Shown here: in pieces, positions 1-32,000 of the stretch
Layout of the letters: the number at the start of each line of letters is the position of its first letter
Numbering within the stretch: the stretch's first letter is position 1
NCBI RefSeq assembly: GCF_026151165.2
Contig: NZ_CP117849.1
Location: 547,258-579,257 of the forward strand
Length of the DNA: 32,000 bases
Reading direction: 5' to 3'
Source: Cryobacterium sp. SO2
GTDB taxonomy: Bacteria > Actinomycetota > Actinomycetes > Actinomycetales > Microbacteriaceae
Program-made: the position numbers and the translations under genes
Notes under the pieces: model-generated
What the model was told of the DNA's origin: nothing
The model's input: the letters and a program-made list of their open reading frames with translations, nothing else
Database searches by the model: none

Positions 1-1
1 C

Positions 2-916
2 GAGGTGGCCGGCAGCCGCACCCAGCAGGCCCGCATCGGCATCCTCTTCGACTGGGACTCCTGGTGGGCGTCCGAGCTCGACTCGCACCCCACCGAGCTG
101 CTGCGCTACAAGGCCGAGGCCATGGCCTGGTACACCGCCGCGCTCGCGAACGGCCTGCAGGCCGACATCGTGCCGGCCCGCTCGGTGCTGGCCGGGCACG
201 GCCTGGCCGGTTACGACCTCGTCATCGCCCCGATGCTCTACCTGGTGCCGCAGGCGCTGGCGGATGCGCTCACCGACTACGCCCGCACCGGCGGCCACCT
301 GGTGGTCGGCGTGTTCTCCGGCATTGCCGACGCCGACGACCACATCCACCCCGGCGGCTACCCGGGCGCGTTCCGCGAGTTGCTCGGTGTGCGCGCGGAG
401 GAGTTCGGCGGCCTGCTCGCCGGCCAGACCGTGCGGCTCACCGGCGAGCTGCCGGCCGGGTCCACCGGTTCGCTGCTCACCCACGACGTCACCGTGCAGC
501 CCGACGTCGAGGTGCTCGCGCGCTTCGACGACGGCCCGTTCCCCGGCGTGCCGGCGATCACCAGCCGGATGCTACCGAGCCTCGCCGGCGCCGCCGGCCG
601 GGCCAGCTTCGTCGCCACGGTGCTCGACCCCGCCGCCCTCGCGGCGCTCGTCGGCCGGTTCGCGGCGCAGGCCGGCATCCAGTCATTGCTGCCGGAGGAG
701 GTGCACGGCACCGTGCAGCTCGCCGTGCGGCAGGGCGACACCCAGGACTACCTCTTTTACATCAACCACTCGGCGCGGGCGGTGACCGTGGCGCTCCGCC
801 CGGCCGACGGCCGGCTCAGTGCGCTCGACCTCGGCGGCAGCACTCTGGCCGCCGACACCCTGACCCTCCCGGCCACCGGCGTTGCCGTGCTCGGCCGCGC
901 ACGAACGGATCTTTGA
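2..916 (+). CDS. beta-galactosidase, GH42 family, C-terminal portion (5' end outside window)
   Basis: The frame is open from the window edge. The translation (ARIGILFDWDSWWASELDSHPT...YDLVIAPMLYLVP...GGHLVVGVFSGIAD...) matches the GH42 trimerisation/C-terminal domains as I know them. TGA at 914-916, 2 nt before the next ATG. Confidence 0.8.
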   Translation, partial: EVAGSRTQQARIGILFDWDSWWASELDSHPTELLRYKAEAMAWYTAALANGLQADIVPARSVLAGHGLAGYDLVIAPMLYLVPQALADALTDYARTGGHLVVGVFSGIADADDHIHPGGYPGAFRELLGVRAEEFGGLLAGQTVRLTGELPAGSTGSLLTHDVTVQPDVEVLARFDDGPFPGVPAITSRMLPSLAGAAGRASFVATVLDPAALAALVGRFAAQAGIQSLLPEEVHGTVQLAVRQGDTQDYLFYINHSARAVTVALRPADGRLSALDLGGSTLAADTLTLPATGVAVLGRARTDL

Positions 917-918
917 GC

Positions 919-2892
919 ATGGGCACCTTCGCGATCGGCGACACCGACTTCCTCCTCGACGGGCAGCCGTTCCAGGTGCTGGCCGGCGCCATCCACTACT
1001 TCCGGGTGCACCCGGACCACTGGGCCGACCGCATCCACAAGGCGAAGCTGATGGGCCTGAACACCATCGAGACCTATGTCGCCTGGAACGCGCACTCGCC
1101 CGCCCGCGGCGACTTCGACACCACCGGCCAGCTCGACCTGGCCCGGTTCCTCGACCTCATCGCCGCCGAGGGCCTGTACGCCATCGTGCGGCCCGGCCCG
1201 TTCATCTGCGCCGAGTGGGACAACGGGGGACTGCCCGGCTGGCTGTTCACCGACCCCGCCGTGGGCGTGCGCCGCAACGAACCGCTCTACATGGCGGCCG
1301 TGGCCGAGTACTTCGACCAGCTGCTGCCGATCGTGGCGTCCCGGCAGATCGACCGGGGCGGCCCCGTCATCCTCGTGCAGATCGAGAACGAGTACGGCGC
1401 CTACGGCAATGACAAGAGCTACCTGCGTGCCCTCGTGGAGCTCAACCGGGCCGGCGGCATCACGGTGCCGCTCACCACCATCGACCAACCCACCGACCAG
1501 ATGCTCTCCGACGGCAGCCTGCCCGAGCTGCACAAGACCGGCTCGTTCGGCTCTCGCGCCACCGAGCGCCTGGCCACCCTGCGCCGTCACCAGCCGACCG
1601 GCCCGCTGATGTGCGCCGAGTTCTGGAACGGCTGGTTCGACCACTGGGGCGCGCACCACCACACCACCTCCGCGGACGAGAGCGCCCGCGAGCTGGACGA
1701 CCTGCTCGCCACCGGCGCATCCGTGTCGCTGTACATGTTCACCGGCGGCACCAACTTCGGCTTCACCAACGGCGCCAACGACAAGGGCGTCTACCAGCCC
1801 ACCGTCACCTCCTACGACTACGACGCGCCCCTCTCCGAGAGCGGCGAGATCACGGCCAAGTACCTCGCCTTCCGCCAGGTGCTGGCCCGGTACGCGCCGG
1901 TGCCCGCCGAACTGCCCGCGCCCGCCACGGATGCGCCGGCCTTCACGGTGGCACTCGACGAGTCAGTCTCGCTCTGGGACGCGCTGCCCGAGCTGACCGA
2001 CACCGTCGCGCCGGCGGCGGCGCTCACCAGCAGCCCAGGAGTGCCCGCCGCATCCGGCCTGCCCAGCATCGCCGCCGCATCCGGCCTGCCCAGCATGGAT
2101 GCCCTCGGCCAGTACACGGGGTTCGCCCTGTATCGCAACCGGCTCACGCCGGGTGCCCGGGTGTTGTCGTTCGGCGAGGTGCGCGACCGCGCCCAGGTCT
2201 TCGTCGACGGCACCGCGGTGGGTGTGCTGCACCGCGACCACCACGACCGCTCGATCAGCCTGCCGCCGGGGGAGCGCCTCGACGTGCTCGTCGAAGACCA
2301 GGGCCGGGTCAACTACGGCCCGCGCATCGGCGAAGACAAGGGCCTGATCGGCCCGGCCACCCTCGACGGGGTGCAGCTCGGCGGCTGGCAGGTGCTGCCG
2401 CTGGATGTCGACGCTTTCGTCGCATCCGACAGCGCACTCTTCGCCGCGCAGCCGACCCACCGGGGCGCGGGGTCGCACGCCGTGGACCTGGACCTCGACG
2501 TGGATCTCGACCTCGCCGTGAACCTCACCCCCACCCCCACGCTCACCGCGCGGGCCACGGGTCCGAGCTCCACGGATGCCGCGGCCACCCTCACCCTGGT
2601 CCCGCCCGTCGACTCCGGGTCGCTCAGCGGTCCGGCGTTCGCGCGCGGCCGGTTCGACGCCCAGCCCGGCGTCGACCTGTTCCTCAGCACCGCCGGCTGG
2701 GGCAAGGGCCAGGCCTGGATCAACGGCTTCAACCTCGGCCGGTTCTGGGACCGCGGCCCGCAGACCACCCTCTACGTGCCCGGCCCGGCCTTGCGTGCGG
2801 AGAACGAGCTGGTCATCCTGTGCCTGCACGGCACCGAGAGCACCCTCGCCCGCTTCGTCTCCCGCCCCGACCTCGGCCACACCGACTTCTAA
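919..2892 (+). CDS. beta-galactosidase, GH35 family (657 aa)
   Basis: ATG at 919. The N-terminal catalytic domain reads FLLDGQPFQVLAGAIHYFRVHPDHWADRIHKAKLMGLNTIETYVAWNAHSP...PGPFICAEWDNGGLPGWL...QIENEYG, which is typical of GH35. The track ORF 64..2892 is the same frame read through from upstream. Confidence 0.9.
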   Translation: MGTFAIGDTDFLLDGQPFQVLAGAIHYFRVHPDHWADRIHKAKLMGLNTIETYVAWNAHSPARGDFDTTGQLDLARFLDLIAAEGLYAIVRPGPFICAEWDNGGLPGWLFTDPAVGVRRNEPLYMAAVAEYFDQLLPIVASRQIDRGGPVILVQIENEYGAYGNDKSYLRALVELNRAGGITVPLTTIDQPTDQMLSDGSLPELHKTGSFGSRATERLATLRRHQPTGPLMCAEFWNGWFDHWGAHHHTTSADESARELDDLLATGASVSLYMFTGGTNFGFTNGANDKGVYQPTVTSYDYDAPLSESGEITAKYLAFRQVLARYAPVPAELPAPATDAPAFTVALDESVSLWDALPELTDTVAPAAALTSSPGVPAASGLPSIAAASGLPSMDALGQYTGFALYRNRLTPGARVLSFGEVRDRAQVFVDGTAVGVLHRDHHDRSISLPPGERLDVLVEDQGRVNYGPRIGEDKGLIGPATLDGVQLGGWQVLPLDVDAFVASDSALFAAQPTHRGAGSHAVDLDLDVDLDLAVNLTPTPTLTARATGPSSTDAAATLTLVPPVDSGSLSGPAFARGRFDAQPGVDLFLSTAGWGKGQAWINGFNLGRFWDRGPQTTLYVPGPALRAENELVILCLHGTESTLARFVSRPDLGHTDF

Positions 2893-2905
2893 CCCCTTCC
2901 CGCCC

Positions 2906-2975
2906 CACTGTTCCCCATGCGGACAATTGCGTCCGGTGCGCCGGGCGCAAAAGTCCGATTCGGGCACAGTTGCAA
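2906..2975. repeat. family A ~70-bp nested palindrome, copy 1
   Basis: CACTGTTCCCCATGCGGACAATTGCGTCCGGTGCGCCGGGCGCAAAAGTCCGATTCGGGCACAGTTGC. Aligns with copies at 4906, 8665 and 10487. Confidence 0.85.
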
Positions 2976-3002
2976 CGCCTGGTGCGCCTGGTGCGCCCGT
3001 TC

Positions 3003-3113
3003 CGCTGGTTGAGCTTGTCGAAGCCAGGTGACCCGGTCTCGCTGGTTGAGCTTGTCGAAACCAGGTGACCCAGTCTCGCTGGTTGAGCTTGTCGAAACCA
3101 GGTGACCCAGTCT
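3003..3113. repeat. family D tandem array, 3 x 37 bp (CGCTGGTTGAGCTTGTCGAAACCAGGTGACCCAGTCT)
   Basis: Units start at 3003, 3040 and 3077 with only 2-3 substitutions. Each unit holds a CTGGTT/AACCAG hairpin and a GGTGACC palindrome. Confidence 0.9.
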
Positions 3114-3198
3114 GCGGTCCGCGCCTCGTGTGTATCCGCGGTGCCCGCATCCGCGCGCCCTGATGCTCGCGACGCATCCCACGCCCCCTCACCCTGCC

Positions 3199-3268
3199 GA
3201 GTTGCCCCACTGCGGACGAGTTGCCCCGGCGCACCGGAGCAACTCGTCCGTAGTGGGGCAACTCGCGC
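3199..3268. repeat. family B ~70-bp nested palindrome, intergenic copy
   Basis: GAGTTGCCCCACTG[CGGACGAGTTGC cccggcgcaccgga GCAACTCGTCCG]TAGTGGGGCAACTC. It has a perfect 12-bp inner stem and a 13-bp outer stem. Confidence 0.9.
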
Positions 3269-3279
3269 GCCGGATGCCC

Positions 3280-4692
3280 TCAGCCGCGACCGCCCACAGG
3301 CGGGCGCCGGTCGGCCCAGGGCTGCACGCGCTCCAGCTGGGCGCACACCGCGATCACCAGCTCCTCCGAGTTCGCCGGCCCCACCACCTGGCCGCTGAGC
3401 GGCAGCCCGTCCACGCTGAACCCGGTCGGGATCGCCGCTGCCGGGTTGCCCAGCACGTTCCAGATCGACGTGAACGATGCCGTGGGCGTCGCCGCGGCCA
3501 TCGCTGCCCAGAAACCGCGCCCGTCGAGCTGGCCCACAGGCACGGCGGGAGTGGGGGTGGTGGGCATCAGCAGCAGGTCGATGCCGTCGAACAGGCTGGC
3601 CAGAAACCGCTCGCCGTCGGCGATGCCGCGCCGCTCGGCGGCCGCACTGAACGCCAGCAACGGCCGGGCGATCCGCACCATCGTGCGGGTGCGCTTCTCC
3701 AGCAGCCGCGGATGCTCCACCCGCGCAGCCTCATCGCTCACCCCGCCGAGAACCTGCAGCATGAACGGCAGGGCCAGCTTCGGGTACGCGGGGGTAACTT
3801 CCACGACCTCGTGGCCGAGGTCACGCAGCGCCCGAGCCGTCCGGTGCAGGGCCTCCGTGGTCTCGGCATCCGCGGCCGGGCCGCCGCCGGGGTTCTTCAC
3901 CGCGAGCCCGATGCGCAGCCGGGCCGGCGCGGTCGTGGCGGCGGCCGCCAACGATCCGGTCCACGGCTGCGCGGAGAACCGGTCGGCCGCGGTGCTGCCC
4001 GCGACGGCGTCGTAGATCAGGGCGCTGTCGGCCACGCTGCGGGTCAGCGGGCCGAGCACCCCGAGGGAGCGCCAGAGGTCGGCGTTGGGCGCGGCGCTGA
4101 TCCGGCCCCGCTGCGGCTTGAGGCCGAACAGCCCGCAGTAGCTCGACGGCAGCCGGATCGACCCGCCGCCGTCGCCGCCGATACCGGCCGGCACCATGCC
4201 GCTGGCCACCGCGGCCGCGGTGCCGCCGCTCGAGCCGGCGGGGGAGCGCAGCGGATTCCACGGATTCCGGGTGTACCCGTTGGCGCTGGTCTCGGTCCAC
4301 GGCCAGATCCCGAATTCGGGCATCCGGGTCTTGCCCACGATCACGGCGCCGGCCGCGCGCAGCCGGCGCACCAGCTCGCTGTCCGCCGCGGCGGACGACG
4401 TCACGGATGCGCCGCCGTACGCGGTCGGCAGTCCCGCCACGTCGTTCTCGTCCTTGATGGCGATCGGCACCCCGTGCAACGGCCCACGCAGCCGGCCCTC
4501 CGCCTGCTCCCGGTCCAGCTCGTCCGCCTCGGCGAGGGCCTCGGCGCCGCGCACCCACGCGAAGGCGTTGAGCACCGGGTCGAGCCGGCCGATGCGCTCC
4601 AGACTGTGCTGCACTACCTCCCGCGCCGTCACCTCCCCGGTCGCGATCAGATCCCGCAGTTCACCAACGCCCCGAAATTCCAGATCGACCAC
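3280..4692 (-). CDS. amidase (amidase-signature family, 470 aa)
   Basis: GTG start at 4692, preceded by AAGGGGGA. The Gly/Ser-rich amidase signature AGSSGGTAAAVASG...GGSIRLPSSYCGLFGLKP is present. Confidence 0.9.
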   Translation of the reverse strand: MVDLEFRGVGELRDLIATGEVTAREVVQHSLERIGRLDPVLNAFAWVRGAEALAEADELDREQAEGRLRGPLHGVPIAIKDENDVAGLPTAYGGASVTSSAAADSELVRRLRAAGAVIVGKTRMPEFGIWPWTETSANGYTRNPWNPLRSPAGSSGGTAAAVASGMVPAGIGGDGGGSIRLPSSYCGLFGLKPQRGRISAAPNADLWRSLGVLGPLTRSVADSALIYDAVAGSTAADRFSAQPWTGSLAAAATTAPARLRIGLAVKNPGGGPAADAETTEALHRTARALRDLGHEVVEVTPAYPKLALPFMLQVLGGVSDEAARVEHPRLLEKRTRTMVRIARPLLAFSAAAERRGIADGERFLASLFDGIDLLLMPTTPTPAVPVGQLDGRGFWAAMAAATPTASFTSIWNVLGNPAAAIPTGFSVDGLPLSGQVVGPANSEELVIAVCAQLERVQPWADRRPPVGGRG

Positions 4693-4905
4693 GACGTTCC
4701 CCCTTCAGGTGCGGATGCCCGCACGTGCGGATGCCCGCAAATCGCGGACACCACCGAACTCTGAGTTCATCCTGCCGTGCTGCCCCGCCGCTGCGGGCCT
4801 CCCACGGGTCCGGCATGTAAACGCTGGGCTCACCAGTGTTAAAGCCTTGTTTCGGGAGGGGGCCCGCACGCCGCCCCGGCGGTCGCGCCGGGCCCACTCC
4901 CGTGC

Positions 4906-4975
4906 CAACTGTTCCCCGTACGGACAATTGCGCCCGGTGTGCCGGGACCATTTGTCCGGAGCGGGCACAGTTGCG
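4906..4975. repeat. family A nested palindrome, copy 2
   Basis: CAACTGTTCCCCGTACGGACAATTGCGCCCGGTGTGCCGGGACCATTTGTCCGGAGCGGGCACAGTTGCG, upstream of dnaX. Confidence 0.85.
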
Positions 4976-5133
4976 TGGGGTCCCGCACCGCGCGGCCGTC
5001 GGCGCCCGCACCCGGCGGCCGTCGGGCACTGCACCGTCCGGCTCCGGCATCGGGATGCCCGCGCTCGCCGCGCATCCGCCGCCCTGTGCACGACCCACCC
5101 GGGGTGTCGGTGGCAACAAGTACCATTGACCTC

Positions 5134-7995
5134 GTGGTTACCGCCCTGTATCGCCGTTACCGGCCAGAGACTTTTGCCGAAATGATCGGTCAGTCACAGG
5201 TGACCGATCCGCTCATGACCGCCCTGCGCACCAACAGGGTCAATCATGCCTACCTCTTCAGCGGACCCCGCGGCTGTGGTAAGACCACCTCCGCGCGCAT
5301 CCTGGCCCGCTGCCTCAACTGTGCAGAGGGCCCCACCGACACCCCCTGCGGCGTCTGCCCCAGCTGCGTCGAGCTCTCCCGCGACGGCAGCGGCTCCCTC
5401 GACGTGGTCGAAATCGACGCGGCCAGCCACAACGGTGTCGACGACGCCCGCGACATCCGCGAACGCGCCATCTTCGCGCCGGCCCGCGACCGCTACAAGA
5501 TCTTCATCCTCGACGAGGCGCACATGGTCACCCCGCAGGGCTTCAACGCGCTGCTCAAGATCGTGGAAGAGCCGCCGGAACACGTGAAGTTCATCTTCGC
5601 CACGACCGAGCCCGAGAAGGTCATCGGCACCATCCGCTCGCGCACCCACCACTACCCGTTCCGGCTGGTGCCGCCCGCACCCATGCTCGACTACGTGCAG
5701 CAGCTCTGCGACAGCGAGCACATGAGCGTTGCCCCCGGCGTGCTGCCGCTCGTGGTGCGCGCCGGCGGCGGCTCGCCCCGCGACACCCTCTCGCTGCTCG
5801 ACCAGCTGATGGCCGGCTCCGAGACGGATGCCATCGAGTACGAACGCGCCGTGGCCCTGCTCGGCTACACCAACGCGGCCCTGCTCGACGACGCCATCGA
5901 CGCCATCGCCGCCCGCGACTCGTCCTCGGCGTTCGACGCCGTCGACCGGGTGATCCAGACCGGCCAGGACCCGCGCCGCTTCGTCGAAGACCTGCTCGAG
6001 CGCATGCGCGACCTCATCATCGTGGCCGCCACCAGCGCCGCCGGTGCCGCCGCGGTGCTGCGCGGCGTGCCGCAGGACGAACTCGACCGGATGGCCGTGC
6101 AGGCCGCCAAGTTCGGCCCGGCCGAGCTGAGCCGCACCGCCGACATCCTCAACGCCGCCCTCACCGAGATGACCGGCGCCACCTCGCCGCGCCTGCACCT
6201 CGAACTCATGATCGCCCGCGCGCTCATCCCCGCCACCGACGACACCACCCGCGGCGCGCTCGCCCGCGTCGAACGCCTCGAACGCCGCATCGGCGTCGAC
6301 GGCGGCCCCACGGATGCGCCGGCCCCGGCCGCGCCCGCCGCCTCGGCCCCGCGCACGCCCGCCGCCCCGCCCGCCGGAGCCCCGTCCGCGGCCCCAGCTT
6401 CGAGTGCCGCCGCGCCGGCCGCAACCTCCCCGGCCTCGTCGGCGCCCGCCCCGGCCGGCTCGGGCTGGGCCACTCGCGTACCCGGAGCCCCGGCCGCAGT
6501 CCCTATCGAAACTGCCGCCGCCGACCGAGAGGCCTCCGGCGCCGTTCCGGCCGGGGCCGCTGCGTCCGCTGGCGCATCCGCCGGCGCAGGTTCCACCCCA
6601 GCCGCGGGTTCCACCGCCGGTGCGGCTTCCGCCACCGGAACCCCTGCCGCGTCTGGCGCGTCAGCCACCGGGGCTGCCGGCGCCGGAGCATCCGCCGCCA
6701 GCGGCCCGGTCACGCCCGCCGCCAGCCCGGCCGAACCCGCCGCGCCGGCCGCAGCTCCCGCGCGCCCGGTGGGCCCGGTCACCCTGGCGCAGATCAAGGA
6801 TGCCTGGCCGCAGATCCTCGACGCCGTCAAGGAGGTCAAGCTCAGCGCCTGGCTCGTCGTGTACACCGCGCGCGTGCTCGACCTGCGCGGCGAAGACGTG
6901 CTCGTGCTGTCCTTCCCCAGCGAGCAGGACATGCAGGGCTTCAAGGCGCAGCAGGCCCCTGGCCAGGGTGTCAGCGAGTTCCTCCGCGGCGCCATCGTCA
7001 AGGTGCTCGGTCTGCGCGTGAAGTTCATCGCCCGCGCCGACTCCGAGGCCTTCCCCTCGAACACCGGGCACGCCCCGGGCTCCGCTCCCGCCGCCGACCT
7101 GCCCTCCTCCGGACCAGTTGCCCCGGTGCAGCAGGGCAACTCGTCCGCTCCGGGGCAACTCGCGGATGCGCCGTCCCCGACTCCCTCCCGCGCGGCGCCG
7201 ACGGATGCCTCCGCGTCAGCGGATGCGCCGTCACTGGGCAGCACCCCGCCGGCGTCAGGCGCCCCCACCGCCGTGCCGTCAGCCGGTTCGTCCGCCTTCG
7301 GCGAGTCGTCCAGCAGCGCCACCGCAAGCGCCGGCGCAGCCACCTCAAGCGCCGGCGCAGCCACCTCAAGCACCGCCACCGCCACGCTCGCACCGCCCGC
7401 CACCTCCACCGGCTGGGCAACGGTGGTGATTCCCGGATCCGCCGCCGCCCTGGCCGCAGCCGAGACGGCAGCGACCGAGCCGGCCAGCATCGCCTCCTCC
7501 GCCAACGCGTCGGTCGCGGGTTCCCCCAGCGCGGCAACGGCAAGCGCGCCTGCGGTCTCCGCACCCGTTACCGGCTCGCCGGTCGCAGACGTCGGCCAGG
7601 GCGGACGAGCCGCGGCGTCGCAGTCGGCCCCAGAGCCCGACTACGCCCCCGAGCCCGACTTCGAGCCGCCCTTCGACGAGGAGCCGCCGCCCTACGACGA
7701 CCTCCCGCCCGACCCGCAGTCCTTCTCCGGTCCGCCGGAGACCGGTCGCGATGCCCGCTCGGCCCCGCAGCAGGCGCCGCGCCAACAGCAGGCCCCCGGC
7801 CAGTCGGCACCACCGGCATCCGCCCCGACCGCGCCGAACGCATCCGCCCAGCGCGGCGGCGCCCCGGCCCGCCGCTCGCCCGCGTTCGCGGAAAAGCAGC
7901 GTTACGGCGAGGCCGTGGTGCGCGAGATCCTCGGCGCCACCTTCATCGAAGAGCAGCCGCACGACCCGATCTCGCGACAGAGGAACGACAACTAA
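5134..7995 (+). CDS. dnaX: DNA polymerase III subunit gamma/tau (about 953 aa, very long low-complexity C-terminal half)
   Basis: VVTALYRRYRPETFAEMIGQSQV, Walker A GPRGCGKTT, zinc module CLNCAEGPTDTPCGVCPSC, DEAHM. GTG 5134 is chosen by N-terminal homology; GTG 5110 is an alternative start. The track ORF start at 4939 is upstream read-through. Confidence 0.9.
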   Translation: MVTALYRRYRPETFAEMIGQSQVTDPLMTALRTNRVNHAYLFSGPRGCGKTTSARILARCLNCAEGPTDTPCGVCPSCVELSRDGSGSLDVVEIDAASHNGVDDARDIRERAIFAPARDRYKIFILDEAHMVTPQGFNALLKIVEEPPEHVKFIFATTEPEKVIGTIRSRTHHYPFRLVPPAPMLDYVQQLCDSEHMSVAPGVLPLVVRAGGGSPRDTLSLLDQLMAGSETDAIEYERAVALLGYTNAALLDDAIDAIAARDSSSAFDAVDRVIQTGQDPRRFVEDLLERMRDLIIVAATSAAGAAAVLRGVPQDELDRMAVQAAKFGPAELSRTADILNAALTEMTGATSPRLHLELMIARALIPATDDTTRGALARVERLERRIGVDGGPTDAPAPAAPAASAPRTPAAPPAGAPSAAPASSAAAPAATSPASSAPAPAGSGWATRVPGAPAAVPIETAAADREASGAVPAGAAASAGASAGAGSTPAAGSTAGAASATGTPAASGASATGAAGAGASAASGPVTPAASPAEPAAPAAAPARPVGPVTLAQIKDAWPQILDAVKEVKLSAWLVVYTARVLDLRGEDVLVLSFPSEQDMQGFKAQQAPGQGVSEFLRGAIVKVLGLRVKFIARADSEAFPSNTGHAPGSAPAADLPSSGPVAPVQQGNSSAPGQLADAPSPTPSRAAPTDASASADAPSLGSTPPASGAPTAVPSAGSSAFGESSSSATASAGAATSSAGAATSSTATATLAPPATSTGWATVVIPGSAAALAAAETAATEPASIASSANASVAGSPSAATASAPAVSAPVTGSPVADVGQGGRAAASQSAPEPDYAPEPDFEPPFDEEPPPYDDLPPDPQSFSGPPETGRDARSAPQQAPRQQQAPGQSAPPASAPTAPNASAQRGGAPARRSPAFAEKQRYGEAVVREILGATFIEEQPHDPISRQRNDN
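7096..7169 (+). repeat. family B nested palindrome embedded in-frame in dnaX
   Basis: GACCTGCCCTCCTCCGGACCAGTTGCCCCGGTGCAGCAGGGCAACTCGTCCGCTCCGGGGCAACTCGCGGATGC. Translated as ADLPSSGPVAPVQQGNSSAPGQLADA. Confidence 0.8.
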
Positions 7996-8595
7996 ATGTA
8001 CGAAGGAATCGTTCAGGAACTCATCGACGAGCTCGGCCGCCTGCCCGGCATCGGCCCGAAGTCGGCGCAGCGCATCGCGTTCCACATCCTGCAGACCAAG
8101 AACTTCGACGTGACCCACCTGGCGAACGTGCTGCTCGAGGTGCGCGACAAGGTGAAGTTCTGCGAGATCTGCGGCAACGTCTCCGAGCAGGACACCTGCA
8201 TGATCTGCCGCGACCCGCGCCGCAACCCCACCTCGATCTGCGTGGTCGAAGAGGCCAAGGACGTCGTCGCGATCGAGCGCACCCGCGAGTTCAAGGGCCT
8301 GTACCACGTGCTCGGCGGGGCGATCAGCCCCATCGACGGTATCGGACCCGACGATCTGCGCATCCGCCAGCTGATGACGCGCCTCGCCGACAACACCGTG
8401 CAGGAGGTGATCATCGCCACCGACCCCAACCTCGAGGGCGAGGCCACCGCCACCTACCTCTCCCGGCTGCTCACCACCCTCGAGATCAAGGTCACCCGCC
8501 TGGCCTCCGGCCTGCCCGTCGGCGGCGACCTCGAGTACGCCGACGAGGTCACCCTCGGCCGCGCCTTCGAGGGCCGCCGCACCGTCACCTCCTAG
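7996..8595 (+). CDS. recR: recombination protein RecR (199 aa)
   Basis: The ATG directly abuts the dnaX TAA. Contains the HhH motif [13 protein letters not shown], the Cys4 finger [16 protein letters not shown] and a Toprim region. Confidence 0.97.
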
Positions 8596-8664
8596 CCGCG
8601 CCCGCCCCGGCCCGGGCGCCCTGCGCCCGTCCCCGTCGCGCCCGCCGCGGCCCGGGTGCCGCGA

Positions 8665-8734
8665 CAACTGTTCCCCATGCGGACATCTGCGCCCGGTGTG
8701 CCGGCACCATTTGTCCGCTTCGGCAACACTTGTG
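8665..8734. repeat. family A nested palindrome, copy 3
   Basis: CAACTGTTCCCCATGCGGACATCTGCGCCCGGTGTGCCGGCACCATTTGTCCGCTTCGGCAACACTTGTG. Confidence 0.85.
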
Positions 8735-8805
8735 CCCGGATGCCCGGATGCCCGGATGCCCGGATGCCCGGATGCCCGGATGCCCGGATGCCCGGATGCC
8801 CGGAC
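8734..8805. repeat. octanucleotide microsatellite (GCCCGGAT) x 8 plus one variant unit
   Basis: Perfect units start at 8734, 8742, 8750, 8758, 8766, 8774, 8782 and 8790. The variant GCCCGGAC is at 8798. Confidence 0.95.
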
Positions 8806-8879
8806 GGGCACCTCGTGCGCCGCACGTCTGCCCGCATATAGCGCTCCACCGTGACACGAACCGGGCTTCTCCCCTCTAT

Positions 8880-9010
8880 GACTGGCCTATTTTGGCTAGT
8901 GCGGAGGCGCTCGCGACTAGCAAGAATGGGCCAGTCATCGAACCCGCGGAGATGACTGGCCCGGAATTGCTAGTGCGGAGGCGCTCACGACTAGCAAGAA
9001 TGGGCCAGTC
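8880..9010. repeat. family C: pair of ~57-bp hairpins (8880-8936, 8954-9010)
   Basis: The arms GACTGGCC(C/T)ATTTT(C/G)GCTAGT ... ACTAGCAAGAATGGGCCAGTC are conserved around a ~15-nt loop. The same arms recur at 25770-25910. Confidence 0.85.
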
Positions 9011-9116
9011 AGCGTCGGCGCGCGCACACTCCGTCACATGAACGACCGAGAATACGAACGCATTTAGGATGGGAACGCGGGATGTCTCCGCGTACCCGGA
9101 AGCCAGGAGTGCCCAC

Positions 9117-10412
9117 GTGAGCCTGATCGTGCAGAAGTTCGGCGGATCATCCGTTGCCGACGCCGAGAGCATCAAACGCGTCGCCAAGCGGATCGTCGAC
9201 ACCAAGAAGGCCGGCAACGACATCGTCGTGGCCGTCTCCGCGATGGGCGACTCCACCGACGAGCTCCTCGACCTCGCCCACGAGGTCACGCCCATCCCCG
9301 CGCCCCGCGAGCTCGACATGCTCCTCACCGCGGGCGAGCGCATCTCCATGGCCCTGCTCGCCATGGCCATCAAGAGCATGGGCTACGACGCCCGCTCGTT
9401 CACCGGCAGCCAGGCCGGCATGATCACGGATGCCCAGCACGGCGCCGCGCGCATCGTCGACGTCACCCCCGGCCGGCTCCGCGACGCGCTCGACGAGGGC
9501 GCCATCGTCATCGTCGCCGGCTTCCAGGGCTTCAACCGCGACACCAAAGACATCACCACCCTCGGCCGCGGCGGCTCCGACACCACGGCCGTGGCCCTGG
9601 CCGCCGCCCTCGGCGCCGACATCTGCGAGATCTACACGGATGTCGACGGCATCTTCACCGCCGACCCCCGCGTCGTGCCCAAGGCACACAAGCTCGAACG
9701 CGTCTCCAGCGAGGAGATGCTCGAACTCGCCGCCGCCGGTGCCAAGGTGCTCTATATCCGTGCCGTGGAATACGCCCGCAGGCACGGTGTCACCCTGCAC
9801 GTGCGATCCTCGTTCAACAACAACACCGGCACCATCGTCTACAACGCGGGCGCCCCCAGCCCGCTTGCCGCCGCAGTATCGAATGGAGAGACAGTGGAAG
9901 AGCCCATCATCGCGGGGGTCGCCGCCGACCTCAGCGAGGCCAAGGTCACGGTCGTCGGAGTCCCCGACATCCCCGGCAAGGCCGCGCAGATCTTCAAGAT
10001 CGTCGCCAAGACCAACGCCAACGTCGACATGATCGTGCAGAACGTGTCGGCTGCCGCCACCGGACTGACCGACATCTCGTTCACGCTGCCCAAGTCCGAG
10101 GGCCAGCGGGTGCTCACCGCGCTCACGAACGAGCAGGAGAACGTCGGCTTCGCCGGCCTCCAGTACGACGACCAGATCGGCAAGCTCGCCCTGGTCGGCG
10201 CCGGGATGCGCACCAACACCGGCGTCTCCGCCAAGCTGTTCGAGGCGCTGTTCGAGGCCGGCATCAACATCGAGATGATCTCCACCAGCGAGATCCGCAT
10301 CTCGGTCGTCACCCGCGCCGACACCATCAACCAGGCCCTGCGCGTGGTACACACTGCGTTCGGCCTCGACAGCGACGCGGATGCCGTCGTGCACGGCGGC
10401 ACCGGCCGCTAA
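9117..10412 (+). CDS. ask: aspartate kinase (431 aa)
   Basis: GTG 9117 lies 7 nt after AGGAG. Contains [19 protein letters not shown], the kinase core, and two C-terminal ACT-like regions. It lies directly upstream of asd, as in other actinobacteria. Confidence 0.93.
9894..10412 (+). CDS. putative in-frame aspartate kinase beta subunit (172 aa) from an internal start
   Basis: An in-frame GTG at 9894 follows GGAGAG (9885-9890). The product starts [23 protein letters not shown], which parallels the nested lysC-beta known in Corynebacterium and Mycobacterium. Confidence 0.45.
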
Positions 10413-10486
10413 GCCGCGAACCACGCCCGGCCGCGCCCGCCCGGCAGCTGCTCCCCGAGCATCCGCCCCGAGGGTCCCGCGGCGAC

Positions 10487-10556
10487 CAACTGTTCCCGAA
10501 GCGGACATTTACGCCCGGTACGCCGGGACCATTTGTCCGCATCGGCAACAGTTGCG
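10487..10556. repeat. family A nested palindrome, copy 4
   Basis: CAACTGTTCCCGAAGCGGACATTTACGCCCGGTACGCCGGGACCATTTGTCCGCATCGGCAACAGTTGCG. Confidence 0.85.
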
Positions 10557-10608
10557 CACCGGGCATCCACGCCAGGCCGAACCACCAGCCCCACCCCGTT
10601 CCACGGCA

Positions 10609-10683
10609 TAACTCCTGCACTTTCTGCCAAAAACAGCCGTTTGGCCCGGTTTCCGCGCCGAACGGGGAGAATTGCAGGAGTTA
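10609..10683 (+). ncRNA. unique ~75-nt structured element in the ask-asd spacer (candidate cis-regulatory RNA or sRNA)
   Basis: A perfect 11-bp closing stem TAACTCCTGCA (10609-10619) / TGCAGGAGTTA (10673-10683) encloses two smaller hairpins (GCCAAA/TTTGGC and CCCGGTT/AACGGGG). It is locally AT-richer and I did not see it elsewhere in the window. Confidence 0.3.
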
Positions 10684-10688
10684 CGCGC

Positions 10689-10767
10689 ACACCCGGCATG
10701 AGACACCCGGCACGAGACACCCCGGCACCACGAGACACCCCGGCATCACAGACACCCCGGCACGAGA
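10689..10767 (+). repeat. five degenerate direct repeats ACACCC(C)GGCA(n)GAG, period 14-18 bp, just upstream of asd
   Basis: Units start at 10689, 10703, 10717, 10735 and 10752. The array ends 24 bp before the asd GTG. Confidence 0.8.
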
Positions 10768-10772
10768 TTTGA

Positions 10773-11888
<1,116 letters not shown>

Positions 11889-11938
11889 TTTGCGCGCACT
11901 GAACCGTCACGCCTCCCGACTCCACTAGTCTCGGAACA

Positions 11939-12717
11939 ATGGAGACCATCAGGGGTGCGACTGCGGCGCGGCGACTGGTTTTCGGCATCTTCGCCGTCAT
12001 AGCAGCGGTGCTCATCGTGCGCGCCGTGATCGCGTTCGGCGCGGCCTCCCCGCAGCTGTGGCTGATCGCCACGGTCGGGGTGCTCTGCGCCGGCCTGCTC
12101 GACATGCCGCGGTTCCGGCTCGGCCGGCTGCCGCACCAAACCCCCGTGATCAGCCTGCCCATCGTGGTGATGCTCGCCCTGGCGCCCGCATTCACCCCGT
12201 GGACCGCCCTGGGGCTCACCTGCCTGGGCGTGCTGGCCTTCGTGCTCGTGCGCAGCCGCCGCCCCGAGATCGCCCTCTTCGCCTCCGGCGTCGTCGGCGT
12301 CGGCGGCATCGCGGCGATCGGCGTGCAGACCGCGCTGCAGGCGGCCGGGCTGCCCCTCGCAGTGGTGGTGGCCGGCGCCGCGCTCGGCTACCAGGTCACG
12401 GTCATCGTCATCGAGGGCCTGCGCCGGCATTTCGACAAGCACGGCGAGATCACGGATGCGCCGTACTCCGTGCCCCGGGTGCTCGTCATCGTGCTCGGCT
12501 ACGCCCTGCTCTGCGGCTCCATCGCCGTGTGGCCGCATCCGTTCATCGAAATGCGCACCAGCACCATCGAGGTGGCGGCCACGCTCTTGCCGCTCGCCGT
12601 CGTCGGCACCGGCGCGATCCTCATCATCCGGGCCATGGCCATGCGCCGTCGCCTTGCCGGCGTCGTGGCCGGCGTGATCGACCTCAACGCCACCAACCAC
12701 TACACCCACGCCGGGGA
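11939..12717 (+). CDS. polytopic membrane domain; probable 5' part of the downstream GGDEF-EAL gene, interrupted by a frameshift
   Basis: ATG 11939. About 260 aa of convincing TM-helix sequence runs up to ...GVIDLNATNHYTHAGE. After about 12718 the same frame turns into Arg/Ser/Pro-rich nonsense, with its stop only at 13156. Confidence 0.6.
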
Positions 12718-14337
12718 GTGGTCACGCCCATCGTCATCGGCCCGGCCAGCACCAGCGCCGACCTCGCCACCGTGCTGCTGCACGCGGTCTCCGACACCAT
12801 CGGCGTCGAATCGGTCAGTATCCGCCACGACCCGGCCGGCCGCGGCGAGATCGACGCCCCGCTGGCGATCAGCGTGCTCGGCGGCCAGTACCTGGTGGCC
12901 CGCCGCGACGTCATGGACGTGCCGTTCACCCGCGACGACCGCCGCGCCCTCGAGGCCCTCGCGCACACCGCCGACGTGGTCTTCACCGCCAGGGAGAGCA
13001 TCGGCGGGCTCACCATCCGCGCCAACACCGACCCGCTCACCGGCCTGCCCAACTACGGCGCCTTCCAGGATGCCCTGGCCAACATCAACGACCACCGCGA
13101 CTACTCCGAGGCCCTCGCGGTGCTCTTCATCGACCTCGACGACTTCAAACGGATGAACGACCGTTACGGCCACCAGGCCGGCGACGAGATCCTCAGCGAA
13201 CTCGGTCGCCGCCTCAGCGCCGTGGTGCGCCCCTACGACGTCGTCGCCCGGGTCGGCGGCGACGAGTTCGTCGTCATCCTCACCCGGCTGTCCTCCCTCG
13301 CCGAGGCCAAGCTGCTCGCCGAACGCATCATGGAGGCCTCCGGCGAACCGCTCCCGGTGAGCGGCTCCGTGATCAACCCGATCCTCAGCATCGGCCTGGC
13401 CTACTCCGCGCACCGCGAGACGGATGTCAACCAGCTGCTCCGCGACGCCGACCGCAGCATGCTCGCCATCAAGAAGTCCCGCCGCCGGGGCGGCCCGGCC
13501 AATGAGAGCAGCATCAACATCTCCGGGCACCGTTCCTCGCAGATGAACGACATCGTGGCCCGCGCCATCGACGAGGACCTGCTCGAACTCGCGTTCCAGC
13601 CCATCGTCAGCTTGGTCACCGGTCAGATCTGGGCGTTCGAGGCCCTGGTGCGCTACACCGACCCGGAGCTCGGGCCGCTGTCGCCGCCGTCGCTCGTGGA
13701 GAAGGCCAAGAGCCTGGGCCGGCTCGACGCGCTCACCCGCCAGGTGGCGCTCAAGGCCATGGCCGCCGCCGCGGACTTCCGTCTGATCGAACCGCGCATC
13801 GTCTGCATGACCATCAACGTCGAAGCCGGCCAGATCCTGCCGCAGCGCGTCGGGTCCTTCGTGGAAGAGCTCGCCGAACGCTACCCCGGCATCTCCCTCT
13901 GCCTCGAACTCAACGAGCGGTCCGTCGCCCGGGTGTCCACTGCCGTGCGCGCGCAGGCCGACCACCTCCGCGACATCGGCATCATGATCGCCCTCGACGA
14001 CTACGGCTCCCAGGACTCCTCCGTCGACGCGTTGGTGCGGATGCCGATGGACATCCTCAAGATCGACAAGAGCCTCGTCGACGACCTCGACGACGTGCGC
14101 CAGCGCGAGGTGCTCACGGCGCTGCAGGGTTTCGGTGACAACCTCGAGTACTCGATGATCGTCGAAGGCGTCGAGAACGAGGCGATGGCCGACCACCTCA
14201 CCTCGCTCGGCATCCGCAGCGCCCAGGGCTTCCACTACGGGGTGCCGCGCAGCTTCGAGAAGACCCTGGCCCGCCTGGAGGAATTCGGCGCAGACGCCGT
14301 GCTGCCCGTGCGCGCCGCGTCTGAGCTGCCGCTCTAG
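12718..14337 (+). CDS. GAF-like / GGDEF / EAL protein (diguanylate cyclase-phosphodiesterase, 539 aa from GTG 12718)
   Basis: The frame differs from the upstream membrane part. An I-site RPYD sits 5 aa before GGDEF (VARVGGDEFVVIL). The EAL signatures FEALVRY, DDYGSQDSS, KIDKSLV, EGVE and QGFHYG are present. Confidence 0.85.
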   Translation: MVTPIVIGPASTSADLATVLLHAVSDTIGVESVSIRHDPAGRGEIDAPLAISVLGGQYLVARRDVMDVPFTRDDRRALEALAHTADVVFTARESIGGLTIRANTDPLTGLPNYGAFQDALANINDHRDYSEALAVLFIDLDDFKRMNDRYGHQAGDEILSELGRRLSAVVRPYDVVARVGGDEFVVILTRLSSLAEAKLLAERIMEASGEPLPVSGSVINPILSIGLAYSAHRETDVNQLLRDADRSMLAIKKSRRRGGPANESSINISGHRSSQMNDIVARAIDEDLLELAFQPIVSLVTGQIWAFEALVRYTDPELGPLSPPSLVEKAKSLGRLDALTRQVALKAMAAAADFRLIEPRIVCMTINVEAGQILPQRVGSFVEELAERYPGISLCLELNERSVARVSTAVRAQADHLRDIGIMIALDDYGSQDSSVDALVRMPMDILKIDKSLVDDLDDVRQREVLTALQGFGDNLEYSMIVEGVENEAMADHLTSLGIRSAQGFHYGVPRSFEKTLARLEEFGADAVLPVRAASELPL

Positions 14338-14354
14338 AACGCTAGGGTCGCACT

Positions 14355-16016
14355 ATGGTCGAGCACACTTCGAGGATGCCCCGTGCGGGCGTGCGTGAGC
14401 GCGTCGAGCGCAGCGTTTTCCTCTCCCAGCTGCTGCTCGCCGCTGCCGTGCTGCTCCTTGTGGGCGTCTCCGTGCTCACCCGGCCGGTCATGTTCGCCGA
14501 CCCGCTGTACTTCCTCGGCGTGATGATCATCTTCGCCGCCACCGGCATGGCCGCCGCGGTGCCGTGGCGCCGGTTCCCCAAGATCTACATCGTCGTGCTG
14601 CCGCTGCTGGACATCCTGGGCCTCACGGTGGCCCGCATCGCCGAACCCAATCTCGGTGTGAGCTTCCTGCTCGTGTTCCCGGTGATCTGGATGTCCACCC
14701 ACTTCGGCCAGGCCGGCGCCACCGGCAGCGTCGTCTTCTCCGCCCTGCTGCTCTGGGCCGGCCTGCCGATGCGGTTCCTCACCGACCCGCTCAACGCCAG
14801 CGGGTACGCCACCACCCAGGCGCCGCTGCTGGCCGTGGTGACGATCATGCTCGCCTTCGTCGCCTCCGTCACCTACACCTCCACCCGCCGCGGCCAGGCC
14901 CAGCGGGTGCTGCTCACCCAGCAGGCCGGTCTGTTCGAGACCGCGCTGCAGCGCTCGCGCCGCCAGGAGCAGACCCTCGACGAGATCTTCAATGCCGTGG
15001 ACTTCGGTGTGGTCGGTTACGACCGCGACGCCAGGGTCAACTTCATGAACCGGGCCCAGCGGATGCTGCTCAGCCGCTACGGCGTGAGCGACGGTATCGG
15101 CCTGGCCGAGATCGTCTTCAAGGAAGACGGCGTCACCCCCTACCCGGAGCACGAGCGGCCCACCCATCGCGCCATGCGCGGGGAGACCGTGGACAGGGTC
15201 ACCGTGTGGCTGGGCTCGCCCGACCAGCAGCAGTCCGCCATCCTCATCTCGGCCCGGCCCATCAACGACCCCAGCGGCCGCTTCGACGGCGGCGTCCTGG
15301 TCAGCCGTGACGTCACCGCCGAGGTGCGGGCGGTCAAGGCCAGGGACGACCTCGTCGCCTCCGTCTCGCACGAGCTGCGCACCCCGCTCACCTCGATTCT
15401 CGGCTACCTCGAGCTGGCCCTCGACGATGAGCGGGTCGACCCCGACACCCGGCGGATGCTCGAGATCGCGTCGAAGAACGCCGACCGGCTGCTCGAGATC
15501 GTGTCGGGCCTGCTCACCGCGGCGAGCGCATCCAACGAAGGCTTGGCGCTCAACCTGGAACCCTGCGACATCGCCGCCATCCTCACCGAGGCGGTGGAGT
15601 CCGCGGTGCCGCTGGCCTCGCAGCGCAGCATCCGCTTGGAACTGGGCCACCTGCCCGAGCTCAGCGTCGTCGCCGACGCGTTCCGGCTGCGCCAGGTGAT
15701 CGACAACGTGCTCTCCAATGCGATCAAGTACAACGTGGACTCCGGCACGGTGAGCGTGAGCATGCGGGAGGTCGCCTTCGGCCTCGAGGTGCGGGTCACC
15801 GACACAGGCCGGGGCATGAGCGAAGACGAACAGGGCAACCTCTTCGACAGGTTCTACCGCGCCGACTCGGTGCGCGGCTCCAGCGTGCACGGCACTGGAC
15901 TGGGCTTGAACATCAGCCGCGAGATCATGCGTGAGCACGGCGGAGACCTGCGGTTGGAATCCGTCAAGGGCAAGGGGACGACGGCGATCGCCACGCTCCC
16001 GGTGAACAGAGGTTGA
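14355..16016 (+). CDS. membrane PAS sensor histidine kinase (553 aa)
   Basis: N-terminal TM helices, a PAS-like segment, the H-box SVSHELRTPLTSILGYLEL, and ATPase motifs NAIKYN, DTGRGM and GTGLGLNISREI. It starts 17 bp after the upstream stop. Confidence 0.88.
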   Translation: MVEHTSRMPRAGVRERVERSVFLSQLLLAAAVLLLVGVSVLTRPVMFADPLYFLGVMIIFAATGMAAAVPWRRFPKIYIVVLPLLDILGLTVARIAEPNLGVSFLLVFPVIWMSTHFGQAGATGSVVFSALLLWAGLPMRFLTDPLNASGYATTQAPLLAVVTIMLAFVASVTYTSTRRGQAQRVLLTQQAGLFETALQRSRRQEQTLDEIFNAVDFGVVGYDRDARVNFMNRAQRMLLSRYGVSDGIGLAEIVFKEDGVTPYPEHERPTHRAMRGETVDRVTVWLGSPDQQQSAILISARPINDPSGRFDGGVLVSRDVTAEVRAVKARDDLVASVSHELRTPLTSILGYLELALDDERVDPDTRRMLEIASKNADRLLEIVSGLLTAASASNEGLALNLEPCDIAAILTEAVESAVPLASQRSIRLELGHLPELSVVADAFRLRQVIDNVLSNAIKYNVDSGTVSVSMREVAFGLEVRVTDTGRGMSEDEQGNLFDRFYRADSVRGSSVHGTGLGLNISREIMREHGGDLRLESVKGKGTTAIATLPVNRG

Positions 16017-16047
16017 GCGTGGTCTGCCACGCCCGACAGGGGGAAAA

Positions 16048-17220
16048 ATGCTGTTAGACGGACCGACCCTGCAAATGCTGAGCGGCCTGATCGTCATCCT
16101 GTGCGGGGTGTCATTCATCTTCAACACGGCGCTCAACCGCAACGACCCGCCCGGCCGGCTGTGGAGCCTGGCGTTCGTGGCGGGCATGATGGTGGCCGTC
16201 GGCTACGGCGTCTACATCGTCAGCGCGGATGCGTGGTGGTCGATCACCGTCGCCAACACCAGCTTGGTCATCGCCGTCGGCGCGCTCTGGAGCGGCTCCC
16301 GGGTGTACAACCTCCGCAGCTCCGGCTTCCTCGTAGTTGGCAGCCTCTCGGCGGTCGTGGGTGTCATCACCCTCGCGGCCGGCCCGGACGGCGGCGAATG
16401 GGCCGGAGCCGGCCCCCTCTGGCTGGTGGTGGCCGCGATGGGCGCCCTCGGCGGCTACGAGGCCCTCCGCGGCCGGTTGCGCCGCAACGTGAACGGACGC
16501 ATCCTCTCGATCGTGCTCTTCGTCGTGGCCGTGTTCTACGCGGCCCGGGCGGTCGAGTTCTTCGTCGCCGGCGTCGACAGCCCCACCTTCCTCGCCTACT
16601 TCGACTCCGGCACTACCTCCATCCTCAACATGGCGCTCATCGTCACGGCGTGCATCGCCGTGTCGATCCTGCGTGCAGAGGGTGTCGGCAGCAGCGCCGT
16701 CGGCGACATCACGGTGGGCATCCACTCCGCAGCCGGCGTGCTCTCGGCCACGTCGTTCCGGCAGGCCGCCGCCGACCACCTGGAGCGGGGCAAACGCTCC
16801 CAGCTCGGCCTGGCCCTGATCGGCGCCGACATCGACAACCTGCCCGAGATCAACACGGCGTTCGGCCGGTCCGCCGGCGACGAGGCCATCGCCCGCTTCG
16901 CCGACACGCTGCGCAGCAGTGCGCCGCTGCTCGCGCAGATCGGGCACCCGGCCGCCGGCCGGTTCTTCGTGCTCGCCGCGGTCGGCTCCGCCTCCGAGGC
17001 TCGCACGATCACCGAGCGCATCCAGAACGCCCTCGTGGACGGCCCGCTGGGGGAGTCGTACCAGATCCGCCTCACGGCGAGTTTCGGCATCGCGGACACC
17101 TTCGACCACGGCTACGACCTCGCCGAGCTCACCGAGGCGACGACCCTGGCGATCGGCATCGTCAAGCAGCGCGGCGGCAACGACATCGCCGTCGTCACCG
17201 AGGCCGCCAACCCGGTCTAG
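16048..17220 (+). CDS. membrane protein with a degenerate GGDEF domain (390 aa)
   Basis: ATG follows AGGGGGA. The first ~210 aa are polytopic, followed by a GGDEF fold (LALIGADIDNLPEINTAFGRSAGDEAI...). The signature reads AAGRFF (about 16951-16968) and no RxxD I-site is present. Confidence 0.8.
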   Translation: MLLDGPTLQMLSGLIVILCGVSFIFNTALNRNDPPGRLWSLAFVAGMMVAVGYGVYIVSADAWWSITVANTSLVIAVGALWSGSRVYNLRSSGFLVVGSLSAVVGVITLAAGPDGGEWAGAGPLWLVVAAMGALGGYEALRGRLRRNVNGRILSIVLFVVAVFYAARAVEFFVAGVDSPTFLAYFDSGTTSILNMALIVTACIAVSILRAEGVGSSAVGDITVGIHSAAGVLSATSFRQAAADHLERGKRSQLGLALIGADIDNLPEINTAFGRSAGDEAIARFADTLRSSAPLLAQIGHPAAGRFFVLAAVGSASEARTITERIQNALVDGPLGESYQIRLTASFGIADTFDHGYDLAELTEATTLAIGIVKQRGGNDIAVVTEAANPV

Positions 17221-17233
17221 CGATGCGCCCGCC

Positions 17234-17304
17234 CGCTGGTTGAGCGTGTCGAAACCCGGTGACCCGCCCGCTGGTTGAGCCTGTCGAAACCCGGTGAGCC
17301 GTCA
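17234..17304. repeat. family D tandem array, 2 x 35 bp (CGCTGGTTGAGC(G/C)TGTCGAAACCCGGTGA)
   Basis: Units start at 17234 and 17269, between convergent genes. Confidence 0.85.
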
Positions 17305-17315
17305 CGGCCCACGTT

Positions 17316-17392
17316 CGTCTCCGCGGCCTGTCCTTATCCCGGCGGCACGAGTTACAACGCGTGCCGCGGGGCCCAACGAGTGCCGCGAGGGC
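17316..17392. repeat. family E structured repeat, copy 1
   Basis: GTCTCCGCGGCC...CGGCGGCACGAGTTACAACGCGTGCCGCGGGGCCCAACGAGTGCCGCGAGGG aligns with 27331-27405. It contains a GGCACGnGTT/AACGCGTGCC hairpin. Confidence 0.75.
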
Positions 17393-17395
17393 CGG

Positions 17396-17995
17396 CTACT
17401 GCGCGATGGCGACCGTAAGCTGGTCGCTCGCGGTCTGCTTGGCGTAGGTGGACGACGTGGGCGTCGTCTGGATGAGCAACTCGAAGGTGAACGACAGCGT
17501 GACGCTCGTCGCATCCGCGTCGATGGCCGGCAGCACGAAGGTCTGCCCGTAGCTGTACGGCGCCTTCATGAAGTAGCCGTTGGCCAGATCGGACTCGTCC
17601 ACCAGCGGGGAAGGTGCGTCCAGAGCGCCTGTGGGCCCCGTGACGCCCGGAATGACGCTCACCTTGGACAGGTAGATGGCTTGGCCCTCGTCGGTGCCCA
17701 GCGCGGCGCTGACGGTGAAGCTGATCGGCTTGTTCGCGCCGGCCGTCCAGTCGCCCATGTTCAGCGTCGACGAGTAGTCCACGGTGAGGCCGGCGTCGCC
17801 GGCGGTGATGGTGTGCTGCGCGGAGCCGGTGGCCAGGTCGTTCACGATCGCCTTGAGCGTGGCCTTGGCGGTGGGCGTGGCGGTGGCCTCCTCGCTCAGG
17901 CCGGCCCAGGGCGCCTGCCCGCAGGCGGAGAGGCTGAGCGTCAAAGCGGCGGCAACGGTGAGCGCCGCGAGGCGGTTTCGGGTCGACGTCGGCAT
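17396..17995 (-). CDS. lipoprotein of unknown function (199 aa)
   Basis: ATG 17995 follows AAGGGGA. Signal peptide with lipobox LSLSAC. The mature part looks beta-rich and I recognise no family. The track start at 18040 is upstream read-through. Confidence 0.75.
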   Translation of the reverse strand: MPTSTRNRLAALTVAAALTLSLSACGQAPWAGLSEEATATPTAKATLKAIVNDLATGSAQHTITAGDAGLTVDYSSTLNMGDWTAGANKPISFTVSAALGTDEGQAIYLSKVSVIPGVTGPTGALDAPSPLVDESDLANGYFMKAPYSYGQTFVLPAIDADATSVTLSFTFELLIQTTPTSSTYAKQTASDQLTVAIAQ

Positions 17996-18065
17996 TGAAT
18001 TCCCCTTCTTCAGCACGGCGGGCGTTACTTCTAACGCCATTTCTTGAGCTTATCTTGTGAAAACC

Positions 18066-18096
18066 TTGACACTCGCAGGGGTCAAACCGCATAAAT
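18066..18096 (+). promoter_or_regulatory. candidate sigma-70-type promoter for the GT2 gene
   Basis: TTGACA (18066-18071) lies 18-19 nt before CATAAAT (18090-18096), in the only clearly AT-richer gap of the locus. Confidence 0.3.
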
Positions 18097-18114
18097 CCCT
18101 GCCAGAGTGGGGAT

Positions 18115-19560
18115 GTGAACGAGAGAAACCGCTACGTGAAGCCCGCGCCCGCCATTGACCCGGTGCTCGCTGCCTACGCCAATGAGTTCAACGAGATGGT
18201 TGAAGGCCTGCCCACCTTCCGCCCCACCATCGGTTGCATCATTCCCGCGTACAACGAGGCAGACTCCATCGCGGGGGTTCTCGACTCGCTCCTGGCGCAG
18301 ACGCGCCTCCCCGACGTCATCCACGTGGTGGTCAACAACACGACCGACAACACCATCGAAATCGCCAGCAAGTACGCCGGCCCGCACGAGGTCGTCACCG
18401 ACGGCATCATGCAGTTCACCGAGATCTTCGTGCACGACATCGGCGAGAACCCCGACAAGAAGGTCGGCGCGCTCAACTACGGCTACTCCCTCATCGAGGG
18501 ATGCGACTACCTCCTCGGCGTGGACGGCGACACCACTGCATCCACTAACGCCGTTGAGCAGCTCGAGGCCGAAATCGCCTCAGACTCCCGCGTCGGCGGC
18601 ATCTCGGCCATTTACAGCATCGACGACACCGTGATCCACGGCGTGATCGCCAGCTTCCTGATCTCCGGCCAGCGCGCCCAGTTCGCCGCCTTCAACATGC
18701 AGAACATGCTCCGCGGCCGCAACATGGCCGTGCTCGGCGGCCAGTTCTCGATCTTCGCCACCAAGGCGCTGCGCGAGGTCATGGTCGACAGCCACCAGGC
18801 CACCCCCTGGGTGAAGGACAGCGAGGTGGAGGACTCCCTGCTCTCGCTGCAGATCAAGAGCGCCGGCTACCTCACCAAGATCAGCGCCCAGGCCCGCGCC
18901 AACGTGGGCGGCATGACCACCCTCCGCGGCCTCGACGCCCAGCAGGTGAAGTGGAACTTCGGCGCCATCGAGCTGATGTGGCCGGGCCAGCGTGGTGACA
19001 CGAAGGGCCAGCCGTTCCACCCCAACCTGCGCCTGCGTTGGATCGAGAACTTCTCGATGGTGATCAACGTGGTCACCCGCGTGCTGTTCTTCATCCTGCT
19101 CGCCGCGTCGCTGTCCATCGGAGCGTTCGTCTTCAGCCCGGTCTGGCTCATCCCGCCGGCCGTGGCCCTGCTGCTGAACTTCCGTACCGCGATGTCGATG
19201 AAGAACCGCAACGGCAAGGACATCTTCTTCGCCCTGGGCTTCTTCCCCGCCGAGATCTACATGTGGGTGCGAATCGGCCACTTCCTCCGGGCCTGGACCA
19301 AGTTCGCCAGCAACAAGCAGGTCGACAACTGGGCCGAGCAGGCCAAGGCCGAGCGCGGCTCGGGCAACGCCTACCTCGTTCCGCTGCTGGTGGCCGTCGG
19401 CTTCTCCGCCGCCCTGGTCTTCATCTGGCTGCAGCTGCCCGTCGTCATCCAGTCCACCGTCCTCTGGATCGGCTGGCCGATCCTCGGTGTCACCACGGTG
19501 CTGCAGACGCTCACCATGTTCTTCACCCTCGTCAAGCGTCACCACGGCTACAAGGTGTGA
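18115..19560 (+). CDS. processive family-2 glycosyltransferase / polysaccharide synthase (481 aa)
   Basis: GT-A motifs IIPAYNE, VDGD and VEDS, plus the Q(Q/R)xRW-like QQVKW. Four to five C-terminal TM helices follow. The architecture resembles PgaC/NodC/CslA-type synthases. No PilZ domain is evident. Confidence 0.85.
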   Translation: MNERNRYVKPAPAIDPVLAAYANEFNEMVEGLPTFRPTIGCIIPAYNEADSIAGVLDSLLAQTRLPDVIHVVVNNTTDNTIEIASKYAGPHEVVTDGIMQFTEIFVHDIGENPDKKVGALNYGYSLIEGCDYLLGVDGDTTASTNAVEQLEAEIASDSRVGGISAIYSIDDTVIHGVIASFLISGQRAQFAAFNMQNMLRGRNMAVLGGQFSIFATKALREVMVDSHQATPWVKDSEVEDSLLSLQIKSAGYLTKISAQARANVGGMTTLRGLDAQQVKWNFGAIELMWPGQRGDTKGQPFHPNLRLRWIENFSMVINVVTRVLFFILLAASLSIGAFVFSPVWLIPPAVALLLNFRTAMSMKNRNGKDIFFALGFFPAEIYMWVRIGHFLRAWTKFASNKQVDNWAEQAKAERGSGNAYLVPLLVAVGFSAALVFIWLQLPVVIQSTVLWIGWPILGVTTVLQTLTMFFTLVKRHHGYKV

Positions 19561-19913
19561 GTGTCCACATCGAGGCCACCGCGCTGCGGGCCCTCCTCAC
19601 CCAGATGGGTGGGGACAACGAGATGCAACGACGCTTCGTCCACGACTTCGTGCACCTCTGGCGCAGTCGCACCCAACGGCTGGAGACAGCCCTCGCGTTC
19701 CCGGATGCCGAAGAGGCGCACGTTGTGCTCCTGAGCATCCGCTCGAGCAGCACCATGGTCGGCGCCGTCACGGTGGAGGCCACCGCGGCGATGATGCACG
19801 ACGCGCTGCGCGACGGCGACATCGCCGGGTCGGCCCGGCACATCGGCCGCCTCAACGAGGTCGGCGAGAAGGCCTGCCACGACCTCGCGGTGATGTTCGC
19901 CCTCCAGCGCTAG
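19557..19913 (+). CDS. Hpt-like four-helix protein lacking the canonical phospho-His (118 aa)
   Basis: GTG 19557 overlaps the GT2 stop (GTGTGA). By eye the sequence aligns to the Hpt pattern ...D..EA...aHxLKGSaaxlGA as DAEEAHVVLLSIRSSSTMVGA, with Leu at the His position and a His 4 residues upstream. Confidence 0.55.
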   Translation: MSVHIEATALRALLTQMGGDNEMQRRFVHDFVHLWRSRTQRLETALAFPDAEEAHVVLLSIRSSSTMVGAVTVEATAAMMHDALRDGDIAGSARHIGRLNEVGEKACHDLAVMFALQR

Positions 19914-19938
19914 CCGCCCCCGCCTCCCGCTGGGTTTC

Positions 19939-20335
19939 CGCTGGTCGAGCTTGTCGAGACCCCGTGACGTGCGTATGTGTCGCGAGTTCGGCTCGCCGGG
20001 TCTCGACGGGCTCGACCAGCGGAGGGGTCACCTCCCGCGCAGATGGCCGCGACGTGCTTGCGGTTCGCCCCCACGTCGCTGGTCGAGCTTGCCGAGACCC
20101 CGTGACGTGCGTGTGTGTCGCGAGTTCGGCTCGCCGGGTCTCGACGGGCTCGACCAGCGGAGGGGTCACCTCCCGCGCAGATCGCCGCGACGTGCCTGCG
20201 GTTCGAGCCCATCTCGCTGGTCGAGCTTGTCGAGACCCCGTGACGTGCGCGCGTGTCGCGAGTTCGGCTCACCGGGTCTCGACAGGCTCGACCAGCGGAG
20301 GGGTCACCTCCCGCGCAGAAGGCCGCGCTCAACGG
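19939..20335. repeat. composite family D tandem array, 3 x 138 bp
   Basis: Units start at 19939, 20077 and 20215 and are nearly identical. Each holds 23-nt inverted arms CGCTGGTCGAGCTTGTCGAGACC / GGTCTCGACGGGCTCGACCAGCG and a GGAGG..CCTCC hairpin. Confidence 0.92.
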
Positions 20336-20339
20336 CAAA

Positions 20340-20380
20340 CATCCGCCCCTCGTGATCGAAACGAAGGGCGGATGCTTTCA
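20340..20380. terminator. hairpin terminator candidate between convergent operons
   Basis: CATCCGCCC (20340-20348) pairs with GGGCGGATG (20366-20374). It is followed by CTTTC on the plus strand and TTTGCC on the minus strand. Confidence 0.45.
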
Positions 20381-20401
20381 AATGAATCGGGGCGGCAGCG
20401 C

Positions 20402-21517
20402 CTAGTAGACCTCGCGGCCGGCCTCATCGGATGCGGCCAGCCGGTAGCCGACCCCGCGCACGGTCTCGAGCCAGCGCGGTGAGGTGAGGCTGTCACCGAG
20501 CTTGCGGCGCAGGTTGCTCAAGTGCGCCTCCACGGCCCGCTTGTCGGCCTCGTTCACGTAATACGAGGTCACATAGCTCTCGCCGCGCAGGAGCAGGGCC
20601 AGGTCGGCCTTGGAGCGCACCCGACGCTTGGACTCGAGCAGCGCGGCCAGCAGGTCGAATTCCGTGCGGGTGAGGTCGAGCTCGGTGGACCCGAGCACGG
20701 CCAGGCGCATGTCGTTGCTCAACCGCAGACCGTTGTGTTCCATCCAGTCCTCGGCGCGTCCATCGCCGTAGGCCGAGTCGGATGGCTCGGCGGTGGCGAC
20801 CGGCATGGGTACCGTTACCGAGACCGGCACGGAGGAGAGCGCGGGGATTCCGTCGATGTTGACGGCCGGGGTGGCCGGCACATACGGCGGGATGTAAACG
20901 GGCTCCACCGCGGCCGGCGCGACCGGAGCTGCTGCGGGTGCCTCGACCGGCGGGGCTGCCACGGCCTCGGGCGCAACCTGGGCCACGGGAACCGGAGCAA
21001 CGGGTGCCGGGGCAACGGGCGCAAGGGCGACAGGCGCGGCCGCAACCGGCGCGGGCGCTGGGGGAGCGGCATAAACAGCGGGCGCCGCGGCCGGCTCGGT
21101 CGCCGGCTCGAAGTCGGGCTCGCCGGACAGCGGCATCCGCGGGCGACGCAGCATGGCGTCGATGCGGGCGCGCAGTTCGCGCGGCCGGAACGGCTTGGTG
21201 AGGTAGTCGTCCGCGCCGGCCTCGAGGCCCTGCAGGGTGTCGATCTCCTCGTCGCGTGCGGTCAGCATCACCAGGTACGTGGAGCTGAAGGCTCGGATGC
21301 GCTTGGCGGTTTCGAAACCGTCCATGCCGGGCATGCTCACATCGAGCGTGGTCACAATGGGGTCGTACGCGCGCACAGCGCGCACCCCATCGAGGCCGTT
21401 ACTCGTGGCAATGGCGTCGAATCCGGCCTGTGTGAGCACCGCTTCGAGCAAATGGCGGATGTCGGCATCGTCTTCGATGATCACCGCGACCCTACGTGTT
21501 TCTCCAGACGCTGACAT
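20402..21517 (-). CDS. OmpR-family response regulator with a ~130-aa Pro/Ala/Val-rich interdomain linker (371 aa)
   Basis: ATG 21517. The receiver domain reads VAVIIEDDADIRHLL...LDVSMPGMDG...YLTKPF. The C-terminal winged helix reads LTRTEFDLLAALL...VEAHLSNLRRKL...VRGVGYRL. The track ORF extends into GH6 read-through. Confidence 0.88.
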   Translation of the reverse strand: MSASGETRRVAVIIEDDADIRHLLEAVLTQAGFDAIATSNGLDGVRAVRAYDPIVTTLDVSMPGMDGFETAKRIRAFSSTYLVMLTARDEEIDTLQGLEAGADDYLTKPFRPRELRARIDAMLRRPRMPLSGEPDFEPATEPAAAPAVYAAPPAPAPVAAAPVALAPVAPAPVAPVPVAQVAPEAVAAPPVEAPAAAPVAPAAVEPVYIPPYVPATPAVNIDGIPALSSVPVSVTVPMPVATAEPSDSAYGDGRAEDWMEHNGLRLSNDMRLAVLGSTELDLTRTEFDLLAALLESKRRVRSKADLALLLRGESYVTSYYVNEADKRAVEAHLSNLRRKLGDSLTSPRWLETVRGVGYRLAASDEAGREVY

Positions 21518-21564
21518 ACCTGAGCATCTTACGGGATCTGTGTATCCGCTGCGTAAACGGTGTG

Positions 21565-22566
21565 TTACCAGCCGGCTGAGGCGGCAAGCTGTAGTGCGCG
21601 CTCTTCCCACCACTCGCCGGCCTTGGGGCCGTTGTTGCAGGTGCCGTCGCTCTCGCCCGGCTCCTTGATCCATAGGTTGGCGTCGCGCAGGCCGCCGTCG
21701 GTGGTGACCTCGGCGGTCGTGCCCAGCGCGCGGCCGGGCGGGTTGCACCAGTCGCCGTTGCTGCCCACCCCGTTGCGGGAGGTGTCGACGATGAAGTGCG
21801 CACCGTTGGTGAGAGCGGAGACGGCCTCGCCGAACGCCTGCTCGGCGGGGGAGTCGTTGTAGTTGGAGACGTTGGTGGCGAAGCCGCGCACGTTCTGCAC
21901 GCCCACCTGGTTGAGCAGGTCGGCCACGACCGCGGGCTTCAGCCAGTCGGAGTGGCCGGCGTCGAGGTACACGGTGGCGATGGTGTTCGAGAAGGTGGCG
22001 ATGTCGCCCTGGATCTGCGTCACGCGCTCGGCCACGTTGCCGCACTCCTGGGCCAGCGCCAGGGCATCCGGCTCGAGAATCACGACGGAGGGCCGGCTGG
22101 ACAAGGCCGAGGCGATCGACGAGACCCAGGCCTCGTACTCCCCGGCGGGCAGCCCGCCGGCGGAGTACTGCTTGCAGTCGCGGTCGGGGATGCCGTAGAT
22201 CACGAACACGGGCATCTGGCCGGCGTCTTTCGCCGCATCCGCTATCGCGGCCACGTCGGCCTCGACGGTGTCGGCCGGAAACTTCTCCGGCAGCAACCAG
22301 ATCGCGGATGGCTGCTCGGCGAGCTTGGCCAGCGTGGCGGTGTCCTCGGCGCCGGGGGCGTCCTTCGCTGCGGCGGCCGCGGCCACGTTGGCGGTGGAGG
22401 CCGGGTTGTTGTAGAAGGAGACCCCGGCGAGGGGGTTGTCGGTGGTGCTGGCGGGCGCGACGGCCACCATGGCATAAGAACCGACGAAGAGGCCGAGTAC
22501 AACGATGGGCGCGGCTAGGGCGATCATGCCCAGGGAGAGGCCCAAACGGCGTCCAGTGGAGTCCAT
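21565..22566 (-). CDS. glycoside hydrolase family 6 (endoglucanase-like), N-terminal membrane anchor (333 aa)
   Basis: GH6 blocks IPDRDC, EPDAL, YLDAGHSDW, VDTSRNG and WIKEPGESDG. A single N-terminal hydrophobic helix. It lies 47 bp upstream of the regulator on the same strand. Confidence 0.88.
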   Translation of the reverse strand: MDSTGRRLGLSLGMIALAAPIVVLGLFVGSYAMVAVAPASTTDNPLAGVSFYNNPASTANVAAAAAAKDAPGAEDTATLAKLAEQPSAIWLLPEKFPADTVEADVAAIADAAKDAGQMPVFVIYGIPDRDCKQYSAGGLPAGEYEAWVSSIASALSSRPSVVILEPDALALAQECGNVAERVTQIQGDIATFSNTIATVYLDAGHSDWLKPAVVADLLNQVGVQNVRGFATNVSNYNDSPAEQAFGEAVSALTNGAHFIVDTSRNGVGSNGDWCNPPGRALGTTAEVTTDGGLRDANLWIKEPGESDGTCNNGPKAGEWWEERALQLAASAGW

Positions 22567-22634
22567 TTGGCTACCTTATACTGGCGAGCTGTCGGGTGGC
22601 CTCACCGTCCGGCGGAGCAGCCGGTGGCGCGGGT

Positions 22635-22640
22635 TAGACT
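22635..22640 (+). promoter_or_regulatory. candidate -10 hexamer TAGACT, 6 nt before the mqo GTG (possible leaderless transcript)
   Basis: TAnnnT hexamer at 22635-22640. No Shine-Dalgarno sequence lies before GTG 22647. Confidence 0.25.
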
Positions 22641-22646
22641 CTGAGC

Positions 22647-24125
22647 GTGAATTTACAACCGAAGGTCGATGTCGCCCTGATCGGTGGGGGCATCATGAGC
22701 GCCACTCTCGCCACCCTGCTCAGCGAATTGCAGCCAGACTGGAACATCCAGGTCTACGAGCGCCTGGGCGAGCTCGCCCAGGAGAGTTCGAACCCGTGGA
22801 ACAACGCCGGAACCGGCCATGCCGCGCTTTGCGAGCTCAACTACATGCCGCAGGCGCCCGACGGCTCCGTCACGCCGGAGAAGGCCGTGGCCATCAACGA
22901 GCAGTTCCAGATCAGCCGCCAGCTCTGGGCGCACCTGGTGGAGACCGGCGTGTTGCCCGAGCCGGAGAAGTTCATCAACTCCACCCCGCACATGACCTTC
23001 GTGCACGGCGCCTCCAACGTGGACTACCTGCGCAAGCGCCGTGACGCTCTCGCCGACCAGCCGCTGTTCGCCGGCCTCGAATACAGCGAGGACCCGGCCG
23101 TGATCGGTCAGTGGACGCCGCTGCTCACCAAGAAGCGCGCCGCCAAGCAGAAGATCGCCGCCACCCGCATCGCCTCCGGCACCGACGTGGACTTCGGCGC
23201 CGTCACCCGCTACCTCTTCGACTCGCTCAAGAAGCGTGGCGTGGATGTGCACGTCAACCAGCAGGTCACCTCCCTCAAGCAGCTCGAGGACGGCTCCTGG
23301 CGGCTCAAGCTGCTCAGCCTGGTGGGCCGGTACACCAACACGGTCGAGGCCAAGTTCGTCTTCGTCGGCGCCGGCGGCGGAGCCCTCGCGCTGCTGCAGA
23401 AGAGCGGCATCCCCGAGATCAAGGGCTTCGGCGGTTTCCCGATCAGCGGCCAGTTCCTGCGCACCTCCAACCCGGCGATCGTGGCCCAGCACCAGGCCAA
23501 GGTCTACGGCAAGGCCGCCGTGGGGGCCCCGCCGATGTCGGTGCCGCACCTCGACACCCGGGTAGTGGATGGCGAGACTTCACTTTTGTTCGGCCCGTTC
23601 GCCGGCTTCAGCCCCAAGTTCCTCAAGCGCAGCACCTGGTTCGACCTGCCGTTCTCGGTGCGCCCGCACAACCTGGTGCCGATGCTCGCCGTGGCGAAGA
23701 ACAACTTCGGCCTGATGAAGTACCTGATCGGCGAGGTCTTCGCCTCGCGAAAGGCCAAGCTCGACGCGCTGCGCGAGTTCATGCCCACCGCCCAGGCCAA
23801 GGACTGGGAGCTGATCACCGCCGGGCAGCGCGTGCAGGTGATGAAGAAGGACGCCAAGGCCGGCGGCGTGCTGCAGTTCGGCACCGAGGTCATCACCTCC
23901 GCCGACGGCAGCATCGCGGGCTTGCTCGGGGCGTCACCCGGAGCATCCACCGCGGCGCCGATCATGGTCGACCTGTTGCAGCGCTGTTTCCCGGGGGAGT
24001 ACTCCCGTTGGGAGCCGCGCCTGCGCGAGATGATCCCCAGCCTGGGCACCAAGCTCAGCGACGACCCCGCCGCTGCGGCCGCCTCCCTGGCCGCCACCGC
24101 AGCGACTCTGCACCTCACGGCCTAG
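22647..24125 (+). CDS. mqo: malate:quinone oxidoreductase (492 aa)
   Basis: FAD fold DVALIGGGIMSATLATLL, the block NAGTGHAALCELNY, and full-length similarity to Mqo as I know it. Confidence 0.93.
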   Translation: MNLQPKVDVALIGGGIMSATLATLLSELQPDWNIQVYERLGELAQESSNPWNNAGTGHAALCELNYMPQAPDGSVTPEKAVAINEQFQISRQLWAHLVETGVLPEPEKFINSTPHMTFVHGASNVDYLRKRRDALADQPLFAGLEYSEDPAVIGQWTPLLTKKRAAKQKIAATRIASGTDVDFGAVTRYLFDSLKKRGVDVHVNQQVTSLKQLEDGSWRLKLLSLVGRYTNTVEAKFVFVGAGGGALALLQKSGIPEIKGFGGFPISGQFLRTSNPAIVAQHQAKVYGKAAVGAPPMSVPHLDTRVVDGETSLLFGPFAGFSPKFLKRSTWFDLPFSVRPHNLVPMLAVAKNNFGLMKYLIGEVFASRKAKLDALREFMPTAQAKDWELITAGQRVQVMKKDAKAGGVLQFGTEVITSADGSIAGLLGASPGASTAAPIMVDLLQRCFPGEYSRWEPRLREMIPSLGTKLSDDPAAAAASLAATAATLHLTA

Positions 24126-24133
24126 GTCGCATC

Positions 24134-24188
24134 CGCTGGTCGGGCCTGTCGAGACCTCGCGACAGGATCTCGACAAGCTCGATCAGCG
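24134..24188. repeat. family D single palindromic copy
   Basis: CGCTGGTCGGGCCTGTCGAGA ... TCTCGACAAGCTCGATCAGCG, immediately after the mqo stop. Confidence 0.8.
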
Positions 24189-24268
24189 AGTGGTCGGAAT
24201 ACTCAGCCGCGCTCGGAGCTTTCGTTCAGGGTGACCTCTAGAAACGACACCCGGGCCCTGGCCATCCG

Positions 24269-25702
24269 ATGAGTGTCGACAGGAGGGATGTCGGCTTCCG
24301 CTCCGAGCGCGGGCCCATCCTGATCGCCCTCATGTTGACGACCGGGCTGGTCGCCATCGAGTCGACGATCCTCGCCACCGCGGTGCCCTCCATCGTGAAG
24401 GACCTCGGCGGTTTCTCGCAGTTCCCGTGGCTGTTCTCCATCTACCTGCTCGCCCAGGCCGTGTCCGTGCCGGTGTACGCGAAGCTGTCCGATGTCATCG
24501 GACGCAAGCCGATCCTCCTGTTCGGCATCGGCATCTTCCTGCTCGGCTCGATCCTGTGCGGGTTCGCCTGGAGCATGCCTGCCCTCATCGCGTTCCGCGC
24601 CGTGCAGGGCCTGGGCGCCGGCGCCATCATGCCGATGTCGGTCACCATCGCCGGCGACATCTACACGGTGGCCGAACGCGCCAAGACCCAGGGTTACCTC
24701 GCCAGCGTGTGGGCGGTGTCCTCCGTCGTCGGGCCCACCCTCGGCGGGCTCTTCGCCGAATTCTCGACGTGGCGCTGGATCTTCTTCATCAACATCCCGC
24801 TGTGCCTCATTGCGGCATGGATGCTGCTGCGCACGTTCCACGAAACCGTCCAGCACCGCCAGCACAAGGTCGACTACCTCGGCGCCACCCTGCTGATGCT
24901 CGCGCTGAGCGCCCTCCTCCTGGCCGTGCTCGAAGGCGGACAGTCCTGGGCGTGGGACTCGCTGCAGAGCATCGGCGCCTTCACCCTCGGCGGGCTGCTG
25001 CTGGTCGCCTTCGTGTTCGCCGAGCGCCGGGCGGCCGAACCCGTGCTCCCCATGTGGATCTTCTCGCGGCGAGTGGTGCTCACGAGTTCGCTGATCGGGC
25101 TGGGTGTCGGCGCGATCATGCTGGGTTTGACCTCGTTCGTGCCGACCTACCTCGAGGGTGCGCTCGGGGCCACCCCCATCCTCGGCGGCCTCGCCGTCGC
25201 GGCCCTCACCATCGGCTGGCCGATCTCGGCCTCACAATCGGGACGGCTCTACCTGCGCATCGGCTTCCGCACCACAGTGCTCATCGGCATGGCGATCACC
25301 GTGCTCGGCACGGCTGTGCTGGCCATTACCGCGTCAACGCCATCCGTCGTCACCGTTGCGCTGTCCTGCTTCGTGATCGGCCTCGGCCTCGGTCTGGTGG
25401 CCACGCCGTCGATGATCGCCGCGCAGTCGAGCGTCGGCTGGGACGAACGCGGGGTCGTCACCGGAACCAGCATGTTCGCGAGGTCGATCGGCAGCGCCGT
25501 CGGCGTGGCGATCTTCGGCGCCGTCGCCAACGCCATCTACGCGCTGCCCGGCAACCAGAGCCACGACCCCGCGGCGATCACGGCCGCCTCCTCCGCCGTG
25601 TTCCTCGCCCTGGTGATCACCGCGGTGGCCACCGTCGCGGCGGCCTTCTACATGCCCCGCACCAAGCCGCTCGGGCTGGAGTCCGTGCCTATCACCCCGT
25701 AG
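24269..25702 (+). CDS. MFS transporter, DHA2 (EmrB/QacA-like) drug:H+ antiporter family (477 aa)
   Basis: Many TM helices. The N-terminal MFS motifs read LSDVIGRKPILLFGIGIFLLGSILCG and RAVQGLGAGAIMP. Confidence 0.9.
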   Translation: MSVDRRDVGFRSERGPILIALMLTTGLVAIESTILATAVPSIVKDLGGFSQFPWLFSIYLLAQAVSVPVYAKLSDVIGRKPILLFGIGIFLLGSILCGFAWSMPALIAFRAVQGLGAGAIMPMSVTIAGDIYTVAERAKTQGYLASVWAVSSVVGPTLGGLFAEFSTWRWIFFINIPLCLIAAWMLLRTFHETVQHRQHKVDYLGATLLMLALSALLLAVLEGGQSWAWDSLQSIGAFTLGGLLLVAFVFAERRAAEPVLPMWIFSRRVVLTSSLIGLGVGAIMLGLTSFVPTYLEGALGATPILGGLAVAALTIGWPISASQSGRLYLRIGFRTTVLIGMAITVLGTAVLAITASTPSVVTVALSCFVIGLGLGLVATPSMIAAQSSVGWDERGVVTGTSMFARSIGSAVGVAIFGAVANAIYALPGNQSHDPAAITAASSAVFLALVITAVATVAAAFYMPRTKPLGLESVPITP

Positions 25703-25765
25703 CTCAAGCCCCGCGGCTACCGCCCGTAGCTCCCGCCCTAGCTCCCGGCCGTAGCTCCCGCCCCG
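25697..25765. repeat. four degenerate copies of CCGTAGCTCCCGCC that include the MFS stop codon
   Basis: TAG occurs at 25700 (the gene stop), 25727, 25739 and 25752, each within a similar 12-14-nt unit. Confidence 0.6.
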
Positions 25766-25769
25766 CCGA

Positions 25770-25910
25770 GACTGGCCCATTTTCGCTAGTTCTCACCCCT
25801 CCCGCACTAGCGATTCTGGGCCAGTCATCGTTGCGCCCCGCGCGCTACCCCGGGACTGGCCCATTTTCGCTAGTTGAGTGGGCCCGGGCACTAGCAAATC
25901 CGGGCCACTC
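25770..25910. repeat. family C: second pair of ~57-bp hairpins (25770-25826, 25854-25910)
   Basis: The arms match 8880-9010 (GACTGGCCCATTTTCGCTAGT ... ACTAGC..A..TGGGCCAGTC), but the loop sequences differ. Confidence 0.85.
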
Positions 25911-25950
25911 CAGCCGTTCCTGCCCACCGTGCTCGTCCCTACTCGCAGTA

Positions 25951-26053
25951 GCGCGGGTGCCGCGCCGTTGCGCGGGTGGCGCGCCATCGGCACCGGCGGC
26001 CCAAACGAGCTGCGCGGGTCAGGCGCCGCAACGCGGGTGGCGCGCCACCCGCG
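25951..26053. repeat. family F: two GCGCGGGT..GCGCCG..CGCGGGTGGCGCGCCA units; the second forms a perfect 22-bp palindrome
   Basis: Units at about 25951-25986 and 26012-26048. CGCGGGTGGCGCGCCACCCGCG at 26032-26053 is self-complementary. Confidence 0.75.
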
Positions 26054-26184
26054 AAGCGGCGCCTTGCCCGCGCACCGCGCCCAGTGACCCCAGCCCCGGT
26101 GCACCAGCTCACCCACCCGCCACAAATCACGGATGCCCACCCCGCCCACTTGCATCCCACTAGAACGTGTGTTCGAATTGGTGC

Positions 26185-27282
26185 ATGCGCTGGAGTGAAC
26201 AGGAACTGACAACCGAGCAGGCCGGGGCACTCCCCGGACTGGCCCGGCTGAACAACCTCGTGCGCAGCGTGCGCACCCCCGAGTTCGACGGCATCACCTT
26301 CCACGAGGTGCTCGCCAAGTCCGCGCTCAACCGGGTGCCCGGCCAAAGCGCCATGCCCTTCGGCTGGACCATCAACCCCTACCGCGGCTGCTCCCATGCC
26401 TGCACCTATTGCTTTGCCCGCCCCACCCACAACTACCTCGACCTCGACGCCGGCAAGGACTTCGACAACGAGATCATCGTCAAGGTCAACGTGGCCGAGA
26501 TCCTCCGCAAGGAGCTCGGCAAACCCACCTGGGGCAAGCATCCGGTGGCGCTGGGCACCAACACCGACCCGTACCAGCGGGCCGAGGGTCGCTACCGGCT
26601 GATGCCCGGCATCATCGCCGCGCTAGCCGACTCCGGCACCCCGTTCTCGATCCTCACCAAGGGCACGCTGCTGCGCCGCGACCTCGATCTGCTCGTGGAG
26701 GCCAGCCAACAGGTCCCCGTCGACCTCGCGATGTCGATCGCCATTTACGACGACGAGCTGCAGCAGGCGGTCGAGCCCGGCACCCCGAGCACCAAGGCCC
26801 GCCTGGCCACGGTCACCGCCATCCGAAACAAGGGCCTGGACTGCTCGGTGTTCCTGATGCCGATCCTGCCCTTCCTCACCGACACCCGCGCCCACCTCGA
26901 CGAGGCCATGCGCCAGGCCAAAGCCGCCGGCGCCACCGGGGTGCTCTACAGCGCGCTGTACCTCAAGCCCGGGGTCAAGGAGTGGTACTTCCAGTGGCTC
27001 GAACACGACCACCCCGAGCTGCTGCCCCGCTACCGGGAGATGTTCAAACGCGGCAGTTACGCCCCCAAGGAGTACCGCCAGTGGCTGGCCGGCCGCATCC
27101 AGCCGCTCATGCGCGCGCACGGCCTCAGCCACCGCCGCGAAGACCCCGCCACCGGCGGCATCCTCTCCACGGCGCTCACCGATCCACCCGGCACCGCCAC
27201 CCCTACCGGCACTGATGCGCCGCCCGCCGGTTCCCTCATCGCGGCCGAGCTGCCTCCCGAACTCACCCCCACCCTGTTTTGA
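26185..27282 (+). CDS. radical SAM protein, Rv2578c / SplB-like family (365 aa)
   Basis: CxxxCxxC cluster motif GCSHACTYCFARP. The overall sequence is typical of the actinobacterial Rv2578c-type radical SAM family. Start is ATG 26185, or GTG 26167. Confidence 0.85.
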   Translation: MRWSEQELTTEQAGALPGLARLNNLVRSVRTPEFDGITFHEVLAKSALNRVPGQSAMPFGWTINPYRGCSHACTYCFARPTHNYLDLDAGKDFDNEIIVKVNVAEILRKELGKPTWGKHPVALGTNTDPYQRAEGRYRLMPGIIAALADSGTPFSILTKGTLLRRDLDLLVEASQQVPVDLAMSIAIYDDELQQAVEPGTPSTKARLATVTAIRNKGLDCSVFLMPILPFLTDTRAHLDEAMRQAKAAGATGVLYSALYLKPGVKEWYFQWLEHDHPELLPRYREMFKRGSYAPKEYRQWLAGRIQPLMRAHGLSHRREDPATGGILSTALTDPPGTATPTGTDAPPAGSLIAAELPPELTPTLF

Positions 27283-27330
27283 GTCGCACCCCTACCCGCG
27301 TCCCCGCCGCGGGCCGTGCCGCCCGGTCTG

Positions 27331-27405
27331 GTCTCGCGGCCCGTGATAAGACCCGCGGCACGTGTTCCAACGCGTGCCGCCGCACCAAACACGTGCAGCG
27401 ACGGA
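27331..27405. repeat. family E structured repeat, copy 2
   Basis: GTCTCGCGGCCC...CGCGGCACGTGTTCCAACGCGTGCCGCCGCACCAAACACGTGCAGCGACGG. Confidence 0.75.
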
Positions 27406-27579
27406 TGCCCCGCCGTGGTTAGCACTCCAACGAGCGCCCGCGCACCTCGCCGCTCCATCCGTCTCATGCCCACCGCGACCCTGGGTTCTGCCCCCACGCG
27501 CGCTGGGAGGCGCCACACCCCCAGCCGGGTGGCCGCCGAATCCCGCACACCTGAGATAATCAGAGGCGGAGAGGGCGCA

Positions 27580-28986
27580 ATGTCACTTGGGTTACCCGGC
27601 CACCTGGTGCAGGCCACGCTCAGCCGCGCCCTGGCCCGCGCCAGCCACTGGTTCGGCCTTGTCTGCCTGGCCGGCGCGCTGGCGTCGGTGCTGGCGCTGA
27701 GCATGTTCCCCGTCACCGACCGGCTGCAGCTCACCGTCGCGGCGATCCTCGGCATGGGCGCCCTGCTCGCGCTCCTCGCCCGCTGGCGCACGGTGCCGCT
27801 CACCATCGCCTACCTCGTGCTCGGCGCCGCCTGCACCTACCTGTTCACCGGCGCGGTGCTGGGCATGCCCGGCGTGTTCTCGTCCTCGGACATGTTCCTC
27901 ATCTCGCTGCCCAAGATGGCCCTGATCATGGTCGGCGGCGCCGGTTCCGGCGCGCTCGTGGGCGTGCTGTGGAGCACCCTCGGGTTCCTCCTCGCCGAGA
28001 TCGCCGCCACCCTGGCCGTGGCGCAGACCGCCGTGCCCGACCGGCCCGACGTGTTCACCATCGTCACCTACCTCGTGCTCGTGGGCGTGATGCTGCTCGA
28101 CGGCCTCACCCGCCGCACCGGCCGCGCCGCCCAGCCGGCCATCCACAAGGCGGTGCAAGACGACGAGTCCCGCACCCTGCGCCACGACTTCGACGTGCGG
28201 GCGATCGCGCTGATGCACGACACCACCCTCAACCAGCTTGTTTCCGTGGCCCGCGCCAAGCCCGGCCCGCTCAGCCGCGGCCTCGAGGCCGGCATCCGCG
28301 AAACCCTGCACACCCTCGCCGACCGCGACTGGCTCACCCACGTCGACGAACGCACCGGCGCCGCGCCCGCCGGCAGCGACGGTTGGTTGGGCAGCGCCGT
28401 GTTCCGCGCCATCGACCGCAGCCGAGACCGCGGCTTGGTCATCGACATCACCGGCGACAAGGATGCGCTCGCCCGCCTTGCCCCCGAAAGCGACCGGGAA
28501 CTCGGCCTCGCCGTTCAACAGTGCCTGGTGAACGTCCTCCAGCACTCCGGCATCGCTTCCGCCGAGGTGGTCATCGACGCCGACGACGAGAACGTGTCGG
28601 TGATGGTGCTCGACGCCGGCACCGGCTTCATGGAATCCGAGACCGGCAGCGACCGGCTCGGCCTGCGCCAGTCGGTGCGCAAGCGCATCGAGCGCCTCGG
28701 CGGCTCCGTGCAGATCTGGTCGCGCCCCGGCGCCGGCACCTCGGTGCTGCTCACCCTGCCCGCCCCGGCGCCCGCCCCCGCGGTCTCCGCCGAGTTGCCC
28801 ATTTCCGGACCAGTTGCCCCGGTACAGCAGGGCAACTCGTCCGCGGCGGGGCAACTCGCGGATGCCCTCTCCACCGCCGATGCCCCCACGCTCCGGACCC
28901 CAGCGGGCCCCGACACACCTACGACCCCCGGGACCTCGGCCCCGGACGCAGAGCCCGCGACCCCCACTGGCCCGGTGACCCCGTGA
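27580..28986 (+). CDS. membrane sensor histidine kinase, HisKA_3/NarX-like (468 aa)
   Basis: ATG 27580 follows GGCGGAGAGGG. About 170 aa of TM helices, the H-box-like ALMHDTTLNQL, and the ATPase part CLVNVLQHS...LDAGTGF...GLRQSVRKRIERLGG...GAGTSV. The C-terminal tail carries a family B repeat. Confidence 0.75.
   Translation: MSLGLPGHLVQATLSRALARASHWFGLVCLAGALASVLALSMFPVTDRLQLTVAAILGMGALLALLARWRTVPLTIAYLVLGAACTYLFTGAVLGMPGVFSSSDMFLISLPKMALIMVGGAGSGALVGVLWSTLGFLLAEIAATLAVAQTAVPDRPDVFTIVTYLVLVGVMLLDGLTRRTGRAAQPAIHKAVQDDESRTLRHDFDVRAIALMHDTTLNQLVSVARAKPGPLSRGLEAGIRETLHTLADRDWLTHVDERTGAAPAGSDGWLGSAVFRAIDRSRDRGLVIDITGDKDALARLAPESDRELGLAVQQCLVNVLQHSGIASAEVVIDADDENVSVMVLDAGTGFMESETGSDRLGLRQSVRKRIERLGGSVQIWSRPGAGTSVLLTLPAPAPAPAVSAELPISGPVAPVQQGNSSAAGQLADALSTADAPTLRTPAGPDTPTTPGTSAPDAEPATPTGPVTP
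28792..28865 (+). repeat. family B nested palindrome embedded in-frame in the kinase tail
   Basis: GAGTTGCCCATTTCCGGACCAGTTGCCCCGGTACAGCAGGGCAACTCGTCCGCGGCGGGGCAACTCGCGGATGC. Translated as AELPISGPVAPVQQGNSSAAGQLADA. Confidence 0.85.
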
Positions 28987-30533
28987 CCGCCCGCCGCGCC
29001 ACCCAGCAGCGCCTCGACCCGCTGGGCACCCTCGCCGCCTGGCCGCTGGCGCCGGGCCTCGCCGCCGTGGTGCTCTGCTACTCCGTGATCGCCACCGTGC
29101 TGCAGTCCGACCAGGTGCAGAACCCCCTGCTGGCCACCCTCGCCGTGCTCGCCATGGCCGCCGCCGCCGGCACCCTGGTGATCGCCACCCAGCCGGCGCA
29201 CTCCCCGTTCGGCCGCCAGGCGCACATCGTGATGGTGACCCTGGCCGTGCTCGGTTACCTCTTCGAGGCGCTCAGCCGCTGGGGCAGCAACGAACTCGTG
29301 CAAGACGACTTCGGCCCCATCAGCATCGGCCTGCTCCTGCTGGCCCTGGCCCCCTACCGGCCCTGGCGCGAGATCGCCCTCTCCGGCGCGATCGCCAGCG
29401 TCATCGCGATCGCCATCACCCTGCCGCAAGCCGGCACCTTCCGCATCGACGTGCCCGTGGCGGTCTACGCCATCGTGTCGGTCGTGCAGATCCTCGCGCC
29501 CGCCGCCGCCGGCGCCGCCTACTCCCGCCGGGTCGTCACGTCCATCCTCGCCTGGCAGACGGATGCGCGCCGCGCCATCGTCGCCCGCACCGAGGAGGCC
29601 CGCGGCCAGCTGGCCCGGGCCGTGGTGGAGCAGCAGGTCACCGCGCTCAAGTCCGGGGTGATCCCGTTCCTCACCGACGTGCTCGAGCGCGGCACCGTCA
29701 CCGCCCTCGACATCGCCCAGGCCGGCCAGCTGGCCGCCGAGGTGCGCCGCACCCTCGTGGCCGAGATCGACCGCACCTGGCTGGACTCCGTCGTCACCCG
29801 CGAACGAGCCGCCCTCGCCGAACGCGGCACTCCCGGCCTGCTCGTCGTGGCTGACCCCGAGCACCGCGCCACCGTGTTCGGGGCCGAACAACGCGCCGCC
29901 ACCGCGGCCCTGATCGGCGCCCTCTGCGCCGCCCCCGGTTTCGACCCGCACAGCCTGGTGGTGCAGATCACCGGCTCGCCCCAGCCGCGCACGCCCGGCG
30001 CCCGCTCGCGGCCGGCCCCTTCCGCCGACGTGCCCACCTCCGCACGAGTTGCCCCGGCGCAGCGGAGCAACTCGTCCGCACCGGGGCACCTCGCGGCACC
30101 GGCCCCCAGCCCCGGCGGCCGCCCGGCACCGGCCCCGTCCGCCCACCTGCCCACGTCCGCACGAGTTGCCCCGCCGCAGCGGAGCAACTCGTCCGCACCG
30201 GGGCACCTCGCGGATGCGCACGCCCCCGCACTCGGCCAGACGCCGCTGGCCATCCTCACCGGCCCGCCCGCCCCGGCCCAGTTCGACACCATCACCCTGC
30301 AGGCCGCGCTCGACGTGCCGCCGCGCAAGGTGCGGGCGCTGCTGCGCCCCTACCTGGGCGTCATCCGGGTGGTCTTCGGCAACGTGCGCGTCACCGTGCG
30401 GCGGCCCTCGCTCACCATCGAGTTCGACGCCGTGCGCGAGAACACCTCCAGCGCCGCCGCGCCCACGGCCCTCGCCACCCCGGCCACCCCCATCGGTGTG
30501 CGCGCGAACAAAGCTCCGCGCCAAGTACGCTGA
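28983..30533 (+). CDS. membrane protein of unknown function, translationally coupled to the kinase (516 aa)
   Basis: GTG 28983 overlaps the kinase TGA (GTGA). About 190 aa of TM helices, then a helical and mixed region that I cannot assign to a family. The track ORF start at 27969 is off-gene read-through. Confidence 0.6.
   Translation: MTARRATQQRLDPLGTLAAWPLAPGLAAVVLCYSVIATVLQSDQVQNPLLATLAVLAMAAAAGTLVIATQPAHSPFGRQAHIVMVTLAVLGYLFEALSRWGSNELVQDDFGPISIGLLLLALAPYRPWREIALSGAIASVIAIAITLPQAGTFRIDVPVAVYAIVSVVQILAPAAAGAAYSRRVVTSILAWQTDARRAIVARTEEARGQLARAVVEQQVTALKSGVIPFLTDVLERGTVTALDIAQAGQLAAEVRRTLVAEIDRTWLDSVVTRERAALAERGTPGLLVVADPEHRATVFGAEQRAATAALIGALCAAPGFDPHSLVVQITGSPQPRTPGARSRPAPSADVPTSARVAPAQRSNSSAPGHLAAPAPSPGGRPAPAPSAHLPTSARVAPPQRSNSSAPGHLADAHAPALGQTPLAILTGPPAPAQFDTITLQAALDVPPRKVRALLRPYLGVIRVVFGNVRVTVRRPSLTIEFDAVRENTSSAAAPTALATPATPIGVRANKAPRQVR
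30027..30218 (+). repeat. two family B copies (30027-30096, 30144-30218), 117 bp apart, in-frame within the membrane protein gene
   Basis: The core CGCACGAGTTGCCCCG(G/C)CGCAGCGGAGCAACTCGTCCGCACCGGGGCACCTCGCGG occurs twice. Translated as SARVAP(A/P)QRSNSSAPGHLA. Confidence 0.85.
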
Positions 30534-30600
30534 AGCAGACCGACAGCGCCCCTCGCGGCCGCTGGACGATTTCAACAGGGCAAGGGCGGTACCGGCGGTA

Positions 30601-31353
30601 ATGGCGAAACTGTATTTTCGATACGGCGCGATGAACAGCGGCAAGAGCACCTCTATGCTCCAGGCCGCCTACAACTATGAGGAGCGCGGCCACCGCGTGC
30701 TGCTGGCCAAACCGTCCGTCGACACCAAGGGCGACCGCGGCATCCTCTCCCGCCTCGGCGTCACCCGCGGCGTCGACTTCCTGCTCACGCCCGAGACGGA
30801 TGCGTACGCCCTGTTCCAGCAGCACCGCGCCGCTACCCTCGAAGCCACCGGCCTCGACGTGAGCGCCCTGCTCGTCGACGAGGCGCAGTTCCTCACCGAA
30901 ACCCAGGTCGACGACCTGCTGCGCATCGCGATCATCGAGAACGTGCCGGTGCTCGCGTACGGCATCCGCACCGACTTCCAGACCGTCGCGTTCCCCGGCA
31001 GCCGCCGGCTGCTCGAGGTGGCGCACAGCCTCGAAGAACTCAAGACCATCTGCCGATGTGGGCGCAAGGCCGTGTTCAACGGCCGCCAGGTGAACGGCGC
31101 CTTCGTCTTCGACGGCGACCAGGTGGCCATCGACGGCGTCGAGGTCACCTACGAGTCGCTCTGCGGCTCCTGCTACCTCGAGGAGAGCCACGGCGTGCTG
31201 AACAACCGCCGCCGGGAACCGGTCGAACCAGCCGCGCTTGCAGACCGGGGCCGGGAGCGGGGGCGCTCAACCGAACAACGGTCGCAGAACGCGAACCCGG
31301 TTGTCGAGAGCACCCCAGCCAGCCCCCCGGCGTGTTCCCCCTCCTCACCTTAG
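30601..31353 (+). CDS. tdk: thymidine kinase with a ~50-aa low-complexity C-terminal extension (250 aa)
   Basis: P-loop GAMNSGKST, VDEAQF, and zinc ligands CRCGRKA...CGSCY. Confidence 0.92.
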   Translation: MAKLYFRYGAMNSGKSTSMLQAAYNYEERGHRVLLAKPSVDTKGDRGILSRLGVTRGVDFLLTPETDAYALFQQHRAATLEATGLDVSALLVDEAQFLTETQVDDLLRIAIIENVPVLAYGIRTDFQTVAFPGSRRLLEVAHSLEELKTICRCGRKAVFNGRQVNGAFVFDGDQVAIDGVEVTYESLCGSCYLEESHGVLNNRRREPVEPAALADRGRERGRSTEQRSQNANPVVESTPASPPACSPSSP

Positions 31354-31479
31354 GCATCCGCCAAAACCCCCAAAAGCCCTCACTTCTCAGGGCACCCATT
31401 TCGGGGGGTACGGGAGAACACGGGATAATCGACAGCACATCCCAGCTAAAGCCCAGGACAACCGCAGAAAAGGTATCGA

Positions 31480-32000
31480 ATGAACCGCTTCCGGGTCGCC
31501 CTGATCGATGACCACGAGATCGTGGCGCGCGGCTTCGCCGGGCTCTTCGCCACCTTCCCCGACATCGAGGTGGTGGCCACGGTCGCCACGGTCGGCGAGC
31601 TGCGCGCCCTGGTGCCGGACGGCCAGGTGGACCTCGTCATCCTCGACCTTCGGCTCTCCGACGGCTCCACGGTCTCTGACAACGTCGACCGGCTGCGCGA
31701 AACCGGCGCCCAGGTGCTCGCGTTCACGGGCGGCGACGACGCCGTGCTCATGCGGGCCGCCGCCCGCGGCGGAGTGCTCGGCGTGGTGCGCAAATCCGAA
31801 CCGGCCGAGGTGCTGCTCGACGCCGTCACCCGCGCGGCGGCCGGCGAGACCATCGCCTCCACCGAGTGGGCCGCGGCCCTGGATGGCGACCCCGACCTCG
31901 CCGACGCCGGCCTCAGCCCCCGGGAACGCGAGGTGCTCTCCCTCTACGCCGCCGGCGCGAAGGCGCCGCTCGTGGCGTCGCACACCGGGCTGTCCGAGCT
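31480..32000 (+). CDS. NarL/LuxR-family response regulator, 3' end outside window (not in the supplied ORF track)
   Basis: ATG 31480 follows AAAGG. My own translation is MNRFRVALIDDHEIVARGF...DLVILDLRLSDG...VRKSE...LSPREREVLSLYAAG. There is no stop before the window end. Confidence 0.85.
   Translation, partial: MNRFRVALIDDHEIVARGFAGLFATFPDIEVVATVATVGELRALVPDGQVDLVILDLRLSDGSTVSDNVDRLRETGAQVLAFTGGDDAVLMRAAARGGVLGVVRKSEPAEVLLDAVTRAAAGETIASTEWAAALDGDPDLADAGLSPREREVLSLYAAGAKAPLVASHTGLSE

Follow-up and report, generated by a model that had tools for sequence, protein, structure and literature searches.

The window analysed here, a stretch of 32,000 nucleotides from Cryobacterium sp. SO2, includes a dnaX gene whose ORF carries the Pfam clamp-loader domains and whose translation is identical to the 953-residue "DNA polymerase III subunit gamma and tau" of this strain at NCBI. 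Within it lies a repeat that an earlier note, made from the sequence alone, had quoted at 7096-7169, and the letters are present exactly as written there. The element is in frame, as that note had held, and encodes residues 654-679 (A654-A679), ADLPSSGPVAPVQQGNSSAPGQLADA, of a protein that is intact in the NCBI annotation, as are the kinase and membrane proteins of SO2 that carry further copies (Table 1). Its site in DnaX is a hypervariable low-complexity linker, with a ...LGLRVKFIAR block (a weak match to DnaX_C, PF20964) on one side and a GWATVVIPGS motif on the other, both of them conserved.

Table 1. Genes and repeat copies of the window, in window coordinates.
Feature	Position	Strand	Remarks
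Intergenic copy	3198..3265	.	nearly perfect hairpin, 14 nt past amidase stop
Amidase gene	3280-4692	minus	
dnaX CDS	5134..7995	+	GTG start; translation 5134 to 7992 = WEO77950.1
Repeat core in dnaX	7095..7162	+	in frame
dnaX copy, 11-mer	7095-7105		CGACCTGCCCT (degenerate)
dnaX copy, 11-mer	7114-7124		CCAGTTGCCCC
dnaX copy, 11-mer	7133-7143		AGGGCAACTCG
dnaX copy, 11-mer	7152-7162		GGGGCAACTCG
Weak palindromic extension of dnaX copy	to about 7169		GCGGATGC
Predicted tryptic peptide of SO2 DnaX for the segment			ADSEAFPSNTGHAPGSAPAADLPSSGPVAPVQQGNSSAPGQLADAPSPTPSR
Sensor histidine kinase gene	27580-28986		WEO77964.1
Kinase copy	28791..28858	+	in frame in WEO77964.1
Hypothetical membrane protein gene	28983-30533		WEO77965.1
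Membrane protein copy 1	30026..30093	+	in frame in WEO77965.1
Membrane protein copy 2	30143..30210	+	in frame in WEO77965.1

The repeat is built from a single 11-mer. With up to one mismatch, there are 17 matches to GGGGCAACTCG in the window where 1.4 would be expected; 17 was reached in none of 100 shuffles, and all of the matches fall within five composite elements (starts 3198, 7095, 28791, 30026 and 30143), with no solo 11-mer ends anywhere in the window. Each of the five has as its core a 68-nt nested palindrome, CGAGTTGCCCC-N8-CGAGTTGCCCC-N8-GGGGCAACTCG-N8-GGGGCAACTCG, and they align without gaps at a mean column identity of 84%. Conservation stops 3 nt beyond the core on either side, so that the full repeat, with its conserved C..G flanks, is about 74 nt long; the 74-nt consensus is not divisible by 3. 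An arm consists of the 11-mer repeated directly with a period of 19 nt and is not itself a hairpin; it is the whole element that is predicted to fold, with an outer stem of 10 bp, a 5x5 internal loop and an inner stem of 16 bp, and pairing of this full hairpin is found in 80.6% of alignment cells, versus 34-44% with the partner columns shifted. The covariation expected of a selected hairpin was not seen in the repeat alignment, and the spacer columns are mostly unpaired, which points to recognition of the sequence rather than of bare structure.

That the dnaX segment is a copy of the intergenic element, as had been claimed from the letters, is borne out by 78% complementarity across 77 nt as well as by the gapless five-copy alignment. 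The accompanying claim that its stems are preserved holds in large part, since 8 of the 10 outer and 14 of the 16 inner pairs are retained; its predicted fold (-42.9 kcal/mol, z = -2.6, better than 197 of 200 shuffles) is, however, weaker than that of the intergenic copy (-71.1 kcal/mol, z = -11). The kinase copy occupies a Pro/Thr/Ala-rich C-terminal tail, about 9 codons past the end of the conserved kinase domain, and the second copy in the membrane protein is the product of a tandem duplication of a 117-nt (39-codon) unit, 29977-30093 and 30094-30210, whose halves are 85% identical.

Could the dnaX copy be an artefact, i.e., a repeat misplaced into a low-complexity gene during sequencing or assembly? 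The draft assemblies of related strains do break within the low-complexity region of dnaX, and in the closest relatives the gene is broken at contig ends. The SO2 assembly, however, is a single contig of 4.10 Mb, the dnaX copy has substitutions of its own, it is in frame with dnaX-like codon usage on both sides (GC3 of 0.94 and 0.81), and independent genomes and metagenomes have in-frame copies of the same kind, all of which make an artefact extremely improbable.

The repeat is not peculiar to this window, a finding that goes the earlier note's way, since it had named confinement to the window as grounds for refutation. A 32-nt diagnostic motif was found at 32 loci, confined among 185,579 species genomes to Cryobacterium (six species besides SO2), and at another 35 loci in metagenomes, and an nhmmer catalogue lists 80 copies in 69 distinct contexts. 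The plasmid collection gave no match to the repeat, and Rfam none at gathering thresholds; relaxed thresholds brought up only generic long-hairpin eukaryotic miRNA precursors, far under their own cut-offs. The usual home of the repeat is intergenic (about 85% of copies), just 3' of stop codons, typically by 3-40 nt, and where both neighbouring genes were called the pairs are convergent in 17 cases, tandem in 8 and divergent in 2. The genic share of the sampled copies is about 10-15%. GC3-based calls had also placed loci L001, L012, L019, L037, L058 and L070 in genes, and on reading the translations these were rejected as antisense-type ORFs or 5' extensions. Draft Cryobacterium genomes have contig breaks and "partial" dnaX annotations at these repeats and at the low-complexity linker of dnaX.

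The orthologues of the host genes bear on how the genic copies arose. The earlier note had asked whether DnaX proteins across the family carry the same peptide, and it is in none of 229 retrieved homologues. In Cryobacterium sp. TMT1-2-1, C. roopkundense and C. breve the linker is spanned and the element absent, the DnaX of C. tagatosivorans enters the linker without it, and nhmmer did not find the element in the dnaX DNA of C. roopkundense or C. breve. (A search with the C-terminal half of DnaX as the query was swamped by low-complexity words and gave only the DnaX_C block.) The kinase copy is missing in a close relative (L071/P0249) and both membrane protein copies are missing in an orthologue (L071/L072), nhmmer at E <= 10 finding no element in the relative's kinase and membrane protein genes. 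Against the solved ArsA structure 9nbl, the ArsA of locus L051 is longer at precisely the positions of its two elements, by about 29 residues at one and about 25 at the other. These absences indicate that the genic copies are gains, not ancestral peptides. The empty sites fall in fast-evolving low-complexity linkers. At the nucleotide level, the kinase tails are too diverged to give exact insertion boundaries or an insertion length.

In all, nine copies lie within real genes, and they stem from six independent events, in dnaX, the sensor kinase, the membrane protein, an ABC ATPase and, at two sites, ArsA (the L051 protein scores above the TIGR04291 cut-off). The kinase copy of SO2 has an orthologous counterpart in Cryobacterium sp. 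N22 (L002), and that of the ABC ATPase is shared by C. arcticum and one metagenome contig. The four genic copies of the window had been described as sharing one orientation and one frame under a common peptide pattern; so they do, and the rule extends to the independent internal insertions elsewhere, since all nine genic copies read frame A, (A)ELPxSG(R/P)VAPxxxGNSSAxGQLA. The internal copies occupy disordered linkers, loops or tails. Whichever of its three frames is read, the repeat seldom has a stop codon (6/76, 4/76 and 14/76), and frames B and C always encode Cys, frame C with four Arg in addition. At the T(G/C)C codon of frame A, none of the nine genic copies reads Cys and eight read Ser, versus 65 and 31 of 130 intergenic readings, respectively. 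Genic hairpins are also weaker than intergenic ones (median -49.5 versus -56.6 kcal/mol, P = 0.027). There is one exception, a C-terminal fusion to a GH35 gene of C. adonitolivorans that reads frame C, and the single-frame rule is therefore limited to internal insertions.

Such uniformity might suggest that the peptide ELPxSGxVAPxxxGNSSAxGQLA is itself what is selected, as a short linear motif or flexible spacer spread among proteins, with the palindrome secondary. The use of one frame in all six internal insertions would fit, as would the depletion of Cys and Arg in genic copies and the retention of two insertions in orthologues of different lineages. The depletion is equally expected, however, from the filtering out of harmful variants; no peptide is made from the intergenic majority of copies; and the host proteins are functionally unrelated, carry the peptide in linkers or tails, and have close relatives that manage without it. 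A four-sequence frame-A profile, run against 1.84 billion representative proteins, matched only two, a kinase-tail fragment and a truncated ORF. A three-frame profile gave nothing at E <= 1 against a set of 5.8 billion proteins, the segments being too short for a database of that size. We consider a selected peptide module quite improbable.

The conservation of the DNA itself is harder to set aside. Ten groups of copies have flanks in common across genomes, i.e., the repeat persists at orthologous sites, and there the outer 11-mers, which had no part in the search pattern, have diverged by 7.1%, whereas the spacers have diverged by 27.1% (P = 2.5e-8) and the flanks by about 24%. An approximately fourfold slower divergence of the 11-mers than of the spacers is a misfit with a purely neutral passenger, and the label of "selfish" DNA that had been put on the repeat is not borne out.

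The same figures would suit a DNA or RNA element with a function for the host, for instance as a protein-binding site, a stabiliser of mRNA 3' ends or a terminator lacking a U-tract, with a regulatory dnaX copy acting, for example, through internal attenuation, decoupling of recR or a shortened form of DnaX. The strong bias of the copies toward convergent pairs and toward sites immediately past stop codons agrees with such a function, and the dnaX copy still outfolds nearly all of its shuffles. Yet the genic hairpins have been weakened, and no U-tract terminator was found: between 2800 and 7400 there is no terminator-like site, the hairpin being present with G/C-rich flanks and no U-tract. Since other Cryobacterium dnaX genes do not have the copy, no conserved regulation of dnaX hangs on it. 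Programmed -1 frameshifting toward a gamma form was considered and rejected: the only upstream heptamer of the form X XXY YYZ is the GC-rich C CCG GGC, which ends about 16-20 nt before the dnaX hairpin, too far for a signal that needs a spacing of 5-9 nt, and past which the alternative frames meet no stop for 264 and 1876 nt, and the element follows the DnaX_C region, not the gamma/tau boundary. A host function for the repeat, with a regulatory role in dnaX, thus strikes us as unlikely, though it merits being kept in mind.

How does the repeat compare with known families? The earlier note had named the Rickettsia palindromic element (RPE) as the precedent, and the comparison is a valid one, although the precedent is wider, including intragenic REP dimers (PMC3733652) and MITE fusions (PMC10969869). 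As the passages on them in PMC10969869 and PMC3733652 have it, RPEs (Ogata et al. 2000, 2002) are dispersed palindromic repeats of about 100-150 nt, and by that account the Cryobacterium element is like them in lying both between genes and, in frame, within unrelated functional-looking genes, in having one conserved peptide per family, in inserting where the protein tolerates it, and in the possibility of two insertions in a single gene. It differs from the RPEs of those passages in its host, a free-living actinobacterium of 70% GC rather than a reduced alpha-proteobacterial parasite, in its shorter length (68-74 nt), in its two direct and two inverted 11-mers of 19-nt period, and in a genic share well below the nearly half of some RPE families. 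The confinement of the diagnostic motif to Cryobacterium also sets it apart, a distinction drawn without direct alignment to RPE consensus sequences.

The intragenic REP dimers, GTAG- or CGTC-tagged (Di Nocera et al. 2013), encode 20-30 residues and have been reported from several phyla, with genes for replication and repair among their sites; neither class was reported from Actinobacteria in that survey (PMC3733652). The Cryobacterium repeat has the same preference for sites 3' of ORFs and for convergent or unidirectional genes, its inverted arms likewise form one long hairpin, and, like the CGTC class, it has no dedicated transposase known (PMC3733652). A REP, however, is an imperfect palindrome of 20-40 nt with an unpaired GTAG or CGTC tag and stems of 5-13 bp (PMC3733652), whereas an arm of the Cryobacterium repeat forms no hairpin, its consensus has no GTAG, and CGTC/GACG is base-paired within the inner of its two stems. 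With the REPIN-RAYT system (Bertels and Rainey 2011) it shares inverted doublets in a long hairpin, conserved blocks with variable spacers, and persistence at orthologous sites in related species (PMC3116915); its repeated unit is an 11-mer direct repeat, though, not a REP hairpin. Like intragenic MITEs, among which in-frame fusions are described as not unusual (ERIC, BOX, QMITE1 and the Anabaena MITEs), it is a small non-coding repeat that gives translational fusions on entering ORFs (PMC10969869). Unlike a MITE, it has no target-site duplication, no distinct terminal inverted repeats around an internal region and no parental IS known. With in-frame palindromic repeats already known from RPEs and intragenic REP dimers, the novelty is narrower than had been implied, and the dnaX repeat adds a new actinobacterial case to a phenomenon that Rickettsia and other bacteria had already shown.

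Taken together, it is highly probable that 7095-7162 belongs to an interspersed family of nested palindromes specific to Cryobacterium, and that this copy was gained in the DnaX linker and kept as an in-frame passenger. The repeat would normally settle a few bases after stop codons, especially those of convergent genes, with copies occasionally landing in ORFs, and those that survive there would be the ones that keep the frame and read the one that gives a Cys-free, Pro/Gly/Ser/Asn-rich peptide of about 24-26 residues. SO2 would have gained one such copy in the hypervariable DnaX linker, and it would afterwards have drifted as coding sequence, as seen in a weaker outer stem, a TTG-to-CTG change and a CGA-to-CCA change. 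Translation of the DnaX segment, as a passenger that the protein tolerates, is the likeliest reading, and the segment is presumably neutral. The copy is likewise presumed to have arrived as a mobile or copied element that inserted there. Pfam scans of window proteins gave no transposase domain, and no direct repeat of 2-8 nt flanks the 75 copies compared at boundary offsets of 0-8 (at best 4 of 75, for 3-mers); with no transposase, target-site duplication or parental IS found, mobility is deduced only from the dispersed pattern of presence and absence.

The slow divergence of the 11-mers would be accounted for if some trans-acting factor recognised them. A speculative extension, which we would put forward with real reserve and consider rather doubtful, is that purifying selection keeps all four 11-mers where they stand, coding regions included, as recognition sites for a candidate actinobacterial protein. 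Such a protein might bind DNA or RNA, or it might be a replicator that resembles a transposase but has no relation to the known GTAG-REP/RAYT pairs.

The in-frame copies bring "protein-coding palindromes" to the free-living, high-GC Actinobacteria. A single family with intergenic copies, internal in-frame copies and empty sites also amounts to a natural experiment, in which the frames and codon variants that survive are visible, including in an essential replication protein. That the 11-mers are conserved at orthologous sites is a hint of a recognition system undescribed for the Microbacteriaceae. If the proposed recognition is real, the high-GC Gram-positives would have a REPIN-like replicator system that persists by vertical descent and also furnishes essential proteins, DnaX among them, with linker peptides ready for use.

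The segment that the earlier note had quoted as a palindromic repeat lying in frame within dnaX sits at 7096-7169 of the window (70% GC), in a long ORF with three clamp-loader domains of DnaX (PF13177, PF12169, PF22608). Translated from its GTG start at 5134 through 7992, dnaX yields exactly WEO77950.1, the 953-aa "DNA polymerase III subunit gamma and tau"; RecR and the amidase likewise match WEO77951.1 and WEO77949.1, respectively, without a difference, and the contig of Cryobacterium sp. SO2 to which the window belongs is 4,097,436 bp long. The NCBI pipeline therefore takes dnaX, in-frame segment included, to be an intact gene, and the claim of an unbroken gene held. Residues 654-679 of DnaX are the translation of the element, ADLPSSGPVAPVQQGNSSAPGQLADA. 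In the dnaX copy, 8 of the 10 outer pairs and 14 of the 16 inner pairs survive, and its fold (-42.9 kcal/mol, z = -2.6) is weaker than that of the intergenic copy at 3198, a nearly perfect hairpin (-71.1 kcal/mol, z = -11).

The element is a nested palindrome, a 68-nt unit of four 11-mers, CGAGTTGCCCC-N8-CGAGTTGCCCC-N8-GGGGCAACTCG-N8-GGGGCAACTCG, whose starts are spaced 19 nt apart; with its conserved flanks (C at -3, G at +3) it measures about 74 nt, conservation ending 3 nt beyond the core. Allowing at most one mismatch, the 11-mer had 17 matches in the window against 1.4 expected, and all 17 fell inside five composite elements (see table) that align without gaps at a mean column identity of 84%. 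The four genic copies among them share one orientation and one frame, as the earlier note stated, and both copies in WEO77965.1 are part of a tandem duplication with a unit of 117 nt, or 39 codons. Covariation was absent from the element hairpin, shuffles pairing as well as the real data, and the 5-nt spacers were unpaired in 39-62 of 74 copies, so that the structure is one of two stems, 10 bp on the outside and 16 bp on the inside, separated by a 5x5 internal loop. Mismatched spacer pairs, e.g., left CGTTC with right CAGGT, recur across copies, which suggests that these descend from asymmetric masters.

Element copies and other repeats (window positions unless a contig is named)
Feature	Position	Context
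Element copy	3198-3265	intergenic
Element copy	7095-7162	inside dnaX
Element copy	28791-28858	C-terminal tail of sensor histidine kinase WEO77964.1
Element copy, first of two	30026-30093	hypothetical membrane protein WEO77965.1
Element copy, second of two	30143-30210	hypothetical membrane protein WEO77965.1
Element copies, L051 (metagenome contig)	519-586; 783-850	internal and in frame in the ArsA gene
Third element copy, L051	1721-1788	10 nt past the ArsA stop, convergent genes either side
Second repeat family, ~109 nt	2864-2972; 4865-4973; 8624-8732; 10446-10554	intergenic; both orientations, mutually paired as inverted repeats
Third family, 63-nt palindrome GATGACTGGCCC...GGGCCAGTCATC	8878-8940; 8952-9014	adjacent pair, recR-aspartokinase spacer
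63-nt palindrome	25768-25830; 25852-25914	adjacent pair, downstream of MFS transporter gene
~37-nt hairpin units GCTGGTTGAGCTTGTCGAAACCAGGTGACCC, tandem arrays	2987-3113; 17218-17305; 19923-19975; 20199-20251; 24118-24170	intergenic
138-nt x3 tandem array	19939-20352	includes ~37-nt hairpin units
8-nt microsatellite TGCCCGGA, x ~9-10	8733-8812	just downstream of recR

The family extends well past the window. A diagnostic pattern, AGTTGCCCC-N11-GCAACTCGTCCG, is matched by all five window copies and, by our own calculation, is expected by chance about 0.3 times in 596 Gb; among genomes of 185,579 species it was found in 32 stretches, every one of them from Cryobacterium (C. lactosi, 9 matches; C. 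arcticum and C. adonitolivorans, 7 each; MAG RYN_54, 4; Cryobacterium sp. N22, 3; C. inferilacus, 2), and a metagenome scan added 35 further stretches. An nhmmer model made from the collected copies identified 80 copies in 69 distinct flank contexts (470 kb of collected sequence), with the identical four-11-mer architecture in all full copies. Genes were called by codon-position GC (minimum GC3 0.82-0.84; GC3 > GC1 > GC2), doubtful translations being read individually. The majority of copies are intergenic, 3-40 nt past a stop codon; for copies with called genes on both sides, 17 neighbour pairs were convergent, 8 tandem and 2 divergent (the latter one locus counted twice), and copies with a single called neighbour also lie mostly at gene 3' ends. 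This placement is the classic REP-like distribution; surveyed REPs likewise prefer positions 3' of ORFs that are convergent or unidirectional (PMC3733652). No U-tract terminator was detected over window 2800-7400, and no Rfam family matches the element.

Bona fide genes hold nine copies, the products of six independent events, after spurious antisense-type ORFs and 5' extensions had been removed from the genic set upon reading their translations. These events comprise the single copy in SO2 dnaX; the SO2 kinase tail, whose copy has an orthologue in strain N22 (L002; 83% blastn identity over window 27532-29659); the two copies in the SO2 membrane protein, counted as one event; a DrrA-type ABC ATPase of C. 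arcticum (L030), whose orthologue on metagenome contig L060 has the element at the identical site; and two separate sites in the ArsA arsenical-pump ATPase of L051 (692 bits against TIGR04291, cut-off 650 bits). The nine share a single reading frame (frame A), which gives (A)ELPxSG(R/P)VAPxxxGNSSAxGQLA, and for six of six events in one frame P is ~0.004, given equal frames and with the first event fixing the frame. Avoidance of stop codons was rejected as the cause of frame A, stops being rare in all three frames (6, 4 and 14 of 76 readings). In frames B and C a cysteine (SCP) is encoded in every case, joined in frame C by four arginines. In frame A, the codon T(G/C)C specifies Cys in 65 of 130 intergenic readings versus none of the nine genic copies, eight of which have Ser; the shared orientation reported earlier is thus largely avoidance of the Cys codon. 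In addition, several genic copies have CTG or GTG in place of TTG and CAG or CAC in place of CAA, the dnaX and kinase copies have CCA in place of CGA, and the median hairpin energy of genic copies is weaker than that of intergenic ones (-49.5 vs -56.6 kcal/mol; P = 0.027). These frame, codon and hairpin data are as expected if genic copies were translated and, as coding sequence, had undergone filtering or amelioration.

The exception to the frame rule is a GH35 beta-galactosidase of C. adonitolivorans, in which the element (L007 474-541) stands in place of the last ~7 codons and is read in frame C, with a stop 41 codons on, so that the rule covers internal insertions, C-terminal fusions excepted. 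The GH35 target in uninterrupted genes (window 2840-2892; C. breve L033 1440-1470), GCCGACCTCGGCC, is similar to the terminal 11-mer of the element. The GH35-dnaX interval of both C. adonitolivorans and C. breve is without the amidase gene (window 3280-4692). Two other ORFs, encoding the 115-aa protein P0252 (frame A, with Cys) and located at L019 5414-5481 (frame B), run from an apparently real N-terminus into the element and then into junk-like sequence, and may represent genes whose 3' ends were cut short or lengthened by an element.

The possibility raised earlier, that orthologous DnaX proteins carry the same peptide, was contradicted by its absence from all 229 DnaX homologues retrieved. 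Beyond the conserved ...LG(L/I)(R/K)VKFIAR block, all Microbacteriaceae DnaX proteins have a hypervariable linker, and other Cryobacterium linkers are empty: the element is absent from the linker-spanning DnaX of TMT1-2-1, C. roopkundense and C. breve and from the partial C. tagatosivorans DnaX, which enters the linker, and nhmmer, run up to E <= 10, found none in the dnaX DNA of C. roopkundense or C. breve. In the nearest relatives, dnaX breaks off at contig edges. The draft contigs of TMB3-1-2, C. arcticum, C. lactosi and C. frigoriphilum stop where the dnaX low-complexity region begins, their DnaX being "partial" at ~410-450 aa (P0138, P0139, P0141, P0145). In the complete C. breve genome (CP075584; L033 ~1540-1750), dnaX is apparently frameshifted near codon 60 and the gene uncalled, as a result of pseudogenization or of an error in sequencing. 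Metagenome contig L071 and Logan contig L072 stand for a close relative that is 88% identical to SO2 in the nucleotides of the kinase body and has its genes in the same order; in this relative the kinase is shorter by 40 residues and without the element, and the membrane protein is shorter by 49 residues and without either copy. As the pairwise distances among SO2, N22 and L071 are about equal, the kinase copy may have been gained once, in the line of SO2 and N22, or lost in L071. Compared with the solved structure 9nbl, L051 ArsA has ~29 and ~25 extra residues exactly at its two elements, within flanking regions that are ~70% identical. Judged by these comparisons, the copies in dnaX, the kinase, the membrane protein and ArsA are gains and their peptides are not ancestral; divergence of the linkers around them leaves the insertion boundaries approximate.

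Rickettsia RPEs, the precedent named in the earlier note, have in-frame palindromic repeats as their hallmark; the precedent is wider than these, including intragenic REP dimers, which encode 20-30 residues in several phyla, many in replication/repair genes (PMC3733652), and in-frame MITE fusions, called "not unusual" in a recent review (PMC10969869). The behaviour of the Cryobacterium element resembles that of all three, but it differs from RPEs in defining sequence, host and size, from tagged REPs in that its arms are not hairpins and have no unpaired GTAG or CGTC tag, and from MITEs in that no target-site duplication was found at its copies. CGTC-class REPs have no known transposase, and neither class was reported from Actinobacteria in the REP survey (PMC3733652); the literature, as far as our incomplete coverage of it extends, describes no such family in Cryobacterium, Microbacteriaceae or Actinobacteria. 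No transposase domain was present among the window proteins scanned, and the plasmid collection had no match to the element.

At 12 orthologous pairs, the outer 11-mers, which lie outside the search pattern and whose divergence is therefore free of ascertainment bias, diverge by 7.1%, versus 27.1% for spacers plus loop (P = 2.5e-8) and ~24% for flanks, so the 11-mers are constrained in place, both genic pairs included. The observation of the palindrome within dnaX was confirmed and its interpretation as an in-frame insertion supported; that the DNA is selfish, given 11-mers conserved in place, or that it is translated, we can only infer. Such constraint does not fit inert junk, and it suggests that something may recognise the 11-mers sequence-specifically, as in REP/RAYT systems.

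What the first reader, a model, noticed from the sequence alone, without database searches (positions are those of the whole stretch)
11939..22566. Candidate c-di-GMP / phosphorelay-controlled beta-glycan exopolysaccharide locus with an unusual part list
Nine adjacent genes make up the locus.
- An apparent operon: an active-looking GGDEF-EAL (I-site, GGDEF and EAL all intact), a PAS histidine kinase and a membrane degenerate GGDEF, with gaps of 17 and 31 bp.
- A divergent lipoprotein.
- A processive GT2 synthase coupled to an Hpt-like protein.
- Convergent to these, a membrane-anchored GH6 glucanase followed by an OmpR-type regulator.
The pairing of synthase and GH6 recalls the Streptomyces cslA-glxA-cslZ arrangement (cellulose-synthase-like GT2 plus GH6 endoglucanase). 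Here there is no GlxA-type oxidase and no PilZ domain on the synthase. Signalling proteins surround the enzymes instead. How c-di-GMP would reach the synthase is not evident. The degenerate GGDEF protein or the pseudo-Hpt could be adaptor candidates.
Basis: inference. Interest (0 to 1): 0.7.

Follow-up and report, generated by a model that had tools for sequence, protein, structure and literature searches.

The report
Conserved actinobacterial cellulose-synthase-like gene cluster
This gene cluster, conserved across many Microbacteriaceae, pairs a stripped-down cellulose-synthase-like enzyme with a glucan-cutting enzyme, a lipoprotein, a 'dead' phosphotransfer protein and its own two-component switch, so it is probably an uncharacterised way for these Gram-positive bacteria to make and control a surface beta-glucan.

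Summary
There are eight genes, not nine. The GGDEF-EAL gene is one gene split by a 1-nt deletion near 12713; it is intact in eight other Cryobacterium species.

The conserved unit is HK–degenerate GGDEF, a divergent lipoprotein, GT2(–pseudo-Hpt), and GH6–OmpR-type regulator. In 59 related loci with full flanks, the regulator is present in 59, GH6 in 56, the lipoprotein in 56, the kinase in 55 and the degenerate GGDEF in 50. GGDEF-EAL is present in only 17.

The C-terminal half of the GT2 matches only BcsA cellulose synthases in the PDB, with TED, QxxRW and the gating loop aligned. It has no PilZ domain and no N-terminal TM helices, and it is far below the PgaC cutoff. The GH6 is closest to M. 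tuberculosis CelA1, with its catalytic motifs intact. The Hpt-like protein overlaps the GT2 stop by 4 bp and has an invariant Leu where the phospho-His belongs.

New here: a triple 11-bp-phased TTGAG repeat lies upstream of the GT2, and 68 of its 73 occurrences in 3.07 Mb sit there. It is probably the regulator's operator.

Two-component control is well supported. Direct c-di-GMP control is weak: there is no I-site, no riboswitch, and the GGDEF-EAL is not conserved. This is a new variant of synthase-dependent β-glucan systems.

The parts
11939..12712 (+). N-terminal polytopic membrane module of the GGDEF-EAL gene, read in the first frame up to the frameshift.
   Evidence: GC3 frame. No Pfam hit. 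It is 36-58% identical to the N-termini of single-ORF orthologues of 805-844 aa in eight Cryobacterium species.
12715..14337 (+). Linker plus GGDEF (I-site RPYD, GGDEF) plus EAL part of the same gene, in the second frame. A 1-nt deletion near 12713 separates it from the membrane module.
   Evidence: Pfam GGDEF 9e-41 and EAL 2e-45. Frame switch. Deletion relative to six orthologues.
14355..16016 (+). Sensor histidine kinase with an N-terminal TM bundle, PAS, HisKA (SHELRTPL) and HATPase_c. It has no receiver domain.
   Evidence: Pfam. Present in 55 of 59 related loci. Below the cutoffs of all named NCBIfam kinases.
16048..17220 (+). Membrane protein (about 6 TM helices) with a catalytically degenerate GGDEF domain (AGRFF) and no RxxD I-site.
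   Evidence: Pfam GGDEF 1e-11. Motif conservation across 62 orthologues. Present in 50 of 59 loci.
17396..17995 (-). Lipoprotein (lipobox LSLSAC) with an Ig-like beta-sandwich domain. It is divergent from the GT2. An alternative upstream ATG lies at 18040.
   Evidence: No Pfam hit. Homologues are about 199 aa hypothetical proteins. AlphaFold model with pLDDT 86.6. Only generic ApaG/arrestin-like sandwich matches. Present in 56 of 59 loci. In Rhodoglobus and Nocardioides it lies directly after the GT2.
18043..18070 (+). Triple direct repeat with 11-bp phasing: CTTGAGcttat CTTGTGaaaac CTTGAC. It is the candidate operator of the OmpR-type regulator. It overlaps a TTGACA hexamer and lies 45-72 nt upstream of the GT2 start.
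   Evidence: It is the only match in the window, with zero mismatches. It is present in 52 of 81 GT2 upstream regions. 68 of 73 occurrences in 3.07 Mb (both strands) of related loci lie within 260 nt upstream of the GT2.
18115..19560 (+). GT2 beta-glycan synthase (481 aa). It has a cytosolic GT-A domain with PAYNE, DGD, VED and QQVKW motifs, followed by about 4 TM helices plus interface helices and a WxxQxK gating-loop-like segment. It has no PilZ domain and no N-terminal TM helices.
   Evidence: Pfam PF00535, PF13632 and PF13641. The C-terminal half hits only BcsA in the PDB (E about 1e-6), with TED, QxxRW and FxVTxK aligned. It scores 42 bits against a 422-bit cutoff for PgaC_IcaA. It is 67-90% identical across the 80 loci examined.
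19557..19913 (+). Pseudo-Hpt (118 aa), translationally coupled to the GT2 by a 4-bp GTGA overlap. An invariant Leu replaces the phospho-accepting His in the motif VVLLSIRSSSTMxGA.
   Evidence: Pfam Hpt hit in 15 of 17 orthologues. Profile alignment to Hpt structure 7C1I places Leu on the His of AHSFKGGSSNMGA. The 4-bp overlap occurs in 43 of 80 loci. The family comprises 112 clusters, all stand-alone.
19939..20327 (.). A 138-bp x 2.8 tandem array made of inverted pairs of a 23-bp REP-like element. It lies between the convergent operons and is a likely bidirectional transcription stop or insulator.
   Evidence: TRF. 13 copies of the 23-mer in the window against 0 expected. Hairpin of -66.9 kcal/mol, z -6.2.
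20402..21514 (-). OmpR/PhoB-family response regulator: REC (EDD, phospho-acceptor Asp in TLDVSMPG, T, K), an approximately 150-aa Pro/Ala-rich linker, and a winged-helix DNA-binding domain.
   Evidence: Pfam Response_reg 4.5e-26 and Trans_reg_C 7e-17. Present in 59 of 59 loci. The wHTH domain is nearly invariant. Orthologues are mostly 277-378 aa (full range 132-594, shortest ones contig-truncated), so the long linker is a family trait.
21565..22566 (-). GH6 glucanase with a single N-terminal TM or signal anchor. It lies upstream of the regulator on the same strand (50-bp gap).
   Evidence: Pfam Glyco_hydro_6 1.3e-57. Best PDB match is M. tuberculosis Cel6/CelA1 (1UOZ, 2e-71), with DRDC, EPDAL and PGESDG conserved. 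Present in 56 of 59 loci.

Best explanation
This is a conserved Microbacteriaceae (also Sanguibacter and Nocardioides) synthase-dependent locus for a beta-1,4-glucan (cellulose-like) surface or extracellular polymer.

The 481-aa GT2 is a minimal BcsA-type synthase. It polymerises a UDP-sugar, most likely UDP-glucose, and passes the chain through its C-terminal TM bundle.

Outside the membrane, the Ig-like lipoprotein handles or anchors the emerging chain, and the membrane-anchored CelA1-like GH6 trims, releases or proofreads it. This is the role BcsZ and CslZ play in their systems.

Output is set mainly at transcription. The PAS kinase phosphorylates the OmpR-type regulator, which binds head-to-tail to the three 11-bp-phased TTGAG repeats at the divergent lipoprotein/GT2 promoter.

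The pseudo-Hpt is made stoichiometrically with the synthase. It cannot carry phosphate. It most likely acts as a receiver-domain-binding adaptor or decoy that couples synthase abundance or state to the regulator, or as a cytosolic regulatory subunit standing where PilZ sits in BcsA.

The membrane degenerate GGDEF is a non-catalytic partner of the kinase. The GGDEF-EAL gene is a lineage-specific neighbour and is broken in this assembly.

What is shown: domain identities, synteny, motif conservation, and the location specificity of the repeat.

What is inferred: the sugar and linkage, translocation, regulator-repeat binding, and the roles of the pseudo-Hpt, lipoprotein and degenerate GGDEF.
For: Synteny:
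- GT2 relatives occur in 424 species genomes.
- In 59 loci with full flanks, the regulator is present in 59, GH6 in 56, lipoprotein in 56, kinase in 55 and degenerate GGDEF in 50. All four core partners occur together in 52.

GT2:
- It is as conserved as the neighbouring asd and ask genes (about 75% identity between genera).
- Its profile residues 241-468 match only BcsA among PDB chains (E 5e-7 to 1e-6).
- In that alignment, VED aligns to TED, Q-x-x-K-W to QRGRW, and WaeQaK to the FAVTAK gating loop.

GH6:
- It is closest to the M. tuberculosis CelA1 cellulase, and the catalytic motifs are intact.

Operator:
- The triple 11-bp direct repeat occurs once in the window, 45-72 nt upstream of the GT2 start.
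- 68 of 73 occurrences in 3.07 Mb lie upstream of the GT2, in 52 of 81 loci.
- The regulator's winged-helix domain is nearly invariant.

Pseudo-Hpt:
- A 4-bp overlap with the GT2 stop occurs in 43 of 80 loci.
- Leu sits at the phospho-His position.

Literature:
- Nothing comparable was found in the literature searches.
Against: - The product was not determined. GH6 association argues for beta-1,4-glucan, but GH6 also includes mixed-linkage glucanases.
- The GT2 lacks the N-terminal TM helices (BcsA TM1-4) that help form the channel in every solved processive synthase. Translocation may therefore need oligomerisation or a partner, or may not occur.
- The AlphaFold model of the GT2 was unusable (pLDDT 47.5).
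- No BcsB-like partner was found.
- Regulator-repeat binding and kinase-regulator cognacy are inferred only from co-location.
- The pseudo-Hpt was not detected in Agromyces, Glaciihabitans, Microbacterium or Curtobacterium loci, so it is not essential to the core.
- The lipoprotein fold match is generic.
Confidence: 0.55

Rival explanations
1. One reading: c-di-GMP gates the synthase post-translationally. The GGDEF-EAL makes or degrades c-di-GMP. The membrane degenerate GGDEF (or the pseudo-Hpt) acts as the c-di-GMP receptor that activates the PilZ-less GT2, as PelD, PssE and BcsE do.
For: - A degenerate membrane GGDEF is co-conserved in 50 of 59 loci.
- In Cryobacterium a GGDEF-EAL with intact I-site, GGDEF and EAL motifs lies 17 bp upstream of the kinase.
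- In Herbiconiux and Cnuibacter a GGDEF-EAL borders the other side of the locus.
- There is precedent from established knowledge: PelD and Listeria PssE are degenerate GGDEF receptors for PilZ-less synthases.
Against: - In all orthologues the degenerate domain has (A/G)GRF and no RxxD at the I-site position. That site is what binds c-di-GMP in PelD, PssE and BcsE.
- The GGDEF-EAL is absent from 42 of 59 loci. It stays next to asd when the locus is inverted, so it may be linked to that side.
- It is frameshifted in this genome.
- There is no PilZ domain and no c-di-GMP riboswitch.
- No known c-di-GMP motif is evident in the pseudo-Hpt.
Confidence: 0.2
2. The GT2 is not a polymer-exporting synthase. 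It is a membrane-anchored glycosyltransferase that adds sugars to a lipid-linked or cell-wall acceptor on the cytoplasmic face (a minimal cellulose-synthase-like fold, as in PcManGT). The GH6 and the two-component system serve cell-wall remodelling.
For: - There are no N-terminal TM helices, only about 4 TM helices after the GT domain.
- Among the best N-terminal profile hits in the PDB is PcManGT (6YV7, 1e-11), a membrane GT2 with such a minimal fold.
- The very high conservation (67-90%) suggests a core envelope function.
Against: - TED, QxxKW and gating-loop equivalents are all conserved.
- The TM region aligns with BcsA TM5-8 and not with non-processive GT2s.
- Tight linkage to a secreted or anchored GH6 beta-glucanase (56 of 59 loci) implies an extracytoplasmic beta-glucan substrate.
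Confidence: 0.15
3. It is a PNAG (poly-beta-1,6-GlcNAc) synthase of the PgaC/IcaA type, as JGI's automatic annotation names many homologues.
For: - JGI names such as 'biofilm PGA synthesis N-glycosyltransferase PgaC' appear on many homologues.
- TIGR03937 PgaC_IcaA is the best NCBIfam hit.
- One distant relative (about 30% identity) is fused to a polysaccharide deacetylase.
Against: - The TIGR03937 score is 42 bits against a 422-bit cutoff.
- There is no PgaB/IcaB deacetylase, no PgaD/IcaD and no dispersin-type hydrolase in the locus.
- The conserved hydrolase is GH6, a beta-1,4-glucanase family.
- The C-terminal half matches BcsA only.
Confidence: 0.07

Closest known systems
Streptomyces CslA-GlxA-CslZ(-LpmP) apical cellulose system
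   Same: Both are actinobacterial. Both have a BcsA-related GT2 next to a GH6 glucanase with an intact catalytic Asp motif and no carbohydrate-binding module. Both are probably a cell-surface beta-1,4-glucan made by a synthase-dependent route (PMC9040799; bioRxiv 10.1101/2023.11.20.567928).
   Different: - There is no GlxA radical copper oxidase, which is essential for CslA activity, and no LPMO or stomatin-like genes in the window.
- This GT2 is shorter, lacks N-terminal TM helices and has no PilZ elements.
- The GH6 here is TM-anchored and closest to Mtb CelA1.
- This locus adds an Ig-like lipoprotein, a pseudo-Hpt, a dedicated kinase/regulator pair and a degenerate GGDEF.
Proteobacterial BcsA-BcsB-BcsZ cellulose synthase
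   Same: The catalytic core is shared. TED, QxxRW, the gating loop and TM5-8 align with R. sphaeroides and E. coli BcsA, which are the only PDB proteins matching the C-terminal half. An endoglucanase is encoded alongside.
   Different: There is no PilZ domain, so no known c-di-GMP gate. BcsA TM1-4 are absent. There is no BcsB. The hydrolase is GH6 rather than GH8. Regulation appears to be transcriptional, through a two-component system.
Listeria Pss (PssC GT2, PssE degenerate-GGDEF receptor, PssZ hydrolase) and Pel (PelF/PelD) systems
   Same: A PilZ-less synthase or glycosyltransferase is accompanied by a membrane protein with an inactive GGDEF domain and a dedicated glycoside hydrolase.
   Different: PssE and PelD keep the RxxD I-site that binds c-di-GMP. 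The degenerate GGDEF here lacks it in all 62 orthologues. It is also co-transcribed with a histidine kinase rather than with the synthase.
Mycobacterium tuberculosis CelA1 (Rv0062, GH6)
   Same: It is the closest solved relative of the GH6 here (E 2e-71), with all catalytic motifs aligned.
   Different: In mycobacteria no partner cellulose synthase has been identified (PMC8892547). Here the CelA1-like enzyme is genetically tied to a BcsA-like GT2.
Pseudo-Hpt proteins such as Arabidopsis AHP6 (from established knowledge)
   Same: Both have an Hpt fold that has lost the phospho-accepting His and can therefore only bind partners, not relay phosphate.
   Different: AHP6 is a eukaryotic competitive inhibitor within a true multistep phosphorelay. 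Here there is no hybrid kinase or relay, and the gene is translationally coupled to a polysaccharide synthase.

Membership tests
BcsA-type processive GT2 beta-glycan synthases | GT-A domain with DxD, TED and Q(Q/R)xRW motifs followed by a TM bundle with a gating loop | tested here: met
   DGD, VED, QQVKW (R to K) and WAEQAK are invariant or nearly invariant. They align with BcsA TED, QRGRW and FAVTAK over BcsA residues 338-567.
BcsA-type processive GT2 beta-glycan synthases | N-terminal TM helices that contribute to the translocation channel (BcsA TM1-4) | tested here: not met
   No hydrophobic segment occurs before residue 323. The GT domain starts at about residue 36.
Bcs cellulose synthase operon (c-di-GMP dependent) | C-terminal PilZ domain on the synthase, and a BcsB partner | tested here: not met
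   No PilZ or BcsB Pfam hit in any locus protein. The GT2 ends right after the last TM helix.
Streptomyces CslA-GlxA-CslZ cluster | GH6 glucanase adjacent to the cellulose-synthase-like GT2 | tested here: met
   GH6 lies within 3.5 kb of the GT2 in 56 of 59 loci.
Streptomyces CslA-GlxA-CslZ cluster | GlxA radical copper oxidase co-transcribed with the synthase | tested here: not met
   Pfam scans of all genes in 3280-28986 show no oxidase or kelch-type protein.
Streptomyces CslA-GlxA-CslZ cluster | GT2 orthologous to CslA (SCO2836) | not tested
PgaC/IcaA PNAG synthases | Score at or above the TIGR03937 cutoff, with PgaD/IcaD and a deacetylase in the operon | tested here: not met
   42.4 bits against a cutoff of 422.3. 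No deacetylase or PgaD-like gene is present.
Hpt phosphotransfer proteins | Hpt four-helix-bundle domain | tested here: inconclusive
   The window protein scores 21.0 bits against a gathering score of 24.6. 15 of 17 orthologues hit Pfam Hpt, best 1.6e-5. The profile hits Hpt structure 7C1I at E 0.0055. No structure model was made.
Hpt phosphotransfer proteins | Phospho-accepting His in the HxxKG motif | tested here: not met
   An invariant Leu59 aligns with the His of AHSFKGGSSNMGA in 7C1I.
Active diguanylate cyclases / I-site c-di-GMP receptors (PelD, PssE, BcsE type), tested for the 16048-17220 protein | A GG(D/E)EF active site, or a retained RxxD I-site five residues upstream | tested here: not met
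   (A/G)GRF(F/Y/L) stands in place of GG(D/E)EF. The I-site position is LLAQ, VMAA, TTSL and similar in 62 orthologues.
OmpR/PhoB response regulators | REC domain with an acidic pocket and phospho-acceptor Asp, plus a C-terminal winged helix | tested here: met
   Response_reg 91.6 bits and Trans_reg_C 61.7 bits, both above gathering score. EDD, D in LDVSMPG, T and K were read from the translation. It is atypical only in the roughly 150-aa linker.
GH6 glycoside hydrolases | GH6 domain above gathering score, with catalytic acid Asp (DRDC) and the EPD and GESDG motifs | tested here: met
   196 bits against a gathering score of 27. The motifs align with Mtb Cel6.

The most novel reading that the evidence does not exclude
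This is the cellulose synthase system of the Micrococcales, and possibly a template for finding the missing synthase in other Actinobacteria that carry CelA1-type GH6 enzymes. In it, c-di-GMP/PilZ gating is replaced by phosphorylation logic. A synthase-coupled pseudo-Hpt docks the receiver domain of the locus's long-linker OmpR-type regulator, or docks onto the gating-loop face of the GT2. Synthase activity and transcription of its own promoter (the triple TTGAG repeat) then feed back on each other. That would be a new way of controlling a processive glycan synthase.
Probability: 0.15. Interest if true: 0.85.

Novelty: new variant of a known kind. Interest (0 to 1): 0.62.

Why it matters
Cellulose-type synthases are well understood in Proteobacteria (BcsA, PilZ, c-di-GMP) and are only beginning to be understood in Streptomyces (CslA and GlxA). 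How other Gram-positive Actinobacteria make beta-glucans is largely unknown, and no cellulose synthase has been identified in mycobacteria.

This locus is conserved in hundreds of species of soil, plant-associated and cryosphere Microbacteriaceae. The GT2 is about as conserved as aspartate-pathway housekeeping genes, so the polymer probably matters for the envelope or for surface life.

The locus offers three things:
- A minimal BcsA-like synthase without PilZ or N-terminal TM helices, useful for asking what is the smallest translocating synthase.
- A genetically linked CelA1-type GH6.
- A testable regulatory circuit: a kinase, a regulator, a defined operator, a pseudo-Hpt and a dead GGDEF.

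Tried and rejected
- AlphaFold of the GT2 from a 9-sequence alignment gave pLDDT 47.5, so no fold search was run on it. Profile searches of the PDB were used instead.
- The fold search of the lipoprotein model returned only generic Ig-like sandwiches: ApaG, arrestin and MD-2. No function could be assigned.
- A single-sequence PDB search with the pseudo-Hpt found nothing. The profile was needed.
- The N-terminal membrane modules of the GGDEF-EAL, the kinase and the degenerate GGDEF show no mutual similarity. The idea of a shared sensor domain was dropped.
- I looked for GT2-Hpt or GT2-PilZ fusions among distant relatives. None was found.
- Names of distant GT2 relatives (Kineococcus, Planctomonas, Lactobacillus phages) gave no characterised member.
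- An Rfam scan for a c-di-GMP riboswitch or any RNA family gave no hit.
- The sigma-70 consensus scan found no promoter in 17150-20450. The promoter assignment is therefore only my reading of the sequence, with two candidates: TTGACA at 18067 with CATAAAT at 18090, or a leaderless arrangement with CAGAGT at 18103.
- My first repeat patterns used the wrong 12-bp spacing and were discarded.
- Literature searches for this gene combination in Microbacteriaceae or Micrococcales found nothing relevant.
- One regulator-versus-downstream-kinase BLAST was uninformative.

Full report
**Source and gene calls**

The GT2 in the window is 100% identical to a protein of Cryobacterium sp. SO2, on a 4.10-Mb contig. 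The DNA is about 70% G+C, so raw ORF lists are unreliable. I called genes by third-position GC, translation and Pfam.

The locus lies between housekeeping genes:
- Upstream: dnaX, recR, aspartate kinase and aspartate-semialdehyde dehydrogenase.
- Downstream: malate:quinone oxidoreductase, an MFS transporter and a radical-SAM protein.

**Checking the observation**

- GGDEF+EAL at 12715-14337, with RPYD-x5-GGDEF and the EAL, ELNE, DDYG and EGVE motifs.
- A TM-PAS-HisKA-HATPase kinase at 14355-16016.
- A TM plus degenerate GGDEF (AGRFF) at 16048-17220.
- Gaps of exactly 17 and 31 bp.
- A divergent lipoprotein at 17396-17995.
- The GT2 at 18115-19560.
- An Hpt-like ORF at 19557-19913, overlapping the GT2 stop by 4 bp.
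- A convergent TM-anchored GH6 at 21565-22566, followed by an OmpR-type regulator at 20402-21514.

Two corrections are needed.
- There are eight genes, not nine. The coding frame of the first gene switches near 12713.
- In eight other Cryobacterium species the orthologue is a single ORF of 805-844 aa. A DNA alignment with six of them shows a 1-nt deletion in this window.
- The GGDEF-EAL gene is therefore frameshifted here. It is either a pseudogene or a homopolymer assembly error.

**Is it a unit?**

A scan of one genome per GTDB species found relatives of the GT2 in 424 species. I examined the 80 best loci. They cover Cryobacterium, Agreia, Leifsonia, Okibacterium, Glaciihabitans, Cnuibacter, Herbiconiux, Plantibacter, Agromyces, Pseudolysinimonas, Lacisediminihabitans, Rhodoglobus, Compostimonas, Microbacterium, Curtobacterium, Sanguibacter and Nocardioides.

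A tblastn search with all window proteins shows the same arrangement almost everywhere: kinase and degenerate GGDEF, then the lipoprotein on the opposite strand, then GT2(-Hpt), then regulator and GH6 on the opposite strand.

Among the 59 loci with full 10-kb flanks:

| Gene | Loci with it within 7 kb of the GT2 |
|---|---|
| Regulator | 59 |
| GH6 | 56 |
| Lipoprotein | 56 |
| Kinase | 55 |
| Degenerate GGDEF | 50 |
| Pseudo-Hpt (by tblastn) | 35 |
| GGDEF-EAL | 17 |
| Kinase + lipoprotein + regulator + GH6 together | 52 |

The GGDEF-EAL always sits beside asd. In Herbiconiux and Cnuibacter the whole GT2 locus is inverted relative to ask-asd-GGDEF/EAL. Its linkage may therefore be to that flank rather than to the locus.

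The GT2 is 67-90% identical across these genera. This is similar to asd and ask, and far more conserved than its partners at 30-60%.

**The synthase**

Pfam assigns the GT2 to PF00535, PF13632 and PF13641. NCBIfam gives only 42 bits to PgaC_IcaA against a 422-bit cutoff, and nothing to any cellulose synthase model.

A single-sequence PDB search found only generic N-terminal GT-A matches. I then built a profile that included 28-45%-identical relatives from the 50%-representative search.
- Its N-terminal half hit many GT-A enzymes.
- Its C-terminal half (positions 241-468) hit only cellulose synthase BcsA from R. sphaeroides (E 5e-7) and E. coli (E 0.017). Hyaluronan and chitin synthases were the other membrane synthases on the list.
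- A profile of the C-terminal half alone returned BcsA only.

The printed alignment puts VED on BcsA's TED, Q-x-x-K-W on QRGRW, and WAEQAK on the FAVTAK gating loop. It then runs through the TM helices up to the point where BcsA's PilZ domain starts.

So the catalytic and translocation core is BcsA-like, and the protein ends where PilZ would begin. Hydropathy shows no TM segment before residue 323, so BcsA TM1-4 have no counterpart. This is unusual for a translocating synthase and is the main structural caveat.

AlphaFold from a shallow alignment failed (pLDDT 47.5). Distant relatives are all uncharacterised. None carries a PilZ or Hpt fusion.

**The hydrolase**

The GH6 scores 196 bits on Pfam. 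Its closest solved relative is M. tuberculosis Cel6/CelA1 (E 2e-71). The DRDC, EPDAL and PGESDG catalytic motifs are aligned.

It has one N-terminal hydrophobic helix and no carbohydrate-binding module. By analogy with BcsZ and CslZ (PMC9040799), a dedicated beta-1,4-glucanase next to the synthase points to a beta-1,4-glucan product. This is an inference, not a measurement.

**The pseudo-Hpt**

In 43 of 80 loci, an ORF of about 116-163 aa starts 4 bp before the GT2 stop. The orthologues share the motif VVLLSIRSSSTMxGA. Fifteen of 17 hit Pfam Hpt.

The family profile aligns to an Hpt crystal structure (7C1I) with the invariant Leu on the His of AHSFKGGSSNMGA. It is therefore an Hpt fold that cannot be phosphorylated.

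The family is small (112 clusters), restricted to this lineage, and always stand-alone. The kinase has no receiver domain, so no His-Asp-His-Asp relay exists here. The system is an ordinary two-component pair plus a decoy-like Hpt made together with the synthase.

The pseudo-Hpt was not detected in Agromyces, Glaciihabitans, Microbacterium or Curtobacterium loci, so it is an accessory part.

**Regulation**

The regulator has the full REC signature and a winged helix that is nearly invariant across genera. The two are separated by a Pro/Ala-rich linker of about 150 aa, and this long linker is a family trait.

In the 119-bp lipoprotein/GT2 intergenic region I noticed three direct repeats with 11-bp phasing: CTTGAGcttat CTTGTGaaaac CTTGAC (18043-18070). 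This is the architecture of OmpR/PhoB operators, from established knowledge.
- The pattern occurs once in the window.
- A relaxed triple pattern is present within 200 nt upstream of the GT2 in 52 of 81 loci.
- In 3.07 Mb (both strands) of related loci it occurs 73 times, and 68 of those lie within 260 nt upstream of the GT2 on its strand.
- A stricter two-half-site pattern is present in 57 of the 81 upstream regions.
- By eye, many of the loci missed by both patterns carry degenerate versions.
- Microbacterium uses CTTGCG instead of CTTGAG.

This is the strongest evidence for how the locus is controlled. It implies transcriptional control of the GT2, and probably of the divergent lipoprotein, by the locus's own regulator. 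Binding itself is inferred.

The consensus promoter scan found nothing. Two readings are possible from the sequence:
- TTGACA at 18067 with CATAAAT at 18090.
- A leaderless arrangement with a conserved CAGAGT hexamer 7 nt upstream of the GTG start.

**The c-di-GMP question**

In all 62 orthologues, the conserved degenerate GGDEF has (A/G)GRF at the active site and no RxxD at the I-site position. That removes the feature by which PelD, PssE and BcsE bind c-di-GMP.

No PilZ domain was found and no riboswitch. The only c-di-GMP-metabolising gene is a variable neighbour and is broken here. Direct c-di-GMP gating is therefore possible but weakly supported. I give it about 0.2.

**The lipoprotein**

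The lipoprotein has no Pfam family. The AlphaFold model is confident (pLDDT 86.6) and shows an Ig-like beta-sandwich. Its PDB neighbours are generic.

Its linkage to the GT2 is very tight. It is divergent in most genera and lies immediately downstream of the GT2 in Rhodoglobus and Nocardioides. This suggests an extracytoplasmic partner of the synthase.

**Comparison with known systems and novelty**

The locus works most like the BcsA/BcsZ and CslA/CslZ systems. It fails the defining tests for membership in either: it has no PilZ, no BcsB and no GlxA. It also fails the PgaC test.

I found no description of this gene set in the searchable literature. A 2021 review states that no mycobacterial BcsA homologue is known, although CelA1-type cellulases and cellulose are present in mycobacteria.

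I rate it a new variant of a known kind, namely synthase-dependent beta-glucan systems. Four parts are new:
- A minimal PilZ-less synthase without N-terminal TM helices.
- A synthase-coupled pseudo-Hpt.
- A long-linker OmpR-type regulator with a defined triple-repeat operator.
- A kinase-linked dead GGDEF without an I-site.

Interest is 0.62.

Noticed in passing
window 3003-3099, 17234-17291, 19939-20297, 24134-24188: A 23-bp REP-like element (CGCTGGTYGAGCNTGTCGARACC) occurs 13 times in the window against 0 expected. In the cases checked against a gene call (17234, 19939-20297, 24134) it lies just after a gene end. It appears as direct repeats or as inverted pairs. Three inverted pairs form a 138-bp x 2.8 tandem array between the convergent pseudo-Hpt and regulator genes. 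One pair folds into a hairpin of about 28 bp (-66.9 kcal/mol, z -6.2).
   Followed up: partly
window 12705-12720: A single-base deletion at GCCGGGGAGT|GG, relative to six Cryobacterium orthologues, splits the GGDEF-EAL gene into two frames. It could be a real pseudogene or a homopolymer sequencing error in the SO2 assembly.
   Followed up: yes
window 20800-21150 (regulator residues about 125-275): The OmpR-type regulator carries a Pro/Ala/Val-rich, probably disordered linker of about 150 aa between REC and the winged helix. Orthologues in other genera are mostly 277-378 aa, so long linkers are typical of this regulator family.
   Followed up: partly
window 8733-8804: A perfect 8-bp x 9 microsatellite (TGCCCGGA) lies in the recR-ask intergenic region.
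   Followed up: no
window 18021-18038: A short inverted repeat (GGCGTTAC-TTCT-AACGCC) lies immediately upstream of the triple direct repeat in the lipoprotein/GT2 intergenic region. Other Cryobacterium loci have a different palindrome at the same place, for example GCAGCACGTGCTGC. It might be a second operator or a 5'-UTR element of the lipoprotein mRNA.
   Followed up: no
window 18103-18115 and the homologous positions in L001-L063: A conserved CAGAGT/CAGACT hexamer ends 6-9 nt before the GT2 start codon in many genera. This is compatible with a -10 element and a leaderless or very short-leader GT2 mRNA.
   Followed up: no
loci L016, L020, L021, L032-L039, L056, L059, L062, L063: In Herbiconiux and Cnuibacter the whole GT2 locus is inverted relative to ask-asd-GGDEF/EAL compared with Cryobacterium. 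In Leifsonia, Okibacterium, Compostimonas and Agromyces the locus follows asd directly, with no GGDEF-EAL. The chromosomal position next to recR-ask-asd is old and the GGDEF-EAL is a variable junction gene.
   Followed up: partly
P0337 cluster (distant GT2 relatives): Homologues of the GT2 at about 27% identity are encoded by large Lactobacillus phages (Lb338-1, Lbab1, T25).
   Followed up: no

Follow-up and report, generated by a model that had tools for sequence, protein, structure and literature searches.

The 468-residue protein encoded at positions 27580–28986 (forward strand) of the 32,000-nt stretch of Cryobacterium sp. SO2 DNA analysed here, hereafter the window, raises the question of how a membrane histidine-kinase-like protein came to carry, in its C-terminal tail, a peptide (AELPISGPVAPVQQGNSSAAGQLADA, translated in frame) that matches a peptide of DnaX from the same window (ADLPSSGPVAPVQQGNSSAPGQLADA) at 23 of 26 positions. 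A sequence-only reading had reported this match, which we reproduced, and had attributed it to an insertion at the DNA level and not to a shared protein domain. Pfam recognises the HATPase_c domain of the host protein (residues 306–396) with 31.6 bits against a cut-off of 26.4. No HisKA family was detected in it with Pfam or NCBIfam; the NCBIfam models of NarX, UhpB, LiaS and MacS kinases cover the ATPase domain alone, with scores below their cut-offs, and homologues are named ‘sensor histidine kinase’ or ‘ATP-binding protein’ in their source records. The peptide occupies residues 405–426 and follows the ATPase domain, as that reading had it. In the AlphaFold2 model the last strand spans residues 386–394, the fold ends at residue 394, and residues 395–468 form a predicted disordered, hypervariable Pro/Ala/Thr tail with pLDDT values of 41–54. 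The region of the element peptide stays below 50 and has no secondary structure, and no Pfam or NCBIfam family covers it.

The core of the underlying DNA element (28792–28857, forward strand) reads GAGTTGCCC-ATTTCCGGAC-CAGTTGCCCCGG-TACAGCA-GGGCAACTCGTCCG-CGGCG-GGGCAACTC. Its outer arms lie at 28791–28801 and 28848–28858, and its inner arms at 28806–28821 and 28828–28843, on either side of a loop at 28822–28827. The earlier description of a full copy with both pairs of arms is borne out, and partly conserved termini stretch the unit to about 28788–28864 (CGCC...GCGGATG). The palindrome of ~70 nt is built from four CGAGTTGCCCC motifs, two direct and two inverted, and the consensus of the unit is CGAGTTGCCCC-N4-CGGA-CGAGTTGCCCC-G-N6-C-GGGGCAACTCG-TCCG-N4-GGGGCAACTCG, with the termini CGCC/GAGTTG...CAACTC/GCGG. 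In 45 of 46 copies the core measures 66 nt (GAG...CTC, 22 codons); the G+C content of the element is 70%, the flanks of the copies are unrelated and the boundaries are sharp. The four 11-nt motifs are near-invariant and the spacers drift (entropy 0.22 vs 1.29 bits). Conservation of the inner stem is biased, because the metagenome copies were picked by an exact inner-stem pattern; the outer motifs, which lie outside that search pattern, are still conserved in 44–46 of the 46 copies at most positions.

Five copies were located in the window with an nhmmer profile (3195–3267, 7092–7165, 28788–28861, 30023–30096 and 30140–30213): one is intergenic, the kinase tail and dnaX contain one each, and the next gene has two. 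A scan for GAGTTGCCC-N40–70-GGGCAACTC gave two occurrences in the window, where 100 shuffles lead one to expect 0.00. The intergenic copy (3199–3264, no strand assigned) sits between the convergent genes for a GH35 beta-galactosidase, which ends at 2892, and an amidase, whose stop codon (3280–3282, minus strand) is 13 nt from the nhmmer boundary of the copy; it can form a near-perfect 31-bp hairpin of −68.2 kcal/mol. This placement is typical. A metagenome scan returned 39 copies on 35 contigs, 36 of them intergenic and three (~8%) within genes. When all sequences are pooled there are 37 intergenic copies, of which 32 have a stop codon facing them at a distance of 2–26 nt, and 13 of the 32 are bracketed by two convergent stop codons. 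Coding and intergenic copies were called with the rule GC3 > GC1 > GC2; a score of GC3 minus GC2 was unsuitable and mislabelled known in-gene copies, because antisense frames score well too. The longest direct repeats flanking the copies are distributed as in a shuffled-flank control, so that no target-site duplication is apparent, and collections of plasmid and viral contigs gave no match. A profile of the translated element returned nothing at E ≤ 10 from a database of 5.8 billion proteins, in which a match of 28 residues cannot reach significance. Literature searches for a CGAGTTGCCCC-type motif, for repeats of Cryobacterium or Microbacteriaceae and for REPIN/RAYT systems in Actinobacteria found nothing relevant. 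The family, for which we found no published description, normally occupies positions directly 3′ of genes in cold-adapted members of Cryobacterium. Taken as a whole, the explanation that we consider very probable is that the kinase tail received, as an insertion of mobile DNA, an interspersed palindrome of REP/REPIN-like type that is non-autonomous and specific to a single Cryobacterium clade.

Copies inside genes are few and share a common setting. The dnaX copy (7096–7161, forward strand) is in frame within an ORF at 4939–7995, whose probable start is near 5134, and directly follows the DnaX_C domain, where a long Ala/Ser/Thr/Pro linker begins. None of 120 dnaX homologues contains the element, the closest ones retrieved being only ~67–72% identical in the conserved part. 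The gene downstream of the kinase gene (28983–30533, forward strand) encodes 516 residues without a Pfam or NCBIfam match and holds two in-frame copies (30027–30092 and 30144–30209, both forward strand) in a hypervariable inter-domain linker; they belong to the two units (29977–30093 and 30094–30210) of a 117-nt tandem duplication, and the element is missing in 10 of 10 orthologues. Together with two events in ArsA and one in an ABC ATPase, the kinase, dnaX and downstream-gene insertions make six independent in-gene events. The host proteins, namely the histidine-kinase-like ATPase, DnaX, an unknown membrane protein, ArsA and the ABC ATPase, are unrelated, as the earlier reading had stated for the kinase and DnaX.

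All six events use one and the same reading frame (p = (1/3)^5 = 0.004). This frame gives a Gly/Ala/Ser/Pro-rich peptide with 8.8% Arg and 1.7% Cys, compared with 14–21% Arg and ~5% Cys in the other frames. Stop codons were rejected as the cause of the bias, since the six frames hardly differ in how open they are. Selection is the cause that we infer; with six events only, the bias could reflect a target-site preference instead.

Orthologous kinase genes allow the insertion itself to be followed. The element occupies the same site in four of 13 orthologous loci and is missing in the other nine; among the homologous proteins compared, five contain the peptide and seven do not. Neither the DNA repeat nor the peptide is present in the 84–90% identical kinases of C. 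inferilacus, C. arcticum, C. zongtaii and strain W22_MBD10_FK3, and four others have both, which is the outcome expected of an insertion in the orthologue comparison that the sequence-only reading had proposed. That reading had further asked whether the insertion created the kinase stop codon. It did not, because the GTGA in which this stop overlaps the GTG start of the next gene (at 28983) is kept in 13 of 13 orthologues, with or without the element. No pair of filled and empty sites was clean enough to set the exact inserted length; the insert added about 24 residues to a flexible tail and was apparently harmless.

Of the possible histories of this site, we favour a single ancient gain with several later losses, which we infer from the gene tree and two apparent deletion scars. 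Every element-bearing lineage has an element-free sister in the tree (bootstrap 84–94%). C. inferilacus retains the 3′ terminus of the element (CGCGGATGCC) and C. zongtaii a degenerate left arm, both apparent scars in GC-rich, low-complexity sequence in which short matches arise easily. The element would have entered once, in the ancestor shared by the C. arcticum / C. zongtaii / C. lactosi / C. adonitolivorans group; five sampled lineages would then have kept the copy by vertical descent, and at least four would have lost all or part of it by deletion. The interleaved presence and absence could also mean that the tail is an insertion hot spot, at which the five element-bearing lineages gained their copies independently. 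The window kinase copy is 88% identical to the window dnaX copy and 78–87% identical to the orthologous kinase copies, figures that we also examined with respect to gene conversion between the two window copies, and differing REPs have been described near the same recB site in two Xanthomonas species (Di Nocera et al., PMC3733652). Against independent gains, however, the five kinase copies agree in orientation, frame and immediate flanks (TCCGCC/GAG...CTC/GCGGATG), the element and the kinase core of the host gene have similar dS values (0.22 and 0.29), in keeping with an element that diverged together with its host gene, two element-free sisters keep apparent remnants, and losses are easy because the tail is otherwise rich in indels. 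We therefore regard a hot spot as unlikely.

The near-invariant motifs might form a putative binding array of four phased CGAGTTGCCCC sites, ~20 nt apart, for a nucleoid-associated protein, a regulator or the mobilising enzyme, so that binding, rather than hairpin formation, keeps them conserved. Such an array would account for the variable spacers, for the conservation of the outer motifs beyond the search pattern and for the lack of covariation described below. No candidate protein was identified, however; copies spread recently from a few master copies would look just as alike, and in-gene copies tolerate changes in the motifs. The probability that we give to a binding array is low.

A functional role in cis, for the family or for the kinase copy, appears quite improbable. 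At gene ends the hairpin could serve as a terminator or as a 3′ mRNA stabiliser that blocks exonucleases; within the operon of the kinase and the downstream gene it could attenuate expression or make ribosomes pause, and so tune how much of each of the two coupled proteins is made. Roles of this kind have been proposed in the REP literature (PMC3733652). The stability of the hairpins (−48 to −71 kcal/mol across copies), the location of 32 of 37 intergenic copies 2–26 nt past stop codons and the contrast between motifs and spacers speak for such a role. The kinase copy itself folds into a nested hairpin (−46.4 kcal/mol, z = −6.2), which is still the dominant local structure in a 261-nt mRNA context. 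Yet base-pair covariation was absent over the full 32-bp hairpin, each measure lying at or below its shuffled controls, and the covariation term of RNAalifold was ~0. Selection on RNA structure was rejected on this ground. An intrinsic (Rho-independent) terminator would have a T run after the hairpin, and none is seen in the flanks of the 47 copies aligned. In the window, Rfam 15 gave no match at its gathering thresholds, and relaxed thresholds yielded generic hairpin (miRNA precursor) matches alone, far below the cut-offs. Placement next to stop codons is equally expected from purifying selection against insertions into promoters. At least four lineages, moreover, have lost the kinase copy, whose stem is degraded relative to intergenic copies and whose hairpin ribosomes would unwind in translating it. 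The element ends ~118–125 nt before the overlapping start of the next gene, close to the 120 nt first estimated; the suggested effect on coupling to that gene found no support, the start being unpaired with the element in the mRNA fold and no sign of interaction being seen.

The intergenic copies are the best palindromes of the family, and by comparison the stem of the kinase copy is degraded. In-gene copies carry more motif mismatches than intergenic ones (3.2 vs 2.1, p = 0.04) and fold less stably on average (−48.8 vs −58.8 kcal/mol), in a comparison that is biased by the ascertainment of the metagenome copies through the exact inner-stem pattern and in which four of the 11 in-gene copies are orthologues of the window kinase copy. 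Conservation tracks the DNA palindrome rather than the codons, and the dN/dS of the kinase element is 0.77, compared with 0.19 for the kinase core. As part of the explanation that we hold very probable, the kinase copy now evolves almost neutrally as a translated passenger while its hairpin decays. That the peptide is instead a functional protein module or short linear motif, kept by descent or recruited, with the DNA palindrome incidental, is scarcely credible: its single frame in six of six in-gene events and its recognisability across unrelated proteins would suit such a module, but 36 of 39 metagenome copies and the best palindromes are intergenic, close orthologues manage without the peptide, and dN/dS, the low pLDDT and the lack of any domain family in this region all speak against it. 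The earlier claim of a DNA-level insertion is accordingly supported by the orthologues, the intergenic copies, the palindrome-tracking conservation, dN/dS and the unrelated hosts.

Three known systems resemble the element. The Rickettsia palindromic elements (RPEs; Ogata et al. 2000, as summarised in PMC10969869 and PMC3733652) are, in these accounts, palindromic repeats of ~100–150 bp, AT-rich and limited to Rickettsia, obligate intracellular alpha-proteobacteria, with about half of the copies in genes. As described there, they too are found both between genes and in frame in many unrelated genes, where they add a conserved peptide that orthologues lack, at sites that leave the fold undisturbed; our six in-frame events in five unrelated proteins, with orthologues that lack the insert, follow the same pattern. 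The Cryobacterium element is set apart from the RPE sequence family by description, namely by its unit of ~70 nt, its 70% G+C, its free-living actinobacterial host and the ~8% of metagenome copies in genes, and kinship in sequence is not expected. REPs and REPINs (Bertels & Rainey 2011, PMC3116915; PMC3733652) are likewise short, dispersed palindromes within ~20 bp of the 3′ ends of ORFs, mostly between convergent or co-directional genes, without target-site duplications and capable of long hairpins. In other phyla REPs lie <20 bp from ORF 3′ ends and intragenic dimers encode 20–30 amino acids (Di Nocera et al. 2013, PMC3733652), often in DNA replication and repair genes, of which dnaX is an example here. 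The Cryobacterium element is a mostly extragenic stem-loop of this kind, but it has no unpaired terminal GTAG/CGTC tag, CGTC occurring solely within the inner stem and paired with GACG. It also does not consist of two inverted REPs that each form a hairpin: each half is a direct repeat of CGAGTTGCCCC without self-complementarity, and only the whole unit folds, with stems of 10 and 16 bp compared with the 8–9 bp of REPs; the element has no known RAYT gene. Actinobacteria are not mentioned in these REP surveys (PMC3116915; PMC3733652). Prokaryotic MITEs such as Correia, ERIC and Chunjie (PMC10969869) are small and non-autonomous, with inverted termini, stable transcript hairpins and sometimes in-frame fusions, and the inverted termini of our element follow from the palindromic nature of the whole unit. 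MITEs usually have target-site duplications, >100 bp, an AT-rich sequence and an identifiable parent IS, whereas the Cryobacterium element shows no target-site duplication against the shuffled-flank control, is ~70 nt long and GC-rich, and has no known parent IS. The event is of a known type, the repeat family is undescribed and the bacterial group is new for it.

The element usually lies in the short gap just 3′ of stop codons, often between convergent genes. Its spread may involve a single-stranded hairpin intermediate and an HUH/tyrosine-type transposase or similar enzyme, a route proposed with low confidence that would fit the absence of target-site duplications. Occasionally a copy lands in a gene, and in the mobile-palindrome explanation survival there would need three conditions together: a 66-nt core that keeps the reading frame, a frame that gives the linker-like peptide (E/D)LPxxG(R/P)VAPxx(R/Q)GNSSAxGQL, and a site in a disordered, already hypervariable linker or tail. 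Nearly the same peptide results from either orientation, because the element is palindromic. The kinase copy would be an old insertion of this in-gene kind.

The best-known in-frame selfish palindromes are those of Rickettsia and some proteobacterial REPs, and in the literature searched we found no report of an in-frame palindrome insertion in Actinobacteria. The present case extends this process to an actinobacterium that is free-living and high in G+C, and the comparative evidence is unusually clean: named species have orthologous sites that are filled or emptied, there are apparent deletion scars, the frame is strictly single, and the inserts sit in disordered linkers, including one of the replication clamp-loader subunit DnaX. 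Such repeats inflate and diversify annotated protein tails and can suggest false homology between unrelated proteins; they probably also contribute to contig breaks, as the many partial dnaX genes of public Cryobacterium genomes indicate. Strain typing could use the family as a marker, and it could offer a tractable way to study the origin of linkers from mobile DNA. A doubtful but possible extension is that the element has become adapted to survive inside genes, the use of one frame reflecting selection on the element beyond filtering at the level of the host; the palindrome layout may give a benign, disorder-compatible linker peptide, (E/D)LPxxGRVAPxxRGNSSAxGQL, in either orientation from a core of exactly 22 codons. 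If this were true, the family would stand beside the Rickettsia RPEs as their counterpart in an actinobacterium, repeatedly building or extending flexible linkers in essential proteins (DnaX, ArsA, ABC ATPases and sensor kinases).

The element is a palindromic repeat, dispersed and confined to one lineage. Orthologous sites may carry or lack it, and it lies mainly directly downstream of genes. In the copy at window positions 28792-28857, outer arms (GAGTTGCCC / GGGCAACTC) surround inner arms (CGGACCAGTTGCCCCG / CAGGGCAACTCGTCCG); both pairs are present as the sequence-only reading had described them, and its translation of this copy as AELPISGPVAPVQQGNSSAAGQLADA, matching the peptide of the dnaX copy at 23 of 26 positions, is correct. 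A search for the outer-arm pattern gave two occurrences in the window, versus 0.00 expected from shuffles. Repeat finding and an nhmmer profile place five copies there, starting at about 3199, 7096, 28792, 30027 and 30144. Folding as RNA gives a nested hairpin for the kinase copy (-46.4 kcal/mol, z = -6.2) and a nearly perfect 31-bp hairpin for the intergenic copy at 3199 (-68.2 kcal/mol, z = -12.5); the window has a G+C content of 70%.

Alignment of 47 copies with their flanks yields the consensus CGAGTTGCCCC-N4-CGGA-CGAGTTGCCCC-G-N6-C-GGGGCAACTCG-TCCG-N4-GGGGCAACTCG, in which an 11-nt motif appears four times, twice directly and twice inverted. The edges of the element are sharp and the flanks unrelated, with weakly conserved termini (left CGCC, right GCGG(AT)), and in 45 of 46 copies the GAG...CTC core spans 22 codons (66 nt). 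Motif columns hardly vary (mean entropy 0.22 bits), whereas the N4 and N6 spacers, which are mostly unpaired, are variable (1.29 bits). The metagenome copies were retrieved by an exact inner-stem pattern, so that the conservation of the inner stem carries a search bias; that of the outer motifs is unbiased because they lie outside this pattern. The four phased motifs may represent protein-binding sites. All measures of base-pair covariation over the full 32-bp helix were at or below shuffled controls, and target-site duplications were not commoner than in a shuffled-flank control. The element had no match in Rfam or in plasmid and viral sequence collections.

A metagenome scan with the inner core returned 39 copies on 35 contigs of a single sample series (Ga02477xx-Ga02478xx); 36 of the copies are intergenic by a codon-position rule (GC3 > GC1 > GC2 for coding sequence). 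Overall, 32 of 37 intergenic copies have a gene pointing at them whose stop codon is 2-26 nt away, and 13 of these are placed between two convergent stop codons. The same placement is known for REPs of Proteobacteria, where most REPs between convergent ORFs are located ≤20 bp from both 3' ends (PMC3733652). Intergenic copies might act as terminators or mRNA stabilisers. Three metagenome contigs (L017 7924-7997, L019 6220-6290 and L041 1312-1385) carry the element at the same orthologous intergenic site, past a gene ending ...LPGRL*, with conserved motifs and diverged spacers, and so show directly how a copy changes in situ.

The closest relatives of the kinase (27580-28986) all belong to Cryobacterium (Microbacteriaceae). 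Among 13 orthologous loci from named genomes, the element occupies the same tail site in Cryobacterium MAG RYN_54, C. adonitolivorans, C. lactosi and Cryobacterium sp. N22, and is missing from C. inferilacus, C. arcticum, C. zongtaii and strain W22_MBD10_FK3 (84-90% protein identity) as well as from five more distant relatives. Its peptide is likewise found in the homologous proteins P0001-P0004 and P0009, and is missing from P0005, P0006 and P0010-P0014. This variation at one site upholds the earlier interpretation of a DNA-level insertion rather than a shared protein domain.

As had also been noted, the copy (residues 405-426) lies past the ATPase domain (HATPase_c, residues 306-396). Beyond the conserved ...GTSVLLTLP, the tail is a hypervariable Pro/Ala/Thr segment of 13-75 residues across orthologues, and the element contributes about 24 of its 74 residues in the window strain. 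An AlphaFold2 model built with 60 homologues (mean pLDDT 77.5) places the last strand at residues 386-394 and predicts no secondary structure for residues 395-468 (pLDDT 41-54). Every orthologue keeps the stop codon together with the start of the next gene that overlaps it (CCGTGAC). Since the tail varies and the stop/start overlap is conserved, neither the tail nor the stop codon arose from the element, a possibility that the sequence-only reading had raised. Its suggestion that the hairpin could affect coupling to the next gene is not borne out either: in a 261-nt mRNA fold the hairpin persists but makes no pairs with the start of that gene, which lies about 120 nt further on. The gene (28983-30533), whose translation is coupled to that of the kinase, encodes a 516-aa protein that is conserved across Cryobacterium; the product has no Pfam or NCBIfam match and cannot be recognised as a response regulator, so the two genes do not make up a standard two-component system.

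In the five orthologues that carry the element, the 28 element codons have a dN/dS of 0.77 and the 382 core codons one of 0.19. The dS values are similar (0.22 for the element, 0.29 for the kinase core), and the element copies have therefore diverged jointly with the host gene. The kinase copy is probably a near-neutral passenger. A neighbour-joining tree built on 2110 gap-free nucleotide columns, which span the kinase and the beginning of the downstream gene, interleaves carriers with non-carriers: the window strain and RYN_54 are sister to C. inferilacus (84% bootstrap), W22_MBD10_FK3 to C. lactosi (86%), and C. zongtaii to sp. N22 (94%). All carriers have the same orientation, frame and flanks (TCCGCC|GAG...CTC|GCGGATG). 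Apparent deletion scars, which call for caution as they sit in low-complexity G+C-rich sequence, are seen in C. inferilacus, where the 3' terminus of the element (CGCGGATGCC) abuts the upstream tail directly, and in C. zongtaii, where a degenerate left arm is left (CCGCCGAAACAGCCCCCGCCTCGACCA vs CCGCCG-AGTTGCCCCCGTCCGGACCA) and the inner hairpin and right arm are gone. Together, the interleaved tree, the common flanks, frame and orientation, and these scars favour a single ancestral gain followed by at least four deletions; that the tail is instead a hot spot into which the element inserted recurrently is improbable.

In the downstream gene, the copies from 30027 and 30144 make up a 117-nt tandem duplication; the linker that holds them is hypervariable and separates two conserved regions, and 10 of 10 orthologues lack both copies. 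The dnaX copy (7096-7161) lies directly past the DnaX_C domain, where a long low-complexity linker begins; an element-like peptide is absent from all of 120 dnaX homologues, the nearest only ~67-72% identical in the conserved part. Public dnaX genes of Cryobacterium and Leifsonia are often annotated as 'partial' at contig ends (P0128, P0130, P0136, P0170), which suggests that this linker, with any repeats, breaks short-read assemblies. Beyond the four in-gene copies of the window, one was found in an ABC-transporter ATPase and two in a metagenomic ArsA gene (L029 34-1789). The ArsA protein scores 676 bits against TIGR04291 (cut-off 650), the match being interrupted at the first copy, which sits in a first-half loop; the second lies in the linker between the halves. 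A third copy follows 9 nt past the arsA stop, giving three within 1.3 kb.

Counting the tandem pair once, there are six independent in-gene events in five unrelated proteins, all in one frame, (E/D)LPxxG(R/P)VAPxx(R/Q)GNSSAxGQL, for which the chance probability is (1/3)^5 = 0.004. The same peptide can be read on either strand because the unit is palindromic. Stop codons were rejected as the cause of this bias, as every one of the six frames contains a stop in 3-6 of 46 copies. Gly, Ala, Ser and Pro abound in the frame used, which has 8.8% Arg and 1.7% Cys, whereas the others contain 14-21% Arg and about 5% Cys; amino-acid composition may explain the bias. In-gene copies have weaker hairpins (mean -48.8 vs -58.8 kcal/mol for intergenic copies) and slightly more motif mismatches (3.2 vs 2.1, one-sided p = 0.04), both contrasts being weakened by ascertainment and shared ancestry. 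Within genes, then, the element persists in one frame, in disordered segments and under relaxed constraint. Host-level selection would filter such insertions by frame, length (the 22-codon core) and structural context.

The dnaX and kinase copies of the window have common substitutions (CGAGTT to CCAGTT, CCGGGG to CAGCAGGG) that remove both arginines of the consensus peptide and also weaken the inner stem; they recur in the kinase copy of the sister MAG. One copy could have templated the other, or selection could have acted in parallel.

Other short palindromic repeat families, unrelated to the element, occupy nearly every intergenic region of the window (2864-3113, 4865-4973, 8624-9014, 10446-10554, 17218-17389, 19923-20352, 24118-24170, 25768-25914 and 27333-27382), and the genome appears heavily colonised by several of them. 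They include three overlapping CGCTGGTTGAGCTTGTCGAAACC-type units at 37-nt spacing (2987-3113), a separate 109-nt family and a GACTGGCCC...GGGCCAGTC family with four copies each, and a 50-nt inverted pair with one arm directly upstream of the kinase start. Three tandem 138-nt units, the later ones 94% and 81% identical to the first, lie at 19939-20352 and contain the CGCTGGTCGAGCTTGTCGAGACC-type palindrome. A perfect tandem array of about 10 units of the octamer TGCCCGGA (8725-8812), intergenic and past the gene ending at 8595, could be a slippage or phase-variation site.

The feature is real, and its original interpretation correct. The element behaves like REP/REPIN elements and, within genes, like Rickettsia palindromic elements (RPEs). 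Intragenic REP dimers encode 20-30 aa, often in DNA synthesis or repair genes (Di Nocera et al. 2013, PMC3733652), a pattern that the dnaX copy fits. Unlike REP/REPIN elements, however, it has no unpaired GTAG or CGTC tag, its halves are not themselves hairpins, and its stems are of 10 and 16 bp instead of 8-9 bp. It lacks target-site duplications and is GC-rich, and hence is not a typical MITE (PMC10969869); its 70-nt length and actinobacterial host set it, by description, outside the RPE families. The family may, tentatively, have spread through a single-stranded hairpin intermediate handled by an HUH/tyrosine transposase or similar enzyme, a route consistent with the lack of target-site duplications and with the REP-like placement. 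Literature searches and the REP survey (PMC3733652) make no mention of such elements in Actinobacteria or Cryobacterium, and we regard the element as an undescribed family within an already known kind. While the phenomenon has precedent, its interest lies in the comparative evidence, the strict use of a single frame, the orientation-independent peptide and the new phylum.

Follow-up and report, generated by a model that had tools for sequence, protein, structure and literature searches.

The locus described here raises the question of how two copies of one palindromic DNA element came to lie in frame, 117 nt apart, within a single membrane protein gene of Cryobacterium sp. SO2, and of whether the protein or its transcript makes any use of them. 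The window (the whole stretch of DNA that was analysed, 32,000 nt) contains three further copies of the element, and the mean column identity of the five is 76%. Our answer, to which we give a probability of about 0.78, is that a REP-like palindrome of Cryobacterium entered the gene BJQ94_02685 in frame, was duplicated there in tandem and is carried as tolerated, near-neutral selfish DNA. The features to which the text refers are as follows (all on the + strand).

3198..3274, +, intergenic copy, the best preserved in the window; near-perfect hairpin of ~33 bp
7095..7162, +, DnaX copy in ORF 4939-7995 (aa 721-742), translated, in a low-complexity linker; 7086-7162 in the five-copy alignment
28791..28858, +, histidine-kinase copy in the C-terminal tail of the upstream kinase (27316-28986), translated as ELPISGPVAPVQQGNSSAAGQLA
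28983..30533, +, host gene BJQ94_02685 of Cryobacterium sp. SO2, 516 aa, one protein at NCBI
29994..30213, +, tandem segmental duplication, 2 x 117 bp = 2 x 39 codons
30026..30093, +, element copy 1, nested palindrome, translated as DVPTSARVAPAQRSNSSAPGHLA
30143..30210, +, element copy 2, 117 nt 3' of copy 1, translated as HLPTSARVAPPQRSNSSAPGHLA

Results

The block and its host gene

An earlier, sequence-only reading had placed a core, CGCACGAGTTGCC, at 30041 and 30158, a spacing of 117 nt or 39 codons, and had proposed that the block around it occurs twice in frame in an intact ORF. The letters are as claimed, and the reading frame is borne out by the translation of 28983-30533, which runs ...DVPTSARVAPAQRSNSSAPGHLA...HLPTSARVAPPQRSNSSAPGHLA... 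across both copies, by third-position GC, which indicates the same frame up- and downstream of the block, and by the single 516-aa protein annotated at NCBI. Predicted tryptic peptides across the insert include SNSSAPGHLAAPAPSPGGR and VAPPQR. In copy 1 an eroded outer left arm, CGACGTGCCC, is followed by an intact inner hairpin, CACGAGTTGCCCCGG-CGCA-GCGGAGCAACTCGTC, and an outer right arm, GGGGCACCTCG; the outer left arms of the two copies have indeed diverged (GACGTGCCCACCT at 30027, CACCTGCCCACGT at 30144) while the inner hairpin is kept. Homology to the intergenic copy at 3199-3268, which had also been assumed, is well supported, with 57/68 and 54/68 positions identical in ungapped alignment and an nhmmer E of about 1e-21. 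A 33-nt core pattern, with up to three mismatches allowed, matches at 3218, 30046 and 30163, and shuffled sequences give an expectation of 0.00.

The host was rightly taken to be a membrane protein: BJQ94_02685 has 5-6 hydrophobic transmembrane helices, long helices and a C-terminal alpha/beta domain that is split by a variable loop (aa 339-431) containing both element copies. What had been called a non-repetitive cytoplasmic region can be refined to this loop, whose residues have an AlphaFold pLDDT below 50 with well-modelled parts on either side; it is modelled as disordered and hypervariable, and probably lies on the cytoplasmic side. The protein family is confined to Cryobacterium, and the protein has no match in Pfam or NCBIfam. 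A structure search returned only weak matches (E of at least 0.16), to histidine-kinase catalytic domains, and we take the kinase-like fold as a hint and not as a classification. The proposed comparison of orthologues for zero, one or two copies gave a uniform result, in that the block is present in 0 of 75. Aligned at the DNA level with AP23 and C. soli, SO2 has ~207 extra nt, and the two 39-codon units lengthen the protein by 78 aa with the frame unbroken. Neither a target-site duplication nor insertion junctions could be defined against AP23 and C. soli, the linker being too diverged.

The element family and its genomic niche

The element is a ~70-nt nested palindrome built from four conserved 10-mers (GAGTTGCCCC twice, then GGGGCAACTC twice), between which lie variable spacers and a variable loop, and its GC-rich inner stem is ~16 bp long. 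An ungapped 84-nt alignment of 46 copies shows conservation of at least 90% in the arms and of 30-70% in the spacers. We also looked for two clean subfamilies in the window that would reveal the source of the insertion, but pairwise identities outside the tandem pair are all 53-60/68 and allow no clear assignment. A sister family in the window has only CGGAC/GTCCG and CCCGG/CCGGG in common with the element.

Among 185,579 species genomes searched, the exact core pattern was found at 34 loci, all in Cryobacterium, and a further 36 loci were found in metagenomes. An origin of the element in a plasmid, phage or virus was considered but has no support, since collections of viral contigs, plasmids and phages gave 0 matches. 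No transposase, the RAYT type (IS200/IS605-like tyrosine transposase) that is flanked by the repeats in REPINs/REPtrons included, is found among the named neighbour genes of the window and the syntenic loci, and the mobility of the element would have to be deduced from presence/absence differences between species alone.

For a wider view, the window copies were combined with copies from 72 fetched loci, giving a collection of 88. In this collection 77 copies lie outside coding sequence, in either orientation with respect to the neighbouring genes, and 61 begin 0-29 nt past a stop codon (median 11), 21 of them between two convergent stops. The intergenic window copy, for example, begins 11 nt beyond the stop of a minus-strand amidase gene (3280-4692). 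The normal niche of the family is therefore the few bases right after stop codons, often the whole spacer between convergent genes. The window itself is unusual in that 4/5 of its copies are coding, versus 7/83 elsewhere.

Hairpins and the question of regulation

The intergenic copy at 3198-3274 has a predicted RNA fold of -71.1 kcal/mol (z = -11.2). Across the family, predicted folds are less stable in coding than in non-coding copies (median -43.1 versus -52.4 kcal/mol; Mann-Whitney p = 0.0012, in a set of copies that are not all independent). Although 82% of the alignment cells are paired, the arms show no covariation (score 0.041, below the shuffle mean of 0.056, with 499/500 shuffles reaching the observed value), and Rfam at gathering thresholds has no match to the element; in view of the absent covariation and the lack of an Rfam match we rejected its reading as a structured RNA. 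No T/U tract is present on either side of the element, the alignment columns past it reading CGG... and not being T-rich, and a terminator scan found 0 sites at 2900-3400 and 28700-30700. With the T tract missing, we rejected the reading as a canonical intrinsic terminator. We infer that the intergenic copies act as 3'-end hairpins, that is, as putative terminators or stabilisers.

The arms are conserved without covarying, which points to a constraint on their sequence that the near-neutral explanation leaves unspecified, because simple decay should diverge spacers and arms alike. This observation, together with the variable spacers, the median distance of 11 nt from stops and the existence of a sister family, would be consistent with a four-arm element that is recognised by a protein and coupled to translation termination or 3'-end formation. 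In the same proposal the element is also an active generator of length-variable disordered linkers, which is suggested by its single coding-compatible frame and orientation and by hairpin-stimulated tandem duplication on two independent occasions, at periods of 117 and 114 nt. We regard this proposal as tentative and rather unlikely.

It could also be that the intragenic hairpins are regulatory, a pausing, attenuator or RNase site tuning the C-terminal half of BJQ94_02685 and the downstream thymidine kinase (tdk), with copy number under selection. Both copies retain an intact inner hairpin, and the predicted folds of the 84-nt stretches come to -43.1 kcal/mol for copy 1 (30018-30101; z = -3.9) and -46.4 kcal/mol for copy 2 (z = -5.6); in addition, the distance of the family from stop codons is tightly constrained and tandem pairs have arisen twice independently. 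Liang, Rudd and Deutscher reportedly found in 2015 that E. coli REPs within ~15 nt of a stop codon affect translation. However, when the 68-nt cores are compared, copies 1 and 2 rank lowest in hairpin stability among the coding copies (-37.3 and -35.3 kcal/mol), their outer arms are eroded, neither is followed by a U-tract, and the block is dispensable to the orthologues, none of which has it. A regulatory role at this locus thus seems unlikely to us.

One duplication or two insertions

Tandem Repeats Finder reports a repeat at 29994-30213 with a period of 117, 1.9 copies and 90% matches, each 117-bp unit consisting of a Pro/Ala-rich flank of ~32 nt and one element. At lag 117 the identity is 64/68 in the element and 26/32 in the left flank, and only 0.03% of in-frame 32-nt lags in the same ORF reach the flank value. 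The units differ at 10 of about 103 positions and at 8 codons, 6 of them nonsynonymously. Three variants, GCACGAG, GGAGC and CACCTCG, are private to the pair, the first (inner left arm) and the last (outer right arm) being without parallel in nearly all of the other 86 copies. A second tandem pair, with a period of 114, is found in the histidine-kinase tail of AP23; at the same site N22 has one copy and C. soli has none.

Two independent insertions, with the element favouring sites beside a copy already in place, in the manner of REP clusters (BIMEs), would also yield a pair. Paired copies do recur, in the AP23 kinase tail and in an ArsA gene where two copies lie 264 nt apart with unrelated flanks, REP dimers and clusters are known in other bacteria (PMC3733652), and ~14 nt of each 117-nt period are unmatched at lag 117. 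However, homology in BJQ94_02685 runs 32 nt beyond the element into otherwise unique flank, the pair has substitutions in common that are missing from nearly all other copies, and the two copies are mutual nearest relatives, no other window copy being more than 59/68 identical to either, which makes a double insertion very unlikely. Because ~30 nt of non-element flank were doubled as well and private substitutions are common to the copies, the pair is one segmental tandem duplication and not two insertions. Of the earlier suggestion of older or duplicated insertions, it is the second part that has held, in the form of a copied 117-bp segment comprising one element and its flank.

Translated copies and the frame rule

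Eleven of the 88 copies are translated and represent six independent insertion events, namely in DnaX, the histidine-kinase tail, BJQ94_02685, an ABC ATPase and, twice, ArsA. All are read in a single frame as ELPxSGRVAPxxRGNSSAxGQLA, a small, hydrophilic peptide without cysteine. At one locus (L008) an apparent read-through in another frame was discarded because the ORF is an antisense shadow of a LacI-like gene, in the divergent region upstream of dnaX. In all six frames the conserved arms are free of stop codons, and the majority of copies have five or six open frames. The DnaX copy lies ~20 aa beyond an LGLRVKFIAR anchor, and the element is present in 0 of 120 retrieved DnaX homologues.

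That one frame is used in all translated copies, and that LPxSG superficially resembles the sortase signal LPxTG, might suggest that the peptide LPxSG...GNSS...GQLA is what is selected and the palindromic DNA incidental. However, 77/88 copies are non-coding and lie in either orientation, and a profile of the peptide finds 2 matches (E 2e-7 and 8e-6) in 1.84 billion protein cluster representatives, so that a protein domain independent of the DNA repeat is not supported there. The hosts are unrelated, the insert sits in soluble parts of DnaX, ArsA, the ABC ATPase and the histidine kinase, no membrane anchor follows the LPxSG motif, the differences between units are mostly nonsynonymous and the region is modelled as disordered; selection for the peptide is accordingly a remote prospect. 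A search with the doubled-peptide profile against a 5.8-billion-protein index returned 0 matches and missed even the host protein, and is uninformative, the index probably masking low-complexity sequence.

Assemblies are prone to errors at repeats and strong hairpins, and an assembly-index look-up has no independent assembly on record for the exact host protein, but that the second copy is an artefact of repeat resolution is scarcely credible, given that the 10 differences in about 103 positions argue against collapse or expansion of an identical repeat, that the frame is kept (117 = 39 x 3), that the contig is a complete 4.10-Mb chromosome and that the independent genome AP23 has a comparable tandem pair.

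Discussion

Comparison with known repeats

The family is REP-like and previously undescribed, and it behaves like the Rickettsia palindromic elements (RPEs). For both REPs and RPEs intragenic copies are on record, among them cases of one ORF with two insertions and of REP clusters that encode 43-82 aa (PMC3733652, PMC10969869), and of the RPEs first described in R. conorii nearly half are located within ORFs (Ogata et al., 2000, via PMC10969869, PMC3733652). RPEs are short dispersed palindromes of which part lie in frame in unrelated genes, housekeeping genes among them, and the peptide that they encode is conserved, with its frame fixed and its sites fold-compatible, sometimes twice per ORF (PMC10969869, PMC3733652); the Cryobacterium element is similar in each of these respects, and its 11 translated copies show the RPE trait of in-frame insertion with a conserved peptide. 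It differs in length (~70 nt versus 100-150 bp), in its host, which is a free-living high-GC actinobacterium and not an obligate intracellular alpha-proteobacterium, and in the distribution of its copies, 61/88 being stop-adjacent and 11/88 coding. Its core pattern, moreover, is found only in Cryobacterium genomes, a difference that is drawn from the pattern search and not from a direct alignment to the RPE consensus.

In the broad sense the element has the traits of REPs, as it is a dispersed GC-rich imperfect palindrome and mostly extragenic, downstream of ORFs. REPs and REP dimers are likewise GC-rich palindromes with heterogeneous loops and lie downstream of ORFs where the neighbouring genes are unidirectional or convergent (Di Nocera et al., 2013, PMC3733652), their copy content also varies between species, and they too have occasional intragenic copies, 'many within replication and repair genes' (PMC3733652), as has the Cryobacterium element in dnaX. 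However, the REP unit is a stem-loop of 20-40 bp, or two of these joined head to head (PMC3733652), whereas the unit described here is one long nested hairpin with four copies of a non-palindromic 10-mer. The GTAG and CGTC superfamilies of REPs have a terminal GTAG or CGTC on an 8-9-bp stem, and CGTC families have AT at stem positions 1-2, a 4-5-nt loop and a CCA tail (PMC3733652). The element contains CGTC within CTCGTCCG, where the sister family reads TTTGTCCG, and it lacks the CGTC-family consensus features, with its inner stem of ~16 bp and no CCA tail. Since the sister family has so little in common with the element, the CGTC within CTCGTCC looks coincidental.

MITEs such as ERIC, BOX and Nezha are also small non-autonomous inverted-repeat elements of ~70 nt or more that can form translational fusions (PMC10969869). 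Inverted ends of the MITE type are present, the whole unit being palindromic, but the element is one hairpin throughout whereas MITEs have terminal repeats around an unrelated core, and are further recognised by a target-site duplication and a cognate IS that has the same ends. With intrinsic terminators it has in common a stable GC-rich hairpin a few nt past a stop, often common to two convergent genes; it differs in having no T/U tract and in being a repeated family rather than gene-specific.

A model for the locus

We suggest the following history. Between convergent genes, the transcript of an intergenic copy would fold into a very stable hairpin. Rare copies that reached disordered linkers, loops or tails in the coding-compatible frame would survive, because the arms have no stops and one frame and orientation gives a small, hydrophilic, cysteine-free peptide. 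In the SO2 lineage, a single copy would have entered the hypervariable loop of BJQ94_02685, and a 117-bp segment, the element with ~30 nt of flank, would then have been doubled in tandem, likely when replication slipped or switched template at the hairpin, between short direct repeats rich in GC. Afterwards the outer arms would have eroded and the two peptide copies drifted freely, and it is because of this erosion and free divergence that the insert resembles selfish DNA that is tolerated and near-neutral, and not a functional domain.

While no new kind of system is revealed, translated palindromic repeats, classically known from Rickettsia and a few proteobacteria, are now found in a free-living, culturable, high-GC actinobacterium. 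If the element were instead protein-recognised and linker-generating, it would alter the loop of the histidine-kinase-like membrane protein BJQ94_02685 and new length-variable disordered linkers would be generated in actinobacterial proteins. The family follows clear rules, in that its translated copies use a single frame, are confined to disordered sites and have the weaker hairpins, and follow-on tandem duplication stretches protein loops by tens of residues. For annotation, it accounts for odd lineage-specific low-complexity inserts in Cryobacterium DnaX, kinases and transporters, and it offers a tractable system in which to study the translational filtering of selfish hairpin DNA, the evolution of linkers and the recognition of such repeats.

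Results

The tandem block and its host gene

The block formed by two element copies within the 28983-30533 ORF is genuine and statistically well founded. Tandem Repeats Finder gives a period of 117 over 29994-30213 (1.9 copies, 90% matches), and a 33-nt core pattern, allowed up to three mismatches, matches the window at 3218, 30046 and 30163 only, where shuffles lead one to expect 0.00. The sequence-only reading had placed the cores CGCACGAGTTGCC at 30041 and 30158, 117 nt or 39 codons apart, with outer left arms that have diverged between the two copies (GACGTGCCCACCT vs CACCTGCCCACGT), and we confirm both points. As had also been stated, the two copies are in-frame with the ORF, reading DVPTSARVAPAQRSNSSAPGHLA ... 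HLPTSARVAPPQRSNSSAPGHLA, and third-position GC of at least 0.9 keeps its frame on either side of the block. The proposed comparison with other copies, made by repeat search and alignment, bore out the homology and gave five copies in the window, the + strand being the best orientation for all.

Element copies in the window
3198-3274, + strand, element copy
7086-7162, + strand, element copy
28791-28858, + strand, element copy
30026-30093, + strand, element copy of the tandem pair
30143-30210, + strand, element copy of the tandem pair

The ORF is 100% identical to the hypothetical protein BJQ94_02685 of Cryobacterium sp. SO2, which is annotated as a single protein of 516 aa and is encoded on a contig of 4.10 Mb. 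The 76 homologues found all come from Cryobacterium or unlabelled metagenomes, and the protein has no family match in Pfam or NCBIfam. Based on hydropathy and an AlphaFold model, residues 1-335 form five to six transmembrane helices followed by long helices (pLDDT mostly >80); in the model, residues 339-431 are a loop (pLDDT <50) and residues 435-482 are strands and a helix (pLDDT >90) grouped with residues 288-331. The best fold matches of this C-terminal alpha/beta unit are histidine kinase catalytic domains, although weak (E at least 0.16). The gene is flanked by a true histidine kinase gene (27316-28986, HATPase_c) and a thymidine kinase gene, an order kept in the relatives AP23 and C. soli, and the protein may be a kinase-like partner restricted to Cryobacterium. 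Its start overlaps the stop of the preceding kinase gene (GTGA).

In an alignment of 25 orthologues, both copies lie where the sequence is hypervariable and rich in gaps, with conserved parts on either side, and the comparison of copy number that had been called for finds all other sequences gapped at the block. A motif search detected the element peptide in 1 of the 76 homologues, that of SO2, and when the DNA is aligned with that of AP23 and C. soli, SO2 has ~207 nt more, with homology restarting at CTCGGCCAGAC. Judged from these comparisons, the block was gained specifically in this lineage, within a variable loop.

Duplication rather than double insertion

The earlier phrase 'older or duplicated insertions' stands in its second part, on the strength of flank identity and common rare substitutions. 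At lag 117 the copies are identical at 64/68 positions, and the match extends past the element over another 32 nt of the Pro/Ala-rich left flank (26/32 identical), a value reached by just 0.03% of in-frame lags in the same ORF. The substitutions GCACGAG and CACCTCG, rare across the family, are common to both copies, and each copy has the other as its nearest relative (64/68 vs at most 59/68 with the remaining window copies). The pair at 30026-30210 is a duplication and not a double insertion. Eight codons differ between the units and six of these are nonsynonymous, which indicates that the peptide is under little constraint.

A second in-frame pair, of period 114 nt, is present in AP23, in the tail of the histidine kinase encoded upstream of the host gene (9714-9797 and 9828-9911 of fetched locus L035), where ~20 nt of flank are duplicated too. 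Copies at this site number two in AP23, one each in SO2 and the relative N22 and none in C. soli, and we read the AP23 pair as an independent repeat of the tandem duplication seen in the host gene. Palindromes are in general unstable, and on this basis slippage stimulated by the hairpin, between direct repeats that are short and GC-rich, would be the likely mechanism.

Structure and distribution of the element

The core pattern AGTTGCCCC-N11-GCAACTCGTCC, sought across a collection holding 185,579 species genomes, occurs at 34 loci, in Cryobacterium only (C. lactosi, C. adonitolivorans, C. arcticum, C. inferilacus, sp. N22 and one MAG), and it is also found at 36 metagenome loci from a single JGI sample series. 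None was found in the viral contigs, plasmids or phages searched, and Rfam gave no match to the element. Forty-six copies align over 84 columns with zero gaps, giving the consensus CGCCGAGTTGCCCC-nnnn-CGGACGAGTTGCCCCGG-nnnn-CCGGGGCAACTCGTCCG-nnnn-GGGGCAACTCGCGG, in which one 10-mer appears four times (two forward, two reverse) at 90% identity or more, with spacers and loop 30-70% conserved. The nested hairpin is genuine, with 82% of cells pairing against ~40% with the pairing partner slid, but the alignment holds no covariation (score 0.041 vs shuffle mean 0.056), and the sequence itself is conserved, beyond mere pairing. For the intergenic copy in the window, the folding energy is -71 kcal/mol (z = -11).

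We detected 88 copies by profile in the window and 72 fetched loci, accepting adjacent ORFs on third-position GC. Most (61/88) start 0-29 nt past an ORF stop codon (median 11), and 21 of these 61 have a stop on both sides, filling the spacer of convergent genes; 11/88 are translated and 16/88 have another or unresolved context. The coding share is 4/5 in the window vs 7/83 elsewhere. A 3'-end hairpin role of the stop-adjacent copies is plausible from these positions. No T tract was found after the hairpin, which departs from the definition of a canonical terminator. P0078, a 115-aa protein of the representative library matched by the element-peptide profile, has a folded-looking N-terminal part, followed C-terminally by an element copy (AAAELPACGRVAPPRRSNSSATGHLG...), which suggests that ORFs at times become longer by taking in a stop-adjacent copy.

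Translated copies

Six independent coding events were distinguished: those in the host gene and the kinase tail, and the following.

Further coding events
DnaX linker, SO2: one event
ABC-transporter ATPase: L032 3898-3967 (C. arcticum SK-1) and L062 396-473 (metagenome relative), same site, between core and C-terminal subdomain
ArsA ATPase, two sites: L052 516-586 and 780-854 (metagenome contig Ga0247732_10012859), 264 nt apart, flanks unrelated

The DnaX-linker copy is found in 0/120 homologues retrieved. All six events use one frame, ELPxSGRVAPxxRGNSSAxGQLA, for which the chance is ~(1/3)^5 = 0.004 if the three frames are equally likely. Read in either of the remaining frames, the element gives a peptide rich in Arg and Cys, and a translational filter is therefore the simplest reading of the single-frame rule. 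Gene-relative orientation is the same in all translated copies, though calls may be biased by a profile built from window copies. The element-peptide profile matches just 2 of 1.84 billion protein cluster representatives, and the peptide is thus not a protein domain. Hairpins are weaker in coding than in non-coding copies (median -43.1 vs -52.4 kcal/mol; Mann-Whitney p = 0.0012, with copies partly non-independent), and the host-gene pair has the weakest among coding copies.

SO2 DnaX (4939-7995) carries an unusually long low-complexity stretch of ~270 aa between the LGLRVKFIAR domain end and the conserved C-terminal QRYGEAVVREILGATFIEEQ motif, and has ~950 aa vs mostly 620-730 aa in the full-length homologues retrieved. 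It is itself missing from the protein-search matches, where BJQ94_02685 is present.

Other repeats in the window

The 32-kb window holds unusually many palindromic repeats.

Further repeat families
2864-2972, 4865-4973, 8624-8732, 10446-10554: sister family
3003-3113, 17228-17301, 19939-20327, 24118-24170: 35-37-nt unit CGCTGGTTGAGCTTGTCGAAACCAGGTGACCC
8878-8940, 8952-9014, 25768-25830, 25852-25914: third family, 63-nt nested palindrome

The sister family, with 4/4 copies apparently between genes, has the nested-palindrome scaffold of the element with other arms (CAACTGTTCCCC .. CGGAC-AATTGCG-CCCGG loop CCGGG-ACCATTT-GTCCG .. GGGCACAGTTG). It shares with the GAGTTGCCCC family only CGGAC/GTCCG and CCCGG/CCGGG, which may be a recognition tag common to both. 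The CGCTGGTTGAGCTTGTCGAAACCAGGTGACCC unit, whose family adjoins the intergenic element copy, is repeated three times in tandem at 3003 and twice at 17228, and lies inside a 138-nt unit repeated 2.8 times at 19939. The third family (GACTGGCCC..GCTAGT..ACTAGC..GGGCCAGTC) is arranged as two adjacent pairs. A perfect 8-nt microsatellite (TGCCCGGA, nine units, 8733-8804) lies downstream of recR and adjoins a sister-family copy.

Discussion

In this study, we find that an element copy entered the disordered loop of a membrane protein in-frame and was then tandemly duplicated. It has been reported that REP families sit downstream of ORFs, in the spacers of unidirectional and of convergent genes, that intragenic REPs are known from several species, with many of them in genes for replication and repair and sometimes two per ORF, and that REP clusters encode 43-82 amino acids (Di Nocera et al., PMC3733652). 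The classic in-frame palindromic-element case is that of the Rickettsia RPEs (PMC10969869). The Cryobacterium element works like both; however, it does not agree in stem length, tag or tail with the RPE, GTAG or CGTC families, and it therefore belongs by sequence to none of them. The CGTC within its CTCGTCC, moreover, is not common to the sister family in the window. No description of palindromic repeats of Cryobacterium or Microbacteriaceae was found in open-access literature text. The element thus represents a previously undescribed REP-like palindrome family of Cryobacterium, with a mode of behaviour already known from other bacteria.
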